Shown here: positions 1 to 64,000 of the stretch, one piece after another
How positions within the stretch are numbered: position 1 is the stretch's first letter
How the letters are laid out: every line of letters starts with the position of its first letter
Assembly: GCA_036555615.1 (NCBI GenBank)
Contig: DATBKZ010000034.1
Span: 84,246-148,245 of the forward strand
Length of the DNA stretch: 64,000 nucleotides
Reading direction: 5' to 3'
Origin: Burkholderiales bacterium
GTDB lineage: Bacteria > Pseudomonadota > Gammaproteobacteria > Burkholderiales > SG8-41
Notes under the pieces: generated by a model
What the model was told of the DNA's origin: nothing
Seen by the model: the letters and a program-made list of their open reading frames with translations, nothing else
The model's database searches: none
Program-made: the position numbers and the translations under genes

Positions 1-239
1 TCGTCAACCCGTTCGACATCGAGGGCGTTGCGGACGCGATCCACCGTGCCTACCACATGGATGCGGGCGAGCGCCAGGCGCGCATGCGCAGGATGCGTCG
101 CTCGATCCGGGAAAATGACGTATTCTGGTGGGTGGACTCGTTTCTGCGCGCCGCCATTGCACGCGATCTCAAGGCGTTTCCGCAGCCGGAGCATGTCGTC
201 GCCGACGAGATGATGGACTACACGCCGCTGGTCCTGTGA
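1..239 (+). CDS. C-terminal fragment of a GT20 trehalose-6-phosphate-synthase-like glycosyltransferase (OtsA/GgpS type); 5' end lies outside the window
   Basis: Frame 3 is open from the window edge to TGA 237-239. VNPFDIEGVADAIHRAYHMDAGERQARMRRMRRSIRENDVFWWVDSFL resembles the OtsA C-terminal region as I remember it. 79 aa cannot separate trehalose-P from glucosylglycerol-P synthase. Confidence 0.55.
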   Translation, partial: VNPFDIEGVADAIHRAYHMDAGERQARMRRMRRSIRENDVFWWVDSFLRAAIARDLKAFPQPEHVVADEMMDYTPLVL

Positions 240-270
240 CAGCGGAGCGACACCCGGGGCGTTCCGCGCG

Positions 271-1470
271 ATGACCACCTTCCTGCCGCAATACCCGTTT
301 CCGCCCAATCCGGTACTGCTGTTCGGCCTGCTGCTGCTCGCCGGGGTGGCCGGCGGCGAGCTCGTCAAGCGCGCGCTGAGGCTGCCTCGCATCGTCGGCT
401 ACGTGCTGATCGGCCTGCTGCTCGGCGCGAGCGGGTTCAACCTGCTCGATCCAGGGCTCGTCGGGGAGTCGTGGATCTTCGTCGAGATCGCGCTCGGCCT
501 AGTGCTGTTCGAACTCGGGCGCAGGCTCCATTTCAAGTGGCTGCGCAACGATCCCTGGCTGCTCGCGACGGGGCTCCTCGAAAGCGCGCTCGCGTTCGGC
601 TTCCTCTACCTGACGCTCGCCTATTTCGGCGTCCAGCCGATCTACGCGGCGGTCGCGGCGGCAATCGGGGTCTCGACATCGCCGGCGGTGGTGCTGCTCG
701 TGGCGCAGGAGCTGAAAGCGGAAGGGCAGGTGACCGAGCGCGCGCTGAATCTCACGGCGCTGAACAGCGTGGTCGCGTTCGTGCTGACGACGATGCTGCT
801 GTCGTGGATCCACCACGAATACCGGGCGGGCTGGACGACGGTCGCCCTGCACCCTGTGTACCTCCTCGGCGGCTCGCTCGCGCTCGGCTTCGCAGCGAGC
901 GTCGTGGCCATCGCCCTCTCGCGCTGGCTGGGGCAGCGCGCCGAGCGCCAGTTCGCGTTGCTGCTCGCGTTGATCGTGCTCACCATCGGCGCAGCCCGCA
1001 TGCTGGAGCTCTCGGTGCTGCTCGCGCTGCTCGCCCTGGGGGTATTCTCGCGCAACCTCGATACGCGCCACGACGTCATGACGGTGGACCTCTCCGGCAT
1101 CGGCCAGATCTTCTACGTGGTGCTGTTCGTCGTCAGCGGCGCGAGGCTCCCGCTCGTGGAGCTGATGCTGGGCGGCGGGCTCGCGGTCGCGTACGTGACG
1201 GCGCGCTTCGCCGGCAAGCTGATCGGCGTCATGAGCCTGAGCCATCTGAGCGGGGTGCGGCCGGGCGCCGCGCTGATGCTCGGAGTCGCGCTCATGCCAA
1301 TGTCGGGGCTGGCGCTTGCGATCGTGCATGGCACGACAGATCTTTACCCCGAATTCGGCGCCAGGCTCGCCGCGATCGTGCTCTCGGCAGTGTTGATCCT
1401 CGAGCTGATCGGCCCGGTGGCGGTGCAATTCGCGCTCAAGCGCGCCGGCGAGGCGAGGGACGCAGCGTGA
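271..1470 (+). CDS. CPA2-family cation:proton antiporter, membrane domain only (no RCK/TrkA domain)
   Basis: 399-aa polytopic hydrophobic ORF with ATG at 271. Its N-terminus (GGELVKRALRLPRIVGYVLIGLLLG) is typical of Kef/NapA-type Na_H_exchanger proteins. Confidence 0.8.
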   Translation: MTTFLPQYPFPPNPVLLFGLLLLAGVAGGELVKRALRLPRIVGYVLIGLLLGASGFNLLDPGLVGESWIFVEIALGLVLFELGRRLHFKWLRNDPWLLATGLLESALAFGFLYLTLAYFGVQPIYAAVAAAIGVSTSPAVVLLVAQELKAEGQVTERALNLTALNSVVAFVLTTMLLSWIHHEYRAGWTTVALHPVYLLGGSLALGFAASVVAIALSRWLGQRAERQFALLLALIVLTIGAARMLELSVLLALLALGVFSRNLDTRHDVMTVDLSGIGQIFYVVLFVVSGARLPLVELMLGGGLAVAYVTARFAGKLIGVMSLSHLSGVRPGAALMLGVALMPMSGLALAIVHGTTDLYPEFGARLAAIVLSAVLILELIGPVAVQFALKRAGEARDAA

Positions 1471-1475
1471 GTAAT

Positions 1476-2645
1476 ATGAGTGCCATGAGCGGCAACGAGC
1501 AGGCCTTCACGCCCTCCAAGGGGCTCACGGTCGGGGTCGAGGTCGAGCTGCAGATCCTCAACTCGCGCGACTACGATCTCGCGCGCGACGCCGCGGACTT
1601 GATCGGGCTGCTCGAGAAGACGCCCCATCCCGGCGCGGTCAAGCCGGAGATCACCGAAAGCATGGTGGAGCTGAACAGCTCGATCCACGCGGGCCATGAC
1701 ACCCTGCTCGCAGAGCTCAAGGCGATCCGCGACACCGTGGTGCAGGCGGCGAGCCGGTTGAACGTGCGCATCGCCGGCGGCGGCTCGCACCCCTTCCACA
1801 TGTGGGCCGACCGTCGCATCTATCCCACGGAGCGCTTCCGGCACCTGCTCGCGCTCTACGGCTACCTCGCGAAGCAGTTCACGATCTTCGGGCAGCACGT
1901 GCATGTGGGCTGCCCCGACGGAGATGTCGCGATCTATCTCACCCATATCCTGTCGCGCTATGTGCCGCACTTCATCGCGCTCTCGGCGTCCTCGCCCTAC
2001 CAGCAGGGCGAGGACACCTCCTACGCCTCCTCGCGCCTGAATACGGTGACCGCGTTTCCGCTCTCGGGGCAGGTCCCGTTCGTGCACTCGTGGAAGGAGT
2101 TCCTCGAGTACTTCGAGAAGATGCGCGGCTACGGCATCGTCGAGAGCATGAAGGACTTCTACTGGGACATCCGCCCGAAGCCGGAGTACGGCACCGTCGA
2201 GATCCGCGTTTTCGATACGCCGCTCACCGTCGAGCATTCGGCCGCGCTCGCGGCTTATACGCAGTCTCTCGCCCGCTACATCCTGACCGACCGGCCGTTT
2301 GCGCCGCTGCGCGACGTCTATACGCTGTACAACTACAATCGCTTCCAGGCCTGCCGCTACGGTCTGGATGGCAAGATCGTCAATGCCTACACGCAACGCC
2401 ACGTGAGGCTCAAGGAGGACATCCTGGAGACCCTGGCTGTCATCGCCCCGCATGCCGCGGCGCTCGGCAACGGGCTCGCGCTGGCGAAGCTCGCGGCCGA
2501 TGTCGAGGCCGGGCGCTCCGGCGCCAACCGCTTGCGCGAGATCTTCCGCGAGCGGGGATCGCTCAACGACGTCGCCCGGGTGCAGAGCGACATGTGGATG
2601 GGCGCCACCGAGCCCGCCCGGGCAAAGGAGGCATCCAGACCGTGA
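1476..2645 (+). CDS. ybdK: Carboxylate-amine ligase, glutamate-cysteine ligase family 2 (YbdK type)
   Basis: LTVGVEVELQIL...KPEITESMVELNS...FGQHVHVG...DIRPKPEYGTVEIRVFD are GCS2 hallmarks. ATG 1476 was chosen; GTG 1467 would overlap the upstream stop as GTGA. The 471 start in the ORF track is an out-of-frame overlap with the antiporter. Confidence 0.85.
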   Translation: MSAMSGNEQAFTPSKGLTVGVEVELQILNSRDYDLARDAADLIGLLEKTPHPGAVKPEITESMVELNSSIHAGHDTLLAELKAIRDTVVQAASRLNVRIAGGGSHPFHMWADRRIYPTERFRHLLALYGYLAKQFTIFGQHVHVGCPDGDVAIYLTHILSRYVPHFIALSASSPYQQGEDTSYASSRLNTVTAFPLSGQVPFVHSWKEFLEYFEKMRGYGIVESMKDFYWDIRPKPEYGTVEIRVFDTPLTVEHSAALAAYTQSLARYILTDRPFAPLRDVYTLYNYNRFQACRYGLDGKIVNAYTQRHVRLKEDILETLAVIAPHAAALGNGLALAKLAADVEAGRSGANRLREIFRERGSLNDVARVQSDMWMGATEPARAKEASRP

Positions 2646-3466
2646 GCCGGAGGCCGCTCAAGATCGGGATCTCGGCGCGCATCCTCCACCGTGTGCCGCG
2701 CGAGTTGGGGTTCCAGGGCAAGACGCTGCAGTATCTCGAGCAGACGGTCGCGCACTGGCTGATGACAGCCGGGGCGCTCGTCTTCATGATCCCCGCGATC
2801 GCAGGCAATGGCCTGCTGCGGCGCGGCAACATCCGCGTCGCGGACTATGCCGCGGAGCTCGACGGCCTCGTGCTGCAGGGAGGCGCCGACGTCAGCCCGC
2901 ATACTTACGGCGAGGCGCCGATCAAGCCGGCGTGGGCGGGAGACCGCACGCGCGACCTCTACGAGATCGATCTCCTGCAGGAATTCGTCTCCCGCGGAAA
3001 GCCCGTGCTTGGAATCTGCCGCGGGTTGCAGATCATCAACGTGGCTTTCGGCGGCACGCTCTACCAGGACATCTCGTCCCAGCACCGCGGCAAGGGCGCG
3101 CATCTCGATCTCGAGGCCTACGACGCGCACCACCACGCCATCTCGATCGTTCCCGGCAGCGGGCTGGCCGCGGTCTATCCCGGCACCGGCGAGGCGCGCG
3201 TCAACAGCATCCACCACCAGGCGGTGAAGGTGCTCGGCCGCGATCTGGCGGTCGAAGCGCTGTCCGTTCCCGACCAGGTGATCGAGGCGCTGCGCTGGAA
3301 GGGGCCGAGCTACGTCCTCGGCGTGCAGTGGCACCCGGAGTTTCACGACGATGCGAAACCGGACCTGCTCGACGGCGAATCCCTGCTGCACGAGTATCTC
3401 GGCCAGGTGGAGAAGGCGCGCGAGCCGGACGCGCGCAAGTCCTCGAGCGAAGGCGTGACCGCCTGA
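2642..3466 (+). CDS. Class-I glutamine amidotransferase-like, peptidase C26 gamma-glutamyl hydrolase (PuuD-like)
   Basis: GICRGLQIINVAFGG (nucleophile Cys) and VQWHPE (His) motifs. GTG 2642 overlaps the ybdK stop (GTGA 2642-2645). Confidence 0.85.
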   Translation: MSRRPLKIGISARILHRVPRELGFQGKTLQYLEQTVAHWLMTAGALVFMIPAIAGNGLLRRGNIRVADYAAELDGLVLQGGADVSPHTYGEAPIKPAWAGDRTRDLYEIDLLQEFVSRGKPVLGICRGLQIINVAFGGTLYQDISSQHRGKGAHLDLEAYDAHHHAISIVPGSGLAAVYPGTGEARVNSIHHQAVKVLGRDLAVEALSVPDQVIEALRWKGPSYVLGVQWHPEFHDDAKPDLLDGESLLHEYLGQVEKAREPDARKSSSEGVTA

Positions 3467-3520
3467 CTCCGTGCCGTCGCGCTCGTGCCCGGGCACGGTC
3501 CCGACGGGTATCATAAGAGC

Positions 3521-4936
3521 ATGCGCCCGCTCCACCTGACCGGCGGCATGCTCGCCGCTCTCGCCGTGATCGTCTTCGCGGCGCTCACCGGCGCGCGCGC
3601 GGCGGAGAAGGCAGACGCTCCGGTCGTGCTCCTCAAGCTCGAAGGCGCCGTCAGCCCGGCGAGCGCCGATTACGTGGTGCGGGGCCTGCGCAAGGCCGCC
3701 GACCGCGGCGCGGTCGTCGTCGTGCTCCAGATGGACACGCCGGGCGGGCTCGACACCTCGATGCGCTGGATCATCAAGGAGATCCTCGCCTCGCCGGTTC
3801 CGGTCGCGACGTTTGTCGCGCCGAGCGGCGCGCGCGCGGCGAGCGCCGGCACGTTCATTCTCTACGCGAGCCACATTGCGGCGATGGCGCCTGCCACCAA
3901 TCTGGGCGCCGCGACGCCGGTGGCGATCGGCGGCGCGCCGCAGGGCGAACCCGATAAAGAGCGCAAGCCGAAAACCTCGAAGAAGCCGGACAAGGACGCC
4001 GCCGCCGACGAGCCCGACGCGAAGGGCGCCATGACGCGCAAGCAAATCAACGATGCAGCGGCTTACATCCGCAGCCTCGCGCAGTTGCGGGGGCGCAACG
4101 CCGACTGGGCCGAGCAGGCGGTGCGCGAGGCGGTGAGCCTGCCGGCGGAGGAGGCAAGGAAGCGCAAGGTGGTCGATCTGGTCGCGGCCGACGTGAGCGA
4201 TCTCCTGAAGCAGCTGCACGGCAGGAAGCTCACCGTTCAGGGCGTGGAGCGAACGCTGGAGACCCGTGGCGCCGCGGTGACTTCGCTCGAGCCCGACTGG
4301 CGGAGCCGCCTGCTCGTGGTGATCACGGACCCGAGCATCGCATTGATCCTGATGATGATCGGAATCTACGGCCTCATCTTCGAGTTCTCCAATCCCGGCT
4401 ACGTGCTGCCCGGCGTCGCGGGCGCGATCTGCCTGCTGCTCGCGCTCTATGCCTTCCAGCTGCTGCCGGTGAATTACGCGGGGCTGGGGTTGATCCTGCT
4501 CGGGCTCGCCTTCATCGTCGCCGAAGCGTTCCTGCCGAGCTTCGGCGCGCTCGGCATCGGCGGCGTGGTGGCGCTGGTATTCGGCTCGGTGATCCTGTTC
4601 GATCCCGAAGTCGCGGCCGGCTATACGCTGCCGTTGCCCTTCATCGTGATGCTCTCGGCGACGAGCGCCACGGTCGTGTTCATCACCGTATGGTACGCGT
4701 TGAAGGCGCGGCGCCGCCCGGTGGTGAGCGGAGCCGAGGAAATCGTCGGGGCTCGCGGCACGGCGCTGGCGGATATCGAGCGCGAGGGCTGGGCGCAGGT
4801 GCACGGCGAGAACTGGCGCGTCGTGACCGCGCGGCCGCTGGCCCGCGGGCAGAAGGTGAGGGTGACCGGCATAGACGGCCTCACGTTGCAGGTCGAGCCT
4901 GCGGAGGGCGAGCAACGGGCAACCGGCAGCCGGTAG
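3521..4936 (+). CDS. NfeD-family membrane-bound ClpP-class serine protease (long form with C-terminal OB domain)
   Basis: Signal/TM segment, then LKLEGAVSPASADYVVRGL...MDTPGGL...PSGARAASAGTFI, central TM segments and a C-terminal VHGENWRV OB-like tail. It sits directly upstream of an SPFH gene. ATG 3521 was preferred over GTG 3485. Confidence 0.85.
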   Translation: MRPLHLTGGMLAALAVIVFAALTGARAAEKADAPVVLLKLEGAVSPASADYVVRGLRKAADRGAVVVVLQMDTPGGLDTSMRWIIKEILASPVPVATFVAPSGARAASAGTFILYASHIAAMAPATNLGAATPVAIGGAPQGEPDKERKPKTSKKPDKDAAADEPDAKGAMTRKQINDAAAYIRSLAQLRGRNADWAEQAVREAVSLPAEEARKRKVVDLVAADVSDLLKQLHGRKLTVQGVERTLETRGAAVTSLEPDWRSRLLVVITDPSIALILMMIGIYGLIFEFSNPGYVLPGVAGAICLLLALYAFQLLPVNYAGLGLILLGLAFIVAEAFLPSFGALGIGGVVALVFGSVILFDPEVAAGYTLPLPFIVMLSATSATVVFITVWYALKARRRPVVSGAEEIVGARGTALADIEREGWAQVHGENWRVVTARPLARGQKVRVTGIDGLTLQVEPAEGEQRATGSR

Positions 4937-5009
4937 CGGACAACGCGAAACGACAAGCGAGTAGCGAGCAACGGGCAACGAGTCACTCATTCCGTAAGAA
5001 AGGCAGGCC

Positions 5010-5783
5010 ATGTTCATCGAGCAAATCGGCGCGGGCGGCATTGTCCTACTGATCGTCATTCTCATCGCGGCATCGCTGCGGATCCTGCGCGAGTACGAGC
5101 GGGGCGTCGTATTCCTGCTCGGCCGCTTCTGGAGGGTGAAGGGGCCGGGACTCATCGTCGTCGTGCCCGGCATCCAGCAGATGGTGCGGGTCGACTTGCG
5201 CACGGTCGTGATGGACGTGCCGAGCCAAGACGTGATCTCGCGCGACAACGTCTCGGTCAAGGTGAACGCCGTGATCTACTTCCGGGTGATCGACGCACAG
5301 AAGGCGATCATCCAGGTGGCGAACTTCCTCGAGGCGACGAGCCAGCTCGCGCAGACCACACTGCGCGCGGTGCTCGGCAAGCACGAGCTCGACGAGATGC
5401 TCGCCGAGCGCGAGAAGCTGAACCTCGACATCCAGCAGAGCCTGGACGCCCAGACCGACGCCTGGGGCATCAAGGTCTCCAACGTCGAGATCAAGCACGT
5501 GGACCTCGATCCCTCCATGGTGCGGGCGATCGCGCAGCAGGCGGAAGCCGAGCGCGCGCGGCGCGCCAAGGTGATCCACGCCGACGGCGAGTTGCAGGCT
5601 TCCGAGAAGCTGCTGCAGGCGGCGCAGATGCTGGCACAGCAGCCGCAGGCCATGCAGCTGCGCTACCTGCAGACCCTTGGCGCCATCGCCGGCGACAAGA
5701 GCTCGACGATCGTCTTCCCCGTGCCGATGGACCTGCTCGCGCCGTTTCTCGAGCTGATGGACAAGCGCCGCGCCGGCGCATGA
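5010..5783 (+). CDS. SPFH/band-7 stomatin-like protein
   Basis: 257 aa with an N-terminal TM, then [14 protein letters not shown]...VDLRT...ISRDNV...LRAVLG...[12 protein letters not shown], a typical prokaryotic stomatin. This is the canonical NfeD-stomatin pair. Confidence 0.9.
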
Positions 5784-5835
5784 CGGCGGTGCGCCGCGCG
5801 CCGGCTGCGCGGCCAGTAGCTCGGGCGATCGGCCC

Positions 5836-6792
5836 GTGTCCGACATGATCCTTGCCCTGGCGATGATCGCGGGCGGCTTGCTCGCGCTCTATGGCGGCGC
5901 CCACGCGCTGATCCAGGGCGCCTCGGCGCTCGCGCGGCGCTGGGGCATGAGCCCGCTCGTGGTGGGTCTCACGGTCGTCGCCGGCGGCACCAGCTCGCCG
6001 GAGCTCTTTGTCGTCACGAGCGCGGCGCTGGAGGGGCGCGACGGGATCTCGCTGGGCAATATTCTGGGCGCGAACAGCCTCAATATCGGCTTGATACTCG
6101 GGCTGACAGCGCTGGTACGACCGCTGCACGCGCAGCTGCAGCTGATCCGCTTCGATGTGCCGATCATGATCCTCGCGACGCTGGTGGTAGCCGCCTTCCT
6201 GGCGGATGGCGATCTGGGCCGCGTGAAGGGGGCGGTCCTGATAGCGGCGCTCGCCGGCTACCTCGCCTTCACGGTTGTCATGGCGCGCCGCGAGCGCAGT
6301 GAACGCGTGCGGGAGGAATTCGCAGCGCAGATTCCGGGTCCGCGAGCGAGCCTCGCCGGCGACCTCGGAATGATCGTGCTTGGGCTGGCGGCCCTCGCGC
6401 TCGGCGCGCAGGGCCTGATCTCAGGGGCGGTGGCGGTTGCCGGTGCGATGGGCGTGCGCGACAGCGTGATCGGCATTACTGTGGTTGCCGCGGGAACCAC
6501 CATGCCGGAGCTCGTCACGTGCCTGGTCGCGGCGCTCAAGCGCGAAGCCGACATCGCTATCGGCAACATCGTGGGCTCCAACATCTTCAACCTGCTCGGC
6601 GTGCTCGGGCTTGCCGGCGTGCTCGCTCCGATCAGCGCGGCCGGCGTGATGCCCGCGGAGGTCTGGGGCGCCGTGGTGCTCGCCGCGCTGAGCCTGCCCG
6701 TCATGTGGCGCGGGATGATCGTGAACCGCGCGGAAGGCGCGCTGCTCGCTGCGGCCTATCTTGTCTATCTGGCGATTATCTGGTGCGGGTGA
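5836..6792 (+). CDS. CaCA-family sodium/calcium exchanger (YrbG type)
   Basis: Two alpha-repeat motifs (GTSSPELFV and GTTMPELVT) in a 10-TM, 318-aa protein. GTG 5836 or ATG 5845 could be the start. Confidence 0.85.
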   Translation: MSDMILALAMIAGGLLALYGGAHALIQGASALARRWGMSPLVVGLTVVAGGTSSPELFVVTSAALEGRDGISLGNILGANSLNIGLILGLTALVRPLHAQLQLIRFDVPIMILATLVVAAFLADGDLGRVKGAVLIAALAGYLAFTVVMARRERSERVREEFAAQIPGPRASLAGDLGMIVLGLAALALGAQGLISGAVAVAGAMGVRDSVIGITVVAAGTTMPELVTCLVAALKREADIAIGNIVGSNIFNLLGVLGLAGVLAPISAAGVMPAEVWGAVVLAALSLPVMWRGMIVNRAEGALLAAAYLVYLAIIWCG

Positions 6793-6816
6793 TCGGAGGC
6801 CGCTCCGCGATATCGC

Positions 6817-6845
6817 TTGTTTCGACAAATCCCCGTCATTAGAAT
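6817..6845 (+). promoter_or_regulatory. Candidate sigma-70 promoter for the mrp-like cluster (TTGTTT-N17-TAGAAT)
   Basis: Hexamers at 6817-6822 and 6840-6845 in the 128-bp gap before mrpE. Sequence match only. Confidence 0.3.
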
Positions 6846-6920
6846 GCAGGGAGCGCCGGGGCCGCCGCGACAACGAGAATCCGCCCGGCGCAGCACTTGC
6901 CTGTTCCACGGTCGGAGGCG

Positions 6921-7406
6921 ATGAAAAACACGGCATACGCGTTGAGCTCGGCGGTTGTCCTGTTTGTCTTCTGGCTGCTGCTGTCCGGTTATTTCACGGT
7001 TTTTCTGGTCACGATGGGCGCGCTCTCCGCCGTCGCCATCGTGGCTCTCGGCCGCCGCATGGAGGTGATCGACCGCGAAGGCCATCCCATCGACATGGGC
7101 TGGCGCGTGCTCACCTACTGGCCGTGGCTCGTGAAGGAGATCGCCAAGAGCGCCTGGGACGTCGCGTGCATCATTGTCGATCCGCGGCTCCCCATCAGCC
7201 CGCGCCTCGTCCGGGCAAAGACCACGCAGAAGACCGCCGTCGGCGTGGTGACCTACGCGAACTCCATCACCCTCACGCCCGGGACGATCTCCGTTGACGT
7301 GCGGGAAGGCGAGATCCTCGTGCACGCGCTGACGCGCGAGAGCGCGGCCGGGGTGCTCGAGGGCGAGATGGACCGGCGCGTGACGCGCTTCGAGGGGCGG
7401 TCGTGA
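6921..7406 (+). CDS. mrpE: Mrp/Mnh/Pha antiporter subunit E (MbhA-like)
   Basis: ATG 6921 is preceded by GGAGG (6914-6918). LLSGYFT...VKEIAKSAWDVACIIV...ANSITLTPGTISVDV is the MnhE signature. Confidence 0.8.
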   Translation: MKNTAYALSSAVVLFVFWLLLSGYFTVFLVTMGALSAVAIVALGRRMEVIDREGHPIDMGWRVLTYWPWLVKEIAKSAWDVACIIVDPRLPISPRLVRAKTTQKTAVGVVTYANSITLTPGTISVDVREGEILVHALTRESAAGVLEGEMDRRVTRFEGRS

Positions 7407-7684
7407 TGTTCGAAGCTGCTGCGGCGGCGCTTCTCGTCACGCTCGCGCTGGCGCTCGCGCGCGCCGCCCTCGGCCCGACCGTGTTCGACCGCGCGCAAGC
7501 CGTCAATACGGTGGGCACCGTTGCGGTCCTGCTGCTCGCGGTCATTGGATTTCTCGGGGGGCGGCCCGAGTTCCTCGACCTCGCGATCGTCTACGGCTTT
7601 CTCAACCTGGTCGGCACGGTCGCGGTGCTCAAGTACTTCCGGTATGGGGGCCTCGGCGAGCCCGGCGAGGAGGAACCGAAGTGA
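7403..7684 (+). CDS. mrpF: Mrp antiporter subunit F (MbhB-like)
   Basis: 93-aa, 3-TM protein. Its GTG/ATG start overlaps the mrpE stop (GTGATG 7403-7408). LGPTVFDR...AVNTVGT is typical of MnhF. Confidence 0.8.
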   Translation: MMFEAAAAALLVTLALALARAALGPTVFDRAQAVNTVGTVAVLLLAVIGFLGGRPEFLDLAIVYGFLNLVGTVAVLKYFRYGGLGEPGEEEPK

Positions 7685-8013
7685 GCCTCGCGGTGGATAT
7701 CGCGAGCTGGCTGCTGCTCGCGACGGGCGGCATCTTTTGTGTGATCGGGGGCGTCGGCCTCATCCGCATGCCCGACTTCTACACCCGCGTGCATGCGGCA
7801 AGCGTCACCGACACGCTGGGCGCGGGGCTGATACTCATCGGGCTCATGCTGCAGGCGGGGCTTACCCTGGTGTGCGTCAAGCTCGTCATGATCGGTCTTC
7901 TGATTTTCTTCACCAGCCCGACCGCCACCCACGCGCTGACGCGCGCGGCGCTCACGCGCGGGCTCGAGCCGGTCCTGGCCGAGGAAGGGGAACTGCCATC
8001 GAAGCGATCCTGA
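7681..8013 (+). CDS. mrpG: Mrp antiporter subunit G (MbhC-like)
   Basis: GTG 7681 overlaps the mrpF stop. GGVGLIRMPDFYTRVHAASVTDTLG is the MnhG/PhaG motif. Confidence 0.85.
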   Translation: MSLAVDIASWLLLATGGIFCVIGGVGLIRMPDFYTRVHAASVTDTLGAGLILIGLMLQAGLTLVCVKLVMIGLLIFFTSPTATHALTRAALTRGLEPVLAEEGELPSKRS

Positions 8014-8543
8014 TCGCTGCGCTGCTCACGATGATGGCCGCCGCCGCGGTCGTGATCGTGGTGCAGCGCAATCTCTTCGCGGTGGTGATTCTAGCCGGCG
8101 CCTACAGCTTTCTGATGGCGATGGTGCTGGTTGCGCTCGATGCCCCGGATGTCGCGATGACCGAAGCCTCCGTGGGGGCGGGCATCTCGACCGTGCTGCT
8201 GCTCGGGGCGCTACACCTCGCGCAAGGCGTGGAAATGAAGCCGCTACGCCGCCCGTATCTTCCGCTCGCGGTGGCGGTGGCGACGGGGCTGGTGCTCGCA
8301 TACGGGACGCTCGGGCTGCCCGCCTACTACGATCCCCAGGCGCCGATACACACTCACGTCGTGCCGCGCTACCTACAGCAGGGAGCCGAGGAGACGGGCG
8401 TGCCCAACATCGTGACGGCGGTGCTGGCGAGCTACCGCGGTTATGACACGCTCGGCGAGACTGCCGTGGTGTTCACCGCGGGGGTGGGCGTGGTGGCGCT
8501 GCTCAGGCGGCTGCGCCGCCGCCGCGACGAGGAGGCACGGTGA
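8010..8543 (+). CDS. DUF4040/MbhD-E-like subunit fused to the N-terminal part of MrpB
   Basis: LDAPDVAMTEASVGAGIST (DUF4040) followed by NIVTAVLASYRGYDTLGETAVVF (MnhB motif). There is no ATG/GTG/TTG upstream of ATG 8031. CTG 8010 overlaps the mrpG stop as CTGA, like the NTGA junctions elsewhere in the cluster. The start is uncertain (8010 or 8031). Confidence 0.65.
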   Translation: MIAALLTMMAAAAVVIVVQRNLFAVVILAGAYSFLMAMVLVALDAPDVAMTEASVGAGISTVLLLGALHLAQGVEMKPLRRPYLPLAVAVATGLVLAYGTLGLPAYYDPQAPIHTHVVPRYLQQGAEETGVPNIVTAVLASYRGYDTLGETAVVFTAGVGVVALLRRLRRRRDEEAR

Positions 8544-8974
8544 GGGATTACCTGGTCCTGCGCGTCGTGGCGAAGATCCTGATCGCCTTCATGGTGTTGT
8601 TCGCGCTTTACGTCCAGTTTCACGGTGACTTCGGGCCGGGCGGAGGATTCCAGGCGGGCGTCATCTCGGCCGCGGGCATTATCTTCTACGGGATCATTTA
8701 TGGCCTGCCCGCGGCGCGCGCGGTCGTTCCCGAGTGGCTCGTGGAGACGATGCTCGCCGCAGGAGTGTTGCTCTACGCTCTGGTCGGCGTTGCCGGCATC
8801 ATCCTCGGCGGCAACTACCTCGACTACTTCGTGCTCGGGGCCGACCCGGTTGCGGGCCAGCATCGGGGCATCTTCTGGGTCGAGCTGGGAGTGCTGATCA
8901 CGGTGGCGGGCGTCATGCTCAAGATCTTTTACCTGTTCGCAGGGCGCGCGGGCGGGGAGGAGCCTCCCGCGTGA
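8540..8974 (+). CDS. mrpB: Mrp antiporter subunit B core (MbhF-like)
   Basis: GTG 8540 overlaps the upstream stop. The HGDFGPGGGFQAGVI motif is typical of the MnhB domain. Confidence 0.8.
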   Translation: MRDYLVLRVVAKILIAFMVLFALYVQFHGDFGPGGGFQAGVISAAGIIFYGIIYGLPAARAVVPEWLVETMLAAGVLLYALVGVAGIILGGNYLDYFVLGADPVAGQHRGIFWVELGVLITVAGVMLKIFYLFAGRAGGEEPPA

Positions 8975-9333
8975 CCCTCGTGACCTTTCTCAACCATTAC
9001 GGGTACTGGGCGACGATCTTCCTCGCGGTCACGGGCCTCTACATCGTGATCGCGCGCGGGAACCTCGTAAAGAAGCTCGTCGGGCTTTCCATCTTCCAGA
9101 CGTCGGTCTACCTGCTGTATATCGCGCCGGGCAAGCTGATCGGGGGCACCGCGCCGATCGTTGCGCCCGGCTTCCAGGTCTATTCCAATCCGCTCCCCCA
9201 TGTCCTGATTCTCACCGCCATCGTCGTCGGAATTGCGACGCTGGCGCTCGGGCTCGCGCTGGTGGTGCGCATCCGGGAAGCGTACGGCAGCATCGAGGAG
9301 GACGAGATCCTCGCCGCGGAGCGGAAAGACTGA
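8971..9333 (+). CDS. mrpC: Mrp antiporter subunit C (NuoK/MbhG-like)
   Basis: GTG 8971 overlaps the upstream stop. 120-aa, 3-TM protein with GLSIFQTSVYLLYI...NPLPHVLILTAIVVG. Confidence 0.85.
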   Translation: MTLVTFLNHYGYWATIFLAVTGLYIVIARGNLVKKLVGLSIFQTSVYLLYIAPGKLIGGTAPIVAPGFQVYSNPLPHVLILTAIVVGIATLALGLALVVRIREAYGSIEEDEILAAERKD

Positions 9334-9352
9334 TCCGGACCGCCGCCCCCGC

Positions 9353-10834
9353 GTGATTTCCAGCCACCTGCCGATACTGCTGGTCGTCGTGCCGCTGATC
9401 GCCGCGCCGGTGATGGTGATCCTGCGCAGCGGCACCGCCGCCTGGATCCTCGCCATCGCGGTTTCGTGGGCGGCGCTGACGATTGCCGGCGCGCTGTTCA
9501 CCCAGGTTGCCGCGGGCGGCCACGTCTCGTACTTCCTCGGGAGCTGGCCCGCGCCGTGGGGCATCGAGTACCGGATCGACCGCGCCAACGCCTATCTCGC
9601 GCTGCTGGTGGGAGTGGTAGCGGCAGTGGTGTCGGTCTACAGCCCGCGCAGCATACTCGCGGAGATCGAGCCCGGCCGGCGCTACCTGTTCTACACGATG
9701 TACGCCCTGTGCCTCGCGGGGCTGCTCGGCATATCCGTGACCGGAGATGCCTTCAACCTGTTCGTATTTCTCGAGATTTCCTCGCTTTCCTCGTACGTGC
9801 TGATCGCTCTGGGCCGCGACCGCCGCGCGCTGATGGCGGCCTACCAGTACCTGATCATGGGCACGATCGGCGCCACGTTCTACGTCATTGGCGTGGGGAT
9901 GCTGTACCTCGAGACGGGCACGCTCAACCTGGCCGACATGGCGGGGCGCCTGGCGGGCGTCAGCGAGCCGCGCGCGGTGCTTGCGGCCCTCGCGTTCATC
10001 ACGGTCGGCGTCTCGCTCAAGCTCGCGCTCTTTCCGCTGCACCTGTGGCTGCCCAACGCCTACGCCTACGCGCCTTCGGTCGTGACTGCATTTCTCGCCG
10101 CTACCGCGACCAAGGTTTCCGTCTACGTGCTGCTGCGCTATTACTATTCGGTTTTTGGCGGGGGCGCGGTGTTCCAGGCGCTGCCCATGGCGGAGATCCT
10201 GCTCGCGCTCTCGCTCGCGGCCATGTTCATCGCGTCGGCGATCGCGATCTTCCAGGACGATGTCAAGCGCATGTTCGCGTATTCGAGCGTCGCCCAGATC
10301 GGCTACATCACGCTCGGCGTCGCGCTCGCCTCCGCCACCGGGCTGACCGCCGGCTTGGTCCACGTGTTCAACCACGCGCTCACCAAGGGCGCGCTGTTTC
10401 TGCTGCTCGGCGGTGTCGCGCTGCGCGCGGGATCGATGCGCCTGGGGTCGCTCGGCGGCATCGGGCGCGTGATGCCGCTCACCTCCTTTGGCATCGTGCT
10501 GGGAGGGCTCAGCCTGATCGGCGTGCCGGCAACGGTCGGCTTCGTCAGCAAGTGGTACCTGGTGCAGGCCGCGCTCGAGGGCGGCTCGCTCGGGATTGCG
10601 TTCGCGGTGGTGGCAAGCTCGCTGCTGGCGCTAGTCTACGTCTGGCGCTTCGTGGAGGTGGCGTATTTCCGCGAGCCGGATGCCAAGGTAGTCGCGCTGC
10701 GCGAGGCGCCCCTGAGCATGCTCGCGCCGGCGTGGGCGCTCGTCGCCGCCTGCATCTATTTCGGGATCGATACCGATCTCACGCTGGGCGGCGCGGCCGC
10801 CGCCGCGGAGCAACTGCTGCTGGGTGCGAAATGA
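9353..10834 (+). CDS. Antiporter-like subunit 1 (MrpD/NuoN family proton-conducting membrane subunit)
   Basis: 493 aa, about 14 TM. Carries FVFLEISSLSSYVLIAL, WLPNAYAYAPSVVTAFLA and AYSSVAQIGY motifs of the NuoL/M/N-MrpA/D superfamily. GTG 9353. Confidence 0.85.
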   Translation: MISSHLPILLVVVPLIAAPVMVILRSGTAAWILAIAVSWAALTIAGALFTQVAAGGHVSYFLGSWPAPWGIEYRIDRANAYLALLVGVVAAVVSVYSPRSILAEIEPGRRYLFYTMYALCLAGLLGISVTGDAFNLFVFLEISSLSSYVLIALGRDRRALMAAYQYLIMGTIGATFYVIGVGMLYLETGTLNLADMAGRLAGVSEPRAVLAALAFITVGVSLKLALFPLHLWLPNAYAYAPSVVTAFLAATATKVSVYVLLRYYYSVFGGGAVFQALPMAEILLALSLAAMFIASAIAIFQDDVKRMFAYSSVAQIGYITLGVALASATGLTAGLVHVFNHALTKGALFLLLGGVALRAGSMRLGSLGGIGRVMPLTSFGIVLGGLSLIGVPATVGFVSKWYLVQAALEGGSLGIAFAVVASSLLALVYVWRFVEVAYFREPDAKVVALREAPLSMLAPAWALVAACIYFGIDTDLTLGGAAAAAEQLLLGAK

Positions 10835-12300
10835 CGCCGGAGGGCCTGATCCTTGGCGCGATTGCGGTCCCGCTCGCCGGCGCCGCACTGATCGCGGCGG
10901 CGCACCGCATGCCTGACCTGCGCGAGGGCGTGACGCTGGTGACGGCGGCGGCGCTGTTCCTATTGGTTGCCGGGCTCGCACCCGAGGTGCTCGCCGGCGG
11001 TCGGCCGGGAGTGCACGTGGCGACGGTGATGCCGGGCATCGATCTCGCGTTCCGGGTCGAGCCGCTCGGCATGCTGTTTGCGCTCGTTGCCTCCGGCCTG
11101 TGGATCGTCAATTCCCTCTACTCGATCGGCTACATGCGGGGCAACCGCGAGGCGCACCAGACGCGCTATTACGTGTGCTTCGCGGCCGCGCTCGCAAGCA
11201 CCATGGGCATCGCCTTCGCCGGCAACCTGTTCACCCTGTTCCTGTTCTACGAGGCGCTGACGCTCGTCACCTATCCCCTGGTGACCCATCACGGCACCCC
11301 GGAGGCGATACGTGCCGGGCGGCTCTATCTCGCGCTGCTGATCGGCAGCTCGATTGCGCTCCTGCTGGTGGCGATCGTGTGGACGTGGTCGATCGCCGGG
11401 ACCATCGAGTTCGCCCCCGGCGGCATACTCGGGGGCCATGCTCCCAACACCACGGTCGGGCTGCTGCTCGCGCTTTATGTTTTCGGCATCGGCAAAGCGG
11501 CGGTGATGCCGGTGCACCGGTGGCTCCCGGCGGCGATGGTTGCGCCGACCCCGGTGTCCGCCCTGCTGCACGCCGTTGCGGTGGTGAAAGCGGGCGTGTT
11601 CGCGGTGCTGAAGGTGGTGGTGTACGTGTTCGGCGTGGACGCGATTGCCGGATTGAAGAGCGTGGACTGGCTGCCCTTCATCTCGGGCTTCACGATCATC
11701 GCGGCCTCGGTCGTGGCGCTGCGCTCGGACAATCTCAAGCGCCGGCTCGCGTACTCGACCGTGAGCCAGCTTTCGTACGTCGTGCTCGCCGCGGCACTGT
11801 TGACGCCGCTCTCGGTGATCGGTGCCGCGCTCCATATCGCGACGCATGCGCTCGGGAAGATCACGCTGTTCTTCTGCGCTGGCGCGATCTACACCGCGGC
11901 GCACAAGACCGAGGTGAGCGAGCTCGACGGCATCGGCCGGCGCATGCCGTGGACGATGGCTGCGTTCACCGTGGGCGCGCTCTCGCTGATCGGGGTGCCG
12001 CCAGCGGCCGGCTTCGTCAGCAAGTGGTTCATCATCTCCGGCGCGCTGCAGGCGGGGCACCACGTTGCGGTGGCGGTCTTCGTCGCGAGCACCCTGCTCA
12101 ATGCTGCCTATTTCCTGCCGATCGTGCACGCCGCGTTCTTCCGGCGCGGCCCGGAAGGCCCGCATGCCGCCCACGGCGAGGCGCCGTGGCCCATGGTGGT
12201 GGCGCTGACGATCACCGCGGGAGCGACCCTGGGGCTATTCTTTGCCGCCGACCTGCCACTTGCGCTCGCGCGCCAGCTCGTGTCCGTTCCCGCGGGCTGA
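10831..12300 (+). CDS. Antiporter-like subunit 2 (MrpD/NuoM family)
   Basis: ATG 10831 overlaps the upstream stop (ATGA). Carries FLFYEALTLVTYPLV, HRWLPAAMVAPTPVSALLHAVAVVKAG and AYSTVSQLSY. Confidence 0.85.
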   Translation: MTPEGLILGAIAVPLAGAALIAAAHRMPDLREGVTLVTAAALFLLVAGLAPEVLAGGRPGVHVATVMPGIDLAFRVEPLGMLFALVASGLWIVNSLYSIGYMRGNREAHQTRYYVCFAAALASTMGIAFAGNLFTLFLFYEALTLVTYPLVTHHGTPEAIRAGRLYLALLIGSSIALLLVAIVWTWSIAGTIEFAPGGILGGHAPNTTVGLLLALYVFGIGKAAVMPVHRWLPAAMVAPTPVSALLHAVAVVKAGVFAVLKVVVYVFGVDAIAGLKSVDWLPFISGFTIIAASVVALRSDNLKRRLAYSTVSQLSYVVLAAALLTPLSVIGAALHIATHALGKITLFFCAGAIYTAAHKTEVSELDGIGRRMPWTMAAFTVGALSLIGVPPAAGFVSKWFIISGALQAGHHVAVAVFVASTLLNAAYFLPIVHAAFFRRGPEGPHAAHGEAPWPMVVALTITAGATLGLFFAADLPLALARQLVSVPAG

Positions 12301-12312
12301 CGGAGAACTGCC

Positions 12313-12564
12313 ATGCAGAACGACAAGCGCTTCTGGCTCGATGACCCGCGCAATGTGACCAAGCTCTTCCGCGGGTTGTGGGCGATCGGCGCCGGGCTCG
12401 TGCTGGCAGAGCTCTTCGTGCACCGCCACGAGGAACTTGCGTTCGCGGGGTGGTTCGCGTTCTACGCGGTTTTCGGATTCGTCGCCTGCGTTGCGCTGGT
12501 GCTGGCGGCCAAGGAAATCCTGCGCCGCCTGGTGAAGCGCCCCGAGGACTACTATGAGCGCTGA
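12313..12564 (+). CDS. Small 2-TM membrane protein embedded in the mrp-like cluster, no family recognised
   Basis: ATG 12313 with GGAGA at 12302-12306. 83 aa with two hydrophobic helices. Its 3' end overlaps the next gene by 11 nt. GC3-rich codons. Confidence 0.55.
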   Translation: MQNDKRFWLDDPRNVTKLFRGLWAIGAGLVLAELFVHRHEELAFAGWFAFYAVFGFVACVALVLAAKEILRRLVKRPEDYYER

Positions 12565-14245
12565 CGTCCCGATTGCGCTGCTGCCGGTTCTCGGGGCCGC
12601 GCTCGTGCCGCTTGTGCGTGGGCGGCTGCGGGTGGTGCTGTTGCTGGCGCTGCCGGCGGCCACGTTCGTCTGGCTCCTGCTGTTGCCCGAGGGAGAATTC
12701 GGGCAGTTCGAGCTCCTCGGGCAGACGCTCACCCTGATGCGGGTCGACCGCCTGAGCCTCCTTTTCGGCTACGTGTTCGTTCTCGCGCTTTTTCTCACGG
12801 CAATCTACGCGCTGCACGTGGAAGATACGACCCAGCACGTCGCGGCGTTGGTCTACGGCGGGGCCGCCCTGGGAGCGGTGTTCGCGGGCGATCTCCTGAC
12901 ACTGTTCGTCTGGTGGGAGCTCACCGCGGTCTCCTCGGTGCTGCTGATCTGGGCGCGCCGCACCGAGCGGGCGTATGGCGCTGGCATGCGCTACGTGGTC
13001 ATCCAGCTCGGCTCGGGCATGCTGCTCCTCGCCGGCGCCGCGCTCCACGTGACTGCCGGGGGCTCGCTTGCCTTCGGTCACATCGGCCTGGAGAGCGCGG
13101 GCGGCGCGCTGATGCTCGCGGCAATCGGCATCAAGTGTGCCTTTCCACTGCTGCACAACTGGCTGCAGGATGCGTATCCGGAGGCGACCGAAACCGGAAC
13201 GGTGGTGCTCTCCGCGTTCACCACCAAGCTCGGCATCTATGCGCTGGCGCGCGGGTTTCCCGGGACCGAGATGTTGATCTGGATCGGCGCGGCGATGACC
13301 GCGTTCCCGATCTTCTACGCAGTTATCGAGAATGACCTGCGGCGCGTGCTCGCCTACAGCGTCAACAACCAGCTGGGATTTATGGTGGTGGGCATCGGGC
13401 TTGGCACCGAAATGGCGGTCAACGGCGCGGTGGCGCACGCTTTCGCGGACATCCTGTTCAAGATGCTGCTCTTCATGTCCATGGGGGCGGTGCTGCTGCG
13501 CACCGGCACGGTCAATGGCACCGATCTGGGAGGGCTTTACAAATCCATGCCATGGACGACCGGCTTCTGCATCGTCGGTGCCGCTTCGATCTCGGCGTTC
13601 CCGCTCTTCAGCGGCTTCGTCACCAAATCGATGGTCATGTCGGCGGCGGCAAGCGAGGGCTACGTCTTCACGTGGCTGGTGCTGCTGTTTGCCTCCGCGG
13701 GGGTGTTTCATCACGCGGGCATCAAGATCCCGTACTTCGCGTTCTTCGCGCACGACTCGGGAATCCGCTGCCGGGAGGCGCCGCCTCACATGCTGATCGC
13801 GATGGCGTTGACGGCCGCCTTGTGCGTAGGTATCGGCAGCTTCCCTGCGGCGCTGTATGCATTGTTGCCGTATCCCGTGACCTATGTGCCCTACACGGCA
13901 TCGCACGTCCTCGACCAGCTGCAATTGCTCGTATTCTCCGCGCTCGCCTTTTCCGTGCTGATGCGCACCGGGATCTATCCGCCCGAGATGCGATCCGTCA
14001 ATCTCGATTTCGATTGGATCTACCGGGGCCTCGGCTGCGACCTGGTGCGCACCATGGCCGGAATCGTTTCCGCCTGGCTGGTCGCCGGCGGCGAAATGGC
14101 GCGCTTGTTCGCGGGCCGTTCGCTGACGGCGCTCAGGCGCCATCACGGGCCCGAAAGCGCGCTCGCCCGCACCTGGCCCACGGGCAGCATGGCGCTGTGG
14201 GTGATGATCCTATTGCTTGCTTACCTGCTGTTCTACTACTTGTGA
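12554..14245 (+). CDS. Antiporter-like subunit 3 (MrpA/MrpD family, 563 aa)
   Basis: Carries FVWWELTAVSSVLLIW, LHNWLQDAYPEATETGTVVLSAFTTK and AYSVNNQLGFM motifs, about 16 TM. Confidence 0.85.
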   Translation: MSADVPIALLPVLGAALVPLVRGRLRVVLLLALPAATFVWLLLLPEGEFGQFELLGQTLTLMRVDRLSLLFGYVFVLALFLTAIYALHVEDTTQHVAALVYGGAALGAVFAGDLLTLFVWWELTAVSSVLLIWARRTERAYGAGMRYVVIQLGSGMLLLAGAALHVTAGGSLAFGHIGLESAGGALMLAAIGIKCAFPLLHNWLQDAYPEATETGTVVLSAFTTKLGIYALARGFPGTEMLIWIGAAMTAFPIFYAVIENDLRRVLAYSVNNQLGFMVVGIGLGTEMAVNGAVAHAFADILFKMLLFMSMGAVLLRTGTVNGTDLGGLYKSMPWTTGFCIVGAASISAFPLFSGFVTKSMVMSAAASEGYVFTWLVLLFASAGVFHHAGIKIPYFAFFAHDSGIRCREAPPHMLIAMALTAALCVGIGSFPAALYALLPYPVTYVPYTASHVLDQLQLLVFSALAFSVLMRTGIYPPEMRSVNLDFDWIYRGLGCDLVRTMAGIVSAWLVAGGEMARLFAGRSLTALRRHHGPESALARTWPTGSMALWVMILLLAYLLFYYL

Positions 14246-14485
14246 TGCGAGCGGCAGGACGCGGAACCCGTCAGGCCGATGCAGGTTTTTTCCCCCTGAT
14301 TTCGGTCTCCTTTCGGGATCTTCCCTTGGCTTGCTTTTGGGAAAGTCGCGGTATAGCATGGCCGCAGCGTAGTAGGGCTTCCCGCATCCCAAAATCCGCT
14401 GCCGTTATCCGATTGCCGGGATGCTCTGCCGCCGCAGTTTCGCTGACAAGTCAGTCCCGGCTATCAAGTGAGGAAGGAGAACACA

Positions 14486-15643
14486 ATGCTCAAGAAGTTT
14501 CTAAAGAAAACACCCCAGTCTATGGAAAAGCCGAGTGAATCCCGGCGCAAGTTCCTGACCGGCGCTTCCGCAGCGACGGCGGGTGCTGCCCTCACCGGGT
14601 TCCCGATGATCTCGGTCGCGCAGGCACCGGTCGTCCTGAAGATGCAGGGCGCCTGGGGCGCGAAGGACATCTTCAACGAGATGGCCGAGCAGTACGTGAA
14701 GCGCGTGAACGACATGGCGGGCGGGCGCCTGCGCATCGACTACCTCGTCGCCGGCGCGGTGGTGAAGCCCTTCGAAGTCATGGACGCGACGAGCAAGGGC
14801 GTTCTGGATTGCTGCCACAGCGTGCCGGTGTACTGGTACGGCAAGACCAAGGCGGCGTCGCTCTTCGGGACCGGGCCGGTGTTCGGCAACGACGCGCACC
14901 ACACGATCGCGTGGTTCTACGAGGGCGGCGGGAAGGCGCTCTACGACGAACTCACGCAGAAGCATTTGAAGCTCAACGTCGAAGGCTTCCTCCTGTTCCC
15001 GATGCCGACGCAGCCATTCGGCTGGTTCCGGAAGCCTGTCAAGGATGCCTCGGGGCTGAAGGGCCTGAAGTACCGCACCGTGGGACTCGCCGCGGATCTC
15101 TTCCAGGCGATGGGCGCGAAGGTGACGCAGCTGCCGGGCGGGGAGATCGTGCCGGCGCTCGAGCGCGGCGTGATCGACGCCTTCGAGTTCAACAACCCGA
15201 CTTCCGACATGCGCTTCGGCGCCCAGGACGTGCTCAAGAACTACATGATGGGCAGCTTCCACCAGGCCTCCGAGAGCTTCGAGATCGTCTTCAACAAGAA
15301 GCGCTACGATTCGCTTCCCGCCGATCTCAGGGCGATCCTCAGGACCGGCGTCGAGGCGGCCAACTCGGCGAACTTCTGGCTCGCGATGGAGAACTACTCG
15401 CGCGACCTGCAGATCCTGAAGAACAAGCACAAGGTCAACGTGATCAAGACGCCGCGGGCCATCATGGCCGAGCAGCTCAAGGCCTGGGACGTCATGACGG
15501 CGCAGTTGAGCAAGGACCCGATCATCAAGAAAATCCTCGACTCGCAGAGGGCGTGGTATTCGCGCGTCGTGTACTACCAGCAGTATAACGATGCCGATTA
15601 CCGGCTCGCCTTCGAGCACGCGTACAAGACCAAGGTCGTCTGA
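14486..15643 (+). CDS. dctP: TRAP transporter substrate-binding protein (DctP family) with a twin-arginine signal
   Basis: ATG 14486 follows AGGAAGGAGA (14471-14480). The SRRKFLTGASAATAGAALTGFPMISVAQA Tat-type leader is followed by a DctP-like fold sequence. Confidence 0.9.
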   Translation: MLKKFLKKTPQSMEKPSESRRKFLTGASAATAGAALTGFPMISVAQAPVVLKMQGAWGAKDIFNEMAEQYVKRVNDMAGGRLRIDYLVAGAVVKPFEVMDATSKGVLDCCHSVPVYWYGKTKAASLFGTGPVFGNDAHHTIAWFYEGGGKALYDELTQKHLKLNVEGFLLFPMPTQPFGWFRKPVKDASGLKGLKYRTVGLAADLFQAMGAKVTQLPGGEIVPALERGVIDAFEFNNPTSDMRFGAQDVLKNYMMGSFHQASESFEIVFNKKRYDSLPADLRAILRTGVEAANSANFWLAMENYSRDLQILKNKHKVNVIKTPRAIMAEQLKAWDVMTAQLSKDPIIKKILDSQRAWYSRVVYYQQYNDADYRLAFEHAYKTKVV

Positions 15644-15671
15644 TCGGGCCGCGGTATAGAGGATAACGATC

Positions 15672-15704
15672 GGGGCGGCGCGGTGAGCGCCGCCCCGTTT
15701 TTTT
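15672..15704 (+). terminator. Rho-independent terminator/attenuator between dctP and dctQ
   Basis: Perfect 10-bp GC stem GGGGCGGCGC/GCGCCGCCCC (15672-15681 and 15687-15696), loop GGTGA, then G + T7 (15698-15704). Confidence 0.75.
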
Positions 15705-15738
15705 GTGCGGCTAGAATGAGGCCGAAGGGGAGAAGAGC

Positions 15739-16335
15739 ATGATCAACCGCTACATTTACGGAATGGATCTGCTGAGCCGGTCGATCGGTCATGCCTTCGC
15801 GTGGTGCATCCTGATCCTCACGCTGGGCACTTCGTACGAGGTGTTCGTGCGCTACGCGCTGAACGATCCCACGAGCTGGGCGTTCGATTTCAGCTACACC
15901 ATGTACGGGGCGATGTTCTTCATGGCCGGCGCCTACGCGCTCTCGCGCGGCAGCCACGTGCGCTGCGACATGTTCTACCGCCTGTGGCCTCCGCGCGTGC
16001 AGGCGGGTATCGAGCTCGTGCTCTACATCCTGTTCTTCTTTCCCGGCATCCTTGCGCTCGTCATCTCGGGCTGGGAATACGGCGTCAGTTCGATGGGCAT
16101 TCGCGAGGTGAGCGTGAACAGCCCGGCGGGGGTGCCGATCTGGCCGCTCAAGATGCTGATCCCATTCGGCGCGGGGTTGCTTGCGCTGCAGGGCGTGGCC
16201 GAGGTCCTGCGCTGCCTCCAGTGCATCCGTGACCGGAAGTGGCCGCCGCGGCTGCACGACGTCGAGGAGCTGGAGCAGCAGCTGATCTCGGAGCACGCGA
16301 AGGCGGAAGGAGCATCGAGAGGGGGTGCGCGATGA
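15739..16335 (+). CDS. dctQ: TRAP transporter small permease (DctQ)
   Basis: 198 aa, 4 TM, positioned between dctP and dctM. Its stop overlaps the dctM start. Confidence 0.85.
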   Translation: MINRYIYGMDLLSRSIGHAFAWCILILTLGTSYEVFVRYALNDPTSWAFDFSYTMYGAMFFMAGAYALSRGSHVRCDMFYRLWPPRVQAGIELVLYILFFFPGILALVISGWEYGVSSMGIREVSVNSPAGVPIWPLKMLIPFGAGLLALQGVAEVLRCLQCIRDRKWPPRLHDVEELEQQLISEHAKAEGASRGGAR

Positions 16336-17678
16336 GCGACCCCGTCATCGCCCTCATCATGCTCGGGATCCTGGTTGCGACGATCATGATCGGATTCCCG
16401 GTCGCCTTCACCCTGATGGCGCTGGGGGTTGGGTTCGGCTACTACGCGTACTTCCAGGCGGGGCAGGCGTTCTTCGACAACCGCGTTTTCTACCTCCTTA
16501 CCCAGAACACCTTCACGGTGCTCAACAACGACGTGCTGGTGGCGGTGCCGCTCTTTCTCTTCATGGGCTACATGGTCGAGCGCTCGAACCTGCTCGACAA
16601 CCTGTTCCACAGCGTGCAGGTCGCGCTGCGGCGCGTACCCGGCTCGCTCGCGGTGGCGACGCTTGTGACCTGTGCGTTGTTTGCCACGGCAACCGGCATC
16701 GTCGGCGCAGTGGTGACGCTGATGGGCCTGCTTGCCTTTCCCCAGATGCTCAAGGCCGGATACGACGTGCGGCTCGCGTCCGGCGTCGTGTGCGCGGGGG
16801 GCTGCCTCGGCATCATGATCCCGCCCTCGATCCTGCTTATCGTGTACGGCGCGATGGCTGGACTGTCGGTCGTCCAGCTCTATGCCGCGGCGCTCTTCCC
16901 CGGTTTCCTGCTTGCCGGGATGTACATCGTCTTCGTCACGGTGCTTGCCGTGTTCAGGCCGGAGCTCGCGCCGCCGCTGCCGAAGGAGCACTTCAGGATC
17001 CCCGCCAAGGAGGTTCTCCTGCTGCTCCTCAAGTCCTTCGTGCCGCTCGCGGTGCTCATCCTGTGCGTGCTGGGCGCGATCATGCTCGGCCTGGCGACCC
17101 CGACCGAAGCGGCAGCGGTGGGAGCGTTGGGCTCGATAATCCTGTCGGCCGCCTACGGGGCGCTCAGGTGGCTAAAGCTGAAGGAATCTGTGTTCCTCAC
17201 CGCGCGCACCGCGGCGATGGTCTGCTTTCTGTTTGTCGGATCGGCGACCTTCGCGGGCGTGTTCAGCTACCTCGGGGGCGAGGGCATCATCAAGGAGTTC
17301 GTGCTCCACCTCGACCTCAACCCGGTCACTTTCCTCATCATCTCGCAGTTCATCATCTTTCTCCTCGGCTGGCCGCTCGAATGGACCGAGATCATCATCA
17401 TCTTCGTTCCGATCTTCCTGCCGCTGCTGTCGCACTTCCACGTCGATCCGCTGCTCTTCGGGATCCTGGTGGCGCTGAACCTCCAGACCGCGTTCCTGTC
17501 GCCGCCGATGGCGATGGCGGCCTACTACCTGAAGGGTATCGCGCCTCCGCACGTGCTGATTACCCAGATCTTCTGGGGCTGCCTGCCGTTCCTGTTCATC
17601 GTGGTCGTTTCGATGCTGGTGGTATACGTGTTCCCCGGCGTGTCGCTTTGGCTGCCGCGCGCGATATACGGCAACTGA
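16332..17678 (+). CDS. dctM: TRAP transporter large permease (DctM)
   Basis: ATG 16332 overlaps the dctQ stop (ATGA). 448-aa polytopic protein with DctM-type sequence (LFLFMGYMVERS...). Confidence 0.9.
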   Translation: MSDPVIALIMLGILVATIMIGFPVAFTLMALGVGFGYYAYFQAGQAFFDNRVFYLLTQNTFTVLNNDVLVAVPLFLFMGYMVERSNLLDNLFHSVQVALRRVPGSLAVATLVTCALFATATGIVGAVVTLMGLLAFPQMLKAGYDVRLASGVVCAGGCLGIMIPPSILLIVYGAMAGLSVVQLYAAALFPGFLLAGMYIVFVTVLAVFRPELAPPLPKEHFRIPAKEVLLLLLKSFVPLAVLILCVLGAIMLGLATPTEAAAVGALGSIILSAAYGALRWLKLKESVFLTARTAAMVCFLFVGSATFAGVFSYLGGEGIIKEFVLHLDLNPVTFLIISQFIIFLLGWPLEWTEIIIIFVPIFLPLLSHFHVDPLLFGILVALNLQTAFLSPPMAMAAYYLKGIAPPHVLITQIFWGCLPFLFIVVVSMLVVYVFPGVSLWLPRAIYGN

Positions 17679-17682
17679 CCCG

Positions 17683-19020
17683 ATGGACAGCTCGCGGCTC
17701 AACTGGTTGTCGGCGTGCGACTCGGCGCAGGCGATCCGGGACGGCTCGATCAGCGCCGAAGCGCTCGTTGGCGCGTGCCTCGCGCGCGTGCGCGAGCTGG
17801 AGCCGCAGGTGCAGGCATGGGCGTTTCTCGATCCGGAGCACGCGCTCGCGCAGGCGCGCGCCGCGGATGAGTTGCGGAAGAGCGGCGCGCCGACCGGCCC
17901 GCTGCACGGGGTGCCCGTCGGGATCAAGGACATCTTCGATACCGCCGACATGCCGACGGAAGATGGAACGGTGCTTCATGCCGGACGCACGCCGGCCGCG
18001 GATGCGACGGCCGTCACGCGGCTGCGGGCGGCTGGCGCCGTGATCATGGGCAAGACAGTCACGACCGAGCTCGCGACCTATGCGCCGGGCAAGACGCGCA
18101 ATCCGCACAACACCGCGCACACCCCGGGCGGATCCTCGAGCGGCTCGGCAGCCGCGGTCGCATGCGGGATGGTACCGCTCGCGCTTGGCTCGCAGACCAA
18201 CGGCTCGGTGATCCGGCCGGCGGCCTATTGCGGCGTCTACGGCTTCAAGCCGACCCACGGCCTGATTTCCCGGCACGGCGCGCTCAAGCTCTCGCGCGCG
18301 CTGGACCACGTCGGCGTGTTTGCGCGCTCGATCGAGGACATCGCGGCTGCCTGCGAGGAGCTCGCTGCCCACGATGAGCACGATCCCGATACGCGGCCGC
18401 GCGCGCGCATTCCATTCGCGAAAATCGCGGCGGAGGAGCCGCCGCTGCCGCCGCGGCTGGCGCTGGTCAAGACGCCGCTCTGGGATCGCGCCGAGCGGGA
18501 GACCCGTGAAGCATTTGAGGAACTTGCGGCGCACCTCGGCGATCGCGTCGAGGAGTTTCCGCTGCCCGAGAGCGCCCGCGAGGCGCTGCTATGGCACCGT
18601 ACCGTCATGGAGGCGGAGATGGCCGCAAACCTTGCGGGGGAATACGAAAACGGCGGCGACAAGCTGAGCGAATCGCTGCGGGCGCAGCTCGAGCGCGGCC
18701 GTCAGTTGAGCGCATTTGACTACCAGCGAGCGCTCGCGCGCGTGCCCCAGGTGATCGAGGGGCTCAGCCGGATATTCGACCGCTACGACGCGATCCTGAC
18801 GCCGTCTGCGGCAGGCACCGCCCCGCGCGGCCTGCAGTCCACCGGCGACCCCATGTTCTGCACGCTGTGGACGTTCGCGGGGATGCCGGCCATCAACCTG
18901 CCGCTGATGCAGGGCGAGAACGGGCTGCCGCTCGGCGTGCAGCTCGTTGGCCCGCGTCATGATGACGCGCGCCTGCTGCGCACCGCGCGCTGGCTTGCCA
19001 AGGCGGTGGAGACGGACTGA
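17683..19020 (+). CDS. Amidase-signature family amidase (GatA-like)
   Basis: GVPVGIKDIFDT, GGSSSGSAAAVA and GSQTNGSVIRPAAYCGVYGFKPT form the amidase signature with the Ser-cisSer-Lys triad context. It starts 4 nt after the dctM stop. Confidence 0.9.
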   Translation: MDSSRLNWLSACDSAQAIRDGSISAEALVGACLARVRELEPQVQAWAFLDPEHALAQARAADELRKSGAPTGPLHGVPVGIKDIFDTADMPTEDGTVLHAGRTPAADATAVTRLRAAGAVIMGKTVTTELATYAPGKTRNPHNTAHTPGGSSSGSAAAVACGMVPLALGSQTNGSVIRPAAYCGVYGFKPTHGLISRHGALKLSRALDHVGVFARSIEDIAAACEELAAHDEHDPDTRPRARIPFAKIAAEEPPLPPRLALVKTPLWDRAERETREAFEELAAHLGDRVEEFPLPESAREALLWHRTVMEAEMAANLAGEYENGGDKLSESLRAQLERGRQLSAFDYQRALARVPQVIEGLSRIFDRYDAILTPSAAGTAPRGLQSTGDPMFCTLWTFAGMPAINLPLMQGENGLPLGVQLVGPRHDDARLLRTARWLAKAVETD

Positions 19021-19044
19021 ACAGCGAGCAAGGAGGAATACGAC

Positions 19045-19212
19045 ATGATTTTCAGAATACTGGCGGCGGTTATCGCGGCGGCGCTTCTGCTTGCGTTCCT
19101 CTTGCCCTATGTGGTGAAAATGCAGGACATCGCGCTCGGCGCCGTGATCTTGGTGGGACTCGCGATGATGGCCCGGGATCTGTGGGATTCCCTGCAGGAG
19201 AAGGAAGACTGA
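19045..19212 (+). CDS. Unlisted 55-aa, 2-TM small membrane protein
   Basis: Below the 60-aa cutoff of the ORF track. ATG 19045 lies 8 nt after AGGAGG (19031-19036). Translation: MIFRILAAVIAAALLLAFLLPYVVKMQDIALGAVILVGLAMMARDLWDSLQEKED. TGA at 19210-19212. Confidence 0.5.
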   Translation: MIFRILAAVIAAALLLAFLLPYVVKMQDIALGAVILVGLAMMARDLWDSLQEKED

Positions 19213-19342
19213 CGGCCGCAGGCCGCGGCGGCAATTCCGCACGGCCGGCCTCCGCGGACGGACTGTCGCAGCGCCTGCGCGGGGTGCTGCCGCAGGCGAC
19301 CGTGACGACTCCATGCGACAGGAGCGGCTGGCGCGTTTCCCC

Positions 19343-20320
19343 ATGAAGCCGAAGATACTCGTCACGCGCGAAGTGTTCGACGAAACCCTCGAGTTTCTTT
19401 CCGCCCACTGCGACGTGGACCCGAACCAGGCGGACATCGCACTCGACCACGCAAAGCTCGCGGACCGGCTCGCGGACAAGGAGGGCGTCATGTGCGCGCT
19501 CACCGACCGCATCGACGACGCGCTTCTCGCGCGCTGCCCGAAGCTCAAGGTCGTGGCGAACATCGCGGTCGGGTTCAACAATATCGACCTCGCCGCCTGC
19601 ACCGCGCGCGGCGTGATGGCTACGAACACCCCCGGGGTGCTGGACGACTCCACCGCCGACCTCGCCTGGGCCCTTATCCTCGGCGCAGCGCGGCGCCTGA
19701 CCGAGCTCGAGCGCCGGGTGCGGGTGGGGGAATGGATGGGCTGGCGGCTGAAGCAGTGGCTGGGTATCGACGTCCATCACGCCACACTTGGCATCCTCGG
19801 CATGGGTCGCATCGGTCAGGCGATCGCGCGCCGCGCGGCCGGCTTCGAGATGAAGGTGCTTTACCACAACCGAAACCGGGTCGGGCCCGACATCGAGCAG
19901 CGCTGCCGTGCAACCTTTGTGACCCAGGACGAGCTGCTGAAGCAATCGGACTTCGTGGTGCTGCAAGTGCCTTATTCCCGGGAGACGCACCACCTGATCG
20001 GCGCGCGGGAGCTGAAGCGCATGAAGCCGACTGCGATCCTCATCAACTCGACGCGCGGCGGCGTGGTGGACGATGCGGCCCTCATTGAGGCATTGCGAAG
20101 CGGTGTCATCCGCGCGGCCGGCCTGGACGTCTTCGAGAACGAGCCCAGGCTCAACCCGGAGTTCCTGCGGCTGGACAACGTGGTGCTGATGCCTCATATC
20201 GGCAGCTCGACCGAGGCTACGCGCCGCGCGATGGCGATTACCGCGGCACGGAACCTGGTCGCGGCATTGACCGGCGGCCGGCCGCCCAACCTGCTGAATC
20301 CCGGGGCGAAACGGTTCTAG
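19343..20320 (+). CDS. D-isomer-specific 2-hydroxyacid dehydrogenase (glyoxylate/hydroxypyruvate reductase B-like)
   Basis: GILGMGRIGQAIARR NAD-binding loop and NSTRGGVVD...LDVFENEP...MPHIGSST catalytic region. ATG 19343. Confidence 0.85.
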   Translation: MKPKILVTREVFDETLEFLSAHCDVDPNQADIALDHAKLADRLADKEGVMCALTDRIDDALLARCPKLKVVANIAVGFNNIDLAACTARGVMATNTPGVLDDSTADLAWALILGAARRLTELERRVRVGEWMGWRLKQWLGIDVHHATLGILGMGRIGQAIARRAAGFEMKVLYHNRNRVGPDIEQRCRATFVTQDELLKQSDFVVLQVPYSRETHHLIGARELKRMKPTAILINSTRGGVVDDAALIEALRSGVIRAAGLDVFENEPRLNPEFLRLDNVVLMPHIGSSTEATRRAMAITAARNLVAALTGGRPPNLLNPGAKRF

Positions 20321-20417
20321 ACGCCCAGTCGCCAAAAGGCGGGGGAAATGTCAGAATCATCTCCGCGCCCTTTTTTGCAGCGCAGCGAGTACAACGGGAG
20401 AACGCACGGGCCGGATT

Positions 20418-23339
20418 ATGGTTGATCAGGCAGCGGACAACCGGGTTTACGCCGAGCAGGTGCGCCAGCTCTACCGGCTGTCGCGGCCGGGGTACCTCGG
20501 CACCCTGATCAACTCCAGTATCCTCGTCTTCGCCCTGTGGGAGATCGTCTCGAGCACACTCCTCGGGGCATGGCTCACCGCGATGTTCCTGGTGACCGGC
20601 GCGCGCTACCTGCTCTACCGCTCGCACGGCGGATTGAACCCGCCGGACGCCGACGCGCCCCGGTGGGCGCGGCGCTTCGCGATCGGTGCGGGAGCCGCAG
20701 GCTTGTTATGGGGTGTCGCCGGCTCGGTCCTCTACCCGGTATCCTCGCTGCCCCACCAGTTCCTCGCCATTTTCCTGATCGGCGGCATGATGCTGGCCGC
20801 CATGGTGGTGCTCGCCCCCGTGCGGCAGGCGTTTCTTGCCTACGTGCTGCCGGCTTTCATTCTCCTCATTGCCACGGTGTTCGCGCAAGGCTCGACGCTG
20901 CACATCTTCATGGGCGTCCTCCTCGTCGTGCTGCTCGGGGTGGTGCTGGGAACGAGCCCGGTTCTCTCCCAGATCGTGCGCGAGTCGCTACGCGTGAAAT
21001 TCGAGAATTCCGCGCTGGTCGAGCAGCTGTCGCGGGCCAACCGCGAGCTCTCCGAGCGCGTGAGTGCCCAGGAGGGCGCCGAGGAGGTGCTGCGGCAGAC
21101 CTCGCAGAAGCTGGAGACCCTGATCGACGCTTCCCCGGTCTCGATCGTCGCGCGCGACCAGAACCTGCGCATCGTCAAGTGGAACGCGGCCGCCGAGCGC
21201 ATGTTCGGCTGGAAGGAGCGGGAGGTGCTGGGCGGACCGGTGCCGTTCGTGCCGCCGGACCTGGAGGACGAGGCGGTCGCGATGCGCCAGCGTCTGCTGC
21301 GGGGCGAATCGATCTCCGAGTTCGAGACGGTCCGGATGCGCAAGGACGGCACGCGCATCAACGTCAGCGTCTCGACGACGGTCATGCACGATGCCGAGGG
21401 CCGTCCCTCGGGCTTCATCAGCCTCGCCACCGATATTACCGAGCGCAAGCGTGCCGAGCGCCGGTTGCAGATGGAGCACTCGGTCACCCGCATCCTCGAG
21501 GAATCGCGCACGGTGGAGGACGCGCTGCCGCGGCTGATACGCACCATTGCCGAGGCGGGCGGATGGGTCTATGGGGCGCGCTGGGAGCTCGACAAGAGCG
21601 CGAACCTGCTGCGCTGCATGGAAACGTGGTGCGTGGATGCCCCCGAAGTGCGGGAGTTCATGGCGTTCAGCCGCCTGCGCATGCAAACGCCCGGCACCAG
21701 CACCGGCCCGATCCACCAGGTCTGGTCCACCAACGCCCCGGTATGGATTGCCGATGTCGCCCAGGACATCAACATGCGGCGGGGGCCGGCGGCGCTCAAG
21801 GCGGGGCTCCATGCGGTATTCGCATTCCCGATCCTGGTCGGCGAGGAGCTCTACGGCGTCATCGAGCTGTTCGGGGGCGAGCCGCGGCAGCCCGATGCGG
21901 CGTTGATGGGAGCGATGCACACGATCGGCAGCCAGATCGGGCAATTCATGGCGCGCAAGGCCGCCGAGCAGAACCTGCGCTTCTTCGCGAGCCACGATCC
22001 CCTGACCGGGCTCTCCAACCGGACCATGTTCAACGACCGCCTGCACCAGTCGCTCGCCCAGGCGGCCCGGTTCGAGCGCAGCCTCGCGCTGCTGTTCATC
22101 GACCTCGACGGCTTCAAGGACGTCAACGACACGCACGGGCACACCGTGGGCGACATGCTGCTCGCCGAGCTAGCGAGCCGGCTGCGCGCGACTCTGCGCG
22201 AAGGCGACGTGATCGGCCGCATGGGCGGCGACGAGTTCGTGGTGCTGATCGAGGAATTCGGCGAGGCGGGGCAGGTCGCCGAAGTGGCGAAAAAGCTGCT
22301 CGACACCGTGGAGCGTCCCTTCACCCTGCAGGGTCGAGAATGCCGGGTGACGGCGAGCCTCGGCATCAGCATCTATCCCGACGATGGCAAGGACGCCGAC
22401 ACGCTGATCAAGAACGCCGACATGGCGATGTACCTGGTGAAGCAGCAGGGCAAGAGCAGCTACCGCTTCTACTCGCCGCAGATGAACGTGCACCTGGTCG
22501 AGCGCCTCTCGCTCGAGTCCGGCCTGCGGCGGGCGATCGACCTGGGGGAGCTCACGCTCCTCTACCAGCCGCGAGTGGGCGTGCGCGACGGCCAGGTGAG
22601 CGGAGTGGAGGCCCTCATGCGCTGGCAGCACCCGACGCAGGGCATGATCGGGCCGGGCGAGTTCATCCCGGTGGCGGAAGACGCGGGGCTGATCGCCGCA
22701 ATCGGGGAGTGGGCGCTGCACTCGGCCTGCCGCCAGGCGCGCGCCTGGCGCGAGCAGGGGTTGCCGCTCCTGCGCGTTGCGGTCAATGTGTCGCAGAAGC
22801 AGTTCCTGCAGGAAAGCCTGATCCAGGTGGTGCGGGAAGCGCTGCACCGCGCGGCGCTCGAGCCCGGACGCCTCGAGCTCGAGATCACCGAGGAAATGGT
22901 TATCCGCAACCCCGAGCGCGCGATGCGCCTGCTTGCACAGCTGAAGGAGGCGGGCGTCCGGGTGGTGGTCGACGGCTTCGGCACCGGCTACTCGTCATTG
23001 AGCTTCCTCAGGCGGCTGCCGATCGACAGCGTCAAGATCGACCGGTCGCTGATCGGCGAGCTGCCGTCGAGCGCCGATGCGACGGCGCTCACCCGCGGGG
23101 TGGTTGCGATGGCCCACAGCCTCGGCCTGACGGTGATCGCCGAGGGGGTGGAAACCCGCGAGCAGTGGGAGTTCCTGCGCGAGCATGGGTGCGAGGAAAT
23201 GCAGGGCAACTACTTCAGCGCGCCGGTCGCGCCCGAGATCGTGCCGGGCATCGTGCGGCAGCCCGTTGCCGCGGGCGCGCGCGCGGCCGTGCAGACGCTA
23301 CGGGCGCGGCGCGCCGAGGGCGATCCCGATCAAGGGTAA
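20418..23339 (+). CDS. Membrane-anchored PAS-GAF-GGDEF-EAL cyclic-di-GMP signalling protein
   Basis: 973 aa. About 6 N-terminal TM helices, coiled coil, PAS (MFGWKEREVLG), GAF, GGDEF (GRMGGDEFVVL) and EAL (EALMRWQHP...DGFGTGYSSL). Confidence 0.9.
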   Translation: MVDQAADNRVYAEQVRQLYRLSRPGYLGTLINSSILVFALWEIVSSTLLGAWLTAMFLVTGARYLLYRSHGGLNPPDADAPRWARRFAIGAGAAGLLWGVAGSVLYPVSSLPHQFLAIFLIGGMMLAAMVVLAPVRQAFLAYVLPAFILLIATVFAQGSTLHIFMGVLLVVLLGVVLGTSPVLSQIVRESLRVKFENSALVEQLSRANRELSERVSAQEGAEEVLRQTSQKLETLIDASPVSIVARDQNLRIVKWNAAAERMFGWKEREVLGGPVPFVPPDLEDEAVAMRQRLLRGESISEFETVRMRKDGTRINVSVSTTVMHDAEGRPSGFISLATDITERKRAERRLQMEHSVTRILEESRTVEDALPRLIRTIAEAGGWVYGARWELDKSANLLRCMETWCVDAPEVREFMAFSRLRMQTPGTSTGPIHQVWSTNAPVWIADVAQDINMRRGPAALKAGLHAVFAFPILVGEELYGVIELFGGEPRQPDAALMGAMHTIGSQIGQFMARKAAEQNLRFFASHDPLTGLSNRTMFNDRLHQSLAQAARFERSLALLFIDLDGFKDVNDTHGHTVGDMLLAELASRLRATLREGDVIGRMGGDEFVVLIEEFGEAGQVAEVAKKLLDTVERPFTLQGRECRVTASLGISIYPDDGKDADTLIKNADMAMYLVKQQGKSSYRFYSPQMNVHLVERLSLESGLRRAIDLGELTLLYQPRVGVRDGQVSGVEALMRWQHPTQGMIGPGEFIPVAEDAGLIAAIGEWALHSACRQARAWREQGLPLLRVAVNVSQKQFLQESLIQVVREALHRAALEPGRLELEITEEMVIRNPERAMRLLAQLKEAGVRVVVDGFGTGYSSLSFLRRLPIDSVKIDRSLIGELPSSADATALTRGVVAMAHSLGLTVIAEGVETREQWEFLREHGCEEMQGNYFSAPVAPEIVPGIVRQPVAAGARAAVQTLRARRAEGDPDQG

Positions 23340-23393
23340 TATCGGCTACACTGGGGCGCGGGCCCACCGCGGAGCCGGGCGCAGGAGGTTCCC

Positions 23394-23822
23394 ATGAAAA
23401 CCTTGAAGCAACTGCTGGATGCGAAGGGCAGGGAAGTCTATACGATAAGCCCCGAAGCGAGCGTGCTCGACGCGCTCCGGCTGATGGCGGAAAAGAGCGT
23501 GGGGGCGCTGATCGTCACGGAGGCAGGAAAGATCGCCGGCGTCATCTCGGAACGGGATTACGCGCGCAAGGTGATCCTGCACGGGAAGTCCTCCCACGAG
23601 CTTCGGGTGCGCGACATCATGACCAGCAAGGTCATCACCGTCGGTCCCCGCCAGACAGTCGAAGAGTGCATGGCATTGATGACCGAGAAGCGCATCCGGC
23701 ACCTGCCGGTGACGGAGGGCGAGCGCCTGATCGGCGTGCTCTCGATCGGAGACCTGGTGAAGGAAGTGATCGCAGAGCAGCAGCAGACCATCCAGCAGCT
23801 GGAAAGCTACATCCATCACTGA
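23394..23822 (+). CDS. CBS-pair domain protein
   Basis: 142 aa with AGGAGG 6 nt upstream. Two CBS repeats (VGALIV...GVISERD and IRHLPV...GVLSIGD). Confidence 0.85.
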   Translation: MKTLKQLLDAKGREVYTISPEASVLDALRLMAEKSVGALIVTEAGKIAGVISERDYARKVILHGKSSHELRVRDIMTSKVITVGPRQTVEECMALMTEKRIRHLPVTEGERLIGVLSIGDLVKEVIAEQQQTIQQLESYIHH

Positions 23823-23825
23823 ATC

Positions 23826-24578
23826 TTGAAGTTCGGGGCGATCATCATCGGCGACGAGATCCTCTCCGGCAAGCGCCAGGACGGTCATCTCGCCAGGACC
23901 ATCACGACGCTCGGGTCGCGCGGATTGCAGCTCGCCTGGTGCTGCTACCTCGGGGATGATCCCGACCTCATCATGGAGACGTTCAAGCGCACCTTCGGCT
24001 CAGGCGACGCGGTATTCAGCTTTGGCGGCATCGGCGCAACGCCCGATGACCATACGCGGGCGGCCGCGGCGCGCGCGGCGGGCGTCGCGTTGAAGCTCCA
24101 TCCCGATGCCGAAGCGGAGATCCGGGCGCGCTGGGCAAACGACCCCCGGGCGGTCACCCCGCAGCGGCTGATGATGGGCGAGTTTCCGGAGGGCGCCGAG
24201 ATCATCCCCAATCCCTACAACCGCATCCCCGGCTTCAGCTTCAGGCGCCACCACTTCGTGCCGGGGTTTCCGCAGATGGCGTGGCCGATGCTGGAGTGGG
24301 TGCTCGACACGCACTACCGCGAATGGTTTGCGCCGGGCAGCATCGCCGAATCCTCGATCATCGTGCGCGAGGCCGGAGAAAGCCAGCTGATCGAGTTGAT
24401 GAACGCCTGCCAGGGGCGTTTCCCGCGGATCAAGGTCTTCAGCCTGCCGCGTCTCGAGCCGGACCGCCATATCGAGCTCGGGGCGCGCGGCGCGCCGGGG
24501 GAGGTGGCGGGCGCAATCACCGCGCTCAAGCAGGGCGTGAGCGCGCTCGGCTTCCCGTGGGCCGACGCCGCGAAATAA
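23826..24578 (+). CDS. CinA-N/MoaB-like molybdopterin-binding (MoCF_biosynth) domain protein
   Basis: TTG 23826. FGAIIIGDEILSGKRQDGH...FSFGGIGATPDDHT is typical of the CinA N-terminal domain. Confidence 0.75.
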   Translation: MKFGAIIIGDEILSGKRQDGHLARTITTLGSRGLQLAWCCYLGDDPDLIMETFKRTFGSGDAVFSFGGIGATPDDHTRAAAARAAGVALKLHPDAEAEIRARWANDPRAVTPQRLMMGEFPEGAEIIPNPYNRIPGFSFRRHHFVPGFPQMAWPMLEWVLDTHYREWFAPGSIAESSIIVREAGESQLIELMNACQGRFPRIKVFSLPRLEPDRHIELGARGAPGEVAGAITALKQGVSALGFPWADAAK

Positions 24579-24582
24579 AAAA

Positions 24583-24603
24583 GCCCCGGGGAACGGGGCT
24601 TTT
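24583..24603. terminator. Bidirectional rho-independent terminator between convergent genes
   Basis: AAAAAA-GCCCCG-GGGAA-CGGGGC-TTTT. The stem is flanked by an A-tract on one side and a T-tract on the other, between CinA-like (+) and phaP (-). Confidence 0.75.
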
Positions 24604-24627
24604 CTTGCAGGAATCTCCCGCTGAGGC

Positions 24628-25173
24628 TCAGGCGGCCTTCTTGGCCTTCTTGACGCCCTCGGCGGCCTGCTTGGCGACGGCTTCGATGTTCGACTGCGTC
24701 ACTTCCGTGAACTGCTTGGCGACCTTCGAGAGGTTCTCGTAGGAGGCGTTGACCGCGGCGATCGCCGACTTGAGCGTCGCGATGCCGACCTCGGAACCGG
24801 CGGGAGCGGTCTTCACCATCTTGTCGAGCGCCGCCACGACCTGCTTGTTGAACTCGGCGACCTGCTCTTCGACGAGCTTGCCGAACTCGGCTTGGGTGGC
24901 GGTGGCGACGTCATACACGCTCTTCGCATAGGCGGTCGCCTTCTCGATCGTCGGCTGCGCCATGGTGTCCTTCAGCGCGGCAAGCTGCTGCAGATCCTTC
25001 ACCGCGGCGATGGTCTTGGCGTTCTCGACGGAGTCGGCGAGCGCGCTCCGAGCTGCCTTGAGCTGCAGATCCAGGATGCGCTCCGCGCCTTGGAGGGCTA
25101 CGCCTGCGAATTTGATTGCGGCTTCCAGGTTGGCCTTGTTGATGGCCACCAGTTGTTCGGGGGACTGATACAT
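24628..25173 (-). CDS. phaP: Phasin (PHA-granule-associated protein)
   Basis: 181-aa Ala/Lys/Gln-rich helical protein. MYQSPEQLVAINKANLEAAIKFAGVALQGAERILDLQLKAAR resembles phasin-family N-termini. AGGAG lies 7 nt upstream. Confidence 0.85.
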   Translation of the reverse strand: MYQSPEQLVAINKANLEAAIKFAGVALQGAERILDLQLKAARSALADSVENAKTIAAVKDLQQLAALKDTMAQPTIEKATAYAKSVYDVATATQAEFGKLVEEQVAEFNKQVVAALDKMVKTAPAGSEVGIATLKSAIAAVNASYENLSKVAKQFTEVTQSNIEAVAKQAAEGVKKAKKAA

Positions 25174-25222
25174 GGTTTACTCCTTTCAAAACATCACGTT
25201 AAACAGCGACGGGCCAATAATG

Positions 25223-25298
25223 TTGCGCTGCACAATTGCCATTATATGCTTAGAAACCGGGCTGTCAAGTGGGTTTTAGGCAAGAAGTTTTGCGCTGC
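25223..25298 (-). promoter_or_regulatory. Two copies of TTGCGCTGC (GCAGCGCAA on the minus strand) flanking the phaP promoter; candidate PhaR-type operator pair
   Basis: Identical 9-mers at 25223-25231 (just downstream of the -10) and 25290-25298 (upstream of the -35). Each contains a TGC-N3-GC(A/G) core. Assignment to PhaR is an inference. Confidence 0.3.
25241..25268 (-). promoter_or_regulatory. Consensus sigma-70 promoter of phaP (TTGACA-N16-TATAAT on the minus strand)
   Basis: Plus-strand TGTCAA (25263-25268) and ATTATA (25241-25246). On the minus strand both hexamers are perfect consensus, about 70 nt upstream of the phaP ATG. Confidence 0.6.
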
Positions 25299-25338
25299 GT
25301 CAAGAAACTGAAACATAGGGGCCTGGCGGGAGGCGTTT

Positions 25339-25367
25339 TTGACTTCATTCCAAGGGGACCGTAGCAT
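25339..25367 (+). promoter_or_regulatory. Candidate sigma-70 promoter for the HIT gene (TTGACT-N17-TAGCAT)
   Basis: Hexamers at 25339-25344 and 25362-25367, divergent from the phaP promoter. Confidence 0.35.
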
Positions 25368-25413
25368 ACAAACTCCTTTCTAATCATTGGCGTAGACCAG
25401 CGGGAGCCCAGCG

Positions 25414-25752
25414 TTGACCACAATCTTTGGCAAGATCATCCGGCGCGAGCTTCCGGCGGACATCGTCTACGAGGACGAGCATTGCCTGGCAATCCGCGAC
25501 ATCAATCCCCAGGCACCCACCCACGTGCTCGTGATACCCAGGAAGCAGATCCGAATGCTCTCGAGCGCCGGCACCGGCGATCAGGCGCTGCTCGGTCACC
25601 TGCTGCTCGCCGCCTGCAAGGTCGCGAAGCAGCTCGGCGCCGGCGACGCGTTTCGCCTGGTGGTCAACAACGGTGCGAAGGCCGGCCAGAGCGTCTTTCA
25701 TCTACACTTGCACATCCTGGCCGGCCGCAAGCTCGACTGGCCCCCCGGATGA
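25414..25752 (+). CDS. Histidine-triad (HIT) nucleotide-binding protein, HinT-like
   Basis: TTG 25414. 112 aa with IFGKIIRRELPADIVYEDE...APTHVLVIPRK...VFHLHLHILAG (HxHxHxx motif). Confidence 0.9.
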   Translation: MTTIFGKIIRRELPADIVYEDEHCLAIRDINPQAPTHVLVIPRKQIRMLSSAGTGDQALLGHLLLAACKVAKQLGAGDAFRLVVNNGAKAGQSVFHLHLHILAGRKLDWPPG

Positions 25753-25826
25753 GCGTGCCTGGATGGGCGACGTCCGTCGCAAACGGCGTCGAAGGTGGAA
25801 GCGATAAGAACGGAGGAGGATCTACG

Positions 25827-26798
25827 ATGCGAAACGCAACCTGCTTGAGTGTAATCCCCATCGTGCTGCTCGGCTTGATGGCGGCGGCCGCAGAGGTCAC
25901 GGCGCAAGCGTATCCCGCCAAGCCCGTCCGGATCGTCGTCCCGACTTCGCCTGGCGGCGGCAACGATTTCGTCGCGCGGGCCGCGGGGCAGAGGCTCGGG
26001 GACCGGCTCGGCCAGCAGTTCATCGTGGACAACCGTCCCGGCGCGGGCGGCAGCATCGGCACCACCATCGTGGCGAAAGCGGCCCCGGACGGCTACACGC
26101 TGCTGCTCGGCTTCGTCGGCCAGCTCGCGATGTACCCCCACGTCGAGAAGACCGAGTACGACCCGCAGCGTGATTTCATCGGCTTGAGTTTGCTCGCCTC
26201 CTCGTACCACGTGATGGCGGTGCATCCGTCGCTGCCGGTACGCTCGGTCAAGGAGCTGATAGCGTTCGCGAAAGCGCACCCGGGCGAGCTTTACTACTCC
26301 TCAGGCAACATCTGGACGCCGACACACCTCGTGCCCGAGCTGTTCAACGCGGCGACGGGGACACGCCTGATTCCCATCCACTACAAGGGCTCGGGACCCT
26401 CCGTCATCGGGGTGCTGACGGGAGAGACTCAGGTGATCATGTCGAGCGTGACGGCCGTGATGCCCCACGTGCGCTCGAAGCGCCTGGTGGCGCTCGCGGT
26501 CACCAGCCCCAAGCGGACGCCGGTTGCGCCGCAGGTGCCGACGCTGGTGGAGCTTGGCGTGAGAGGCGTGGAGGCGCCCTCATGGTACGCGATCGTGGCG
26601 CCCGCGGGCACGCCGCGCCCGATCGTCGACAAGCTTCACGGGGAACTCGCGGCGATGTCCACGCAGCCGGATTTCCAGGCGCTGTTTCGCAAGCAGGCGC
26701 TCGAGCCGACGTCCAAGACGCCTGAGGAGTTTGCGGTATTCCTGCAAGCCGAGAACGACAAGTGGAGCAAGATCGTCAAGGCCATCAGGGCGCAATGA
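25827..26798 (+). CDS. Bug-family (TctC-like) tripartite tricarboxylate transporter substrate-binding protein
   Basis: ATG 25827 follows GGAGGAGGA. Signal peptide, then YPAKPVRIVVPTSPGGGNDFVAR...DNRPGAGGSIG...PDGYTLLL, the classic Bug motif set. Confidence 0.9.
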   Translation: MRNATCLSVIPIVLLGLMAAAAEVTAQAYPAKPVRIVVPTSPGGGNDFVARAAGQRLGDRLGQQFIVDNRPGAGGSIGTTIVAKAAPDGYTLLLGFVGQLAMYPHVEKTEYDPQRDFIGLSLLASSYHVMAVHPSLPVRSVKELIAFAKAHPGELYYSSGNIWTPTHLVPELFNAATGTRLIPIHYKGSGPSVIGVLTGETQVIMSSVTAVMPHVRSKRLVALAVTSPKRTPVAPQVPTLVELGVRGVEAPSWYAIVAPAGTPRPIVDKLHGELAAMSTQPDFQALFRKQALEPTSKTPEEFAVFLQAENDKWSKIVKAIRAQ

Positions 26799-27881
26799 TC
26801 AGGTTTCAAGGGGCAGCCGCACTGCCTTACCGGTCGCCACCGCGCGCTCGATGGCGATGGTGGTCTCGAGATTGATGCGCGCCTGCTCCGGCGTCGTGTG
26901 CGCGGTGGGCGCGCCGGTGACGAGATGGTCGAGCCAGGCTCGCGTCTCATTCCCGAGCGGGCCCCAGAAATCCCCCAGCGCCCAGTCGCCCGCGGTGTTG
27001 CTGCCCAGGAACGCCAGCTCCAGGCTGTGACCCGGCACGTAGGGATGGGGGATGCCCTTCTCCGTATAGAGCAGATGGTCCTTGTGGTCGTCGTCGATCA
27101 GCATGGTGCCCTCGGCGCCGAGCAGCTCGACGCGGTCGGATTGCCCTTGCGTCGGGAATTTCGACGGCAGCGCATAGCTGATGCCGAAGTTCACCACCGC
27201 GCCGTCGGCGAACGTGACGATCGCCCACGTCGCATCGTGCGCGCTGTAGCCCGCTTCCTTGAAGATGCCGTGCTGGCCGCGCGCGACGACCTCCACCGGC
27301 CGGTTGCCCTCGAGGAACCAGCACATGAGATCGACGTAGTAGGTCAGCACGTCGAGCACGGGCGTCGCGTGCGGGTCGCGCTTGAGGATCGCGAAGGTCT
27401 GGGCGCGTGAGTTGTAGACGCGGGCGAGACCGCCGACGACCTTGCCGAGGCGCGCGAGGACCATCTGCTCCTTCGCGCGCAGAAAGCATTCCTTGAAGCG
27501 CCGGCTGTAGCCGATGCGGAGCTTGCCGCCGGTCCGGCGCAGCGTCTCGAGCATGTCGTCGGCGTCCTTCAGCGTCAGCGCGATCGGCTTCTCGCACAGC
27601 ACCGGCTTGCCCAGCTCGAGCGCGCGGCGCACCGGCGCCGAGTGCTCGCCTTCGGGCGTCGAGACGAACACCGCGTTGACTTCCGGCCGCTCGATCACTT
27701 CGAAGTTATTGCCGCTGTGAAAATCCGCGCCCGTCTGCTCCGCGAGCGCCTGCGCGCGCCCGGGATCGAGGTCCGACACCGCGATGAACTTGACGCAGGG
27801 ATGCTTCGCCGCGAGCCGCGCCCGCAGGGTGCCGATGCGGCCGGCACCGATCACGGCTACGCCCAGTTCTGCCTTTTTCAT
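26799..27881 (-). CDS. Gfo/Idh/MocA-family NAD(P)-dependent oxidoreductase
   Basis: MKKAELGVAVIGAGRIGTLRA Rossmann start and EKPIALTLKDAD motif. ATG at 27881 with GAAGGAAG upstream. It overlaps the stop of the upstream gene (ATGA). Confidence 0.85.
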   Translation of the reverse strand: MKKAELGVAVIGAGRIGTLRARLAAKHPCVKFIAVSDLDPGRAQALAEQTGADFHSGNNFEVIERPEVNAVFVSTPEGEHSAPVRRALELGKPVLCEKPIALTLKDADDMLETLRRTGGKLRIGYSRRFKECFLRAKEQMVLARLGKVVGGLARVYNSRAQTFAILKRDPHATPVLDVLTYYVDLMCWFLEGNRPVEVVARGQHGIFKEAGYSAHDATWAIVTFADGAVVNFGISYALPSKFPTQGQSDRVELLGAEGTMLIDDDHKDHLLYTEKGIPHPYVPGHSLELAFLGSNTAGDWALGDFWGPLGNETRAWLDHLVTGAPTAHTTPEQARINLETTIAIERAVATGKAVRLPLET

Positions 27882-28486
27882 CGTGATCTTCCTTCGTCGT
27901 GCACGCCGGGCGCCCAGCCCGAGGGCGCGAGATGCCGGCGCGCGAACGCCGCCGCCTCCCGCTCGAGGGGAGTGGCGAGCGTCACGTTCCAGCGGTTGAG
28001 CCATCCAAGCAGCGCGATCACCGACACGATTTCGATGATGGCATTCTCGCTGTAGTGCTTGCGCAGCTCCACGAAGTGCGTTTCGGACACGCCGCTCGGG
28101 CACGCGCCCGCCGCCTGTGCGAGAGCAAGCGCGGCGCGCTCGGCGGGCGTGAACAGCGCGCTCGTCGCGAACTGGGGCAGCGCCTCGATTCTCTCGAGCG
28201 GAACGCCGGCGATGTGCGCAGCGTTCTCCGCGTTGTGCGCGGCGGAGTAGGAGTCGCCGGCAGCGCGGCTCACAACGTGCGCGACCATGAACTTGAGCGA
28301 CTTGGGAATCTCGCCCTCGTCCATCATGACCGCGGTATGGAGCGCACGGTAGGCGCGGAGCACCTCCGGCCGGCGCGCCATGGTGAGCCAGCTGTTGGGC
28401 GGATAGCCCTTGGTCTTCTGCCAGCGCGCCATCACATCCGCGACCTGCGCGAACTGTTCCGGCGCTGCAGGGGAAACGCGCGCCAT
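27878..28486 (-). CDS. Carboxymuconolactone-decarboxylase/AhpD-like family protein lacking the CxxC motif
   Basis: 202 aa. KSLKFMVAHVVSRAAGDSYSAAHNAENA...FTPAERAALALA...IIEIVSVIALLGWLNRWN is the CMD/AhpD-like helical fold. There is only one Cys in the protein. Confidence 0.75.
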   Translation of the reverse strand: MARVSPAAPEQFAQVADVMARWQKTKGYPPNSWLTMARRPEVLRAYRALHTAVMMDEGEIPKSLKFMVAHVVSRAAGDSYSAAHNAENAAHIAGVPLERIEALPQFATSALFTPAERAALALAQAAGACPSGVSETHFVELRKHYSENAIIEIVSVIALLGWLNRWNVTLATPLEREAAAFARRHLAPSGWAPGVHDEGRSR

Positions 28487-28490
28487 GGCC

Positions 28491-29471
28491 CTAGTAAACA
28501 CGGTTGCGCGCAGCCTCGCCCTTGACGAGGACACGCTCGACGTTGAACCACGCTTCGCGGAACAGCATGGCGGATGACTGGCGCGTGACGCCCGCGATGT
28601 GCGGTGTGAAGAGCACCCGGCGCGCCGCCTCGCCCTCGAGCGCGAACAGGGGATTGCCGGGGTCGGGCGGCTCCGTGGCATAGACATCGATTGCGGCGCC
28701 GCCCAGGCGGCCCGACCTGAGATGCGCAACAAGCGCTTCCTCGTTCACGATGCCGCCGCGAGCGGCCTGGATCAGCACCGCTCCCGGCTTCATCAACGCG
28801 AACTGCCGCGGGCCGATCATGCTGCGGGTCTGCGGCAGGAGCGGAACGTGCAGGGTGATGACGTCGGCCGTCCGGAGCAGCTCATCGAGCGGCACTGCGC
28901 GCGCGGCAGTCCGCGCAGCAGCCTGGGGATCGCGCGGGGCAGGGTCGTAATAGACGATCTGGCAGCCAAAGCGGTGAAATGCCTCGGCCACCGCGGCGCC
29001 AACGGTGCCGAAGCCCACGACGCCCACGGTGAGCCCCTCGAGTCCCGGCAGGTTGTCGGTGATCATGCGCCCACGGAACGAGACGTAGTTTGCGTTCCGG
29101 ATTTCCGCATCCGCCCAGGCGAGGCGGCGCAGCAGGAGAAGAGCGCTTGCCACGGCGTACTCGGCCACCGCGCTGTTGCTGCCGCCGGGGACGTTCGCGA
29201 CCGCGATGCCGAGCTTCTTCATCGCGGCCTCATCGAGCCGGTCGACGCCGGCGCCGGTCACCTGGACGAGCTTGACGCCACCGCCCTCGAAGAGTGAGCC
29301 GGCCAGCTTCGGGCCGACAGCCGGAATCACCAGCGCGCGCACCGACCTGACGTGCGCAGCGAGTTGCGGGTCGTCGACGGCGCGATAGTTGACGGCGAGC
29401 GTGACGGGCGGCGTGATGCCTGCGCGCTGAAAATCGGCCAGCGGCCGCAGGCAGAGAACGTCGTGTGGCAT
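28491..29471 (-). CDS. D-isomer-specific 2-hydroxyacid dehydrogenase family protein
   Basis: GVVGFGTVGAAVAEAF NAD loop and QAARGGIVNEEAL...AIDVYATEP...TPHIAGVT. The ATG at 29471 shares one base with the cupin stop. Confidence 0.85.
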   Translation of the reverse strand: MPHDVLCLRPLADFQRAGITPPVTLAVNYRAVDDPQLAAHVRSVRALVIPAVGPKLAGSLFEGGGVKLVQVTGAGVDRLDEAAMKKLGIAVANVPGGSNSAVAEYAVASALLLLRRLAWADAEIRNANYVSFRGRMITDNLPGLEGLTVGVVGFGTVGAAVAEAFHRFGCQIVYYDPAPRDPQAAARTAARAVPLDELLRTADVITLHVPLLPQTRSMIGPRQFALMKPGAVLIQAARGGIVNEEALVAHLRSGRLGGAAIDVYATEPPDPGNPLFALEGEAARRVLFTPHIAGVTRQSSAMLFREAWFNVERVLVKGEAARNRVY

Positions 29472-29851
29472 CAGAGCGCTGGGGGTGGTTCCTGGGTCCG
29501 CTTCGTGATGTCGCCAACCGGAAAGAAGCACAGCAACACCAGCGGTTCCTGGCCGGTATTGCGGGTCATGTGCTTTTCTCCCGGCGGAATCAGGATCGTG
29601 TCGCCGGCCTTCAGCGGGAAGCTCCCGCTGTCGGCCTCGGTGCAGCCTTCGCCTGCCATCACGTAGATGCATTCCTCGAAGCCCTGGTGGTAGTGCGGGC
29701 GGCGCGCTGTGTCGCCGGGCTTCGGCACGGGAATCTCGACCAGCCGCAGCGTCACGGCGCGCGAGCCTTTCTCGCCGGACACGATCTCGAGCGATTTCCG
29801 GCCGGGCAGGCCCATGCTCTTCGCCTGCGCCTGCGTCAGCACCTTCGCCAT
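29471..29851 (-). CDS. Cupin-domain protein (126 aa)
   Basis: Both cupin motifs are present: PHYHQGFEECIYVMAGEG and GDTILIPPGEKHMTRN. The ATG at 29851 shares one base with the upstream stop. Confidence 0.8.
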   Translation of the reverse strand: MAKVLTQAQAKSMGLPGRKSLEIVSGEKGSRAVTLRLVEIPVPKPGDTARRPHYHQGFEECIYVMAGEGCTEADSGSFPLKAGDTILIPPGEKHMTRNTGQEPLVLLCFFPVGDITKRTQEPPPAL

Positions 29852-30654
29852 CAGCCAGCCACCTTCAGGTGCTTGATTTCGGCGGTGCCGCCCTGCGCCT
29901 CGTCGAGCAGGCGGAAGATCTCCGCCGCCTCCTTCGCAATCGCACCGGCGATGCCGTCGAGCATCGTCTTCGCCTTGTCCACGGTCGCGTGCTCGGGCGT
30001 GCCGTACCAGCCGGTCGGCGCGATGGTGCGGATGTCGCGCAGCACCGGCTGGAAGGCGCGCGTGCGCCGCAGCTTGTCCCACTTGCGGCCATGCGAGTGG
30101 TCGGAGGAATAATCGATGCGATCGAGGTGGACGAGGTCCGGCCGGCAGGCGAGCACGGCGAGCGCTTCGATCTCGCCACCGTGCGTGAGTCCCCCGTAGT
30201 CCTTGCCGAACAGCTCCGCCGCGACGTAGCACGCCTGGACGGTCAATACCGTCATGCCGTGGTCGCGGTGCAGGTGCTCGGCAGCGATCGCGAGCGAGGG
30301 GATGTTGCCCTCGTGCCAGTTGAGCAGCAGGAGATACTTCGCGCCGTGCCTGGCCGCCGACACGCAGGTTTCCGTCACCACGCGCTGATAGGTATCGGGA
30401 GTGAGCGTGAGGGTGGCCTCGAACGGCATGTGCATGGGCGTGACGCCAAGCGGCCCGCCCGGCAGCACCAGTGCGTCCATGCGCTCGGCCACTGCATGGG
30501 AAATGACGTTGGCCGCGAGGATGTCGGTGCCGGCCGGCAGATGCGGGCCATGCTGCTCGACGCTGCCCGCGGGGAGGATCACCAGCGGGTTCTTCTTCAG
30601 TTGCGCGGCGATCTCGGGCTGCGTGAGATCGATGAGGTGGCGTGTCGGAAGCAT
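29851..30654 (-). CDS. Creatininase-family amidohydrolase
   Basis: LVILPAGSVEQHGPHLPAGTD and LLLLNWHEGN motifs are typical of the creatininase/MftE/ArfB family. 267 aa. Confidence 0.85.
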   Translation of the reverse strand: MLPTRHLIDLTQPEIAAQLKKNPLVILPAGSVEQHGPHLPAGTDILAANVISHAVAERMDALVLPGGPLGVTPMHMPFEATLTLTPDTYQRVVTETCVSAARHGAKYLLLLNWHEGNIPSLAIAAEHLHRDHGMTVLTVQACYVAAELFGKDYGGLTHGGEIEALAVLACRPDLVHLDRIDYSSDHSHGRKWDKLRRTRAFQPVLRDIRTIAPTGWYGTPEHATVDKAKTMLDGIAGAIAKEAAEIFRLLDEAQGGTAEIKHLKVAG

Positions 30655-30657
30655 GGC

Positions 30658-31746
30658 CTAGGCCGCGCGCGCTTGGGCGCGGATGCGCGATCGCGTCTCT
30701 TCCATGACGTCCGCAATGCGCACGCACTGCCCCTTGCGATCGATGGATCGCAACGCCGCGTACACCACCGCCACTGCGACGTTGCCGTTATGCGCGGTGA
30801 GCTCGCCGGGCTTGCCGGTCGCGCAGCTCGCGGCGAACATTTCCAGCTCGGCGCGGAACATGTCGCTTTCGGGCAAGGGGATCGCTTCCCGCTTCGCCCA
30901 GCCGTCCTTTCCACGCTGGATGTAGAGGGTGGATGCCTTGTGCAAGAGATGCGGCGTATCCCAGGTGCCGAAATCGATCTCGTAATGCATGAGACCTTTC
31001 GAGCCGAATACCCGCACCGCGAAGATGCCGGGGGACGTCCAGCACGAGCCGACGTAGCCGATCTTGCCGTCGGCAAACCTGAGCAGCGTCATCGACTGGT
31101 CGTCCACTTCCGCGCCCACCGGTGAGAGCTTGGACGCCATCGAGGAGACCTCGGCGATCTCGCCTCCCAGCAGGTGCAGCACGTCGAACTGGTGGATCGC
31201 GAGCTGGGAGAGCGGCCCGCCGGGGGCGCGGTCCTTATACCAGCGCCAGGTCTGCGGCGTAAGCTCCAGCGCGCGCTCGTTGGAGAAATTGGCTTCCATG
31301 AATGCCACGCGCCCCAGCTCCCCGGCGTCGATCCGGTCCTTGATGATGCGGATGCCCGCCATCAGCCGCGCGCTGTGGCCGACGGTGACGGTGACGCCGT
31401 ACTGCTGTTCCAGCGCGGCGATCTTCAAGCCGTCTTCAAGCGTCTGGGCGATCGGTTTCTCGGTGTAGACGTGCTTGCCCGCACGGGCGACCATTTCCGC
31501 CATCGGCAGATGCTGCTCGTTGGGCACTGTGAGGATGACGCCCTTCAGTTCCGGATTGGAAAGCATGGACTTCATGTCGGGGACCGCCGGCACGCCCATT
31601 TCCATCTCGAACGCCACGCGCCTGTCCGCCGAGCGGCTGTAGGCGGCAACGATCTTCAGCTCGTCGGATTGCTGTGCGGCGCGGGCGAGGACCTTGGCCC
31701 ACCGGCCGAGACCGACGATCCCGAGTTTGACTGGTGTGCTGCTCAT
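30658..31746 (-). CDS. Gfo/Idh/MocA-family oxidoreductase
   Basis: VKLGIVGLGRWAKVLA Rossmann N-terminus and EKPIAQTLEDGLK motif. 362 aa. Confidence 0.85.
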   Translation of the reverse strand: MSSTPVKLGIVGLGRWAKVLARAAQQSDELKIVAAYSRSADRRVAFEMEMGVPAVPDMKSMLSNPELKGVILTVPNEQHLPMAEMVARAGKHVYTEKPIAQTLEDGLKIAALEQQYGVTVTVGHSARLMAGIRIIKDRIDAGELGRVAFMEANFSNERALELTPQTWRWYKDRAPGGPLSQLAIHQFDVLHLLGGEIAEVSSMASKLSPVGAEVDDQSMTLLRFADGKIGYVGSCWTSPGIFAVRVFGSKGLMHYEIDFGTWDTPHLLHKASTLYIQRGKDGWAKREAIPLPESDMFRAELEMFAASCATGKPGELTAHNGNVAVAVVYAALRSIDRKGQCVRIADVMEETRSRIRAQARAA

Positions 31747-31838
31747 GGGAATCCCGTTGTCGCTGTGGATGACCCGCGATTCTACAACGCACGCAGTTGC
31801 CGCGCGCGCCGGTCCGCACTGCGGACCCGGGCCTCATC

Positions 31839-33014
31839 TTACCCGAGCCTGCGCATCATCCACGGCAGCAGCACGTTCTCGGCGATCGCTCCGCTTGGCC
31901 AGTCGGGGGAGCGGCCCATATGGCCGCCCTGCGGGTTGACCCACGCGTCCTTGGCGGTGCCGTGTTCGAGCAACACATACAGATCGGCAATGGGAATCTG
32001 CGAGTCGCGCGCGCCATTGACGGCGAGCACGGGCGCCGAAGAGCGATCGAGCAGGCCGGCATCGATGAGCGAGAAGCGCCGCGCGCGCACGAGCATGTCC
32101 TCGAGATTGCGCGCGCCCAGCATCGCGCACTTCGCGTGCAGGTAGTCGTAGAGATACTCGCCGGTGGCGAGCGAAGCGCGCAGCCAGTCGGGCTGAAAAT
32201 AATGGTGGATCGGCCCGCCGTGCACGATCGACCCGCGCAGCCGCTCGCGCTCGGTGATCGCGAGCTTGGCGGCCCAATAGCCGCTCCAGCTGCGGCCTTG
32301 CACCACGATTCGCCCTGTAGCCACCTCGGGACGCCGGCCCAGATAGTCGAGCGCCGCGGTGAAAATGCGGTCGCTGTCGACCGCCGCCACCGCGTGGGGC
32401 GACTCGCCGGTGCCGGGAAGGTCGATCGCGAACAGCCCAAGGCCTCGCCGCAGGTAGCTGTCCGTATGCGCGGCGACGTCTTCCTTCCTGGAATCGAGTC
32501 CGGCGATGCCGAATACGAGCGGAGCAGGGCGCGCGAGGGGAGGCAGGCGCAGGTAGGCGACAATTTCTCCGCCCTCGAATGGAACCCGGACCGTGTCGAT
32601 GGGCGGATCGAGCAGGCGCGCGTGGGCGCGGAACGCTTCCAGCGCGCGTCGGCGGGCGTGCTGTCGCGCCGGTGTGTTTTCCGTAGGCCAGCGCGCAAAG
32701 TGATAGAGGCGCCAAGCCTTCCAGTAGCGGTCCCTCGCGCCGCCGCGATCCGTCGCCTCGAGCGTCCGGGCCTCGGCCCAGTGGCGATCGGCGGCGCTGC
32801 TCCAGGCGCGCGCCCACTCTTCGCGCTCCAGGCCGTGAATCGTTGACAGCGCGGCCCGCGCGTCCTCCGGCGCGATGCCGCTGAGCGGCGGCAGGCCGTG
32901 ATCGGCGCGCCGCTGGACTTCCTGCTTGAGTGCTTGCAGGTCGCGGCCCCCGCCCGTAACGAGGCAGATATCATCGGCCGTTCGACGGATCAATGTCACT
33001 CCACAAAAAAGCAA
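31839..33014 (-). CDS. Alpha/beta hydrolase, FrsA-like (DUF1100-type)
   Basis: VQGRSWSGYW nucleophile-elbow context (GxSxG as G-R-S-W-S-G). Overall layout resembles FrsA-like esterases. The start is uncertain (TTG 33014, GTG 32999 or TTG 32993). Confidence 0.7.
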   Translation of the reverse strand: MLFCGVTLIRRTADDICLVTGGGRDLQALKQEVQRRADHGLPPLSGIAPEDARAALSTIHGLEREEWARAWSSAADRHWAEARTLEATDRGGARDRYWKAWRLYHFARWPTENTPARQHARRRALEAFRAHARLLDPPIDTVRVPFEGGEIVAYLRLPPLARPAPLVFGIAGLDSRKEDVAAHTDSYLRRGLGLFAIDLPGTGESPHAVAAVDSDRIFTAALDYLGRRPEVATGRIVVQGRSWSGYWAAKLAITERERLRGSIVHGGPIHHYFQPDWLRASLATGEYLYDYLHAKCAMLGARNLEDMLVRARRFSLIDAGLLDRSSAPVLAVNGARDSQIPIADLYVLLEHGTAKDAWVNPQGGHMGRSPDWPSGAIAENVLLPWMMRRLG

Positions 33015-33074
33015 GGGCGGCCTTGGCCGCCCTTGGTTGCCGATCAGCGGTTACTGATCTCCGGTCGCGCGCCC

Positions 33075-34055
33075 CTAGTTGGCCGTCAACCCGAGCGATT
33101 TCACCAGCTTCTCGTTTGTGACCATCGATTCCTGCACCACTTTCCGGAACTCCGCCGGCCCCAGAACGACGATCTCCGTGGCCTGGATCGCCATCCCTTT
33201 CCTGACTGCGGGCGTAGCCATGGCTTTCACCACTGCGGCGCGCAGCCTGTCATTGACGGCCTTGGGCGTGCCCTTCGGCAGGAAGAAACCCATCCAGCCG
33301 CTGTAGTCGAAGCCCGGTATGGTGTCCGAGATCGGCGGAATGCCGGGCAGCAGCGCGGTGGGCTTGGGCAGCGTCTGGGCGATGGCGCGCATGCGCTTGG
33401 CGTTGACGTGGACCATCGCCGCCGGCGCGGGAATGAGCGTCCACTGGGATTCGTTGGCCACCACGGACGCGCTCGACGGACCGCCGCCCTTGTACGGGAC
33501 GTGCAGCGAATTGATGCCGGCCTGCTGCTGGAAGTACGCCCCCGCGAGATGGCTCTGCGAGCCGGCGCCGGCGGAGGCCATGTTGAATGGGGTCTTTCCG
33601 CTCTTGGCGTAATCGATCAATTCCTTCGTGGACTTGATCGGGAGCGTGGGATTCACCACCAGCACGTTGAGCGTCAATGCATATTGCGCAACGTAGTCGT
33701 AGTCATTGACGGGATGGAAGCGGGCCTTCTTCTGCAGCAGCCTGGCAATCGTGCTCGCCGCCGTCGTCGCGCTGATCAGCGTGTAGCCGTCGGGATTCGC
33801 GTCCTTGGCGATTTCCATGCCGATGATGCCGCCCGCGCCAGCGCGGTTGTCGATGACGATCTGCTGGCCGATCGTGTGGCCCAGCTCGTTGGCGACGATG
33901 CGGCTCAAGGTGTCGACCGCGCTGCCCGCCGTATTCGGCACGATCAGGCGTATCGGCCGGCTGGGATAACTTTTCGCGGATTCCTGCGCAACGGCCGGCG
34001 CAGCGCCGAGCAGTGTCGAAGCAATGGTCAGCGTAAGCCAGACCCGGATCTTCAT
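33075..34055 (-). CDS. Bug-family (TctC-like) substrate-binding protein
   Basis: Signal peptide MKIRVWLTLTIASTLLGAAPAVAQ, then YPSRPIRLIVPNTAGSAVDTLSR...DNRAGAGGIIG...PDGYTLI. Confidence 0.9.
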   Translation of the reverse strand: MKIRVWLTLTIASTLLGAAPAVAQESAKSYPSRPIRLIVPNTAGSAVDTLSRIVANELGHTIGQQIVIDNRAGAGGIIGMEIAKDANPDGYTLISATTAASTIARLLQKKARFHPVNDYDYVAQYALTLNVLVVNPTLPIKSTKELIDYAKSGKTPFNMASAGAGSQSHLAGAYFQQQAGINSLHVPYKGGGPSSASVVANESQWTLIPAPAAMVHVNAKRMRAIAQTLPKPTALLPGIPPISDTIPGFDYSGWMGFFLPKGTPKAVNDRLRAAVVKAMATPAVRKGMAIQATEIVVLGPAEFRKVVQESMVTNEKLVKSLGLTAN

Positions 34056-34238
34056 GAATTTTCTCCCTATCTGATGGTGCAGGCGTGAAACCGATGCGAT
34101 GTGGAATTGCGGACCTCATTCTGTCCGGTTTGCCCAGAGAACGCAACTTGCGCCCGCGCGTCGCCGCTTGCGAGACCGGCATCCGGGAACTCCGGTGGAA
34201 TCGCGCTTTCTGACTGATACCCATTACAATTCCCGACC

Positions 34239-35141
34239 ATGCTGCGCAGATTCCTCCTCCTTGCCGGTGCGGGCATCGTCGCCGCGTGCAGCCTCGCTCC
34301 GGCAGACTACAACGGCGACAGTGCGCCGCGTGAGGCGGCAATCGAGCCGCTGAGCTCGGAGCGTCCGCTTGTCGCGCTCGCCCTGGGCAGTGGCGGCGCG
34401 CGCGGCTTCGCCCACATCGGTGTCATCAAGGCGCTGGAGCAGGCCGGCATTGCGCCCGATATCGTCACCGGGGCGAGCTCGGGCGCCGTGGTCGGGGCGC
34501 TCTACGCCGCGGGCTGGAAGGCGGCCGAGCTGGAGGAGATCGCGCTCGGCCTCGAGCAGGGCGAGATCGTGGACTTCGCGCTGTTCGGCAACGGCTGGGT
34601 CAAAGGGGAGGCGCTGCAGAATTTCGTCAACCGGCTGGTCGGCGGGCGGCCGATCGAGCGGCTTGCCAGGCCCTTCGCCGTGGTTGCCACCGAGGCGAAG
34701 AGCCGGCGCATCACGGTTTTCAACCGCGGCGATACCGGCCTTGCCGTGCGCGCCTCGGCGAGCGTCCCCAACGTCTTCATCCCGCCTGTCATCAATGGCG
34801 CGGAGTACGTGGACGGCGGGCTCCTGAGCCCGGTGCCGGTCAAGCTCGCGCGCGCGATGGGCGCGGACATCGTCGTCGCGGTTGACGTTTCCTGGTTCGC
34901 CCAGACGCGCGACCCCTCGGATCCCGGTATGAGGCAATATGACCGCAGCGGACGCTATGCGCTGCTCGAGGGCGAGCTCGAGCAGGCCGACGTCGTCATC
35001 GTGCCGCGCACGGTGCGCACGCGCATGCTCGATTTCGACCAGCGCGAGTCGAACATCGCGGCCGGGGCCGTAGCGGGTCGCGAGGCCGTGCCCCAATTGC
35101 GGGAGGCCATCGCGCGGACCGCGACGACCAAGCGGCGCTGA
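34239..35141 (+). CDS. Patatin-like phospholipase lipoprotein (RssA-like)
   Basis: Lipobox LLAGAGIVAAC. GSGGARGFAHIGV oxyanion motif, GASSGA nucleophile and DGG motif (YVDGGLLSPVP). Confidence 0.85.
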   Translation: MLRRFLLLAGAGIVAACSLAPADYNGDSAPREAAIEPLSSERPLVALALGSGGARGFAHIGVIKALEQAGIAPDIVTGASSGAVVGALYAAGWKAAELEEIALGLEQGEIVDFALFGNGWVKGEALQNFVNRLVGGRPIERLARPFAVVATEAKSRRITVFNRGDTGLAVRASASVPNVFIPPVINGAEYVDGGLLSPVPVKLARAMGADIVVAVDVSWFAQTRDPSDPGMRQYDRSGRYALLEGELEQADVVIVPRTVRTRMLDFDQRESNIAAGAVAGREAVPQLREAIARTATTKRR

Positions 35142-35153
35142 TCGCGTCCGCCA

Positions 35154-36071
35154 TCATTCCACTGTCTGCGCCGGTGCCGGAGCAGACCGGGTGCGCGGAA
35201 CGCGCGCCAGATCCCAGTTTTCCAGTGCCCAGCTCCAGAGTTCCCTCACCGTTGCGTGCGCGAGCCCGCGCGGCGGCTGCTGTCCGAGAAACGACAGCGC
35301 AGCAGCGAGGGCAGGCTGCGGCCGCGCCGTGTTTACCGGCTGGGCCAGCGTCTGCTTGGAGAGTTTCTCGCCCTGGGAATTGACCGCGACCGGCAGATGG
35401 ACGTAGCGGGGGCGGGGCAAGCCGAGAAGTTGCTGGATGTAGATCTGCCGCGGCGTGGATGCGAGCAGATCCGCTCCGCGCACGACGTCGGTGATGCCCT
35501 GCTCGGCATCGTCCACTGCCACGGCGAGCTGGTAGGTGTACGTGCCGTCCGGGCGATAGAGCACGAAATCACCCGACTCTTTCTCCAGCTCGCAGGCGAT
35601 CGTGCCCTGCACCGCATCCTCGAATGCGACAGCCGCGCCCCGCGTGTCGAGCCGCAGCGCCCGCGCAGTCTTGTTTCCCGCGATGCCGCTGCGGCAGGTT
35701 CCCGGATAGACCGGTCCTTCCGTGCCGGCGACGGCGGAGTCGGCGATCTCCCGGCGGCTGCATGCGCAGGGATAGACGCGGCGGGTCTCCCGCAAACGGT
35801 GCAGGGCGCAGTGGTAGGCGTCGTGCCGCGTGCTCTGATACGCAACCGGCCCGTCGCCTTCCAAGCCGAAGGCCGCGAGCGTGCGCAGGATTTCGTCGGC
35901 CGCGCCCGCTGCCACGCGCGGGGAATCGATGTCTTCCATCCGCACGAGCCACTCGCCGCCGCGCGTTCTTGCCTCGAGAAAGCCGCCGACCGCCGCGACG
36001 AGCGAGCCGAAATGAAGCGGCCCGGTGGGAGAGGGCGCGAAGCGGCCGCGGTACTTGCCATCCTCCGTCAC
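35154..36071 (-). CDS. gluQ: tRNA glutamyl-Q(34) synthetase
   Basis: YRGRFAPSPTGPLHFGS (HIGH-like), CACSRRE...YPGTC zinc-site context and EKLSKQ (KMSKS-like). About 305 aa, truncated GluRS architecture. GTG 36071. Confidence 0.9.
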   Translation of the reverse strand: MTEDGKYRGRFAPSPTGPLHFGSLVAAVGGFLEARTRGGEWLVRMEDIDSPRVAAGAADEILRTLAAFGLEGDGPVAYQSTRHDAYHCALHRLRETRRVYPCACSRREIADSAVAGTEGPVYPGTCRSGIAGNKTARALRLDTRGAAVAFEDAVQGTIACELEKESGDFVLYRPDGTYTYQLAVAVDDAEQGITDVVRGADLLASTPRQIYIQQLLGLPRPRYVHLPVAVNSQGEKLSKQTLAQPVNTARPQPALAAALSFLGQQPPRGLAHATVRELWSWALENWDLARVPRTRSAPAPAQTVE

Positions 36072-36898
36072 TTTTCGACTTCGGCAAGCAGCTTCCGCGT
36101 GGCGAGCGCGGCCTCGCGGGCGACCTCCTCCGGCGGCCGCGACCAGTACTCGGGATTCGGCGCTTCGTAGCTCAGGTAGCCGGGATAGTTCTTTTCCATG
36201 AGGAGCTCGAACACCTCACGCCAGCGCACCTTGCCGAGGCCGGGCGGCAGGCGATCGGTGGGCCGCTTCGCGGCATCGGGTGGACCAGCCGGAACGTCGC
36301 TGTACTGGAAGGCAAAGATCTCCCCGGGCGCGACATCCGCGAAGCCGCGCCCACCCGCGCCGCTGCGCTCGAGGTGGTAGGCGTCGAACAGCAGACCGCA
36401 GCTCGGATGGTGGGCGAGCGCGACGACTTCGCGGCCGGCTTCCAGGCTGTTGATCACCTGGTGCTGCGAATTGAACTCGAGCGCGAGCCGCACGCCGTGC
36501 GCTTTCGCGATCTCGCCGCCTTTCCTGAAATTGGCGGCGCCTTCGCGCAGCGTGCCCGGCGGGTTCTGCCCCGGTGCGATCATCACCAGTTCACAACCGA
36601 GCGCAGCGGCATTGGCGCAGGTTTCGTCGAGCACCGCGAGCAGCCGCTCGAGCTCCGCCCCCTGCGCAAAAATAAGGCCATACTCGGTGCCCAGGCAGGC
36701 GACCGTGAGGCCGCTTGCCCGTACCAGATCCAGGACCTGACCGTTGGTCATGCCGGCGTCGAAGCAGCGCGTGAAATCGACACGCCGCAGCTCCACCGCG
36801 TTCCAGCCGCCGCGCTTCGCGGCCTGCAGAACATTTGCAAGCGGCGACGTGTCGAGCGTCCACGTGTGCAGCGCCAGTCGATCTCGCATCTTGTGCAT
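36068..36898 (-). CDS. Xylose-isomerase-like TIM-barrel sugar-phosphate isomerase/epimerase family protein
   Basis: 276 aa from ATG 36898, with LALEFN... and FDAYH motifs. Its stop overlaps the gluQ GTG (GTGA). The 745-aa ORF in the track is an antisense extension over ndh. Confidence 0.8.
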   Translation of the reverse strand: MHKMRDRLALHTWTLDTSPLANVLQAAKRGGWNAVELRRVDFTRCFDAGMTNGQVLDLVRASGLTVACLGTEYGLIFAQGAELERLLAVLDETCANAAALGCELVMIAPGQNPPGTLREGAANFRKGGEIAKAHGVRLALEFNSQHQVINSLEAGREVVALAHHPSCGLLFDAYHLERSGAGGRGFADVAPGEIFAFQYSDVPAGPPDAAKRPTDRLPPGLGKVRWREVFELLMEKNYPGYLSYEAPNPEYWSRPPEEVAREAALATRKLLAEVEK

Positions 36899-36988
36899 AG
36901 GGGCCAGTTCCAGGACGGGAAGCGTCTGCCGGAGGTGAATGGGTAGTATAAACTGGACGCGTTTTCCCTCCGGATGTCCTGAACAATC

Positions 36989-38308
36989 GTGAGCACGCCC
37001 GACCTGCATCGCGTCGTCATCGTCGGCGGCGGCGCGGGCGGAATCGAGCTTGCGACCCGGCTCGGTGACACGCTCGGGCGCAAGGGCCGCGCGCGCGTAA
37101 CGCTGATCGACCGCTCGCGCACGCATCTGTGGAAGCCGCTGCTGCACGAATTCGCGGCAGGCAGCATGGATCTCGACCACCACGCCCTCGACTACCTCGC
37201 GCAGGCGCGCTGGCACCACTTTCGGTTCCAGCTCGGGGAGATGGACGGCCTCGACCGCGCGCGCAAGGTCGTGCGGGTCGCGCCCACGCTCGACGAGGAC
37301 GGACGCGAGTTGATTCCACGCCGTGAGATTCCCTACGACACCCTCGTGATGGCGATCGGGAGCCTCTCCAACGACTTCGGCACGCCGGGCGCGCGCGAGC
37401 ATGCCATCAGCCTCGACACGGCGGCGCAGGCGGAACGCTTCCACCGGTCGCTCGTCAACGCCTGCATCCGGGCCAATGCCCAGCACGAGCCGCTTGCGCC
37501 CGAGCAGCTCAAGGTCGCCATCATCGGCGCGGGCGCGACCGGCGTCGAGCTCGCGGCGGAGCTGCACAAGACCACGCGCGAGCTGGTCGCCTACGGGCTG
37601 GACAAGATCGATCCCGAGAAGGACGTGCGGTTGACGATCATAGAGGCGGCGCAGCGCATCCTCCCGGCGGTGCCGGAGCGTGTGTCGAAGGCGGCGGCCG
37701 GGTTGCTGCGCGATCTCAGCGTCCGCGTGCTCACCAGCGAGCGCGTGACGGAGGTGCGGCCGGACGGCGTTCTGACCGCGAGCGGAAAACGGATTCCGGC
37801 GGAACTGACGGTGTGGGCCGCCGGCATCAAGGCGCCCGATTTCCTGAAGGACATCGGCGGCCTCGAGTCGAACCGCATGAACCAGCTGGTGGTGAAGCAG
37901 ACGCTCGACACCACGCGCGATCCCGATATCTTCGCGATCGGCGATTGCGCGGCCTGCCCGTGGCCGGGACGCCGGCGCGATGTGCCGCCGACCGCGCAGG
38001 CAGCGCACCAGCAAGCCTCGCATCTCGCGCGCATGCTGCCGCGCCGGCTTGCCGGCAGGCCGCTCAAGCCCTGGGAGTACCGCGACTTCGGCTCGCTGGT
38101 CTCGTTCGGGGAATACTCCACGATCGGCAGCCTGATGGGGGTGCTGCTCGGCGGCACGATCTTCATCGAGGGGCTCTTCGCGCGCTTCATGTATGTCTCG
38201 CTCTACCGCATGCACGTCTACGCGCTGCACGGATTCGCCAAGATGGCGTTCGACACGCTGGCCAAGCTCATCACGCGGCGCACGGAGCCGCGCGTCAAGC
38301 TGCACTGA
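36989..38308 (+). CDS. ndh: Type II NADH:quinone oxidoreductase (NDH-2)
   Basis: VVIVGGGAGGIELATRLG, second dinucleotide fold IIGAGATGVELAAEL and IFAIGDCA motif. 439 aa, GTG start. Confidence 0.9.
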   Translation: MSTPDLHRVVIVGGGAGGIELATRLGDTLGRKGRARVTLIDRSRTHLWKPLLHEFAAGSMDLDHHALDYLAQARWHHFRFQLGEMDGLDRARKVVRVAPTLDEDGRELIPRREIPYDTLVMAIGSLSNDFGTPGAREHAISLDTAAQAERFHRSLVNACIRANAQHEPLAPEQLKVAIIGAGATGVELAAELHKTTRELVAYGLDKIDPEKDVRLTIIEAAQRILPAVPERVSKAAAGLLRDLSVRVLTSERVTEVRPDGVLTASGKRIPAELTVWAAGIKAPDFLKDIGGLESNRMNQLVVKQTLDTTRDPDIFAIGDCAACPWPGRRRDVPPTAQAAHQQASHLARMLPRRLAGRPLKPWEYRDFGSLVSFGEYSTIGSLMGVLLGGTIFIEGLFARFMYVSLYRMHVYALHGFAKMAFDTLAKLITRRTEPRVKLH

Positions 38309-38395
38309 CGCGCCATTTCACTTGGGGACGAGGGCGAAGGGATGAAGGACGAGGAGCCATGCTAAGATGCTCCTCCCTTCGGACTGGAGCGCTTC

Positions 38396-38770
38396 GTGGC
38401 TACCGTCGAGCTGACCAAGAGCAATTTCGAAGACGTCGTCAGTACGAACGAACTAGTGATCGTTGACTTCTGGGCCTCGTGGTGCGGGCCGTGCAAGAGC
38501 TTTGCGCCGGTGTTCGATGCGGCATCCGAGCAGCACCTGGATATCGTTTTCGGCAAGGTCAACGCCGACAGCGAGCAGGATCTGGCGGCGGCTTTCAGCA
38601 TCCGCTCGATCCCTTTCGTCATGTTGTTCCGCGAGAAGGTCGTTCTCTTCGCGCAGGCCGGCGCGTTGCCGGCGGAAGGCCTGGAAAGCATCATTCGCCA
38701 GGCGCGCGCGCTCGACATGGCGCAGGTCCATAAGGAAATTGCCGAGCAGCAGGCCCAGCAACAGCAATGA
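38396..38770 (+). CDS. Thioredoxin with a Gln-rich C-terminal tail
   Basis: VDFWASWCGPCK active site. 124 aa, no signal peptide. Tail is KEIAEQQAQQQQ. Its stop overlaps the start of the RND adaptor gene (ATGA 38767-38770). Confidence 0.9.
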   Translation: MATVELTKSNFEDVVSTNELVIVDFWASWCGPCKSFAPVFDAASEQHLDIVFGKVNADSEQDLAAAFSIRSIPFVMLFREKVVLFAQAGALPAEGLESIIRQARALDMAQVHKEIAEQQAQQQQ

Positions 38771-39846
38771 TCCTGAAGCGCGTTTGCGCTATCGCGTTGT
38801 CGGGGCTCCTCGCGGCTGCGCCGGCGGTGATGGCGCAGGCGCCGAAGGCCAAGCCGTCGGGGCTGCCGGTCAAGGCGGCGCCGGTCAGGATCGGAACGGT
38901 TACCGATGACGTCACAGCGGTCGGAACGTTGCTCGCGAACGAGTCCGTGATGATCCGTCCCGAGGTCGCCGGTCGCGTGGCGGCGATTCATTTCAAGGAA
39001 GGGCAGGCGGTGGCGGTGGGCGCGCGGCTGGTGGCGCTCGACGCGGAAGAACTCCGCGCTCAGCTCGACGCGAGCCGGGCAGACGAGCGCCTGACCGGGC
39101 AGCGCGCCGAGCGCGCGGCCGAGCTCTTCAAGAAGAACTTCATCAGCCAGCAGGCGCTCGAGGACGCGCGCGAGGCGCACAAGAAAGCGACCGCGCAGCG
39201 CCGTGAGAACGAGGCGCGGCTCGCCAAAGCGGATATCCGCGCGCCATTCGCCGGCATCGTCGGGCTGCGCCAGGTGAGCCCCGGCGCCTACCTCAGGGCG
39301 GGCGACGACATCGCGCGGCTCGACAAGATCGACGTGATGAAGCTCGATTTCCGCGTGCCGGAGCTCTACGTCGGCAGAATCCGCCGCGACCAGCCGGTCA
39401 CGGTGCGGGTCGACGCGTTTCCCGGCGAGGCGTTCGCCGGGCGGGTGTACGCCGTCGAGACCGCAGTTGACGTTCAGACGCGCACGGTGCTGTTGCGCGG
39501 GCGCGTCGAGAACCGCGGCGCGCGGCTGCGGCCCGGCATGTTCGCGCGGGTGACGCTCGAGCTCGGGACGACCGAGAAGGCGACGCTGGTGCCGGAGCAG
39601 TCGATCGTGCCGCGCGGCGGACGCAATTTCGTGTTCCGCGTGATCGATGGGAAGGCGGTGCTGACCGAAGTCGCGGTCGGCGCCCGCAGCCCCGGGCAGG
39701 TCGAGATCGTGAGAGGCGTGAAGCCCGGCGAGCGGGTCGTGACCGACGGCCAGATGAGGCTCCAGGACGGCGTGCCGGTGACCGTGCTGCCCGACAAGCC
39801 GCCCCCAACCGCCTCCCCTTCGCCCGCGGAGTCGAAGGGATCCTGA
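38767..39846 (+). CDS. RND efflux periplasmic adaptor (membrane-fusion protein)
   Basis: Signal peptide, then lipoyl/coiled-coil/beta-barrel pattern (IRAPFAGIVG, VPEQSIV). 359 aa. Confidence 0.85.
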   Translation: MILKRVCAIALSGLLAAAPAVMAQAPKAKPSGLPVKAAPVRIGTVTDDVTAVGTLLANESVMIRPEVAGRVAAIHFKEGQAVAVGARLVALDAEELRAQLDASRADERLTGQRAERAAELFKKNFISQQALEDAREAHKKATAQRRENEARLAKADIRAPFAGIVGLRQVSPGAYLRAGDDIARLDKIDVMKLDFRVPELYVGRIRRDQPVTVRVDAFPGEAFAGRVYAVETAVDVQTRTVLLRGRVENRGARLRPGMFARVTLELGTTEKATLVPEQSIVPRGGRNFVFRVIDGKAVLTEVAVGARSPGQVEIVRGVKPGERVVTDGQMRLQDGVPVTVLPDKPPPTASPSPAESKGS

Positions 39847-39878
39847 TTTTCCTTCGTCAGTCATCCCTCATCCCTCAG

Positions 39879-42800
39879 ATGTTCCTGCCCGAGCTTTCGA
39901 TCCGCCGTCCCGTCCTGGCGACGGTGATGAGCCTCGTCATCGTGCTCCTCGGGGTCATCTCCTTCCTGCGCCTGTCGGTGCGCGAGTACCCGAAGATCGA
40001 CACCCCGGTGGTCTCGGTGCGCACCGTCTATACCGGCGCGAGCGCGCAGGTGATCGAGTCCCAGGTCACGCAGCCGCTCGAGGACTCGCTCTCCGGCATC
40101 GAGGGCATACGCACCATCAAGTCGGTGTCGCGCGAGGAAGTTTCGCAGATTGCGGTCGAATTCGTTCCCGAGCGCGACGTGGATGCCGCGGCGAACGACG
40201 TGCGCGACCGCGTGGCGCGGGTGCGGGGGCTCCTGCCCGACGAGGTGGACGAGCCGGTCGTCTCGAAGATCGAGGCCGACGCGCAGGCGATCCTGTGGCT
40301 CGCGTTCTACAGCGACCGCCACGATGCCCTCTTCATCACCGACTATGCCGACCGCTACGTCGCGGACTCGCTGAAGGCGCTGCCCGGGGTGGCGAGCGTC
40401 ATCATGGGCGGGGCGCGCAAGTACGCGATGCGCATCTGGGTGGACCGCGACCGGCTCGCCGGATTCGGGTTGACGCCGCTCGACGTCGAGAACGCGTTGC
40501 GGCGCCAGAACATCGAGGTGCCCTCGGGGCGCATCGAGAGCCGGGCCCGGGAGTTCACGGTCCTGACCGAGACCGACTTGAGGACGCCGGAGCAGTTCAA
40601 CGACCTCATCATCACCGAGGCGCGCGGCTACCCCGTCCGGCTGAAGGACATCGGGCGCGCCGAGCTCGGCGCGCAGGACGAGCGCAACGTCGTGCGCGTC
40701 AACGGCAATCCGGCGATGGGGCTGGGCATCGTGAAGCAATCCACGGCCAACACGCTGGCGGTGGCGGAGGCGGTGAAGGCGCAGATACCCGGCATCGAGG
40801 CCGCGCTGCCCGAGGGACTGAAGGTATTCGTCGCGTTCGACTCCTCGCTTTTCATCAACGCCTCGATCAAGGCGGTCTATCGGGCGATTTTCGACGCGAT
40901 GGTGCTAGTGACGCTGGTGATCTTCCTCTTTCTGCGCTCGTTCCGCTCCACCCTCATTCCCTTCGTCACCATCCCGGTGTCGTTGATCGGCGCGTGCTTC
41001 TTCCTGTGGATCTTCGGATTCACCATCAACATCCTGACGCTGCTCGGCATCGTGCTGGCGATCGGGCTCGTGGTGGATGACGCGATCGTGGTGCTGGAGA
41101 ACATCCACCGCCACATCGAGGAAGGCATGTCGCCGTTGACGGCAGCGCTCCGGGGCAGCCGCGAGATTGCCTTTGCCGTCGTGGCGATGACGATCACGCT
41201 CGCGGCCGTGTTCGTGCCGCTCGTGTTCACCACCGGCAATACCGGCAAGCTCTTCACCGAGTTCGCGCTGACCGTGGCCATGGCGGTGCTGGTGTCCGGC
41301 TTTGTGTCGCTCACGCTCACGCCCATGATGTGCTCGAAGCTGCTCAAGCATCATGCCCGGCACGGCGCGATCTATAACGCGACCGAGCGCTGGTTCGCGG
41401 CGTTAAACAGCGGCTACCGCCGCTCCCTCGGCTGGGCGCTGCGCCACCGCGCGTGGATGGTGGCGGGCTATGGCGCGGTGCTGGCGGCGATGTTCGCAAC
41501 CGGGGCCGCGCTCAAATGGGAGCTGGCGCCGAACGAAGATCGCGGCTTCATCCTCGGCGTGATGCTGGCGCCCGAGGGCTCGACCCTTGAGTACACCGAC
41601 GGCTATGCGCGCATCTGGGAAGAGATCTACCGGGAAGTGCCGGAGATCCGGAGCTACTTCGTCGTGGTGGCGCCGGGGCTCGAACGGCCCAATCCGGTCA
41701 ATTTCGGGCTCTCCTTCGTGCGGCTTACGCCGTGGCAGGAGCGTTCCCGCAGCCAGTTCGAGATCTCGCGCGAGGTGGGCGGGAAGATGTTCAGGATGAT
41801 GCCCGGTGTTCTCGCTTTTCCCAACGATCCGCCGTCCCTCGGCCAGAACTTCCGCAGCCAGCCGGTGCAGTTCGTGATCCAGGGCACCTCGTACGACGGG
41901 CTCGAAAAGATGGTGGACCGGTTTATCGCGCAGGCGCGCAAGAACCCGATGCTCCTCAACCTCGACAGCGATCTGAAGCTCAACAAGCCGCAGCTCGCAG
42001 TCGACGTGGACCGGGAAAAGGTCGCCGCGGTCGGTGCGGAAGTGGATGCAATCGGGCGCACGCTCGAGACGCTGCTCGGCGGGCGGCAGGTGACGCGCTT
42101 CAAGCGGGAGGGCAAGCAGTACGACGTGATCGTGCGGCTCGAGGACAAGGACCGCGTGCAGCCGACCGACCTCACCTCGATCTATGTGCGCGCGCGCGAC
42201 GGCCAGCTGACGCAACTCTCCAACCTGGTGAGCCTCAAGGAGACGGTCGCGCCCAAGGAGCTGAACCACTTCAACCGGCAGCGCGCGGCGATCATCACCG
42301 CCAGCCTCGCCCCCGGCTACACGCTCGGCGAGGCGCTGGATTTCCTGGAGAGCCTCGCGCGCGAGGAGCTCGGCGCGGGCGCCCAGACCGCGCTCGACGG
42401 CCAGTCGCGCGAATACCGCGAGTCGGGCGAGCAGCTGCTGCTCATCTTCGTCCTCGCGCTCGCGTTCGTCTACCTCGTGCTCGCCGCGCAGTTCGAAAGC
42501 TTCATCTCACCGTTCGTGATCATGCTGACCGTGCCGCTCGCCATGACCGGCGCGCTGGCGGGGCTGCTCTTGCTCGACGTCACGCTCGGCACCGGCGGGA
42601 CGCTCAATGTCTACAGCCGGGTTGGGCTTATTATGCTGGTCGGGCTCATCACCAAGCACGGGATCCTGATCGTCGAGTTCGCCAATCAGCTGATGGACCG
42701 GGGCAAGGACAAGGTCGCCGCGGTGGCGGAAGCCGCGGCGCTGCGCCTGCGCCCGATCCTGATGACAACCGGCGCGATGGTGCTGGGCGCCGTGCCGCTC

Positions 42801-42995
42801 GCGATCGCGACCGGCCCCGGCGCGGAAGCTCGCCGCCCCATCGGCTGGGTGATCGTCGGCGGGCTCCTCCTCGGCACGCTGCTGACGCTCTACGTCATTC
42901 CCGCCGCCTACACGCTGATCGCCGGGACACGGCGCGCCATCCCGGCCGAAGCGCTCGGCGGCGCCGCGTCGCACACGCCGGCCGACAAAGCCTGA
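39879..42995 (+). CDS. RND efflux permease (AcrB/MdtB/MdtC-like)
   Basis: 1038 aa starting FLPELSIRRPVLATVMSLVI, with the 12-TM, two-large-loop architecture typical of HAE-1 RND. Confidence 0.95.
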   Translation: MFLPELSIRRPVLATVMSLVIVLLGVISFLRLSVREYPKIDTPVVSVRTVYTGASAQVIESQVTQPLEDSLSGIEGIRTIKSVSREEVSQIAVEFVPERDVDAAANDVRDRVARVRGLLPDEVDEPVVSKIEADAQAILWLAFYSDRHDALFITDYADRYVADSLKALPGVASVIMGGARKYAMRIWVDRDRLAGFGLTPLDVENALRRQNIEVPSGRIESRAREFTVLTETDLRTPEQFNDLIITEARGYPVRLKDIGRAELGAQDERNVVRVNGNPAMGLGIVKQSTANTLAVAEAVKAQIPGIEAALPEGLKVFVAFDSSLFINASIKAVYRAIFDAMVLVTLVIFLFLRSFRSTLIPFVTIPVSLIGACFFLWIFGFTINILTLLGIVLAIGLVVDDAIVVLENIHRHIEEGMSPLTAALRGSREIAFAVVAMTITLAAVFVPLVFTTGNTGKLFTEFALTVAMAVLVSGFVSLTLTPMMCSKLLKHHARHGAIYNATERWFAALNSGYRRSLGWALRHRAWMVAGYGAVLAAMFATGAALKWELAPNEDRGFILGVMLAPEGSTLEYTDGYARIWEEIYREVPEIRSYFVVVAPGLERPNPVNFGLSFVRLTPWQERSRSQFEISREVGGKMFRMMPGVLAFPNDPPSLGQNFRSQPVQFVIQGTSYDGLEKMVDRFIAQARKNPMLLNLDSDLKLNKPQLAVDVDREKVAAVGAEVDAIGRTLETLLGGRQVTRFKREGKQYDVIVRLEDKDRVQPTDLTSIYVRARDGQLTQLSNLVSLKETVAPKELNHFNRQRAAIITASLAPGYTLGEALDFLESLAREELGAGAQTALDGQSREYRESGEQLLLIFVLALAFVYLVLAAQFESFISPFVIMLTVPLAMTGALAGLLLLDVTLGTGGTLNVYSRVGLIMLVGLITKHGILIVEFANQLMDRGKDKVAAVAEAAALRLRPILMTTGAMVLGAVPLAIATGPGAEARRPIGWVIVGGLLLGTLLTLYVIPAAYTLIAGTRRAIPAEALGGAASHTPADKA

Positions 42996-43049
42996 CCGGT
43001 GTGCCCGGGGCGAGGTTGATCCGCCCCGAGTTGCCCCCATCTTGGGTGG

Positions 43050-44039
43050 ATGCTGGACAAGGGCGGGCGCGATACCAATTCCCTGCCAGAAGCAGGGGCA
43101 TCGAGCGACGCGGCGCTGCTCGACGCGTACTCGCAATCGATCACGCGCGTCGCCGAAACGGTCGGGCCCGCGGTGGTGCGGCTCGAAGTCCAGCGCCGCA
43201 TGCGCGGGCGCGACGTCGGCGGCACGGGCTCCGGCTTCATTTTCGCGCCCGACGGCCTGATCGTCACCAACAGCCATGTCGTGAGCGGCGCGGCGGCCAT
43301 CGGCGTCACGCTCAACGACGGGCAGGCATTCCAGGCGCAGCTGATCGGCGACGATCCCGACACCGATCTCGCGGTGGTGCGGATCGCCGGGCACAAGGTG
43401 CCGTCCGTCGCGCTCGGAGACTCACGCGGGCTGCGCGTCGGCCAGCTCGTCATCGCGATCGGCAATCCGTTCGGTTTTCACTGCACCGTCACGGCGGGCG
43501 TCGTTTCTGCGCTGGGCCGCTCGCTGCGGTCCCAGAACGGGCGGCTGATGGACGATGTGATCCAGACCGACGCCGCGTTGAATCCCGGCAATTCGGGTGG
43601 GCCTCTGGTCGCGTCGAGCGGCGAGGTCATTGGCGTCAATACCGCGGTAATCCTGCCGGCGCAGGGCATCTGTTTTGCGACGGCCATCGACACCGCGAAG
43701 GTGACCATCGCCCAGCTCCTGAGGCATGGGCGCGTGCGGCGTGCGCGTCTCGGGCTCGCGGGCCAGAATATCGTGCTGCCGCGGCGGATGGTGCGGCATT
43801 ACGGGCTCGCGCACGAGGCGGCGGTGCAGGTTGCCTCGATCGAGCGCGGTGGTCCCGCGAGCCGCGCAGGGCTCGAGCAGGGCGACATCATCGTCGCCTT
43901 TGCCGGCCGGCCGGTGTCCGGTTTCGACGATCTGCATCGGTTGCTGACAGAGGAAACGCTCGGCAAATGGGTCGCAGTCGACGTGCTGCGCCGCGGCCGG
44001 CGGCAGTCGCTCCAGATCGAGCCCGAAGAATCCCGATAA
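43050..44039 (+). CDS. S1C trypsin-like serine protease with one PDZ domain (HtrA/DegS-like), no signal peptide seen
   Basis: TNSHVV (His), DTDLAVV (Asp) and GNSGGPL (Ser) triad contexts, plus a C-terminal PDZ ([13 protein letters not shown]). The N-terminal 45 aa are hydrophilic. Confidence 0.85.
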
Positions 44040-44079
44040 GACACAGCAAGTTCGTTTACCATTGCGGAAGGAGACGCAG

Positions 44080-44778
44080 ATGCTGACGGTTCGAAAGGCG
44101 GAAGCGCGCGGCCACGCCAATCACGGCTGGCTCGACACCTGGCACACCTTTTCGTTTGCCGATTATTACGATTCGCGCGAGATGGGATTTGGCGCGCTGC
44201 GTGTCATCAACGACGACAAGGTCGAGCCGGGACAGGGCTTCGGCATGCACGGGCACCGCGACATGGAGATCATCACCTACGTGCTCGAGGGCGCGCTCGA
44301 GCACAAGGACAGCATGGGCAACGGCTCGATCATCCGGCCCGGCAACGTGCAGCGCATGAGCGCGGGCACTGGCGTGCGGCACAGCGAGTTCAATCCGTCG
44401 CGCGATGAGCGCGTGCACCTGCTGCAGATCTGGATCGAGCCGAAGATCACCGGCGTGCGGCCGAGCTACGAAGAAAAGCCGTTTGGGCCGGCGGACAAGA
44501 AGGGGAAGCTGCGCCTGATCGCCTCGCCCGATGGCCGGGATGGGTCTGTCACCATCCATCAGGACGCGCTCGTGTACGCCGCGCTGCTCGACGGCAAGGA
44601 CGCGGTTACGCACACGCTCGCGCCGGGACGGCGCGCCTACCTGCATGTCGCCCGCGGCGCTATCAAGGTGAACGGCGCGGCGCTCAAGGGTGGCGATGGT
44701 GCGAAGATCGAGAGCGAAACCAGGATCGAGCTGAGGGACGCGCGGGAAGCCGAAGTGCTGCTCTTCGACCTGCCGTAA
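44080..44778 (+). CDS. Pirin-family protein (YhhW-like, about 232 aa)
   Basis: ATG 44080 follows [31 protein letters not shown]...[19 protein letters not shown] carries the pirin metal-binding His residues. Confidence 0.9.
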
Positions 44779-44827
44779 CGGGCGCGCGACTGTTAACCGT
44801 CTCCATTACCAGTTACGCCTCATCATC

Positions 44828-45817
44828 ATGGGACATCTCGAGAACGGCGTCTGGCGCGAGGGGCGCGAAACGCGCACGGTGAACGGCGAGTTCATCCGCC
44901 GCGACAGCCAGTTCCGCGACCGCGTCACGGCGGACGGCTCGAGCGGCTACCCGGCCGACGCCGGCCGCTACCATCTATACGTCTCGACCGCGTGCCCGTG
45001 GGCGCATCGCACGCTGATTCTCCGCAAGCTCAAGCGGCTCGAGGACGTGATCTCGATCTCGATCGTGGCCCCCGTTGTCGCGAACGAGGGCTGGCCAATG
45101 AGCGCAGGGGACGGCTGCATTCCGGACACGGTGAACGGCTTTCACCATCTGCACCAGGTCTATTCGAAGGCGAAGCCCGACTACACCGGCCGCGTCACCG
45201 TGCCGGTGCTGTGGGACCGGGAAAAGGCCACGATCGTCAACAACGAGTCCTCCGAGATCATCCGGATGCTCAACAGCGAGTTCGAATCCTTCGCCGGGTC
45301 GCGCGACGACTACTATCCACGGCGGCTGCGCGCGGAGATCGACGCCGTCAACAAGATCGTCTACGAAAATATCAACAACGGCGTCTACCGCTGCGGTTTC
45401 GCGACGACGCAGGATGCCTACGAACAGGCATTCGACGCCTTATTCGGAGCGCTGGACGAGATGGAGGCGCGGCTCGATCGCTCGCGCTACCTCGTTGGCG
45501 ACCGGATCACGGAGGCGGACTGGCGGCTCTTCCCGACGCTGGTGCGCTTCGATGCTGTGTACGTCGGCCACTTCAAGTGCAACCTGCGGCGCATCGAGGA
45601 CTATCCCAATCTGTCAAATTACCTGCGCGATCTCTATCAAGTGCCGGGCATCGCGGAAACCGTCGACATGGATCACATCAAGCGCCACTATTACACGAGC
45701 CACCGCCACATCAATCCGACCGGGATCGTGCCGAAAGGGCCGGCGCTCGATTTCTCGGCGCCGCACGACCGCGCGCGCAGGTTCGAGCGCCGCGCGCGGC
45801 GCGCTGATACGCATTGA
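44828..45817 (+). CDS. yqjG: Xi-class glutathione transferase / glutathionyl-hydroquinone reductase
   Basis: RYHLYVSTACPWAHRTLILRKLK (CPWA active site) and typical YqjG/ECM4 length (329 aa). Confidence 0.9.
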   Translation: MGHLENGVWREGRETRTVNGEFIRRDSQFRDRVTADGSSGYPADAGRYHLYVSTACPWAHRTLILRKLKRLEDVISISIVAPVVANEGWPMSAGDGCIPDTVNGFHHLHQVYSKAKPDYTGRVTVPVLWDREKATIVNNESSEIIRMLNSEFESFAGSRDDYYPRRLRAEIDAVNKIVYENINNGVYRCGFATTQDAYEQAFDALFGALDEMEARLDRSRYLVGDRITEADWRLFPTLVRFDAVYVGHFKCNLRRIEDYPNLSNYLRDLYQVPGIAETVDMDHIKRHYYTSHRHINPTGIVPKGPALDFSAPHDRARRFERRARRADTH

Positions 45818-45845
45818 CGATCCGCGATCGCCGGTCACTGAATTC

Positions 45846-46628
45846 ATGAGCCGCCAGCCTGCCATATTCGTCTCCCACGGCTCGCCGACGCTGCCGCTCG
45901 AGAGCGGCCCTGCGGTCGATTTCCTGCGCGGGCTCGGCAGCGACCTCGGGCGGCCCGACGCCATACTGATCGCCTCGGCGCACTGGGACACGGAACGTCC
46001 GGCCGTCTCCACCGCGCAGGAGCCCGAGACCATCTATGACTTCTACGGATTCCCGCCGGAGCTCTATCGCCTGAGCTACCCCGCCCCGGGCGCCCCGCAC
46101 CTCGCGCATCGGGCCAGACAGCTTCTCGAGAAGAGCGGGTTCAAGACCGATCTCGTTCCGGCGCGCGGACTCGACCACGGGGCGTGGACGCCGCTCTTCC
46201 ACATGTATCCGAAGGCCGAAATTCCCGTCACGCAGCTCTCCATCCAATGGCAGGAAGGCCCGGCGCACCACGTGCGTCTGGGAGAAGCGCTGCGTCCGTT
46301 GCGTGACGACGGCGTGCTGATCTTCGCCTCCGGCGGCGCTACGCACAATTTGCGCGAGCTGCGGTATCACCGGGGCAATCCGGTGCCGCAGCCGTGGGTC
46401 GTGGAGTTCAACGAATGGCTGGCGGATGCCGTGCTGTCGGGGCGCCGCGATGACCTCGTCGGCTACCGGCAGAAGGCACCGCATGCGGCACGGAACCACC
46501 CCACCGACGAGCACCTCATTCCGCTTTTTGTCGCACTTGGCGCCGGCGATCCGCGCGTGCCACCCAAGCGCCTCCATACGAGCATCGCTTCGGGTGTCAT
46601 CAGCATGGACGCGTACCGCTTTGACTGA
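45846..46628 (+). CDS. ygiD: Class III extradiol dioxygenase, 4,5-DOPA-dioxygenase-like
   Basis: PAIFVSHGSP...SAHW...IYDFYGFP...LDHGAWTPL...HPTDEHLIPLFVALGA are LigB/YgiD family motifs. Confidence 0.85.
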   Translation: MSRQPAIFVSHGSPTLPLESGPAVDFLRGLGSDLGRPDAILIASAHWDTERPAVSTAQEPETIYDFYGFPPELYRLSYPAPGAPHLAHRARQLLEKSGFKTDLVPARGLDHGAWTPLFHMYPKAEIPVTQLSIQWQEGPAHHVRLGEALRPLRDDGVLIFASGGATHNLRELRYHRGNPVPQPWVVEFNEWLADAVLSGRRDDLVGYRQKAPHAARNHPTDEHLIPLFVALGAGDPRVPPKRLHTSIASGVISMDAYRFD

Positions 46629-46685
46629 GCCGGCAGCTGCCGGCCTTTCACCGTCGTCACGCCTTACCCGCGAAGCGCCTGACAG

Positions 46686-47624
46686 ATGGAACACATGACG
46701 GGGCTGCTGGCGGAGCACGGCCTGGCGCTCGTGTTTACCAACGTGCTGCTGGCGCAGGCGGGGGTGCCGCTCCCCGCCGTGCCGATTCTGGTCGTTGCCG
46801 GCGCGTTCGTCGCCCAGGGTCAGATCGCGCTCGCGCCGCTCATTCTCGTATCAGTGATCGCCTCGCTCATCGGCGATACGCTCTGGTATGCCGCCGGCCG
46901 GCGTCACGGCTATCGGGTTCTGCGCACGCTGTGCCGCGTGGCGATCGAGCCGGATTCGTGCGTCAAGCAGACCGAGAACATCTTCGAGCGCTGGGGTGTG
47001 TCGTCGCTGATGCTGGCCAAGTACGTCCCGGGCTTTTCCACGGTCGCGCCGCCGCTTGCAGGAGCCATGCGGCTCGCACTGCCGCGTTTCCTCGCTTATA
47101 GCGCCGTCGCCGCTTTGCTTTGGGCGGGCCTGCCGATCGTGCTCGGGGCAGTTTTCGAAATGGAGGTCGAGCGCGTCCTCGAGTGGCTCGCGGGCATGGG
47201 AACCGGCGCAGTAGCGATCATAGGGGCGGTCGTGCTGCTCTACATCGGCGTCAAGCTCGTGGAGCGCTATTTGCTGATCCGCTTCCTGCGCATGGTGCGG
47301 ATAGGCGCCGGGGAGCTGCGCGAGCTGATGGCGCGAGAGCCGCGGCCGGTCGTGCTCGACGTGCGCTCAGCCGTGGCGCGCAAGCTCGACCCGCGCCGCC
47401 TGCCTGGCGCGATCGCCGTGGATATCGATGCGCCGCAGGCGGCCCTCGCGGCGGTGCCTCCCGACCGCGATGTCGTCGTCTATTGCAGTTGACCGAACGA
47501 AGCGAGCGCGGCGCGTGTCGCCCGCCTGCTGATGGACCGGGGTTACCGGCGCGTTCGCCCGCTGGAAGGCGGATTGGAAGCCTGGGTCGAGGCCGGCGGC
47601 GAGCTGGACGCGCAGTCGTGGTAA
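46686..47624 (+). CDS. DedA-family membrane protein fused to a single-domain rhodanese, interrupted by an in-frame TGA (47490-47492) at the catalytic-Cys position. Either a selenocysteine codon or a nonsense mutation.
   Basis: The DedA part (46686-47300) is secure. The same frame reads ...[47 protein letters not shown]...-TAA (47622-47624). There is no start codon for an independent downstream ORF. GC3-rich codons continue after the TGA. Confidence 0.6.
47501..47530 (+). other. SECIS-like hairpin 9 nt downstream of the in-frame TGA
   Basis: Upper stem 47506-47513 / 47519-47525 (7 bp, bulged C 47509), apical loop CGUGU (47514-47518). Lower stem 47501-47504 / 47527-47530 includes one G-U pair. 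Folded by hand, not by a model. Confidence 0.3.
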
Positions 47625-47640
47625 ATTGAGTTGGAATCCA

Positions 47641-48558
47641 ATGAGCTGGACCCAGTCCGTCGAGCCGCTCTGCAGGACCTGCCCGGGCACGCCCGCGATC
47701 GAGATGGTCATCGAGGCGAGAACGCGCGATCTCGGCGGCTTCAGCGTCGGGCGGGTGCTGCCTTCCGCGCGGCGCAGGCTCGTCGGACCGTTCATCTTCT
47801 TCGATCACATGGGGCCGGTCGCATTTCCCCCGGGGCAGGGGATAGACGTCCGTCCACACCCCCACATCAATCTCGCCACGGTCACCTACCTGTTCGAGGG
47901 CGAGATCGTGCATCGCGACAGCCTCGGCTCGCTGCAGGCGATCCGGCCGGGAGCGATCAATTGGATGACGGCAGGAAAGGGCATCGTCCATTCCGAGCGG
48001 ACCGGCCCGGAACCGAGAACGGCGGGATCGCGGTTGCACGGCTTGCAGCTCTGGGTCGCACTGCCAAGAGCGCACGAGGAGATGGATCCCGACTTCCGGC
48101 ATTACCCCGCTGCATCGCTGCCGGAGTTCGAGCGGCGGGGCACACGGGTGCGGGTTCTGGCGGGAACCGCCTATGGCGCCGCATCGCCCGTGCGGACGCT
48201 GAGCCCGCTACTCTACGCCGAAGCGACGATACCGGCAGGAGGAGAATTGCCGCTGCCGGACGAGCACCGGGAACGGGCGGCATACGTCGTGGAAGGCGTG
48301 ATCCATTGCAGCGGGGAGCGCGTCGATCCATTGCGCATGGCCGTATTCGCGCCCGGCCCCGTTCCGCCGCTTCGGGCAGAGTCGCCCGCGCGCGTCATGC
48401 TCATCGGCGGCGCACCGCTCGACGGGGAGCGGCATATCTGGTGGAACTTCGTGTCGAGCTCGCGCAGCCGCATCGAGCAGGCCAAGCGTGACTGGAAGGA
48501 AGGCCGCTTCGCTCCGGTTCCGGGAGAAACCGAGTTCATTCCGCTCCCCGAAGCGTGA
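47641..48558 (+). CDS. Pirin-family protein (long, about 300 aa form)
   Basis: [10 protein letters not shown]...[12 protein letters not shown]...[23 protein letters not shown]...IVHSER pirin motifs. The start is ambiguous (TTG 47626, ATG 47641 or ATG 47704). Confidence 0.85.
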
Positions 48559-48658
48559 CTCCACGCTCGCATCCTGCAGCGACCCGATAAGCCGCTTTGG
48601 ACAAACGGGAGGTTTCGCGCCGCGCGGCCGGAACGCTTCCATTCCCTGAGGTGCTGCC

Positions 48659-50428
48659 ATGAACGGTGAGCAATTCCTGGTGCAGGCGACCGTGTTTCTC
48701 GCGGCGGCGGTGATCGGCGTGCCGCTCCTCAAGCGGCTCGGACTCTCCTCAGTGCTGGGCTACATCGTCGCGGGCGCGGCGATCGGCCCGTGGGGACTCG
48801 CGCTCGCCGGCGACGTCGAAGGCGTGCGCGCTTTCGCCGAGATCGGCATCGTGCTGCTGCTCTTCCTGATCGGGCTCGAAGTGCTGCCGGCGCGCCTGTG
48901 GGAGCTGCGCCGCGCGGTATTCGGGTTCGGCACCGCGCAGGTGGTCGCGACGGGGGCCGTTCTCGGAATCGCCGCGTGGGCGCTCGGTGTTGCGCCAGCT
49001 GCTGCCGCCGTCGTCGGCTTCGGGTTGGCGCTCTCGTCGACGGCGATAGGCCTGCAGATCCTGATCGAAAAGAAGCAGCTCTCGACCCCGCAGGGACGCG
49101 CCGGGTTCGCCGTCCTGCTGTTCCAGGACCTCGCTGTGATCCCGCTGCTGGCAGTGCTGCCGGCGCTAATGGAGGGCCAAGCCGGAGTGGTGCATGCCGC
49201 GGGCGGCTTTTCGCCGCTGGTAACGGTCCTGCTGCTTGCCGGGGTCGTGGCGGCAGGGCGCTACCTGCTGCGGCCGTACTTCCGGATGCTGGCGGAGGCC
49301 GGCAGCCGGGAAGTCTTCTCCGCCGGCGCTCTGCTGGTGGTACTCGCGGTCGGCGTCTTCATGCACCAGCTCGGTATCTCCATGGCGCTCGGCGCGTTCG
49401 TCGCGGGCATGCTGCTCGCCGGCTCCGAGTATCGCCACGAGATCGAGGCCGACATCGAGCCGTTCAAGGGCCTGCTACTGGGGCTTTTCTTCATGGCGGT
49501 TGGGATGTCCGTCAACTTCGCGTTGATCGCCGCCGAGCCGCTGAAGATCGCCGGCCTGGTCATCGCGCTGGTCGCGATCAAGGCGGCCGTGGTCTTCGCG
49601 CTCGCTCGCGCCTTCGGGGAAAGGGCGCCCGCGGCGTACGCGCTGGCGGTGGTGCTGTCACAGGGCGGTGAGTTCGCGTTCGTGCTGTTCTCCGTGGCGG
49701 CCGGCGGAAGGCTGCTGCCCGCGGCGCTGGCTGATCTGCTGGTCGCGGTCGTCACCATCAGCATGCTGACCACCCCGTTCCTGGTGAACCTGCTCCGCTG
49801 TCTGCCGCAGCGCGCGGAAGCGGCGGCAAGCGGAGGCGCGGCACCGCCGGCCGAGGACAACCCGGTGATCATCGCCGGCTTCGGCCGCTTCGGCCAGATC
49901 GTCGGGCGCATCCTCGCCACGCGCGGCATTCCCTTCACCGCGCTCGATGCCGACTCGGAGCAGCTTGATTTCGTGACCCGGTTCGGCGAGAAGGCCTATT
50001 TCGGAGACGCATCGCGCCTCGACCTGCTGCGTGCGGCACGGGCCGACATGGCCGCGATCCTGGTGATCGCGATCGACGACATCGAGGCCTCCATGAAGTG
50101 CGCCGAGATTGCGAAGCAGCATTTCCCGCAGTTGAAGATCTTCGCGCGCGCCCGCAACCGGCTGCATGCCTACCGCCTGCTCGACCTCGGCGTCTCGCGC
50201 GTGTGGCGCGAGACCTTTCATTCGAGCGCCGACCTGGCCGGCCGCGTGCTGACGGAGTTGGGGCTGCCCGAGTCAACCGCGGAGGAGACGGTGCGCATTT
50301 TCACGCTGCACGACGAGCGGCTGCTGCGGCGCGCGGCTGCCCACCATGCGGACATGCCCAAGCTGATCGAGATCGCGCGGGCTGGCCGCGCCGAGTTGCG
50401 GAGCCTGTTCGAGCAGGACCGGCGATGA
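48659..50428 (+). CDS. Glutathione-gated K+ efflux system protein, KefB/KefC type (CPA2 membrane domain plus RCK/TrkA-N)
   Basis: 589 aa. Kef-like TM domain and VIIAGFGRFGQIVGRIL Rossmann-type RCK domain. Confidence 0.9.
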   Translation: MNGEQFLVQATVFLAAAVIGVPLLKRLGLSSVLGYIVAGAAIGPWGLALAGDVEGVRAFAEIGIVLLLFLIGLEVLPARLWELRRAVFGFGTAQVVATGAVLGIAAWALGVAPAAAAVVGFGLALSSTAIGLQILIEKKQLSTPQGRAGFAVLLFQDLAVIPLLAVLPALMEGQAGVVHAAGGFSPLVTVLLLAGVVAAGRYLLRPYFRMLAEAGSREVFSAGALLVVLAVGVFMHQLGISMALGAFVAGMLLAGSEYRHEIEADIEPFKGLLLGLFFMAVGMSVNFALIAAEPLKIAGLVIALVAIKAAVVFALARAFGERAPAAYALAVVLSQGGEFAFVLFSVAAGGRLLPAALADLLVAVVTISMLTTPFLVNLLRCLPQRAEAAASGGAAPPAEDNPVIIAGFGRFGQIVGRILATRGIPFTALDADSEQLDFVTRFGEKAYFGDASRLDLLRAARADMAAILVIAIDDIEASMKCAEIAKQHFPQLKIFARARNRLHAYRLLDLGVSRVWRETFHSSADLAGRVLTELGLPESTAEETVRIFTLHDERLLRRAAAHHADMPKLIEIARAGRAELRSLFEQDRR

Positions 50429-50507
50429 TGTTGCCTGCCGCCGGCGCGCGGCAAAATCATATATATTTGGCGCTTTTCCGGGACTCACTCCAGAGGAGAA
50501 CGACAAC

Positions 50508-51113
50508 ATGCTTGAACGACCCGCGCCGACAAACATTGCCATTCACGATCTGTTCAAGCGCCGCTGGAGCCCGCGCGCGTTCGACCCGAACCGGCCCGTC
50601 ACGCGCGAGCAGCTGAAGGTGCTGCTCGAGGCCGGGCGCTGGGCCCCTTCCTGCAATGGCGACGAGCCGTGGCGCTACCTGATCTGGGACAAGAGCCGCG
50701 ACCCCCAGGGCTGGCAAAAGGCCTACGACTGCCTGAACGAGAACAACAAGAAATGGGTGAAGAACGTGCCGCTCCTGATGCTCTCCTGCGCGGGCAACGC
50801 TTTCGAAGCCACCGGAAAGCCCAACCGCTGGACGCAACACGATACCGGCGCGGCCAGCGTCTCGATGGCGCTGCAGGCGGTCGCGATGGGGCTGATCATC
50901 CACCAGATGGGCGGGTGGGACGTCGAGAAGGCGCGCGCGGCGTTCGCGATCCCGCCGGAATACACGCCGATGGCGATGATCGCGGTCGGCTACCAGGCCA
51001 GCCCGGATATACTGGACGAGGAAACGAAAGCCAAGGAAATGCGGCCCCGCACGCGCAAGCCGATCGCGGATCGGTTCTTCGAGGGCGGATGGGGCAAGCC
51101 GGTCGCCGTCTAA
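50508..51113 (+). CDS. Nitroreductase-family protein
   Basis: LFKRRWSPRAF...LLEAGRWAPSCNGDEPWRY is the typical nitroreductase N-terminal motif. GAGGAG lies upstream. Confidence 0.85.
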   Translation: MLERPAPTNIAIHDLFKRRWSPRAFDPNRPVTREQLKVLLEAGRWAPSCNGDEPWRYLIWDKSRDPQGWQKAYDCLNENNKKWVKNVPLLMLSCAGNAFEATGKPNRWTQHDTGAASVSMALQAVAMGLIIHQMGGWDVEKARAAFAIPPEYTPMAMIAVGYQASPDILDEETKAKEMRPRTRKPIADRFFEGGWGKPVAV

Positions 51114-51209
51114 GCCGCCGCGCGAGCCGCGGCTCGCGGCTCGTGAACGGCCCCAGGGATGGGACCCGCGAGGGCCCTTCCTGCCGCGACCCGCGCCCGC
51201 GAGTCACGG

Positions 51210-51863
51210 ATGTTTGAGGACTTCGTCCACGCGATCTTCTGGCCGTTCTTTCTCGGCGGGCTGGTGGGCCTCATGTCCATCAGCAATCCGCTGTCGAAGA
51301 TCCCGCTGTTCGTCTCGCTCACCGAGGACATGTCGCAGCGCGAGCGCGCGGCCGTCGCGCGCAAGGCCTGCTTCTACGGGTTTGCTTTGCTGGTGTTCAC
51401 GCTGTTCTTCGGCGTGTTCATCCTTGAGGCGTTCGGCATCTCGTACGGGGCCCTGCGCGTGGCGGGCGGGCTCACCGTCGCGCTGCTTGGCTACCGCATG
51501 CTGTTCGGCTACGGTTACGTCGGACTGACGGCGAAAGGGGGCCGGGGCAACATCGCCGTATTCCCATTGGCGCTGCCGGCCATCAGCGGCCCGGGCGCGA
51601 TCGCGGTGGTGATCGGCATATCGACCGAGATTGCCGAGCTCAGGACGGCGGCGCTCAAGGCGATCGCGTACGGCGCGACCGTCGCGAGCATCCTCCTCAC
51701 CTGCGTCGCGATCTGGCTCACGTTCCGGTCGGCCCGCATGATCTCGCGGGCCATGGGGCCGGATGCGATGGAGGCGATCACCCGCATCATGGGCTTCCTG
51801 CTGGTGTGCATCGGCGTGCAGTTCGTCGCCTCCGGGGTGCGGAGTTTCGTCGCCGGACAATAA
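51210..51863 (+). CDS. MarC-family (UPF0056/NAAT) integral membrane protein
   Basis: 217 aa, 6 TM. LMSISNPLSKIPLFVSL and FPLALPAISGPGAIA are MarC-family motifs. Confidence 0.85.
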   Translation: MFEDFVHAIFWPFFLGGLVGLMSISNPLSKIPLFVSLTEDMSQRERAAVARKACFYGFALLVFTLFFGVFILEAFGISYGALRVAGGLTVALLGYRMLFGYGYVGLTAKGGRGNIAVFPLALPAISGPGAIAVVIGISTEIAELRTAALKAIAYGATVASILLTCVAIWLTFRSARMISRAMGPDAMEAITRIMGFLLVCIGVQFVASGVRSFVAGQ

Positions 51864-51875
51864 CCGGCACGCCGC

Positions 51876-52580
51876 TCACGGCTCGAGGCCGAGCTTTACC
51901 GCCAGCATCAGTCCAGCTCCGACCGAAAACGCCACGAAGTGGATCACATTGGTCCGGAGCTCGGCGTGCGACTTGATCTCGGGAATCAGGTCGGAGGCGC
52001 CGATGTAGATGAAGTTGCCGGCTGCGAACGGCACCAGCAACGAAACATCGAGGCGGAACGATGCGACGTAGGCGATGAGCCCGCCGGCGAGAAAGGTGAG
52101 CGCCGAGAGGAGGTTGAAGGCGAGCGCCTGGCGCTTTTCCCATCCGCCATGCACCAGCACGCCGAAGTCGCCTAGTTCCTGGGGGACTTCGTGTGCCGCC
52201 GCCGCGAGCCACGTGACGACGCCGAGACGAATGTCGATCAGGAAGGCGCCCGCCACGGCCACGCCGCCGAGAAGATTGTGCAATCCGTCGCCTATCAGGA
52301 TGAGGTACGTCAGCGGCTTCCTGCATTCCACGTCGCTGCGGTGGCAATGGTGCCAGTGCAGGAACTGCTCGAGTCCGAGGAACACCGCAAACCCGGCCAG
52401 CACGCATGCATAGATGACCGTTTCGTCGAGGCCGGCGGCGAACCCGGCCGGGATCATGTGAAAGAACGCGCCCCCGAGCAACGATCCGGCCGCGAACGCC
52501 ACGAGCGGGCTCAAGACGCGCCGCAACGTCCGTTCCTCGAGCAGCAGCGTGACACTGCCGACGAGCGCGATCGCGCTCAT
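51876..52580 (-). CDS. ZIP-family divalent-metal transporter
   Basis: LIGDGLHNLLGGVAVAGAF and AAHEVPQELGDFGVL are ZIP/ZupT signature helices. ATG 52580 is the first canonical start. The ORF stays open upstream, so a longer N-terminus is possible. Confidence 0.8.
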   Translation of the reverse strand: MSAIALVGSVTLLLEERTLRRVLSPLVAFAAGSLLGGAFFHMIPAGFAAGLDETVIYACVLAGFAVFLGLEQFLHWHHCHRSDVECRKPLTYLILIGDGLHNLLGGVAVAGAFLIDIRLGVVTWLAAAAHEVPQELGDFGVLVHGGWEKRQALAFNLLSALTFLAGGLIAYVASFRLDVSLLVPFAAGNFIYIGASDLIPEIKSHAELRTNVIHFVAFSVGAGLMLAVKLGLEP

Positions 52581-52687
52581 CAGCAGCCCGCTTCCGACGA
52601 TCCAAAGCAGCAGCGGATCCAGACCGTTGTTCTTTCGCTCTGCGGCGGGATTGAACTGTGGCGTCGTCGCCGTCGGGCGCGATGGCC

Positions 52688-53197
52688 TTACGGGAACGCG
52701 GGGATCGTGGGCTCGGTCCCCTTCACGTCCGCGTCGGGATGTTTCTGCTTCACGAGCGCCGTGATTTCGTCGACGCGCTCGCGCGGGACGTCGACCATGA
52801 CCAGGAGCTCGCCATGCTCGATCGCGTTCTCGAAGCGCTTGAGACGGGTATTGGGGACGTTCATTCCGACCATTCCGCCCAGCCATGCGCCGATCCCTGC
52901 GCCGGCAAGCGCGCTCGCCAGGATGATGCCCCCGGCAATCACCGGCCCCGCCGGCGGCAGCGATACCGCCACCAGGCCCGCGAGCGTGCCGGTCGCGCCG
53001 CCGAGCCCGAGCCCGCGCTGCACCGCAGGCACGAAATCCGACTTCTGCGTGAGCGAGGCTTCCGGGAGCGCCTTCAACGGAGTGCCGCGCTTCGCCAGGA
53101 CGTGCATGTGCCGCTCCTCGATGCGCGCAAGCAAGAGATCGTCGACGATCGTCTCGGCGCTATGCACGTTTGGAACCAGGAAATAAAGGCGCTTCAT
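52688..53197 (-). CDS. Glycine-zipper membrane protein (DUF1269-like), function unknown
   Basis: ATG 53197 follows GGGAGGG. 169 aa with soluble N- and C-terminal parts around a Gly-rich segment (GLGLGGATGTLAGL...ALAGAGIGAWLGGMVG). The family assignment is tentative. Confidence 0.6.
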   Translation of the reverse strand: MKRLYFLVPNVHSAETIVDDLLLARIEERHMHVLAKRGTPLKALPEASLTQKSDFVPAVQRGLGLGGATGTLAGLVAVSLPPAGPVIAGGIILASALAGAGIGAWLGGMVGMNVPNTRLKRFENAIEHGELLVMVDVPRERVDEITALVKQKHPDADVKGTEPTIPAFP

Positions 53198-53374
53198 CGG
53201 GTACCCTCCCACGCGTAATTGATTGGCAGTCGATGGCTTCCAGCCCGCTCTTGCCCTGTAAGGATCCTAGTAGGCTGGATGCCGGCGATTCTTGCGCTAG
53301 ATCAATGCCGGCCACGGTTGCCGGTGCGACCGGATCGCCACTCCCGTCGGGCAGGCCCTGCCCGGCTTCCGCAG

Positions 53375-54274
53375 CTACCTTGCTGCGGCCTCCCATGCCG
53401 GCGAGTGGCGCGCCTCGAGCGGCAGGTCCCACGCGCGGAAGTTCGACGCGTCGACGATCTCGGCAGGAAGAAGGATTTCGCGCGGGATGCGCTCGCCGCG
53501 CAGATACCGGATCGCGGCCTCGGTGGCGATGCTGGCGATGTGCATGGCATCGAAGCTGACGGTGGCGAGCAGCTTCCCGCTCTTGATCGCCGCGATGGCT
53601 TCGGGCAGGGCGTTGACGCCCACCAGCGGAACGCGCCGGCCTGCCGCTTCCAGCGCCTCGATTGCCCCCAGCGCCATGACGTCATTCGCGCACAACATGC
53701 CTTCGACGCGCGGCAGCGCGGCGAGCAGCTCCGCCGTCACGCGCCGCGCGGTCTCCTGCTGGTAGTCCGCCGCGCGCGACGCGAGGACGCGTATTCCCGG
53801 TGTTTCACGGATGACACCATGAAATCCGCGCATCCGCTCCTGGCTGGTTACCGCGGCGGGCACGCCTTCGAGTATGACGATGCCCCCCTTGCCGCCGATG
53901 TGCCGGAACAGATATGCCGCGATGTGCCGTCCCAGCTGGAAGTCGTCCGATCCGACGAAGGTTATGAAGCGCCCTTGCGCAAGCCGGTTGAGATAATTCA
54001 CGACAGGAATCTTGGCGGCCTCGAGCTTGCACACCGAGTCGCTCATCGCCGTGGCATGCACCGGAACGAAAACCACGGCATCGGGCCGCTCCTCGATTGC
54101 GCGCGCAACGAGCGCCTGCTGCTGGTCGACGTCGTCGGGCTTGTCCGGAACGTAATGCACGACGCGCGCGCCCATGCGCGCCGCGACGCGGTCGGCTCCC
54201 AGCCGGGCGGCCGCGTACGCGGGGTTAGTGCGGTTCTTGGTGAATACCGCGATGACCGGATCGCGAGGCCGCAA
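53375..54274 (-). CDS. Type-I periplasmic-binding-protein fold (RbsB/LacI ligand-domain-like) protein with neither signal peptide nor HTH
   Basis: 299 aa starting directly with the first beta-strand (PVIAVFTKNRTNPAY). Sugar-binding-protein-like motifs include ANDVMALGAIEA and ATVSFDA. There are no transporter genes nearby. Confidence 0.75.
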   Translation of the reverse strand: MRPRDPVIAVFTKNRTNPAYAAARLGADRVAARMGARVVHYVPDKPDDVDQQQALVARAIEERPDAVVFVPVHATAMSDSVCKLEAAKIPVVNYLNRLAQGRFITFVGSDDFQLGRHIAAYLFRHIGGKGGIVILEGVPAAVTSQERMRGFHGVIRETPGIRVLASRAADYQQETARRVTAELLAALPRVEGMLCANDVMALGAIEALEAAGRRVPLVGVNALPEAIAAIKSGKLLATVSFDAMHIASIATEAAIRYLRGERIPREILLPAEIVDASNFRAWDLPLEARHSPAWEAAAR

Positions 54275-54282
54275 TTCAGGTT

Positions 54283-54308
54283 TCCCTCGCCCCCTGGCGG
54301 GGGAGAGG
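54283..54308. repeat. GC-rich REP-like hairpin (CCCTCGCCCCC-TGGC-GGGGGAGAGGG)
   Basis: 11-bp stem with one mismatch in the 54-bp gap between two minus-strand genes, followed by GCAGGGTGCGGGGG. It resembles GGGAGAGGG-type intergenic repeats common in proteobacteria. Only one copy occurs in this window. Confidence 0.4.
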
Positions 54309-54328
54309 GCAGGGTGCGGGGGCTGTCT

Positions 54329-54763
54329 TCAGCGCAGGTTTGCCTGCGCCGTCGTTCCGAGCGGCACGGCGTCCTCGACTCGCTCGTTGAGGAAATTGAA
54401 CTCGAGCTTGGTGCCGACCGGGTCGTAGAGAAAGACCTGGTAGCCCGCGTTCTCGATGTTCTGCTCCTCGAACTCGATGCCGAGCTTCTTCAGGCGCTTG
54501 CGGAAGTCCGCCGCGCCGGAGGCCTTGAACGCGATGTGGTCGACGCTGCCGTTGTGCTTGTCCTTGACCAACGAGCCCCTGGGAAAGCGCGCGCCGACGT
54601 GGATGATGGGGTCTTCGCCGTCGTAGAGCCAGACCCCTCCGAACGTAAAGTTCGGCCGGTAGCCGGTCTTCAGCCCCAGCACGTCGCCGTAGAACTTCTC
54701 GATCGCGGGCAAATCTTCCTTGGAGCAGCGGATATTGAGATGCAGAAAGCCTTCGAATTTCAT
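54329..54763 (-). CDS. VOC/glyoxalase-bleomycin-resistance-dioxygenase superfamily protein
   Basis: ATG 54763 follows GGGAGG. FLHLNIRC...FYGDVLGL...DHIAFKA...YDPVGTKLEF is the paired beta-alpha-beta-beta-beta pattern. Confidence 0.8.
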   Translation of the reverse strand: MKFEGFLHLNIRCSKEDLPAIEKFYGDVLGLKTGYRPNFTFGGVWLYDGEDPIIHVGARFPRGSLVKDKHNGSVDHIAFKASGAADFRKRLKKLGIEFEEQNIENAGYQVFLYDPVGTKLEFNFLNERVEDAVPLGTTAQANLR

Positions 54764-54897
54764 GGCCAACCTCCCAGGCGCCGAATCTGCTGAGCAAGAT
54801 GCTAGCACAAGTCAACTGTCGAGCCGCTGGAAAATCAGTGATAATCTAACCGCGCCCAGAATAGTCCCGGCGCGCCCACATTCCGGAGGAGAAAACG

Positions 54898-55851
54898 ATG
54901 AAGACGCTGCTCACTATCATGCTGCTCGCGATCGGAGCGGCCGGCCCCGTCCATGGCCAGCACAGGCAGCTATCGATTGCGACCGGGGGCACCGGCGGTG
55001 TCTGGTACCCGATGGGGGGGGCCATGGCCAACGTGCTCACCAAGTACCTGCCCGGCATGGCGGTTACCGCCGAAGTGACCGGCGGCAGCGTGGCCAACAT
55101 CAATTTGCTCAACGCGAAGAAGTCCGATATCGCGTTCTCGATGGTGGACGCCGCATGGGACGGCCTCAACGGAACCGGCAAGTTCAAGGAGAAGGTGCCG
55201 ATGCGGACGATCGCGGTGGTCCACCCCCTCGTCATGCACGTCGTCACCGCCGAGGGCCGCGGCATCGAGCGCATCACCGACTTCAAGGGCAAGCGGATCT
55301 CCACGGGCTCGCCCGGGAGCGGAACGGAAGTGATGGCCCTGCGCATACTCGAAGCGTACGGCATCAACCCTGACCGGGATGTCGTGCGGGAGCGGCTGGG
55401 CGTCGCCGATGCCGCCAACGCGCTCAAGGACCGCAAGATCGACGCCTTCATGCACGCGGCCGGGGTGCCGCTGCCTTCCGTCACCGATGTCGCCGCCACG
55501 CCCGGCATCCAGGTCAAGCTGATCGATCACGCCGACGCCCTCCCGGCGCTGAACAAGAAATACGGACCGATCTACGCGGCAGGAACGATTCCCGCGCGCT
55601 CCTATGCCGGGCAGCAGCAGGACAACCGGACCATCAACGTCTGGGGTGTGCTGTTCGTCCACGAGTCCATGGACGAGAAGCTGGTCTACGACATCCTGAA
55701 GACGCTGTTCGACCGGCACAAGGAAATCGTCGTCGCGCACCGTGAAGCGACCAACATGACGCTGGAGAACCAGGCGATCGGCGCGACGGCGCTCCCCTGG
55801 CACCCGGGCTCGGTGAGATACTTCCGCGACCGCGGAGTGAGCGTCAAATAG
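54898..55851 (+). CDS. TAXI-family TRAP solute-binding protein (orphan)
   Basis: Signal peptide, then IATGGTGGVWYPMGGAMA...GGSVANINLL...ISTGSPGSGTEVMALRILEAYG are TAXI hallmarks. No permease gene is adjacent. Confidence 0.85.
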   Translation: MKTLLTIMLLAIGAAGPVHGQHRQLSIATGGTGGVWYPMGGAMANVLTKYLPGMAVTAEVTGGSVANINLLNAKKSDIAFSMVDAAWDGLNGTGKFKEKVPMRTIAVVHPLVMHVVTAEGRGIERITDFKGKRISTGSPGSGTEVMALRILEAYGINPDRDVVRERLGVADAANALKDRKIDAFMHAAGVPLPSVTDVAATPGIQVKLIDHADALPALNKKYGPIYAAGTIPARSYAGQQQDNRTINVWGVLFVHESMDEKLVYDILKTLFDRHKEIVVAHREATNMTLENQAIGATALPWHPGSVRYFRDRGVSVK

Positions 55852-55908
55852 CGCCGATGGTGCGCCCAGGGCCGGGGACGCGCACCGCGCGCATCATCAG
55901 GTGGCCTT

Positions 55909-57357
55909 CTATCGTTGGGCCCCGGACGGGCCTTGCGCGATCGGCGCCGCCTCGAAACCCTGCCAGCCGCCGCCCAGCGCCTTGACCAGGTCCGCGACCG
56001 CGGCGCGCTGCACGCGCAGCGCGTCGCTGCGGTTCAGCTCCGCCTGCAGGAGGTTGCGCTCGGAGTCGAGCACCTCGAGCAGGGACAGCAGCCCGTTCTC
56101 GTAGCGGATGCGGGAAAGCCGCAGCGCCTCCTCCAGCGCGACGGTGCGCGCGCTCTCGGCTTCGAACGATTCGCGCGCCTTCACCTGCGTGTAGAGCGCC
56201 TGCCGCACCTCGCGGAACGCTTCCTGCAGCGTCTTCTGGTAGCGCGCGACCGCCTGGCGCTCGCGGGCCTTGACGGCGTCGACCTCGGCGAACAGCCGTC
56301 CGCCCTGGAAGATCGGCTGCGCGAGCGCGAATCCCAGCGACCAGATCGCCGCCGGCCCGGAGAAGAGATCGCCCAGCGCGGTGCTCTCGCTGCCCAGATA
56401 GCCCGTGAGCCCGATGCGCGGAAAGAGCGCTGCGCGCGCTTCGGAGATGCGGGCGTTGTTCGCAATCAGCACCTGCTCCGCGCTCGCGACGTCGGGGCGG
56501 CGCAACAGCAGGTCGGATGGCAGGCCCTCGGGCACTACCGCGGCGGCCGGCTCGCCTTGGCCGCCGCGGCGCTCGACCGCGCCTTCCATGATGGCGCGGG
56601 GACTGCGGCCGAGCAGCACGGCGAGCGCGAGCTCCTGCGCGGTGCGATTCGCTTCGAGCGCCGGCAGCTGCGCGCGCGCGGCGGCGACTTCCGCCTCGAG
56701 CTGCCGCAGCGCGAATTCGTTGATGAGGCCGGCCCGGATCCGCACTCTCTGCAGGTCGAGCCCCTCGGCGCGCAGGGCAAGGGAGCGGCGGGTCGCTTCC
56801 ACCTGGGCATCCAACGCCACCAGCGCGAAATAGGCGCGAACCACCTCGGTGGCCAGCGTGATGCGGACCGTCTCGCGGTCGGCCTCGCTTGCCAGCAGCT
56901 CGGCGCGTGCGGCCCTGCTTGCGCTTCTCAGCCGTCCCCACAGGTCCACTTCGTACGCGACATTCAGCTTCGCGCGGTAGCTGTTGCTCTCCACGGCGTT
57001 GGAGGGGATCGGTACCGGCGCGCGCTCGGAGAAATGGAACCGGTCGCGCTCGAACGTCGCATCCACCGTGGGCATGCGCTGCGAGTCTGCGATATCCGAC
57101 AGCGCGCGCGCCTCGTCCACCCGCGCGGTGGCGAGCGCGAGGTCCTGGTTCGAGGCGAGCGCCTCTTCAACCAGCCGGTCGAGCGCGGGATCGCCGAACA
57201 TGGTCCACCAGCGCTCGGCGGGGGCCTTGGTACCCTGCGGCGGAGGTTCTTGCCACCGGATGGGAAGTTCCGCGGTCGGCCGCTCATAGGCAGGTCCGAG
57301 CGTGCAGCCTGCGATGAGCGCGGCAGCGGCAGCAAGCGTGATTCTGCTAAGAGGCAT
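55909..57357 (-). CDS. RND efflux outer-membrane lipoprotein, NodT/OprM family
   Basis: Lipobox LIAGCTLGPAY. 482 aa with duplicated OEP repeats. Its start overlaps the RND permease gene by 11 nt. Confidence 0.9.
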   Translation of the reverse strand: MPLSRITLAAAAALIAGCTLGPAYERPTAELPIRWQEPPPQGTKAPAERWWTMFGDPALDRLVEEALASNQDLALATARVDEARALSDIADSQRMPTVDATFERDRFHFSERAPVPIPSNAVESNSYRAKLNVAYEVDLWGRLRSASRAARAELLASEADRETVRITLATEVVRAYFALVALDAQVEATRRSLALRAEGLDLQRVRIRAGLINEFALRQLEAEVAAARAQLPALEANRTAQELALAVLLGRSPRAIMEGAVERRGGQGEPAAAVVPEGLPSDLLLRRPDVASAEQVLIANNARISEARAALFPRIGLTGYLGSESTALGDLFSGPAAIWSLGFALAQPIFQGGRLFAEVDAVKARERQAVARYQKTLQEAFREVRQALYTQVKARESFEAESARTVALEEALRLSRIRYENGLLSLLEVLDSERNLLQAELNRSDALRVQRAAVADLVKALGGGWQGFEAAPIAQGPSGAQR

Positions 57358-60300
57358 CCGTACCTCCCTTCTCGACCGCGTGGTGGTGCGCGGCGCGGGG
57401 CGAACGCAGTCCCGCTTCGCGATGATGCTTCGCTTCCTCTTCGATCTCGGTGGTCGAGCGCGGCTCGGACAGCCTGCGGTCCATGATCAGCTTGAAGAAC
57501 CACGGAATGAAGAAGATGGCGAGGAAGGTTGCGGCGAGCATGCCACCCATCACACCGGTGCCCGCCGAGTGGCGCGCGCCTGCGCCTGCGCCGGTCGAGA
57601 ACGCGAGCGGCATCACGCCGAGGATAAAAGCGAGCGAGGTCATCAGGATAGGACGGAACCGCAGCCTGGCGGCCTCGACGGCCGCCGCAGCGGTCGAAAG
57701 GCCTTCATGCTGCTTCAGGACCGCATACTCGACGATCAGGATCGCGTTCTTCGCCGCCAGGCCGAGCAATGTGACCAGCCCGATCTGGAAGTAGACGTCA
57801 TTCGAGAGCCGCGCGATCCCGGCGAGCGGCGAGAGCAGCCCCTGCAGCCAGGGCACGCCCTGGGCAAGGTAATACGGCATCGGCAGCAGGTTGTTGATCC
57901 AGATCGCCGCGAGCGCGCCGAACGTGCCGAAGGGCAGCGCAAGCAACACCGCCAGCGGCAGCGACCACTTGTCGTATTGGGCGGCCAGGATCAGGAACAC
58001 CATCAGCGCCGCGAGACCGAGTGCGAGAATCGAGGTGCCGCCCGAGCGCTTTTCCTGGAACGAGGCGCCTCCCCAGTCGAAGCTGAATTCGGGGGGCAGC
58101 GTCTCGCGGGCGATTTTCTCCATGCGCTCGATCGCCTGGCCGGAGCTGAATCCGTTTCGCGTCTGCCCGAAGATCTTCACGGCAGGCAGGTTGTTGAAGC
58201 GGTCGAGCGTGTCCGGCCCGGAGGAATACCTGACCTTTGCCAGCGATGCGAGCGGGATCATGCCCCCGCGCTCGGAGCGCACGTAGACCGCCCCGACGTC
58301 GTCGGGCCGGTTGCGATAGGCGGGCTCCGCGGACATCAGGACCTGCCAGGTGCGGCCGTACTTGTTGAAGTCGTTGACGTAGAAGGTGCCGAGCGTTGCG
58401 GCGAGCGCGTCGTAGATCTCGTCCACCTTGACGCCAAGCGACTTCGCCTTCTCACGGTCGGTCTCGACGTAGAGCTGGGGCACGTTCGCGCGCCACAGCG
58501 TGTTGACCTGCCCGAACATCGGGTCCTTGGCGACCGCGGCGAGCAGCCGCTGCGTCGCCTCGGCCAGGCTCCGCGCCCCGCCGTTGCCGCGATTCTGGAT
58601 GTAGAACTCGAAGCCACCCGCGTTGCCCAGCCCGAAGATGGGCGGCGGGCCGAAAGCGAGCACCAGCGCCTCCCGGATGTGCGCGGTCTTCATGAAGAAC
58701 TCGCCGACCAGCTGCCCGGTGGCGACTTTGCGATCGTCCCAGTGCTTCTGGGTAACGAATATCGTCGCCGCGCTGTTGCGGAAGCTGCCGCCGAGGAAAT
58801 CGAAGCCGGTGAAGGCCACGGCGTCCTCGTTGGCGGGGTTCGACTTGATGATGCGCACCACCTCGTTCACGACCTTGTCGGTGCGCTCCAGCGTCGCGCC
58901 GTCGGGCAGGAACACCGCTGCGATGTAATAGCCCTGGTCTTCGTCGGGCACGAGCGAGCCCGGTGTCGTGCGCCACAGGCCGACGGCGATGGCGACCATC
59001 CCGATGAAAAGCGCGGCCGCGATCCCCCCGCGCCGCAGCATCCACGCGACGCCATCCACGTAGCGGCCCGTCATGCGGTGAAACCAGCCGTTGAACCAGC
59101 GGAAGAAGCGTCCCGGCTGCCTGTGCTCGCGCTTCAATATCAGCACGCACAGGCTGGGCGTGAGGGTCAGCGCGACGATGCCCGAGAGCACCACCGCGAT
59201 CGAGATCGTCACCGCGAACTGGCGGTAGAGCTCGCCCGTCAATCCTCCGAGGAAGGCGATGGGCACGAACACGGCGGTGAGCGTCAGCACGATGGCGATG
59301 ATCGGGCTCGTGACTTCCCGCATCGCCTTGATCGCCGCCTCGCGCGCGTTCAGGTGCTCCTCTTGCATGATGCGCTCGACGTTCTCGAGCACGACAATGG
59401 CGTCGTCGACCACGATGCCGATCGCGAGCACCATGCCGAAGAGCGTCAGCGTGTTGATCGAATAGCCGAGGATGACCAGCCCCGCGAAGGTGCCGATGAG
59501 CGAGACCGGCACCGCGGCGAACGGGATCAGGGTCGCGCGCCAGTTCTGCAGGAACAGAAACACCACCAGGAACACCAGCGCCATCGCCTCCGCGAGCGTC
59601 TTGACCACCTCCCGGATCGAGACTTCCACGAAGCGTGTGGTGTCGTAGACCACCGAGTGCTCGAGGCCCGGCGGGAAGCGCTGCGACAGCCCGTCCATCG
59701 CCTGCTTCACGCGCTCCGCGGTTGCGATCGCGTTGGCGTTCGGCTGGAGGAATATGCCGACCAGCGTCGCCGCCCTGCCGTTCACGCGGCCAACGAATTC
59801 GTAGTCCTTCGATCCCAGCTCGACGCGGGCCACGTCCTTCAGCCTCAGTACCGAGCCGTCGCCGTTCGCCCGTACCACGATATCCTCGAATTCCGAGGGC
59901 TCCGAGAGCCGCCCCTGCGTCGTGATGGTGTAGACGAGCTCCTGGGCGCCGCGGGTCGGCGACTGCCCGATCTTCCCGGCCGCGAACTGGGCGTTCTGCT
60001 CGTTCAGCGCGCGCAGCAGGTCCGAAGGCGTGAGCTTGAGCTGCGCGAGCCGGTCCGGCCGCACCCAGACGCGCATCGCATAGTCCTTGGCTCCGAATAT
60101 CTGCACGTTGGTCGTGCCGGGTATGCGCTTCAGCTGATCGAGGACGTTCAGCGTGACGTAGTTCGAGATGAAGAGGTCGTCGCGGCTGCCGTCAGGGGAG
60201 GTGAACGCGATCACCTGGAGAAACGAGGAGGAGCCTTTCTCGACCGTCACGCCCTGGCGGCGGACCTCTTCGGGCAGCCGCGGCTCGACCTGCTTCACGC

Positions 60301-60631
60301 GGTTGTTGACGTTCAGCGCCGCGGTGTCCACGTCGGCGCCGATCTCGAAGGTCACGTGGATCTCGACGACGCCGTTCGAGCCCGAGGTCGAGCTCATGTA
60401 GAGCATGTTCTCGACGCCGTTGATCTGGTTCTCGAGCGGCGCGGCCACCGTCTGCTCGATCACCTGGGCGGAAGCGCCGGGGTAGACGGCGCGCACCGTG
60501 ACGACGGGCGGCGCGATCTCGGGGTATTGGGAGATCGGCAGGATGCGCATCCCGGCGAGCCCCGCGATCACGACAAAGATCGAGAGCACGGCCGCGAAGA
60601 TCGGCCGGTCGATGAAGAAGCGGGAGATCAT
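57347..60631 (-). CDS. RND multidrug efflux permease (AcrB/MexB-like, HAE-1)
   Basis: 1094 aa. MISRFFIDRPIFAAVLSIFVVIAGL...QYPEIAPPVVTVRAVYPGASAQ is a near-canonical AcrB N-terminus. Confidence 0.95.
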   Translation of the reverse strand: MISRFFIDRPIFAAVLSIFVVIAGLAGMRILPISQYPEIAPPVVTVRAVYPGASAQVIEQTVAAPLENQINGVENMLYMSSTSGSNGVVEIHVTFEIGADVDTAALNVNNRVKQVEPRLPEEVRRQGVTVEKGSSSFLQVIAFTSPDGSRDDLFISNYVTLNVLDQLKRIPGTTNVQIFGAKDYAMRVWVRPDRLAQLKLTPSDLLRALNEQNAQFAAGKIGQSPTRGAQELVYTITTQGRLSEPSEFEDIVVRANGDGSVLRLKDVARVELGSKDYEFVGRVNGRAATLVGIFLQPNANAIATAERVKQAMDGLSQRFPPGLEHSVVYDTTRFVEVSIREVVKTLAEAMALVFLVVFLFLQNWRATLIPFAAVPVSLIGTFAGLVILGYSINTLTLFGMVLAIGIVVDDAIVVLENVERIMQEEHLNAREAAIKAMREVTSPIIAIVLTLTAVFVPIAFLGGLTGELYRQFAVTISIAVVLSGIVALTLTPSLCVLILKREHRQPGRFFRWFNGWFHRMTGRYVDGVAWMLRRGGIAAALFIGMVAIAVGLWRTTPGSLVPDEDQGYYIAAVFLPDGATLERTDKVVNEVVRIIKSNPANEDAVAFTGFDFLGGSFRNSAATIFVTQKHWDDRKVATGQLVGEFFMKTAHIREALVLAFGPPPIFGLGNAGGFEFYIQNRGNGGARSLAEATQRLLAAVAKDPMFGQVNTLWRANVPQLYVETDREKAKSLGVKVDEIYDALAATLGTFYVNDFNKYGRTWQVLMSAEPAYRNRPDDVGAVYVRSERGGMIPLASLAKVRYSSGPDTLDRFNNLPAVKIFGQTRNGFSSGQAIERMEKIARETLPPEFSFDWGGASFQEKRSGGTSILALGLAALMVFLILAAQYDKWSLPLAVLLALPFGTFGALAAIWINNLLPMPYYLAQGVPWLQGLLSPLAGIARLSNDVYFQIGLVTLLGLAAKNAILIVEYAVLKQHEGLSTAAAAVEAARLRFRPILMTSLAFILGVMPLAFSTGAGAGARHSAGTGVMGGMLAATFLAIFFIPWFFKLIMDRRLSEPRSTTEIEEEAKHHREAGLRSPRAAHHHAVEKGGTDAS

Positions 60632-60641
60632 CGCGCGCTCA

Positions 60642-61850
60642 CTACTTGGCCGCCGCCGGCTGCGCAGAGCTGGCGGGAGGGTTGCCGGGTTCCCCCCCAG
60701 GGGCAGCGGCGTCGGCGACTTTCACCGGCGCTCCCGGGCCGATCTTGAGCACGCCGTCGACGATCACCTTGTCGCCCGGGCGCAGCCCCGAGTAGATGAT
60801 CCAGCCGGTGCCGTTCCAGTCGCCGACTTCGAGCGGGCGCGGCTCGGCCTTGCTCTCGGCGTTGACGACGTAGGCGAACTTGCCCTGGGGGCCCTCCAGC
60901 ACCGCGCGCTGGGGAAGCACGACCGCGGCGGGGCGGACGGCCCCCTCCAGTGCGACCCGGACGAACTCTCCGGCGCGGAGCATCCCTCCTGGATTGGGCA
61001 CCTCGGCGCGCGCCTCGGTGGTGCCGGTCTGCGCGTTGACCCGGACGTCGGTGAAGCTCAGGACGCCGGCGCGCGGATAAGCGCCCCCGTCGGCAAGCTT
61101 GACCGTCACCTTGAAGCGGCCGTTCTCGGGCAATGTCAGCCGTCCCGCGTCGACGTCGCGGCGGATCGCGAGGCGCTCGCGGTCGGGAATGCCGAAGATC
61201 ACGTACATCGGATCGGTCTGGGTCACGGTCGTGAGCAAGACGCTCGGCCCGGACACGAGCGTGCCCTCGGAGACCACGGCGCGGCTCGCGATGCCGGTGA
61301 TGGGCGATTCGACGCGCGTGTACTCGAGGTTCAGCCGGGCCTCGTTGACGCGGGCGCGAGCGCTCTGCACCTCGGCCTCTGCGATCTGCTCGGCGGAAAC
61401 GGCGTCATCGAGCTCCTTCTGGCTCACGGCCTTCGACTTGAACACCGGTCGCAGCCGCGCCGCCTCCCGCCTCGCCTGGGCAAGACGCGCTTCCGCGACC
61501 CCCAGATCGGCCTCGGCGCGGGCGAGGGCGACCCGGAACGGCTCGGGATCGATAGTGAAGAGCGACTGGCCTTTCTTCACCAGGCTGCCTTCCTGGAAGT
61601 TGCGCTTGAGCAGGATGCCCGAGACGCGCGCGCGCACTTCGACCTCGCGGTAGCCCGCGGTCTGGGCGACGTACTCGTAGGTTACGGGCACGACCTTGGT
61701 CGCCACGGTCGTGACGCTGACCACCGGCGGCGGGAAACCCATGCCGTGATTCCCGTCGCTTGGCTGGCATCCCGCGACAAGCAGCGCGAGGACGACGGAC
61801 GGCGCCGCCCGATGGGCCGGCAAGGGCCGGGACTCGATGAAATTCCTCAT
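60642..61850 (-). CDS. RND efflux periplasmic adaptor lipoprotein (AcrA/MexA-like)
   Basis: ATG 61850 chosen. Lipobox LLVAGCQ. The YTRVESPITGIASRAVVSEG motif is typical of AcrA-family MFPs. Confidence 0.9.
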   Translation of the reverse strand: MRNFIESRPLPAHRAAPSVVLALLVAGCQPSDGNHGMGFPPPVVSVTTVATKVVPVTYEYVAQTAGYREVEVRARVSGILLKRNFQEGSLVKKGQSLFTIDPEPFRVALARAEADLGVAEARLAQARREAARLRPVFKSKAVSQKELDDAVSAEQIAEAEVQSARARVNEARLNLEYTRVESPITGIASRAVVSEGTLVSGPSVLLTTVTQTDPMYVIFGIPDRERLAIRRDVDAGRLTLPENGRFKVTVKLADGGAYPRAGVLSFTDVRVNAQTGTTEARAEVPNPGGMLRAGEFVRVALEGAVRPAAVVLPQRAVLEGPQGKFAYVVNAESKAEPRPLEVGDWNGTGWIIYSGLRPGDKVIVDGVLKIGPGAPVKVADAAAPGGEPGNPPASSAQPAAAK

Positions 61851-61918
61851 GGTTGCTTGACTCCCCGAAACCAGCGCTGCATGCGGCACGGTGGTGCGGC
61901 GTTGCAAAGGATCGCCAG

Positions 61919-61946
61919 TTTACATACAATCGCGAATGTATGTAAA
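61919..61946. promoter_or_regulatory. AcrR-type operator: 28-bp inverted repeat TTTACATACA-ATCGCGAA-TGTATGTAAA
   Basis: Perfect 10-bp arms plus an inner TCGCGA palindrome, in the divergent pump/tetR intergenic region. The core TACATACA...AATGTATGTA closely matches the E. coli acrR/acrAB operator as I remember it (TACATACATTTGTGAATGTATGTA). Confidence 0.6.
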
Positions 61947-61949
61947 GAG

Positions 61950-61971
61950 GCGATGTGGAATTCCACATCGC
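61950..61971. promoter_or_regulatory. Second, perfect 22-bp palindrome GCGATGTGGAATTCCACATCGC
   Basis: Perfect dyad centred on GAATTC, 4 bp after the AcrR-type operator and 19 bp before the tetR GTG. It could be a second regulator site or a 5'-UTR hairpin. Confidence 0.4.
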
Positions 61972-61989
61972 GCGAAGGGGTGCTACACC

Positions 61990-62670
61990 GTGGTGAGACG
62001 TACCAAGAACGAAGCAGAAGAGACCCGCAGCCGGATACTTGACGCGGCGGAGCGGGTATTCAGCGAGCGCGGCGTCTCGCGCACGTCACTGGAGGACATC
62101 GCGCAGGCCGCCGGCGTCACGCGCGGCGCCATCTACTGGCATTTCAAGGACAAGCGGGATCTCTTCGCGGCGATGGTGGATCGCGTGACGCTGCCGATGG
62201 AGGCGATGGTGGCCGCCTCGAGCGACGCGTCAGTCGCGGACCCGATCGCCTCGCTGCGGGCGAGTGCCGTCAGTGCGCTGAAGCGCACCGCGACCGACCA
62301 GCAGGTCCAGCGCGTGTTCGACGTGGTCACGCACAAGTGCGAGTACCTCGGCGAGATGGCCGGGCTCAACAACCGGATCAGCGCGGTGCAGAAGGGCTGC
62401 GTGGATCGCGCCGAGCAGGCCATCCGCAACGCGATCAGGCGCGGCCAGCTACCGGCCGGCGTGAACCCGCGGCTCGCGGCCATCGGGCTCGATTCACTGC
62501 TCTACGGATTGATCTCCAGCTGGCTTGCCAATCCCGCCTACCTTCCGCTCGAGCGGCACGCCGAGGCGATGATCGATCTCTTTCTCGGGGGCCTCAAGGC
62601 GCGCGGCGCGCACCGGGCGCCGCGGGTGCGGGCTCCTCGCGCCCGCCGCGTCGCCGGACGCGTGCGCTGA
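61990..62670 (+). CDS. TetR/AcrR-family transcriptional repressor of the divergent RND pump
   Basis: GTG 61990 gives (M)VRRTKNEAEETRSRILDAAERVFSERGVSRTSLEDIAQAAGVTRGAIYWHFKDK, a classic AcrR/TtgR-like HTH. It is divergent from the efflux operon. Confidence 0.9.
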   Translation: MVRRTKNEAEETRSRILDAAERVFSERGVSRTSLEDIAQAAGVTRGAIYWHFKDKRDLFAAMVDRVTLPMEAMVAASSDASVADPIASLRASAVSALKRTATDQQVQRVFDVVTHKCEYLGEMAGLNNRISAVQKGCVDRAEQAIRNAIRRGQLPAGVNPRLAAIGLDSLLYGLISSWLANPAYLPLERHAEAMIDLFLGGLKARGAHRAPRVRAPRARRVAGRVR

Positions 62671-62687
62671 GGCCACGCGGCGGCTGG

Positions 62688-62873
62688 TCAGAGCCTGCGG
62701 AACGGTCGATCGCCGCCGCGCAATAGCATCGCCGCTCGGCTGTAGTGGACCAGCACATGGCCGATCCTCCGCAGCACGGCACGCGCGAGCTTGTGCGCTT
62801 CCAGCAACCACCCTGGGGTGGCAGCTTCGGCATGCTTACCCGGGGCTCGAGTAATAATCGCTTCCATCTTCAT
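62688..62873 (-). CDS. Hypothetical 59-61 aa ORF divergent from the LysR gene, no family recognised
   Basis: AAGGAG lies upstream (7 nt before the second ATG at 62867). Codon GC3 bias is weaker than in neighbouring genes and I recognise no motif. It may not be a real gene. Confidence 0.2.
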   Translation of the reverse strand: MKMEAIITRAPGKHAEAATPGWLLEAHKLARAVLRRIGHVLVHYSRAAMLLRGGDRPFRRL

Positions 62874-62941
62874 GCTCCTTTTCGTTCGTTGGGGCCGGTC
62901 TCGCCTGGCCCGATGCAGGCATGATATGTTGTTTCCTGATA

Positions 62942-62969
62942 TTTACAATCCACGTATGAGTAATATAAT
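62942..62969 (+). promoter_or_regulatory. Near-consensus sigma-70 promoter TTTACA-N16-TATAAT ending 9 nt before the LysR ATG
   Basis: Hexamers at 62942-62947 and 62964-62969 in the only AT-rich stretch of the region. There is no Shine-Dalgarno between the -10 and ATG 62979. Confidence 0.4.
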
Positions 62970-62978
62970 TGTTCTCAT

Positions 62979-63905
62979 ATGGAAACAATCACAGCAAGCC
63001 TTATGGGAATGGCGGTCTTCGCTAAGGTTGCGGAGACAAAGAGTTTTTCCGCGGCTGCCGAGCGATTGGGAATCTCGAAGTCCGCGGTCAGCAAGCAAGT
63101 TACCCGTCTTGAACGGTCACTTAACGCGCGGCTCATCAACCGCACCACGCGGCGTCTGAGCCTGACCGAGATTGGCACCGCTTTCTACGAACACTGCGCC
63201 CGCATGCTGACGGAGGCGGAGGCCGCGGAGTCCGTGGTGTCACGGCTGCGCGCAGCCCCGCGGGGGGTATTGAGACTCACCACGCCGGCGGCGTATGGCC
63301 ACCTGCAAATCGCCCCGGCGATACCCGAACTGCTTGCCCGCTATCCGGAGATGGCGGTGCAGATCGCCATGAACGATCGGCCGGTGGATCTCGCCGAGGA
63401 GGGGTTCGACGTGGCGATCCGCTTGACATACGACCCGCCGCCCAGCGTCGTCGCGCGCAAGCTCACGACCGTGAGCTGGATGACCTGTGCTGCGCCGGCC
63501 TACCTCGAGCGGCACGGCGCCCCGCGCGCGCCCCAGGACCTCCGGGGGCGCAATTGCCTGTTCTATTCGTTCCTCGAATCGTCCATCGAGTGGCGTTTCC
63601 GATCGCCGCAGGGAGAGACGAAAGTGCGCGTCGCGGGGAATTTCACGGCGAACAACTCCGAGGCGATTCGCGAAGCCGCGCTCGCGGGCCTGGGGATCGC
63701 CCTGCTGCCCAGCTTTATCGTTGCCGGGGACCTGCGCGAAAACCGTCTGCAGGTCGTGCTGGGCGGCTACGAGGTCGAGGGCGCCGTCGCCAACGATGTC
63801 TACGCGCTCTATCTGCCGACGCGCTACGTGTCGCCCAAGGTGCGCGCGTTTGTGGACTTCTTCGTCGAGCGGTTCGGGTCGAAACCCGATGCGGCTCGGG
63901 CGTGA
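62979..63905 (+). CDS. LysR-family transcriptional regulator
   Basis: MAVFAKVAETKSFSAAAERLGISKSAVSKQVTRLERSLNARLINRTTRRLSLTEIG is the LysR wHTH. The C-terminal substrate-binding domain is present. 308 aa. Confidence 0.9.
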   Translation: METITASLMGMAVFAKVAETKSFSAAAERLGISKSAVSKQVTRLERSLNARLINRTTRRLSLTEIGTAFYEHCARMLTEAEAAESVVSRLRAAPRGVLRLTTPAAYGHLQIAPAIPELLARYPEMAVQIAMNDRPVDLAEEGFDVAIRLTYDPPPSVVARKLTTVSWMTCAAPAYLERHGAPRAPQDLRGRNCLFYSFLESSIEWRFRSPQGETKVRVAGNFTANNSEAIREAALAGLGIALLPSFIVAGDLRENRLQVVLGGYEVEGAVANDVYALYLPTRYVSPKVRAFVDFFVERFGSKPDAARA

Positions 63906-64000
63906 CTGTGCCCCGACAACGCTGACTGGCGCGCGGCGCGGACCGGGCCCGCCTCGCGCTCCGCGCGCCATCATGGTAGAAGTTCGCCTGTGAGCCCTGC

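Follow-up and report, generated by a model that had tools for sequence, protein, structure and literature searches.

The window, a stretch of 64,000 nucleotides from a Burkholderiales bacterium, contains a ten-gene Mrp-like cluster at positions 6921-14245, and this locus raises the question of whether its products work as a stand-alone antiporter or as the membrane arm of a redox complex encoded partly elsewhere. The ion-pumping arms of complex I and of membrane-bound hydrogenases are considered to descend from Mrp. An earlier note on this DNA had left both readings standing, and we found the first to be the better of the two: the ten genes probably encode one stand-alone group 3 Mrp (CPA3) membrane complex with three proton channels, predicted to be a PMF-driven Na+ (possibly K+/Li+)/H+ antiporter.

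We detected all ten open reading frames on the + strand (GC3 0.85-0.89), mostly overlapping, and read their order as MrpE-F-G, an MbhD+MbhE-like gene (the MrpA C-domain, hereafter A^C), MrpB, MrpC, D1, D2, a small protein of 83 aa (x83) and D3. Nine of them were assigned to families with Pfam and NCBIfam, x83 being the exception:

6921..7406, + strand: mrpE-like gene, 161 aa (Pfam MNHE 104.9 bits), with GGAGG 4 nt 5' of ATG 6921
7406..7684, + strand: mrpF-like gene, 92 aa (Pfam MrpF_PhaF 55.3 bits), with GTG 7403 as alternative start
7681..8013, + strand: mrpG-like gene, 110 aa (Pfam PhaG_MnhG_YufB 92.9 bits; TIGR01300 83.7 bits, cut-off 63.1)
7998..8543, + strand: A^C, an MbhD + MbhE fusion (DUF4040) in a separate gene (Pfam MbhD 61.2 and MbhE 46.5 bits; NF009159 181.6 bits, cut-off 141)
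8540..8974, + strand: mrpB-like gene, 144 aa (Pfam MnhB 87.4 bits; NF009162 174.1 bits, cut-off 120)
8971..9333, + strand: mrpC/NuoK-like gene, 120 aa (Pfam Oxidored_q2 70.3 bits; NF005624 127.7 bits, cut-off 95)
9353..10834, + strand: D1, MrpD/MbhH-type antiporter-like subunit, 493 aa (PDB matches MbsH 222.6, MbhH 205.9 and MrpD 183.5 bits)
10831..12300, + strand: D2, second antiporter-like subunit, 489 aa (Proton_antipo_M and Proton_antipo_N)
12313..12564, + strand: x83, conserved two-TM protein, 83 aa, with no family assignment
12554..14245, + strand: D3, MrpA-N/NuoL-type distal subunit (predicted), 563 aa (NF009310 equivalog 699.6 bits, cut-off 564)

Homologues of MrpB, C, D, E, F and G are thus co-encoded in one operon, on one strand, with overlapping genes and Pfam/NCBIfam scores above cut-off. 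The identical order E-F-G-A^C-B-C-D1-D2-x-D3 was present in every locus with enough flank among 80 related loci, which span alpha-, beta- and gammaproteobacteria, Acidobacteriota, Myxococcota, Binatia and Planctomycetota; the arrangement is not due to chance. The earlier note had described a real cluster, and it had correctly recognised the Mbh-type order E-F-G-(MbhD+E)-B-C-D and the presence of two further antiporter-like subunits. Its claim of NTGA overlaps at nearly every junction was slightly overstated, because these 4-nt overlaps occur at six of the nine junctions, the remaining ones being an 11-nt overlap and two gaps (12 and 19 nt). The E/F junction is of the NTGA type only with GTG 7403 (the adopted ATG 7406 gives a 1-nt overlap), and another of the six overlaps depends on A^C starting at CTG 8010.

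The A^C protein (177-181 aa) aligns with MbhD/MbsD, with MbhE/MbsE and with residues 638-798 of MrpA, and on this alignment it is the MrpA C-domain. Its translation seems to begin at a conserved ATC/ATA codon: we propose ATC 7998, with CTG 8010 and ATG 8031 as alternatives. The codon aligned to 7998 in 54 orthologues was ATC (25), ATA (10), ATT (1), ATG (9) or GTG (2), and a GGAGG-like motif lies 5' of the equivalent codon in many of the loci shown in this comparison, the window included. Read against PMC9568556, the equivalents of MrpA D678, D776 and E780 are conserved and the DTLGE motif (D776/E780) is retained. The position of Glu687, strictly conserved in Mrp, is occupied by Gly, and a Glu is found in TM19 four residues (one helical turn) before it, matching MbhD/MbsD. 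This may mean that cations take another path than in Bacillus Mrp.

The three Proton_antipo_M genes (489-563 aa; 9353-10834, 10831-12300 and 12554-14245) encode the TM5 motifs FLEISSLSSY, FYEALTLVTY and WWELTAVSSV, found in the translations as the earlier note had quoted them. All three products retain Glu-TM5, Lys-TM7, Lys-TM8, His/Lys-TM11 and Lys-TM12 (D1: E141, K223, K254, H337/H341/K345 and K400; D2: E141, K222, K253, H335/H339/K343 and K398; D3: E122, K194, K225, H295, K303 and K358). Phylogenetic placement, which the note had suggested as a check, put D1, which is MrpD/MbhH-like, on the same side of the tree as MrpD/NuoN, and D2 and D3 with subunits of the green complex I of Sinorhizobium meliloti. 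In particular, D2, an orthologue of the MrpD1 subunit of green complex I, formed a joint clade (SH-aLRT 100) with the 487-aa subunit of that complex (53% identity, 450 bits with blastp), and D3 formed a clade (SH-aLRT 100) with the 586-aa subunit (49% identity, 444 bits with blastp). In the AlphaFold2 model of D3 (pLDDT 79), residues 449-471 and 543-562 form TM segments, equivalent to TM15 and TM16 (the C-terminal anchor), and between them runs a long helix, 488-531, equivalent to the lateral helix. Its top Foldseek matches were MrpA and NuoL chains (TMq 0.76-0.79 over ~620-650 columns), compared with TMq ~0.70 over ~505 columns for MrpD/NuoM chains. The modelled fold of D3 is that of an MrpA-N/NuoL-type subunit, lateral helix and C-terminal anchor included.

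No fused full-length MrpA is present among the ten genes, the D-like genes included, and on this point the earlier note was right; its reading of three D subunits without an MrpA needs revision, however, as MrpA is split and not absent. The MrpA-like N-domain with the predicted lateral helix (D3, 12554-14245) and the C-domain (A^C, 7998-8543) are encoded by two genes with 4 kb between them. A natural D2-D3 fusion protein of 1090 aa also exists, which argues that D2 and D3 are neighbours in one complex.

Between D2 and D3, x83 was present in every locus covering that stretch. Searches of Pfam and NCBIfam returned no match for it, and its 378 homologues are all named 'hypothetical' or carry incidental names only. 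Hydropathy indicated two TM segments, and the motifs W-x-D, N-V, GF..C, AK and R.EDYY are conserved and common to the 84-aa ORF of green complex I, with which x83 has 34% identity (E 1e-4, blastp).

Among the small subunits, the mrpF-like product matched MbhB best in the PDB (46 bits; the MrpF chains scored 33 and 26 bits), and the top PDB match of the mrpB-like product was MrpB of B. pseudofirmus. An Asn is aligned with Asp38 of B. pseudofirmus MrpF, in the window and in at least 95% of 42 orthologues. Classical Mrp conserves this Asp, which matters for function there, and MbhB/MbsB also carry Asp. In the mrpB-like product, the D121 position of MrpB is conserved as Glu and the His34 position is Asp. 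The Asn in MrpF, the shifted Glu in TM19 and the Asp for His34 would also suit the same stand-alone assembly carrying another cation (K+ or Ca2+), or using a Na+ gradient to drive protons out of the cell and so regulate pH, a variant that we consider improbable. There are precedents for both: the group 1 Mrp of Thermomicrobium is a Ca2+/H+ antiporter, so membership of the Mrp family does not fix the substrate, S. meliloti Pha1 is a K+/H+ system (PMC5703873), and the Mrp of Pyrococcus furiosus has been proposed to import Na+ and expel H+ (PMC8415708). A CaCA (Na+/Ca2+-exchanger-family) gene lies directly upstream of the operon here and in the nearest relative locus (L006), but this adjacency is confined to close relatives; most other acidic residues of the cation path are retained, and an MrpA-N-type 'energy input' subunit, absent from P. 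furiosus Mrp, fits PMF-driven export.

The genes upstream of the operon, on the same strand, encode CPA, NfeD, SPFH and CaCA transporter proteins, a setting that we count in favour of the stand-alone antiporter, and those downstream encode TRAP-transporter and amidase proteins. The operon includes the sole MNHE gene (mrpE) of this 95%-complete genome, and it is the sole Mrp cluster. The nuo genes are on a different contig.

A membrane arm completed by a peripheral module encoded elsewhere, as in MBH, MBS or complex I, has in its favour that the gene order copies MbhA-H, that the best matches of F, A^C and D1 are MbhB, MbhD/E and MbsH/MbhH, respectively, that the D2-x83-D3 cassette works in a redox complex elsewhere (green complex I), and that a six-gene Hyf/Hyc-like cluster lies on another contig of the genome. 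We nevertheless regard this reading as very unlikely. In agreement with the earlier note, no hydrogenase, Nuo or ferredoxin genes occur within ~7 kb upstream or ~9 kb downstream, and we found no NuoH/MbhM-like or MbhI-like connecting subunit in the operon or adjoining it. The genome has two NuoH-like genes, one in complex I and one in the six-gene cluster, and both complexes carry antiporter-like subunits of their own. The survey of orthologous neighbourhoods, also suggested by the note, showed that the ten-gene order is kept and the flanks are not: among ~60 loci there was no conserved flanking gene, no neighbour family occurred in more than 12, and MbhM, MbhI or redox genes were not conserved beside the clusters. 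Finally, the place of MrpA-N, held by the redox module in MBH, would here be filled by D3 with its lateral helix.

For the stand-alone antiporter, the analysis shows the gene content, the kept order, the homologies, the modelled fold of D3, the retained channel residues and the lack of a redox partner; which ion is carried and in which direction, how the subunits are arranged, and any gain in H+/cation ratio through the third channel are inferred. By analogy with the solved structures of Mrp, MBH and complex I, MrpE, F, G, B and C together with the MbhD/E-like MrpA C-domain would form the cation-translocating module, and D1 (proximal), D2 and D3 (distal) would form a row of three proton-channel subunits, clamped by the C-terminal lateral helix and anchor helix of D3, with the two-helix protein x83 as a putative accessory subunit of the D2-D3 pair. 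PMF would drive the export of Na+ (possibly K+/Li+) against H+ entry. D2-x83-D3 would represent a distal cassette added to a P. furiosus-type core, the one that stands in for NuoL in the green complex I of rhizobia. A broader proposal, which we put forward tentatively, is that D2-x83-D3 is a portable 'pump-extension' cassette with an obligatory, undescribed small subunit, which evolution has added to an Mrp core of the Mbh/P. furiosus type, giving the widespread ten-gene form, and also to complex I, as in green complex I and Ca. Manganitrophus. On this view the third channel would raise the H+/cation ratio in the Mrp setting, and the family-specific Asn in MrpF, together with the displaced Glu in TM19, would be the signature of a cation path unlike that of Bacillus-type Mrp.

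The ten-gene cluster is a further example of a known, uncharacterised Mrp subtype, and the window itself is ordinary, being a further intact copy and the only Mrp system of its organism. The ten-gene form is common: the cut-off of NF009310 (564 bits, a whole-protein score for PRK12668, the 'Na(+)/H(+) antiporter subunit D' equivalog) was passed in 27 of 401 sampled Pseudomonadota genomes (~7%), and the form extends to several other phyla; the literature that we searched contained no study of it. A natural Mrp with three predicted channels offers a test of how H+/cation stoichiometry is set by the count of antiporter-like subunits, and the form is the probable source, or sibling, of the cassette in green complex I. 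It further provides x83, a subunit that is conserved but has no name, and a conserved substitution at MrpF Asp38, a residue regarded as essential for Na+ uptake.

Among known systems, the cluster falls under the Mrp/CPA3 'group 3' (PMC5703873, PMC8415708), and curated NCBIfam equivalogs include its proteins. Group 3 systems have no full-length fused mrpA, an irregular gene order and sometimes several copies of mrpD (PMC5703873, PMC8415708); in the window A^C is separate and there are three Proton_antipo_M genes. The layout is not new: it comes under group 3 Mrp, with NCBIfam equivalogs and the frequency among Pseudomonadota given above. An MBH/MBS/Mbx-type respiratory complex was rejected as a class for the locus, which has no MbhM, MbhI or NuoB/C/D/I-like genes in the operon or within 7-9 kb of it.

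One of the closest arrangements is the stand-alone Mrp of P. furiosus, mrpEFGBB'CD (PF1147-53; PMC8415708), whose core order is that of E-F-G-A^C-B-C-D1, with a fused MbhD+MbhE-like 'MrpB' followed by MrpB', MrpC and an MrpD/MbhH-like subunit. The likeness is one of gene order, the small subunits of the window having been matched in sequence only to MBH/MBS chains in the PDB. Both systems are without a fused MrpA and without a redox module, and deletion data for the P. furiosus system indicate Na+-coupled H+ movement (PMC8415708). It has one antiporter-like subunit and no 'energy-input' module, whereas the window, which is bacterial and mesophilic, has D2-x83-D3 in addition, so that compared with P. 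furiosus Mrp a predicted MrpA-N/NuoL-type subunit with a lateral helix has been regained.

The cyanobacterial group 3 clusters (Aphanothece mrpCD1D2EFGAB; Synechocystis slr2006-slr2013 'mrpCDCDEFGBB'; PMC5703873, PMC4390856) also have multiple D genes and a short 'MrpA/B'. Compared by gene order, C-D-..-D-E-F-G-A'-B is a rotation of the window-type E-F-G-A'-B-C-D-..-D, with two large subunits instead of three. The Aphanothece system is cited in PMC5703873 as complementing Na+ sensitivity or conferring Na+ tolerance in E. coli.

In green complex I, the S. meliloti plasmid carries nuoK-[487 aa]-[84 aa]-[586 aa]-nuoM, a trio homologous to D2-x83-D3 in the same order (MrpD-small protein-MrpD) in place of NuoL, and the second large subunit bears a C-terminal amphipathic helix in both cassettes. 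There the cassette lies inside a nuo operon (NuoA-N, with the redox arm), whereas in the window it belongs to an Mrp module, 3' of mrpC-D1 and not embedded between nuoK and nuoM; beyond the DxDWxY motif, a further 79 aa follow in the window and 104 aa in green complex I.

The classical group 1/2 Mrp (mrpABCDEFG or mrpA'CDEFG) was rejected as a class, as no single MrpA joins the N-domain, lateral helix and C-domain. Compared with these systems (B. pseudofirmus, A. flavithermus, Dietzia; PDB 7qru, 6z16, 7d3u), the window has MrpA as two non-adjacent genes, an extra D2, the two-TM x83, an Mbh-like order, Asn for MrpF Asp38, and Gly at the Glu687 position with a Glu four residues earlier. All seven of their functional parts are nevertheless matched (A-N by D3, A-C, B, C, D by D1, E, F and G), and the Glu/Lys/His proton-channel residues and the DTLGE motif are common to both.

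We recovered ten genes on the same strand between positions 6921 and 14245 of the window (G+C ~67%), using the ORF list together with GC3 filtering. Nine of the ten were assigned to a family by Pfam and NCBIfam, while the 83-aa ORF x83 matched no family in either database:

6921-7406, + strand: MrpE (Pfam/NCBIfam)
7406-7684, + strand: MrpF (Pfam/NCBIfam)
7681-8013, + strand: MrpG (Pfam/NCBIfam)
~8000-8543, + strand: MbhD/E-like protein of 177-181 aa, carrying an MbhD and an MbhE domain (above the NF009159 cut-off)
8540-8974, + strand: MrpB (NF009162 over cut-off)
8971-9333, + strand: MrpC (NF005624 over cut-off)
9353-10834, + strand: D1, antiporter-like subunit (Proton_antipo_M)
10831-12300, + strand: D2, antiporter-like subunit (Proton_antipo_M plus Proton_antipo_N)
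12313-12564, + strand: x83, 83-aa ORF between D2 and D3
12554-14245, + strand: D3, antiporter-like subunit (Proton_antipo_M; NF009310 equivalog at 699.6 bits, cut-off 564)

The nine junctions comprised six 4-nt overlaps, one 11-nt overlap and two short gaps; the mrpE/mrpF junction is a 4-nt overlap only with GTG 7403 as the start, and 1 nt with ATG 7406. The ORF list, family assignments and junctions confirmed the gene content and layout described in the earlier note. No sigma-70-like promoter was found upstream of mrpE in a promoter scan, and terminator-like matches inside genes were at background level.

The ORF of the MbhD/E-like protein has no ATG, GTG or TTG 5' of ATG 8031, and a start at ATG 8031 would cut the first helix short. 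Of 54 orthologues, 36 have an isoleucine codon at the position that aligns with ATC 7998 (ATC in 25, ATA in 10, ATT in 1), and 11 have ATG or GTG there (9 and 2, respectively). A GGAGG-like (Shine-Dalgarno-like) motif lies upstream of this position in the window and in many orthologues, and a start there gives a 16-nt overlap with the mrpG stop (window 7995-8040). The gene probably starts at ATC 7998, which on the orthologue codons and the upstream motif was preferred over the less likely CTG 8010. Together, the codon counts and the motif indicate a non-canonical isoleucine-codon start that looks conserved, and that may be linked with translational coupling or with a low stoichiometry.

Among the three large subunits, D1 matched MbsH, MbhH and MrpD best (223, 206 and 184 bits, respectively) and fell on the MrpD/NuoN side of the maximum-likelihood tree. 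D2 and D3 scored lower than D1, with a mix of MbhH, NuoL/ND5 and MrpA matches. The AlphaFold2 model of D3 (pLDDT 79, from 31 orthologues) comprised a 14-helix core, an extra TM helix (449-471), a 44-residue helix (488-531) and a C-terminal TM helix (543-562). In Foldseek, MrpA (7qru_A, 6z16_A) and NuoL chains ranked first, aligned over ~620-650 columns with TMq 0.76-0.79, against ~505 columns and TMq ~0.70 for MrpD/NuoM/NdhD chains. Based on this ranking and the modelled helices, D3 is an MrpA-N/NuoL-type subunit bearing a lateral helix. With D3 as MrpA-N and the MbhD/E-like protein as the MrpA C-domain, MrpA is split and not absent; the claim that the cluster has no canonical MrpA holds for a fused gene, and both parts of MrpA are present according to the model and alignment. 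D1, D2 and D3 were also aligned with E. coli NuoL/M/N, S. aureus MnhA/D and T. roseum MrpA/D, and all three keep Glu-TM5, Lys-TM7, Lys-TM8, the TM11 His/Lys and Lys-TM12 (K194 of D3 is invariant). By these residues, the three subunits look competent as proton channels.

We read the cation-path residues of the small subunits against the B. pseudofirmus Mrp residues named in PMC9568556. In the MbhD/E-like protein, D678 ('APD') and D776/E780 ('DTLGE') are retained, the E687 position is Gly, and a Glu stands four residues before it, as in MbhD and MbsD. MrpB keeps Phe41; its D121 position is Glu and its H34 position is Asp. MrpF (7406-7684) keeps Asp32, but carries Asn ('AVNTVG') at the position of Asp38, which is Asp in B. 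pseudofirmus and A. flavithermus MrpF, MbhB and MbsB; this Asn is shared by ≥95% of 42 orthologues. A functional role of Asp38 in Na+ uptake has been reported as important. By its residue pattern, the cation module is thus of the Mbh/Mbs kind and not of the Bacillus kind, and it has a single change specific to the family (MrpF Asp to Asn).

A tblastn search of D3 against plasmids matched rhizobial megaplasmids. The S. meliloti plasmid pB carries the string nuoJ-nuoK-[MrpD-family, 487 aa]-[hypothetical, 84 aa]-[Na+/H+ antiporter subunit D, 586 aa]-nuoM-nuoN-nuoA..G. The string is green complex I, the rhizobial complex I that has two MrpD-like subunits instead of NuoL and an amphipathic helix on the second (PMC9040806, PMC7415380). 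In blastp, D2 shared 53% identity with the 487-aa protein (450 bits) and D3 shared 49% with the 586-aa protein (444 bits), while x83 resembled the 84-aa protein in size and place, with 34% identity (E 1e-4) and common GF..C, K and R.EDYY motifs. D2 and D3 each formed a clade with their own green complex I counterpart (SH-aLRT 100, maximum-likelihood tree). We also found a natural fusion protein of 1090 aa (P0270) that combines a D2-like half (47% identity) with a D3-like half (36%) and lacks an x83-like insert between them; this protein argues that D2 and D3 would be neighbours in one complex. The tail past the conserved DxDWxY motif measures 79 aa in the window D3, against 104 aa in its green complex I counterpart, in line with the 26-aa insert that goes with an additional pump subunit in Ca. 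Manganitrophus (PMC9040806). Another D3-type protein (P0260, 728 aa) has a C-terminal extension of ~240 aa, far longer than that of the window D3.

D3 relatives numbered more than 584 in the species-representative genome set, and clustering of the D3 family at 50% identity gave 150 or more clusters with scores >320 bits. The family extends to Desulfobacteraceae and Peptococcaceae, where the NCBI name is 'Na(+)/H(+) antiporter subunit D'. Of 401 Pseudomonadota genomes drawn evenly, 27 had an NF009310 match above cut-off; these belong to 23 of 212 genera. In one Pseudomonadota genome, NF009310-class genes occur three times, each on its own contig, so several cassette or operon copies occur within one genome. 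In tblastn searches with all ten proteins, the order E-F-G-A^C-B-C-D1-D2-x83-D3 (A^C, the MbhD/E-like gene) was kept without exception where the contig reached far enough, in alpha-, beta- and gammaproteobacteria, Acidobacteriota, Myxococcota, Binatia and Planctomycetota. Clustering of all flanking ORFs recovered no family conserved in more than 12 of ~60 loci. The operon is a self-contained unit.

Upstream of the operon, the same strand encodes a Na+/H+ exchanger of the CPA type, NfeD, an SPFH protein and an exchanger of the CaCA family, and downstream lie TRAP transporter and amidase genes. The CaCA gene (Na+/Ca2+ exchanger family; window 5836-6792) directly precedes mrpE, as it does in the nearest relative (L006, 3168-4115; 78% identity), while in another locus (L035) SPFH and NfeD genes adjoin the operon instead. 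This ion-homeostasis neighbourhood is confined to close betaproteobacterial relatives.

The earlier note had also considered that the cluster could be the membrane arm for a redox module encoded elsewhere. No redox gene was found among the flanking genes. The whole genome (95% complete) contains a single MNHE gene, so the operon is its only Mrp system, and nine PF00361 genes: three in the operon, three on a contig bearing a NuoH-like gene, two in a Hyf/Hyc-like cluster and one at a contig end. The three on the NuoH-like-bearing contig are taken to be complex I. The Hyf/Hyc-like cluster is located as follows:

contig C6 of the same genome, ~28600-36000 (locus L081, 4603-11966), - strand: six genes, encoding a 670-aa HyfB-like protein, a HycD/NuoH-like protein, a 218-aa protein without a Pfam hit, a 483-aa HyfF-like protein, a 559-aa NuoC/NuoD fusion and a NuoB-like protein

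The contig-end gene (Proton_antipo_M, 253.7 bits) lies at the very end of contig C122 (47571-48689), with an in-frame TAG in one alignment. Both NuoH-like genes already belong to self-contained complexes, so a docking partner encoded elsewhere was rejected; together with the surroundings devoid of redox genes, this makes a docking arm very unlikely. We favour, with good confidence, the stand-alone cation/proton antiporter that the earlier note had also put forward.

Reading the gene content, folds and residues documented here by analogy with solved Mrp structures, we infer a subunit arrangement, ion, direction and stoichiometry for such an antiporter. Protons would enter from the periplasm via the three antiporter-like subunits, and charge movements would pass along the central Lys/Glu/His axis to the C/A^C/B/F/G module, where a cation picked up from the cytoplasm would be expelled. 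The lateral helix of D3 and its anchor may brace the row of subunits, and the third channel could make the exchange more electrogenic, aiding export when the PMF is low or the pH high. The row would read E/G/F - A^C/B/C - D1 - D2 - D3, with the lateral helix of D3 reaching back across D2 and with x83 flanking D2 and D3.

Group 3 Mrp was described by Ito et al. as clusters of irregular order, such as the cyanobacterial mrpCDCDEFGBB and the Aphanothece mrpCD1D2EFGAB, which gives Na+ tolerance (PMC5703873). Our attempt to link the operon to these by sequence failed: NF009310 and MNHE had no match over cut-off in a Synechococcus control genome, and none of ten distant D3-family representatives was cyanobacterial, the named ones being Desulfobacteraceae or Peptococcaceae. 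The relation to the cyanobacterial systems thus rests on published gene order. The literature searched contained no description of the ten-gene form or of x83. Haja et al. define group 3 by one or more mrpD without mrpA, and present data that speak for H+ movement coupled to Na+ (PMC8415708). The gene order of their P. furiosus system is exactly that of the first seven genes of the window operon, which is the group 3 core of Haja et al. plus the D2-x83-D3 cassette. The operon is a real, intact and ordinary member of a widespread, already annotated group 3 Mrp subtype, and the points worth keeping are the MrpF Asp-to-Asn change, the ATC/ATA start, the unnamed x83 and the cassette shared with green complex I.

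Follow-up and report, generated by a model that had tools for sequence, protein, structure and literature searches.

Comparative evidence for a candidate selenoprotein with fused DedA and rhodanese domains in Burkholderiales

The stretch of Burkholderiales DNA analysed here, 64,000 nucleotides in length and referred to as the window, contains on its forward strand an open reading frame (46686..47492) for a 268-residue protein of the DedA/VTT type. The frame terminates at a TGA codon (47490-47492) that falls inside a rhodanese domain, and this raises the question of whether the TGA is a genuine stop, an error, or a codon that is read through. In an earlier note on this DNA, it was suggested that the codon stands at the position of the catalytic cysteine and is decoded as selenocysteine (Sec, U). 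On the basis of the comparison with related loci described below, we consider it very probable that one gene, coding for an inner-membrane selenoprotein of 312 residues, occupies the region 46686-47624, with the UGA at 47490-47492 decoded as Sec.

Reading frame and conservation of the UGA codon

According to the ORF list, the translation and Pfam, the coding region upstream of the UGA (codons 1-268; 46686..47489, forward strand) encodes a DedA/VTT membrane domain, followed by a transmembrane helix that acts as a linker and by the N-terminal half of a rhodanese domain, and ends with the residues VVVYC267-S268. Past the TGA, the same frame continues through 43 further codons (270-312; 47493..47624, forward strand), which include an EGGLEAW motif, before it reaches the true stop codon TAA at 47622-47624; this downstream frame is open and conserved in all related loci. 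With the stop translated as C, the full-length protein has a VTT/DedA domain at residues 30-155 (46773..47150, forward strand; PF09335, 53 bits with a gathering threshold of 33.9) and a rhodanese domain at residues 209-302 (47310..47591, forward strand; PF00581, 45.6 bits against a cut-off of 22.2). The latter spans the TGA and is complete only with read-through, the 268-residue ORF being devoid of the second half of the domain. The continuation of the frame, the identity of the downstream sequence as the missing rhodanese half, and its coding-type composition, all pointed out in the earlier note, are thereby confirmed; GC3 of the 43 downstream codons is 0.84, equal to that of the upstream ORF. 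The accompanying statement that these codons have no start of their own holds as far as position 47532, before which there is no ATG or GTG, but at 47532 the sole in-frame ATG/GTG after the TGA (Met283) is used by gene callers to produce an orphan ORF of 30 residues.

The proposed Sec codon 269 (47490..47492, forward strand), in the motif Y-C-S-U-P-N-E (CxU), is a TGA in 66/66 related loci with 57-100% identity, all from Burkholderiales/Betaproteobacteria MAGs and metagenomes, and is TAA or TAG in none of them. The nearest database proteins are truncated products of 268 or 265 residues, and 116 of the best 120 protein clusters listed, down to 74% identity, end exactly at the residue before the TGA (...YC[S/N]). 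An identical 268-residue product has been called on contigs of many independent metagenomes, six of which were fetched (JGI) and found to have the TGA in every case (6/6); 16 MAGs, drawn from different studies, have it as well. Carriers of the TGA form include the MAGs DASWIC01, DATBMB01, CAVTHV01, MEQT01, JACQOJ01 and JAUXMZ01 and a 4,019,858-bp contig (ctg4075642_17x_c of ENA sample ERZ28493315), on which the gene is located at 1109-1915. In 18 more distant loci (39-49% identity), the named ones of which include Steroidobacteraceae and other Gammaproteobacteria, the same column is occupied by TGC or TGT. These codons are also found in three closer sequences, P0002, P0004 and P0107, which at 66-80% identity are nested among the Sec forms and can be regarded as Cys revertants; sources of the revertants include GCA_041598315.1 and ERZ27267723. 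The distribution of Cys codons and TGA among orthologues is thus as the earlier note anticipated, and the C-x-C-P-N-E sequence that it gave for related fusions is found in the Cys-type DedA-rhodanese proteins as the loop Y-C-x-C-P-N-E-A-[ST]-A-A.

The sequence downstream of the TGA is under selection at the level of translation. No frameshift or stop interrupts it in any locus, and codons +12..+35 after the TGA show purifying selection (pS 0.506, pN 0.131, dN/dS about 0.17); upstream of the TGA, dN/dS is 0.28-0.32 at a similar pS of ~0.5. Codons +1..+13, which precede the ATG at 47532, are conserved to the same degree as the rest of the downstream frame. The base following the UGA is C in every Sec-type sequence compared; UGA-C is a weak context for termination by RF2.

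A SECIS-like element downstream of the UGA

Codons +5..+11 after the UGA form a nucleotide-invariant block, AGC GCG GCG CGT GTC GCC CGC (47505..47525, forward strand), the codons of which are fixed in 50 unique Sec-type sequences. A single codon is used at each of the seven block positions (7/7), as compared with 0/24 of the other conserved four- to six-fold-degenerate codons in these sequences (Fisher p = 3.8e-7), and pS is 0.006 in the block versus ~0.5 in the flanks. In the Cys clade, two to four codons occur at each of five block positions that keep the same residue, and each of the three Cys revertants has one or more synonymous changes within 47505-47525, the substitutions seen in revertants being GCG>GCC, GTC>GTT, GCC>GCT and CGC>CGG. 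The block is constrained at the RNA level, and this constraint is tied to the TGA.

Within the block lies a SECIS-like minihelix (47506-47525) of the form GCG / bulged C / GGCG / loop CGUGU / CGCC / CGC, the distance from the UGA to the start of its apical loop CGUGU (47514-47518) being 21 nt. Two registers are possible for the minihelix, one with the pentaloop CGUGU and one with a triloop UGU. A more extended hairpin at 47501..47530 (forward strand; MFE -14.4 kcal/mol), with the lower stem AGCG/UGCU, was drawn in the earlier note. This hairpin exists, its loop has the distance from the UGA that was claimed for it, and its upper minihelix is invariant among TGA orthologues, but the lower stem is only partly conserved; wobble pairing preserves the two outer pairs in 32/32 distinct sequences, whereas the two inner pairs are broken in 8 and 16 of the 32. 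The constraint is confined to the upper minihelix.

The bSECIS criteria given in PMC13188914 (legend to Fig. 2) specify an apical loop of 3-9 nt, an upper stem of 4-16 bp, a G in the first two loop positions, a UGA-to-loop distance of 16-37 nt and an MFE <= -7.5 kcal/mol. With a loop of 5 nt, a bulged upper stem of 7 bp, G followed by U at loop position 2, a distance of 21 nt and an MFE of -14.4 kcal/mol, the hairpin agrees with all of these, and has the bacterial SECIS geometry that had been attributed to it. The comparison with SECIS models proposed in the earlier note is thus favourable for the published criteria and negative for Rfam, where no SECIS or other family is matched by the whole window at gathering thresholds or by 47440-47640 at permissive E-values, the only matches being those expected by chance. 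The stability of the hairpin does not exceed that of shuffled sequence from the same GC-rich region (z = 0.42); being ordinary for the GC content, it does not by itself constitute evidence for a SECIS. Because the minihelix is invariant, covariation provides no support either: among 32 distinct sequences there is none, no pair has changed on both sides, and shuffles do as well. A dispersed repeat as the source of the invariant 20-mer can be rejected, since the 20-nt minihelix motif occurs at this single site in 600 kb of window and related DNA.

Like the SECIS minihelix of E. coli fdhF, which was folded from the genome for comparison, the element described here is located inside the coding region, directly after a UGA-C. 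The fdhF minihelix consists of 3 bp, a bulged U, 3 bp and the loop GGUC, and starts 11 nt after the UGA, as compared with 13 nt here, where the upper stem is also one base pair longer. The two elements share a lower part of 3 bp, one pyrimidine bulged out of the 5' strand, and G-U at positions 2-3 of a small loop. G23, U24 and U17 have roles in the E. coli element. There is no sequence similarity between the two, the loops being GGUC in fdhF and CGUGU here, and the element here is a putative SelB-binding element. We propose that the minihelix, with a bulged C between stems of 3 and 4 bp and with G-U at positions 2-3 of its pentaloop CGUGU, would recruit a SelB-type factor with Sec-tRNA(Sec), and that the UGA would then be decoded co-translationally as Sec.

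The locus displays four of the features by which selenoproteins are commonly recognised by computation, i.e., a conserved UGA, aligned Cys homologues, protein conservation on both sides of the UGA, and bSECIS geometry. The classification in the earlier note as a candidate selenoprotein with a downstream SECIS can therefore be retained, with the 66/66 conservation of the TGA and the 21-nt block that accompanies it.

Active site and family placement of the rhodanese domain

The predicted full-length protein would consist of an N-terminal DedA/VTT domain, followed by a transmembrane helix with an Arg-rich linker, and a single-domain rhodanese that probably faces the cytoplasm and carries the active-site loop C267-S-U269-P-N-E-A-S. 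The alignment register of this loop is ambiguous with respect to U269 and Cys267. From the TGA to the G of the GY motif there is a distance of 17 residues, which is the spacing between Cys65 and Gly82 in E. coli GlpE; the earlier note had given this distance, and reading GlpE from the E. coli genome confirms it. U269 also falls on the catalytic Cys when the profile is aligned without gaps to the solved rhodaneses with the two best scores, 6mxv (both domains) and domain 2 of 1yt8. In contrast, BLASTP to GlpE and profile alignments to NoxA-3 6pfz and Alr3790 place Cys267 on the catalytic Cys and have a 2-residue insertion later, and in this register U269 would lie within the loop, two residues further on. 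The AF2 model of the Cys form P0002 (80% identical; mean pLDDT 71, i.e., moderate confidence), with a strand at residues 263-266 and a helix at 273-284, places Cys267 at the catalytic position, the pLDDT of the loop being <50. Foldseek searches with the same model return single-domain rhodaneses with TM-scores up to 0.8 (0.67 for GlpE, 1gmx). The claim that the stop replaces an active-site Cys agrees with the Cys present at this column in homologues; whether U269 or Cys267 occupies the catalytic position depends on the alignment.

The most likely chemistry would be one where the selenol of U269 serves as a nucleophile that either carries a persulfide/perselenide or takes part in thiol exchange, and the invariant Cys267 should be able to resolve the selenol via a selenenylsulfide. 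The gene product could then function as a membrane-tethered module for sulfur/selenium transfer or as a thiol oxidoreductase.

A Sec-rhodanese as such is not new. The best NCBIfam match of the read-through protein is NF041203 rhodanese_LYCAU (67.7 bits, E = 7e-19), where residues 204-303 align to profile positions 21-119 of 126, and rhodaneses are indeed among the known prokaryotic selenoprotein families, as stated in the earlier note, since this CxU family is already curated in NCBIfam. The CxU motif is also given for the NF041203-type rhodanese selenoprotein in PMC13188914. In terms of profile score and motif, the 'rhodanese-related (seleno)protein' NF041203 and the domain described here both have Sec two residues after an invariant Cys, in LYCAU and VYCSU, respectively. 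With a score well below the curated cut-off of 115, the protein is not a member of the NF041203 equivalog. NF041203 proteins, with TKB26178.1 among the seed members, are also free-standing and comprise ~126 residues, whereas the domain here forms the C-terminal third of a 312-residue DedA/VTT membrane protein.

A precedent for a Sec-rhodanese fused to a membrane domain is provided by TsoB, the 'rhodanese/DsbD fusion-like selenoprotein' (NF045694; rhodanese form 5 in PMC13188914). Unlike the present protein, which has a DedA/VTT partner and a single UGA in a CxU motif, TsoB has a DsbD-like partner and two Sec residues in a UxxxxU motif, and the NCBIfam scan of the read-through protein gives no match to NF045694 at E <= 0.01. 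The same two-domain architecture is found in the Cys-type DedA-rhodanese fusions (JGI label 'membrane protein DedA with SNARE-associated domain/rhodanese-related sulfurtransferase'), the gammaproteobacterial loci of which encode proteins with 39-49% identity to the window protein, the three nested Cys forms showing 66-80%. The Cys-type fusions differ by a Cys codon at the TGA site, by the absence of a nucleotide-invariant block, and by an adjacent DoxX gene in 0/15 loci as compared with 24/42 in the Sec clade. A DedA-rhodanese Sec fusion appears neither in the 2026 review of selenoprotein families (PMC13188914) nor in NCBIfam, and literature searches for any DedA/VTT selenoprotein found none. 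The VTT domain falls outside the characterised DedA equivalogs (DedA PRK10847, UptA), the scores being 53 bits (cut-off 236), 48.6 bits (cut-off 250) and 43.7 bits (cut-off 300); the AF2 model is all-helical across this domain, where Foldseek gives no structural match in the PDB.

Alternative readings, genomic context and possible role

An error in sequencing or assembly, or a pseudogene in the form of a nonsense allele specific to one strain, could account for a bare stop codon within the domain, but for nothing further. The earlier note had allowed for a read error at this site, but the same TGA is found with an identical protein in at least six independent JGI metagenomes and also occurs in the 16 MAGs, and the truncated product recurs in 116 of the best 120 clusters listed, down to 74% identity. 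A read or assembly error is thus ruled out, and this reading, to which we assign a negligible probability, is already refuted. It is also highly improbable that the TGA is a genuine stop, which would leave a 268-residue DedA protein with a vestigial half-rhodanese, and 43 codons that represent either a decaying remnant or a 30-residue peptide translated from the ATG at 47532. Such a reading agrees with the output of every gene caller, i.e., a 268-residue 'VTT domain-containing protein' and a 30-residue ORF, and with TGA being the commonest stop in the window. A remnant would nevertheless be expected to acquire frameshifts, stops and nonsynonymous changes, whereas 66 loci keep the frame with a dN/dS of ~0.17 and the codons before the ATG are equally conserved. 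Moreover, TAA or TAG is never found at the site, the invariant block decays only where the TGA has become TGC/TGT, and it is the extended stop, not the TGA, with which the spacing of the next gene agrees. Half a rhodanese fold, with the strand-loop cut before the helix, is not a stable domain. The genuine-stop reading is already contradicted by these comparative data. An alternative genetic code with TGA as a sense codon can be rejected as well, given that TGA is the ordinary stop in 35/60 of the high-GC3 ORFs in the window.

We consider it unlikely that the UGA is recoded and the mRNA element functional, but that a standard amino acid is inserted instead of Sec, either Cys, delivered by a tRNA(Sec)-like species that accepts Cys and depends on SelB, or else Trp, Cys or Arg as a result of near-cognate read-through stimulated by the hairpin. 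In favour of a standard residue, the comparative evidence speaks for recoding and an RNA element, and not for the identity of the residue inserted. The hosts also seem to be soil and groundwater Burkholderiales, while selenoproteins are regarded as rare outside anaerobes and are rarely kept by aerobic bacteria (PMC13188914). Furthermore, no selA, selB, selD or tRNA-Sec was detected in the window and related loci, ~600 kb in all, using TBLASTN with E. coli SelA/SelB/SelD and ARAGORN. ARAGORN found no tRNA in the 64-kb window, Pfam annotation of the rest of the window revealed no selenium-related gene, and on contigs of 4.0 Mb and 327 kb there are no sel genes within 10 kb of the gene. Because sel genes are normally located elsewhere in the genome than selenoprotein genes, their absence from the window and the ~600 kb of related loci is uninformative and does not amount to a contradiction. 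Against a standard residue, every non-TGA homologue has Cys at this column of the rhodanese active-site loop, which is a Sec/Cys pair of the classic type. In the curated family that comes closest, a known selenoprotein, U occupies the same place in the motif, and the geometry of the element is that of a minihelix bound by SelB. For plain Cys in particular, TGC is one mutation away and has been taken by three lineages, yet the TGA is kept in 66 loci, which suggests that the recoded residue is advantageous. Sec at position 269 is the reading that we prefer. As regards other sites, ORF-TGA-ORF candidates for read-through in the window and related loci turned out to be only adjacent genes with starts of their own.

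In 24/42 Sec-clade loci, a gene for a DoxX membrane protein starts 10-35 nt after the extended stop. The subclade to which the window belongs has a pirin gene in place of DoxX, and in several relatives a gene for a CDGSH/4Fe-4S protein follows. Other surrounding genes encode an Xi-class GST, a WrbA-like protein, a nitroreductase and KefB, and together with DoxX, CDGSH and pirin these neighbours suggest that the protein may have a role in quinone, electrophile or thiol stress. A possible functional analogue is the membrane-associated oxidoreductase complex of M. tuberculosis that is composed of DoxX, the sulfurtransferase SseA and SodA (Nambi et al. 2015, as cited in PMC7907618 and PMC6930017), where, according to these citing accounts, a rhodanese-type sulfurtransferase is combined with DoxX for thiol homeostasis. 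Similarly, a gene for a membrane-tethered rhodanese precedes DoxX in the 24 relatives described here. The likeness would be one of function; SseA is a soluble two-domain Cys enzyme, no SodA is linked to the present gene, and the window locus is without DoxX.

A bolder reading, which we put forward tentatively and regard as rather doubtful, is that the protein is the first selenoprotein of the DedA/VTT (TMEM41/VMP1-related) superfamily and that its Sec-rhodanese forms the catalytic head in a machine at the membrane, the gene often being accompanied by those for DoxX and a CDGSH Fe-S protein. Such a machine might link the quinone pool to persulfide/perselenide or thiol-selenol chemistry; alternatively, it might pass on sulfur or selenium species across or at the membrane. 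A DedA protein has an old, unexplained link to selenite uptake in a Burkholderiales bacterium. If the membrane-machine reading is true, it would offer a mechanistic basis for that link, and the use of Sec would be common in soil and groundwater Burkholderiales.

The preferred reading of the UGA as Sec would make this DedA-rhodanese fusion a widespread and consistently mis-annotated membrane selenoprotein in uncultured Burkholderiales from soil, sediment and groundwater. More than 100 database clusters of 268-residue proteins, annotated as 'DedA' or as 'VTT domain-containing protein', and the orphan 30-residue ORFs, would then represent one mis-called gene of 312 residues, and a family model with U at position 269 would repair the annotation. 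DedA/VTT proteins are abundant and few have an assigned function. Since mutation of residue 269 should give a clear phenotype, the Sec subfamily, with its Sec head and conserved DoxX partner, may provide a chemically tractable entry point to them. Finally, the three natural Sec-to-Cys revertants, where the SECIS block is just starting to decay, present a natural experiment in SECIS evolution.

An in-frame TGA in a DedA-rhodanese gene

The forward-strand ORF at 46686..47492 encodes 268 aa and terminates at the TGA at 47490–47492, beyond which 43 codons follow in the same frame until a TAA at 47622–47624. With the stop translated as Cys, Pfam recognizes a VTT/DedA domain at residues 30–155 (53 bits) and an entire rhodanese domain at residues 209–302 (45.6 bits), of which the TGA-terminated product holds only the first half of the fold. 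Foldseek identifies the rhodanese part as a single-domain rhodanese (TM up to 0.8) and finds no solved structural match for the DedA part. The GC3 of the 43 post-TGA codons, 0.84, equals that of the upstream ORF, in line with the coding-type bias described in the earlier note; the window has 67% GC. A genetic code with TGA as a sense codon can be rejected, since TGA terminates 35 of the window's 60 high-GC3 ORFs and so is its most frequent ordinary stop.

When the read-through sequence was used as a protein query, 116 of the 120 best clusters (66–97% identity) proved to be 268 or 265 aa long with a C-terminus of exactly ...VYC[S/N], and the other four were full-length (316–323 aa), reading YC[S/N]CPNE[A/V]SAARVA. 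The codon after YC-x was then tabulated in DNA loci, 19 from genome assemblies and 70 from metagenomes. All 66 loci at 57–100% protein identity have TGA, none has TAA or TAG, and 18 loci at 39–49% identity have TGC or TGT. Downstream of the TGA the frame is open in every locus and encodes ...RVRPL.GGL.AW, with varying natural stop positions. Named hosts of the TGA form are Burkholderiales/Betaproteobacteria MAGs, besides two MAGs labelled ‘Streptomycetaceae’, and those of the distant Cys forms are Steroidobacteraceae and another gammaproteobacterium. The TGA form is also present on an apparently complete contig of 4.02 Mb (ctg4075642_17x_c, ERZ28493315). Gene calls on contigs from 31 blocks of the protein collection give an identical 268-aa product, and six contigs with this product, from six different JGI samples, all carry the TGA; a sequencing error or private nonsense allele is therefore excluded.

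The post-TGA part is translated. Among about 50 distinct Sec-type sequences (those with TGA at codon 269), codons +12 to +35 after the TGA have pS 0.506, pN 0.131 and a dN/dS of about 0.17, compared with pS 0.481, pN 0.186 and dN/dS 0.28 for the 200 codons upstream, such that purifying selection on amino acids is at least as strong after the TGA at equal synonymous divergence.

Some loci deserve separate mention. The contigs L004 (CAZOQY010000127.1) and L005 (CAYYZZ010000231.1), labelled ‘uncultured Streptomycetaceae’, share the TGA and the downstream SECIS-like block with the betaproteobacterial gene, to which they are 76–77% identical; probably the contigs are mis-binned or the bins mislabelled. 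At positions 2045–2052 of the metagenome contig L094, TGACCAATG stands in place of TGACCCAATG. The C run directly 3′ of the TGA has lost one nucleotide there, most likely through a homopolymer read error and not as a true frameshift allele. The L094 match has only 39% identity and ends before the stop, at query residue 252, for which further frame errors may be the cause. The rhodanese tail in the window (47532–47624, equivalent to 10847–10939 in the related locus L020) is called as a separate 30-aa ORF from an internal ATG at Met283, and an orphan mini-gene of 30–32 aa also follows the 268-aa ‘DedA’ gene in JGI contigs. These orphan 30-aa calls reflect a Sec codon that the annotation overlooked.

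A nucleotide-invariant block linked to the TGA

Across 50 unique sequences, each of codons +5 to +11 after the TGA (47505–47525, forward strand; AGC GCG GCG CGT GTC GCC CGC) takes only one form, although every one of the seven is four- to six-fold degenerate. Among other conserved codons of equal degeneracy, 0 of 24 are fixed (Fisher p = 3.8e-7), and synonymous diversity is 0.006 inside the block versus about 0.5 on either side. In the Cys clade, the five block positions that retain the same residue use 2–4 codons. Three Cys forms with TGC or TGT (protein clusters P0002, P0004 and P0107; loci L098, L101 and L102) are nested among the Sec forms, and each has one or two synonymous substitutions within the block (CGC>CGG; GCG>GCC with GCC>GCT; GTC>GTT). 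These natural Sec-to-Cys revertants, L101 being from GCA_041598315.1, are 66–80% identical to the window protein and carry the first synonymous changes in an otherwise invariant block. The block 20-mer occurs at no other site in the ~600 kb of window and related loci, and is thus not a dispersed repeat.

The block contains a minihelix (47506–47525) composed of GCG, a bulged C, GGCG, the loop CGUGU, CGCC and CGC. Counted from the UGA, the minihelix starts at a distance of 13 nt and its loop at 21 nt. The bacterial SECIS model, as outlined in a 2026 review (PMC13188914), has a 3–9-nt loop, a 4–16-bp upper stem, 16–37 nt spacing, MFE ≤ −7.5, and a G at loop position 1 or 2 that most often precedes a G or U; the minihelix agrees in loop, stem, loop G and spacing. 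The E. coli fdhF element, folded from the genome, follows the same plan (UGA-C, 11 nt, 3 bp, bulged U, 3 bp, loop GGUC). The longer hairpin proposed earlier (47501–47530) does fold, with an MFE of −14.4 kcal/mol, and fits the model, but its lower stem is only partly retained. The minihelix could also pair in another register, closed by a UGU triloop. Because the hairpin is no more stable than shuffled sequences in this GC-rich context (z = 0.42), covariation is absent with the upper stem invariant, and no Rfam family matches, the putative function of the element is supported by TGA-linked invariance and not by thermodynamics.

All 46 Ser-containing Sec-type sequences have AGT immediately 5′ of the TGA (window 47487–47493), and the following base is C in every Sec-type sequence, the same UGA-C context as in fdhF. 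At a genomic GC content of 67%, AGT is a rare codon. Besides the hairpin, the codon context right around the UGA seems to be constrained as well.

Together, the TGA conservation, the Cys homologues, downstream selection and the TGA-linked block strongly support the earlier reading as a selenoprotein, and judging from these comparisons the TGA is very probably recoded as Sec. Recoding with insertion of a residue other than Sec shares the evidence for translation past the UGA, and we consider it improbable. Neither tRNA-Sec nor Sel proteins were found in the window or the ~600 kb of related loci, an absence that is expected by chance and carries no weight either way. The DedA-rhodanese fusion would represent a widespread and consistently mis-annotated selenoprotein.

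Active site and relation to known selenoproteins

The active-site motif reads Y-C267-S-U269-P-N-E-A-S, where U269 is the proposed Sec. Aligned by single sequence or by profile with the two top-scoring rhodaneses of known structure, 6mxv (both domains) and 1yt8 (domain 2), U269 falls ungapped on the catalytic Cys, and the TGA-to-GY distance equals that of GlpE Cys65, as the earlier note stated. However, BLASTP against genuine E. coli GlpE assigns the canonical position to Cys267, so that U269 lies two residues further on in the loop, and profile alignments to NoxA-3 and Alr3790 likewise favour Cys267. So does the AF2 secondary structure of an 80%-identical Cys form (strand 263–266, loop 267–272, helix 273–284), in which the loop pLDDT is below 50. 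The assignment of U269 to the catalytic-Cys position is plausible; under either register, the Sec lies within the active-site loop, adjoining an invariant Cys.

Rhodanese-type selenoproteins are established, with five forms listed in the 2026 review (PMC13188914). The top NCBIfam match is NF041203 ‘rhodanese_LYCAU, rhodanese-related (seleno)protein’ (67.7 bits, E = 7e-19), below its curated cut-off of 115. NF041203 is form 3 with the CxU motif, as in the window protein, but stands alone at about 126 aa and is not a DedA fusion. The DedA half matches generic NCBIfam models only, and no NCBIfam model spans the fusion. The review's selenoprotein table has no DedA, VTT, SNARE or PF09335 entry, and full-text literature searches found no description of a DedA selenoprotein. 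We therefore class the gene with a known kind of selenoprotein domain, for which both its architecture and its lineage are new.

Genomic neighbourhood and possible role

Pfam detects no selenium-related genes in the 64-kb window. The gene lies within a conserved redox, quinone and electrophile-stress set (44062–51863, also in the related loci L104 and L106) that includes two pirins, a Xi-class GST with a CPWA motif (GST_N_2), a LigB-type dioxygenase, KefB-type K+ efflux, a nitroreductase and MarC. With sufficient flank, a DoxX membrane protein begins 10–35 nt past the extended stop in 24 of 42 Sec-clade loci versus 0 of 15 Cys-clade loci, followed in several by a CDGSH/4Fe-4S (CDGSH/Fer4_19) protein; in the window's own subclade a pirin takes this position. 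Upstream neighbours in relatives are LigB (18 loci) and, in a few loci each, WrbA-like proteins and Xi-class GST. The neighbourhoods of the three revertants differ, with Mla-type ABC genes and an FGE-sulfatase, a POR domain protein, and DoxX.

A membrane thiol-oxidoreductase complex of DoxX, sulfurtransferase and SodA is known in M. tuberculosis (cited in PMC7907618 and PMC6930017). Our best inference is a membrane-tethered Sec-rhodanese that would carry out persulfide/perselenide transfer or thiol redox chemistry, linked to quinone or electrophile stress, and the Cys267–Sec269 pair would form a selenenylsulfide. A Ralstonia metallidurans DedA protein reportedly linked to selenite uptake, mentioned in PMC11422209, may be a suggestive parallel.

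A second read-through candidate, at 17683–19215, was rejected. The amidase ends at TGA 19018–19020, and the high-GC3 stretch in frame after it is a separate small ORF for a membrane protein, which starts at an ATG of its own (MIFRILAAVIAAALLL...), and not read-through. The remaining regions, 1–36100 and 55900–63905, lack tRNA genes, Rfam matches and selenium-metabolism genes, and resemble an ordinary Burkholderiales-type chromosome. They include a Na+/H+ exchanger, an NfeD/SPFH pair (3485–5783), Mrp-type antiporter genes (6897–14245), a TRAP transporter (14468–17678) and a PAS-GAF-GGDEF-EAL protein (20418–23339). Further window genes encode CBS and MoCF_biosynth-domain (molybdopterin-binding) proteins, phasin, HIT, a TctC (‘Bug’) receptor, patatin, a 305-aa GluRS-like (GluQRS-type) protein, two RND efflux systems, and TetR and LysR regulators.
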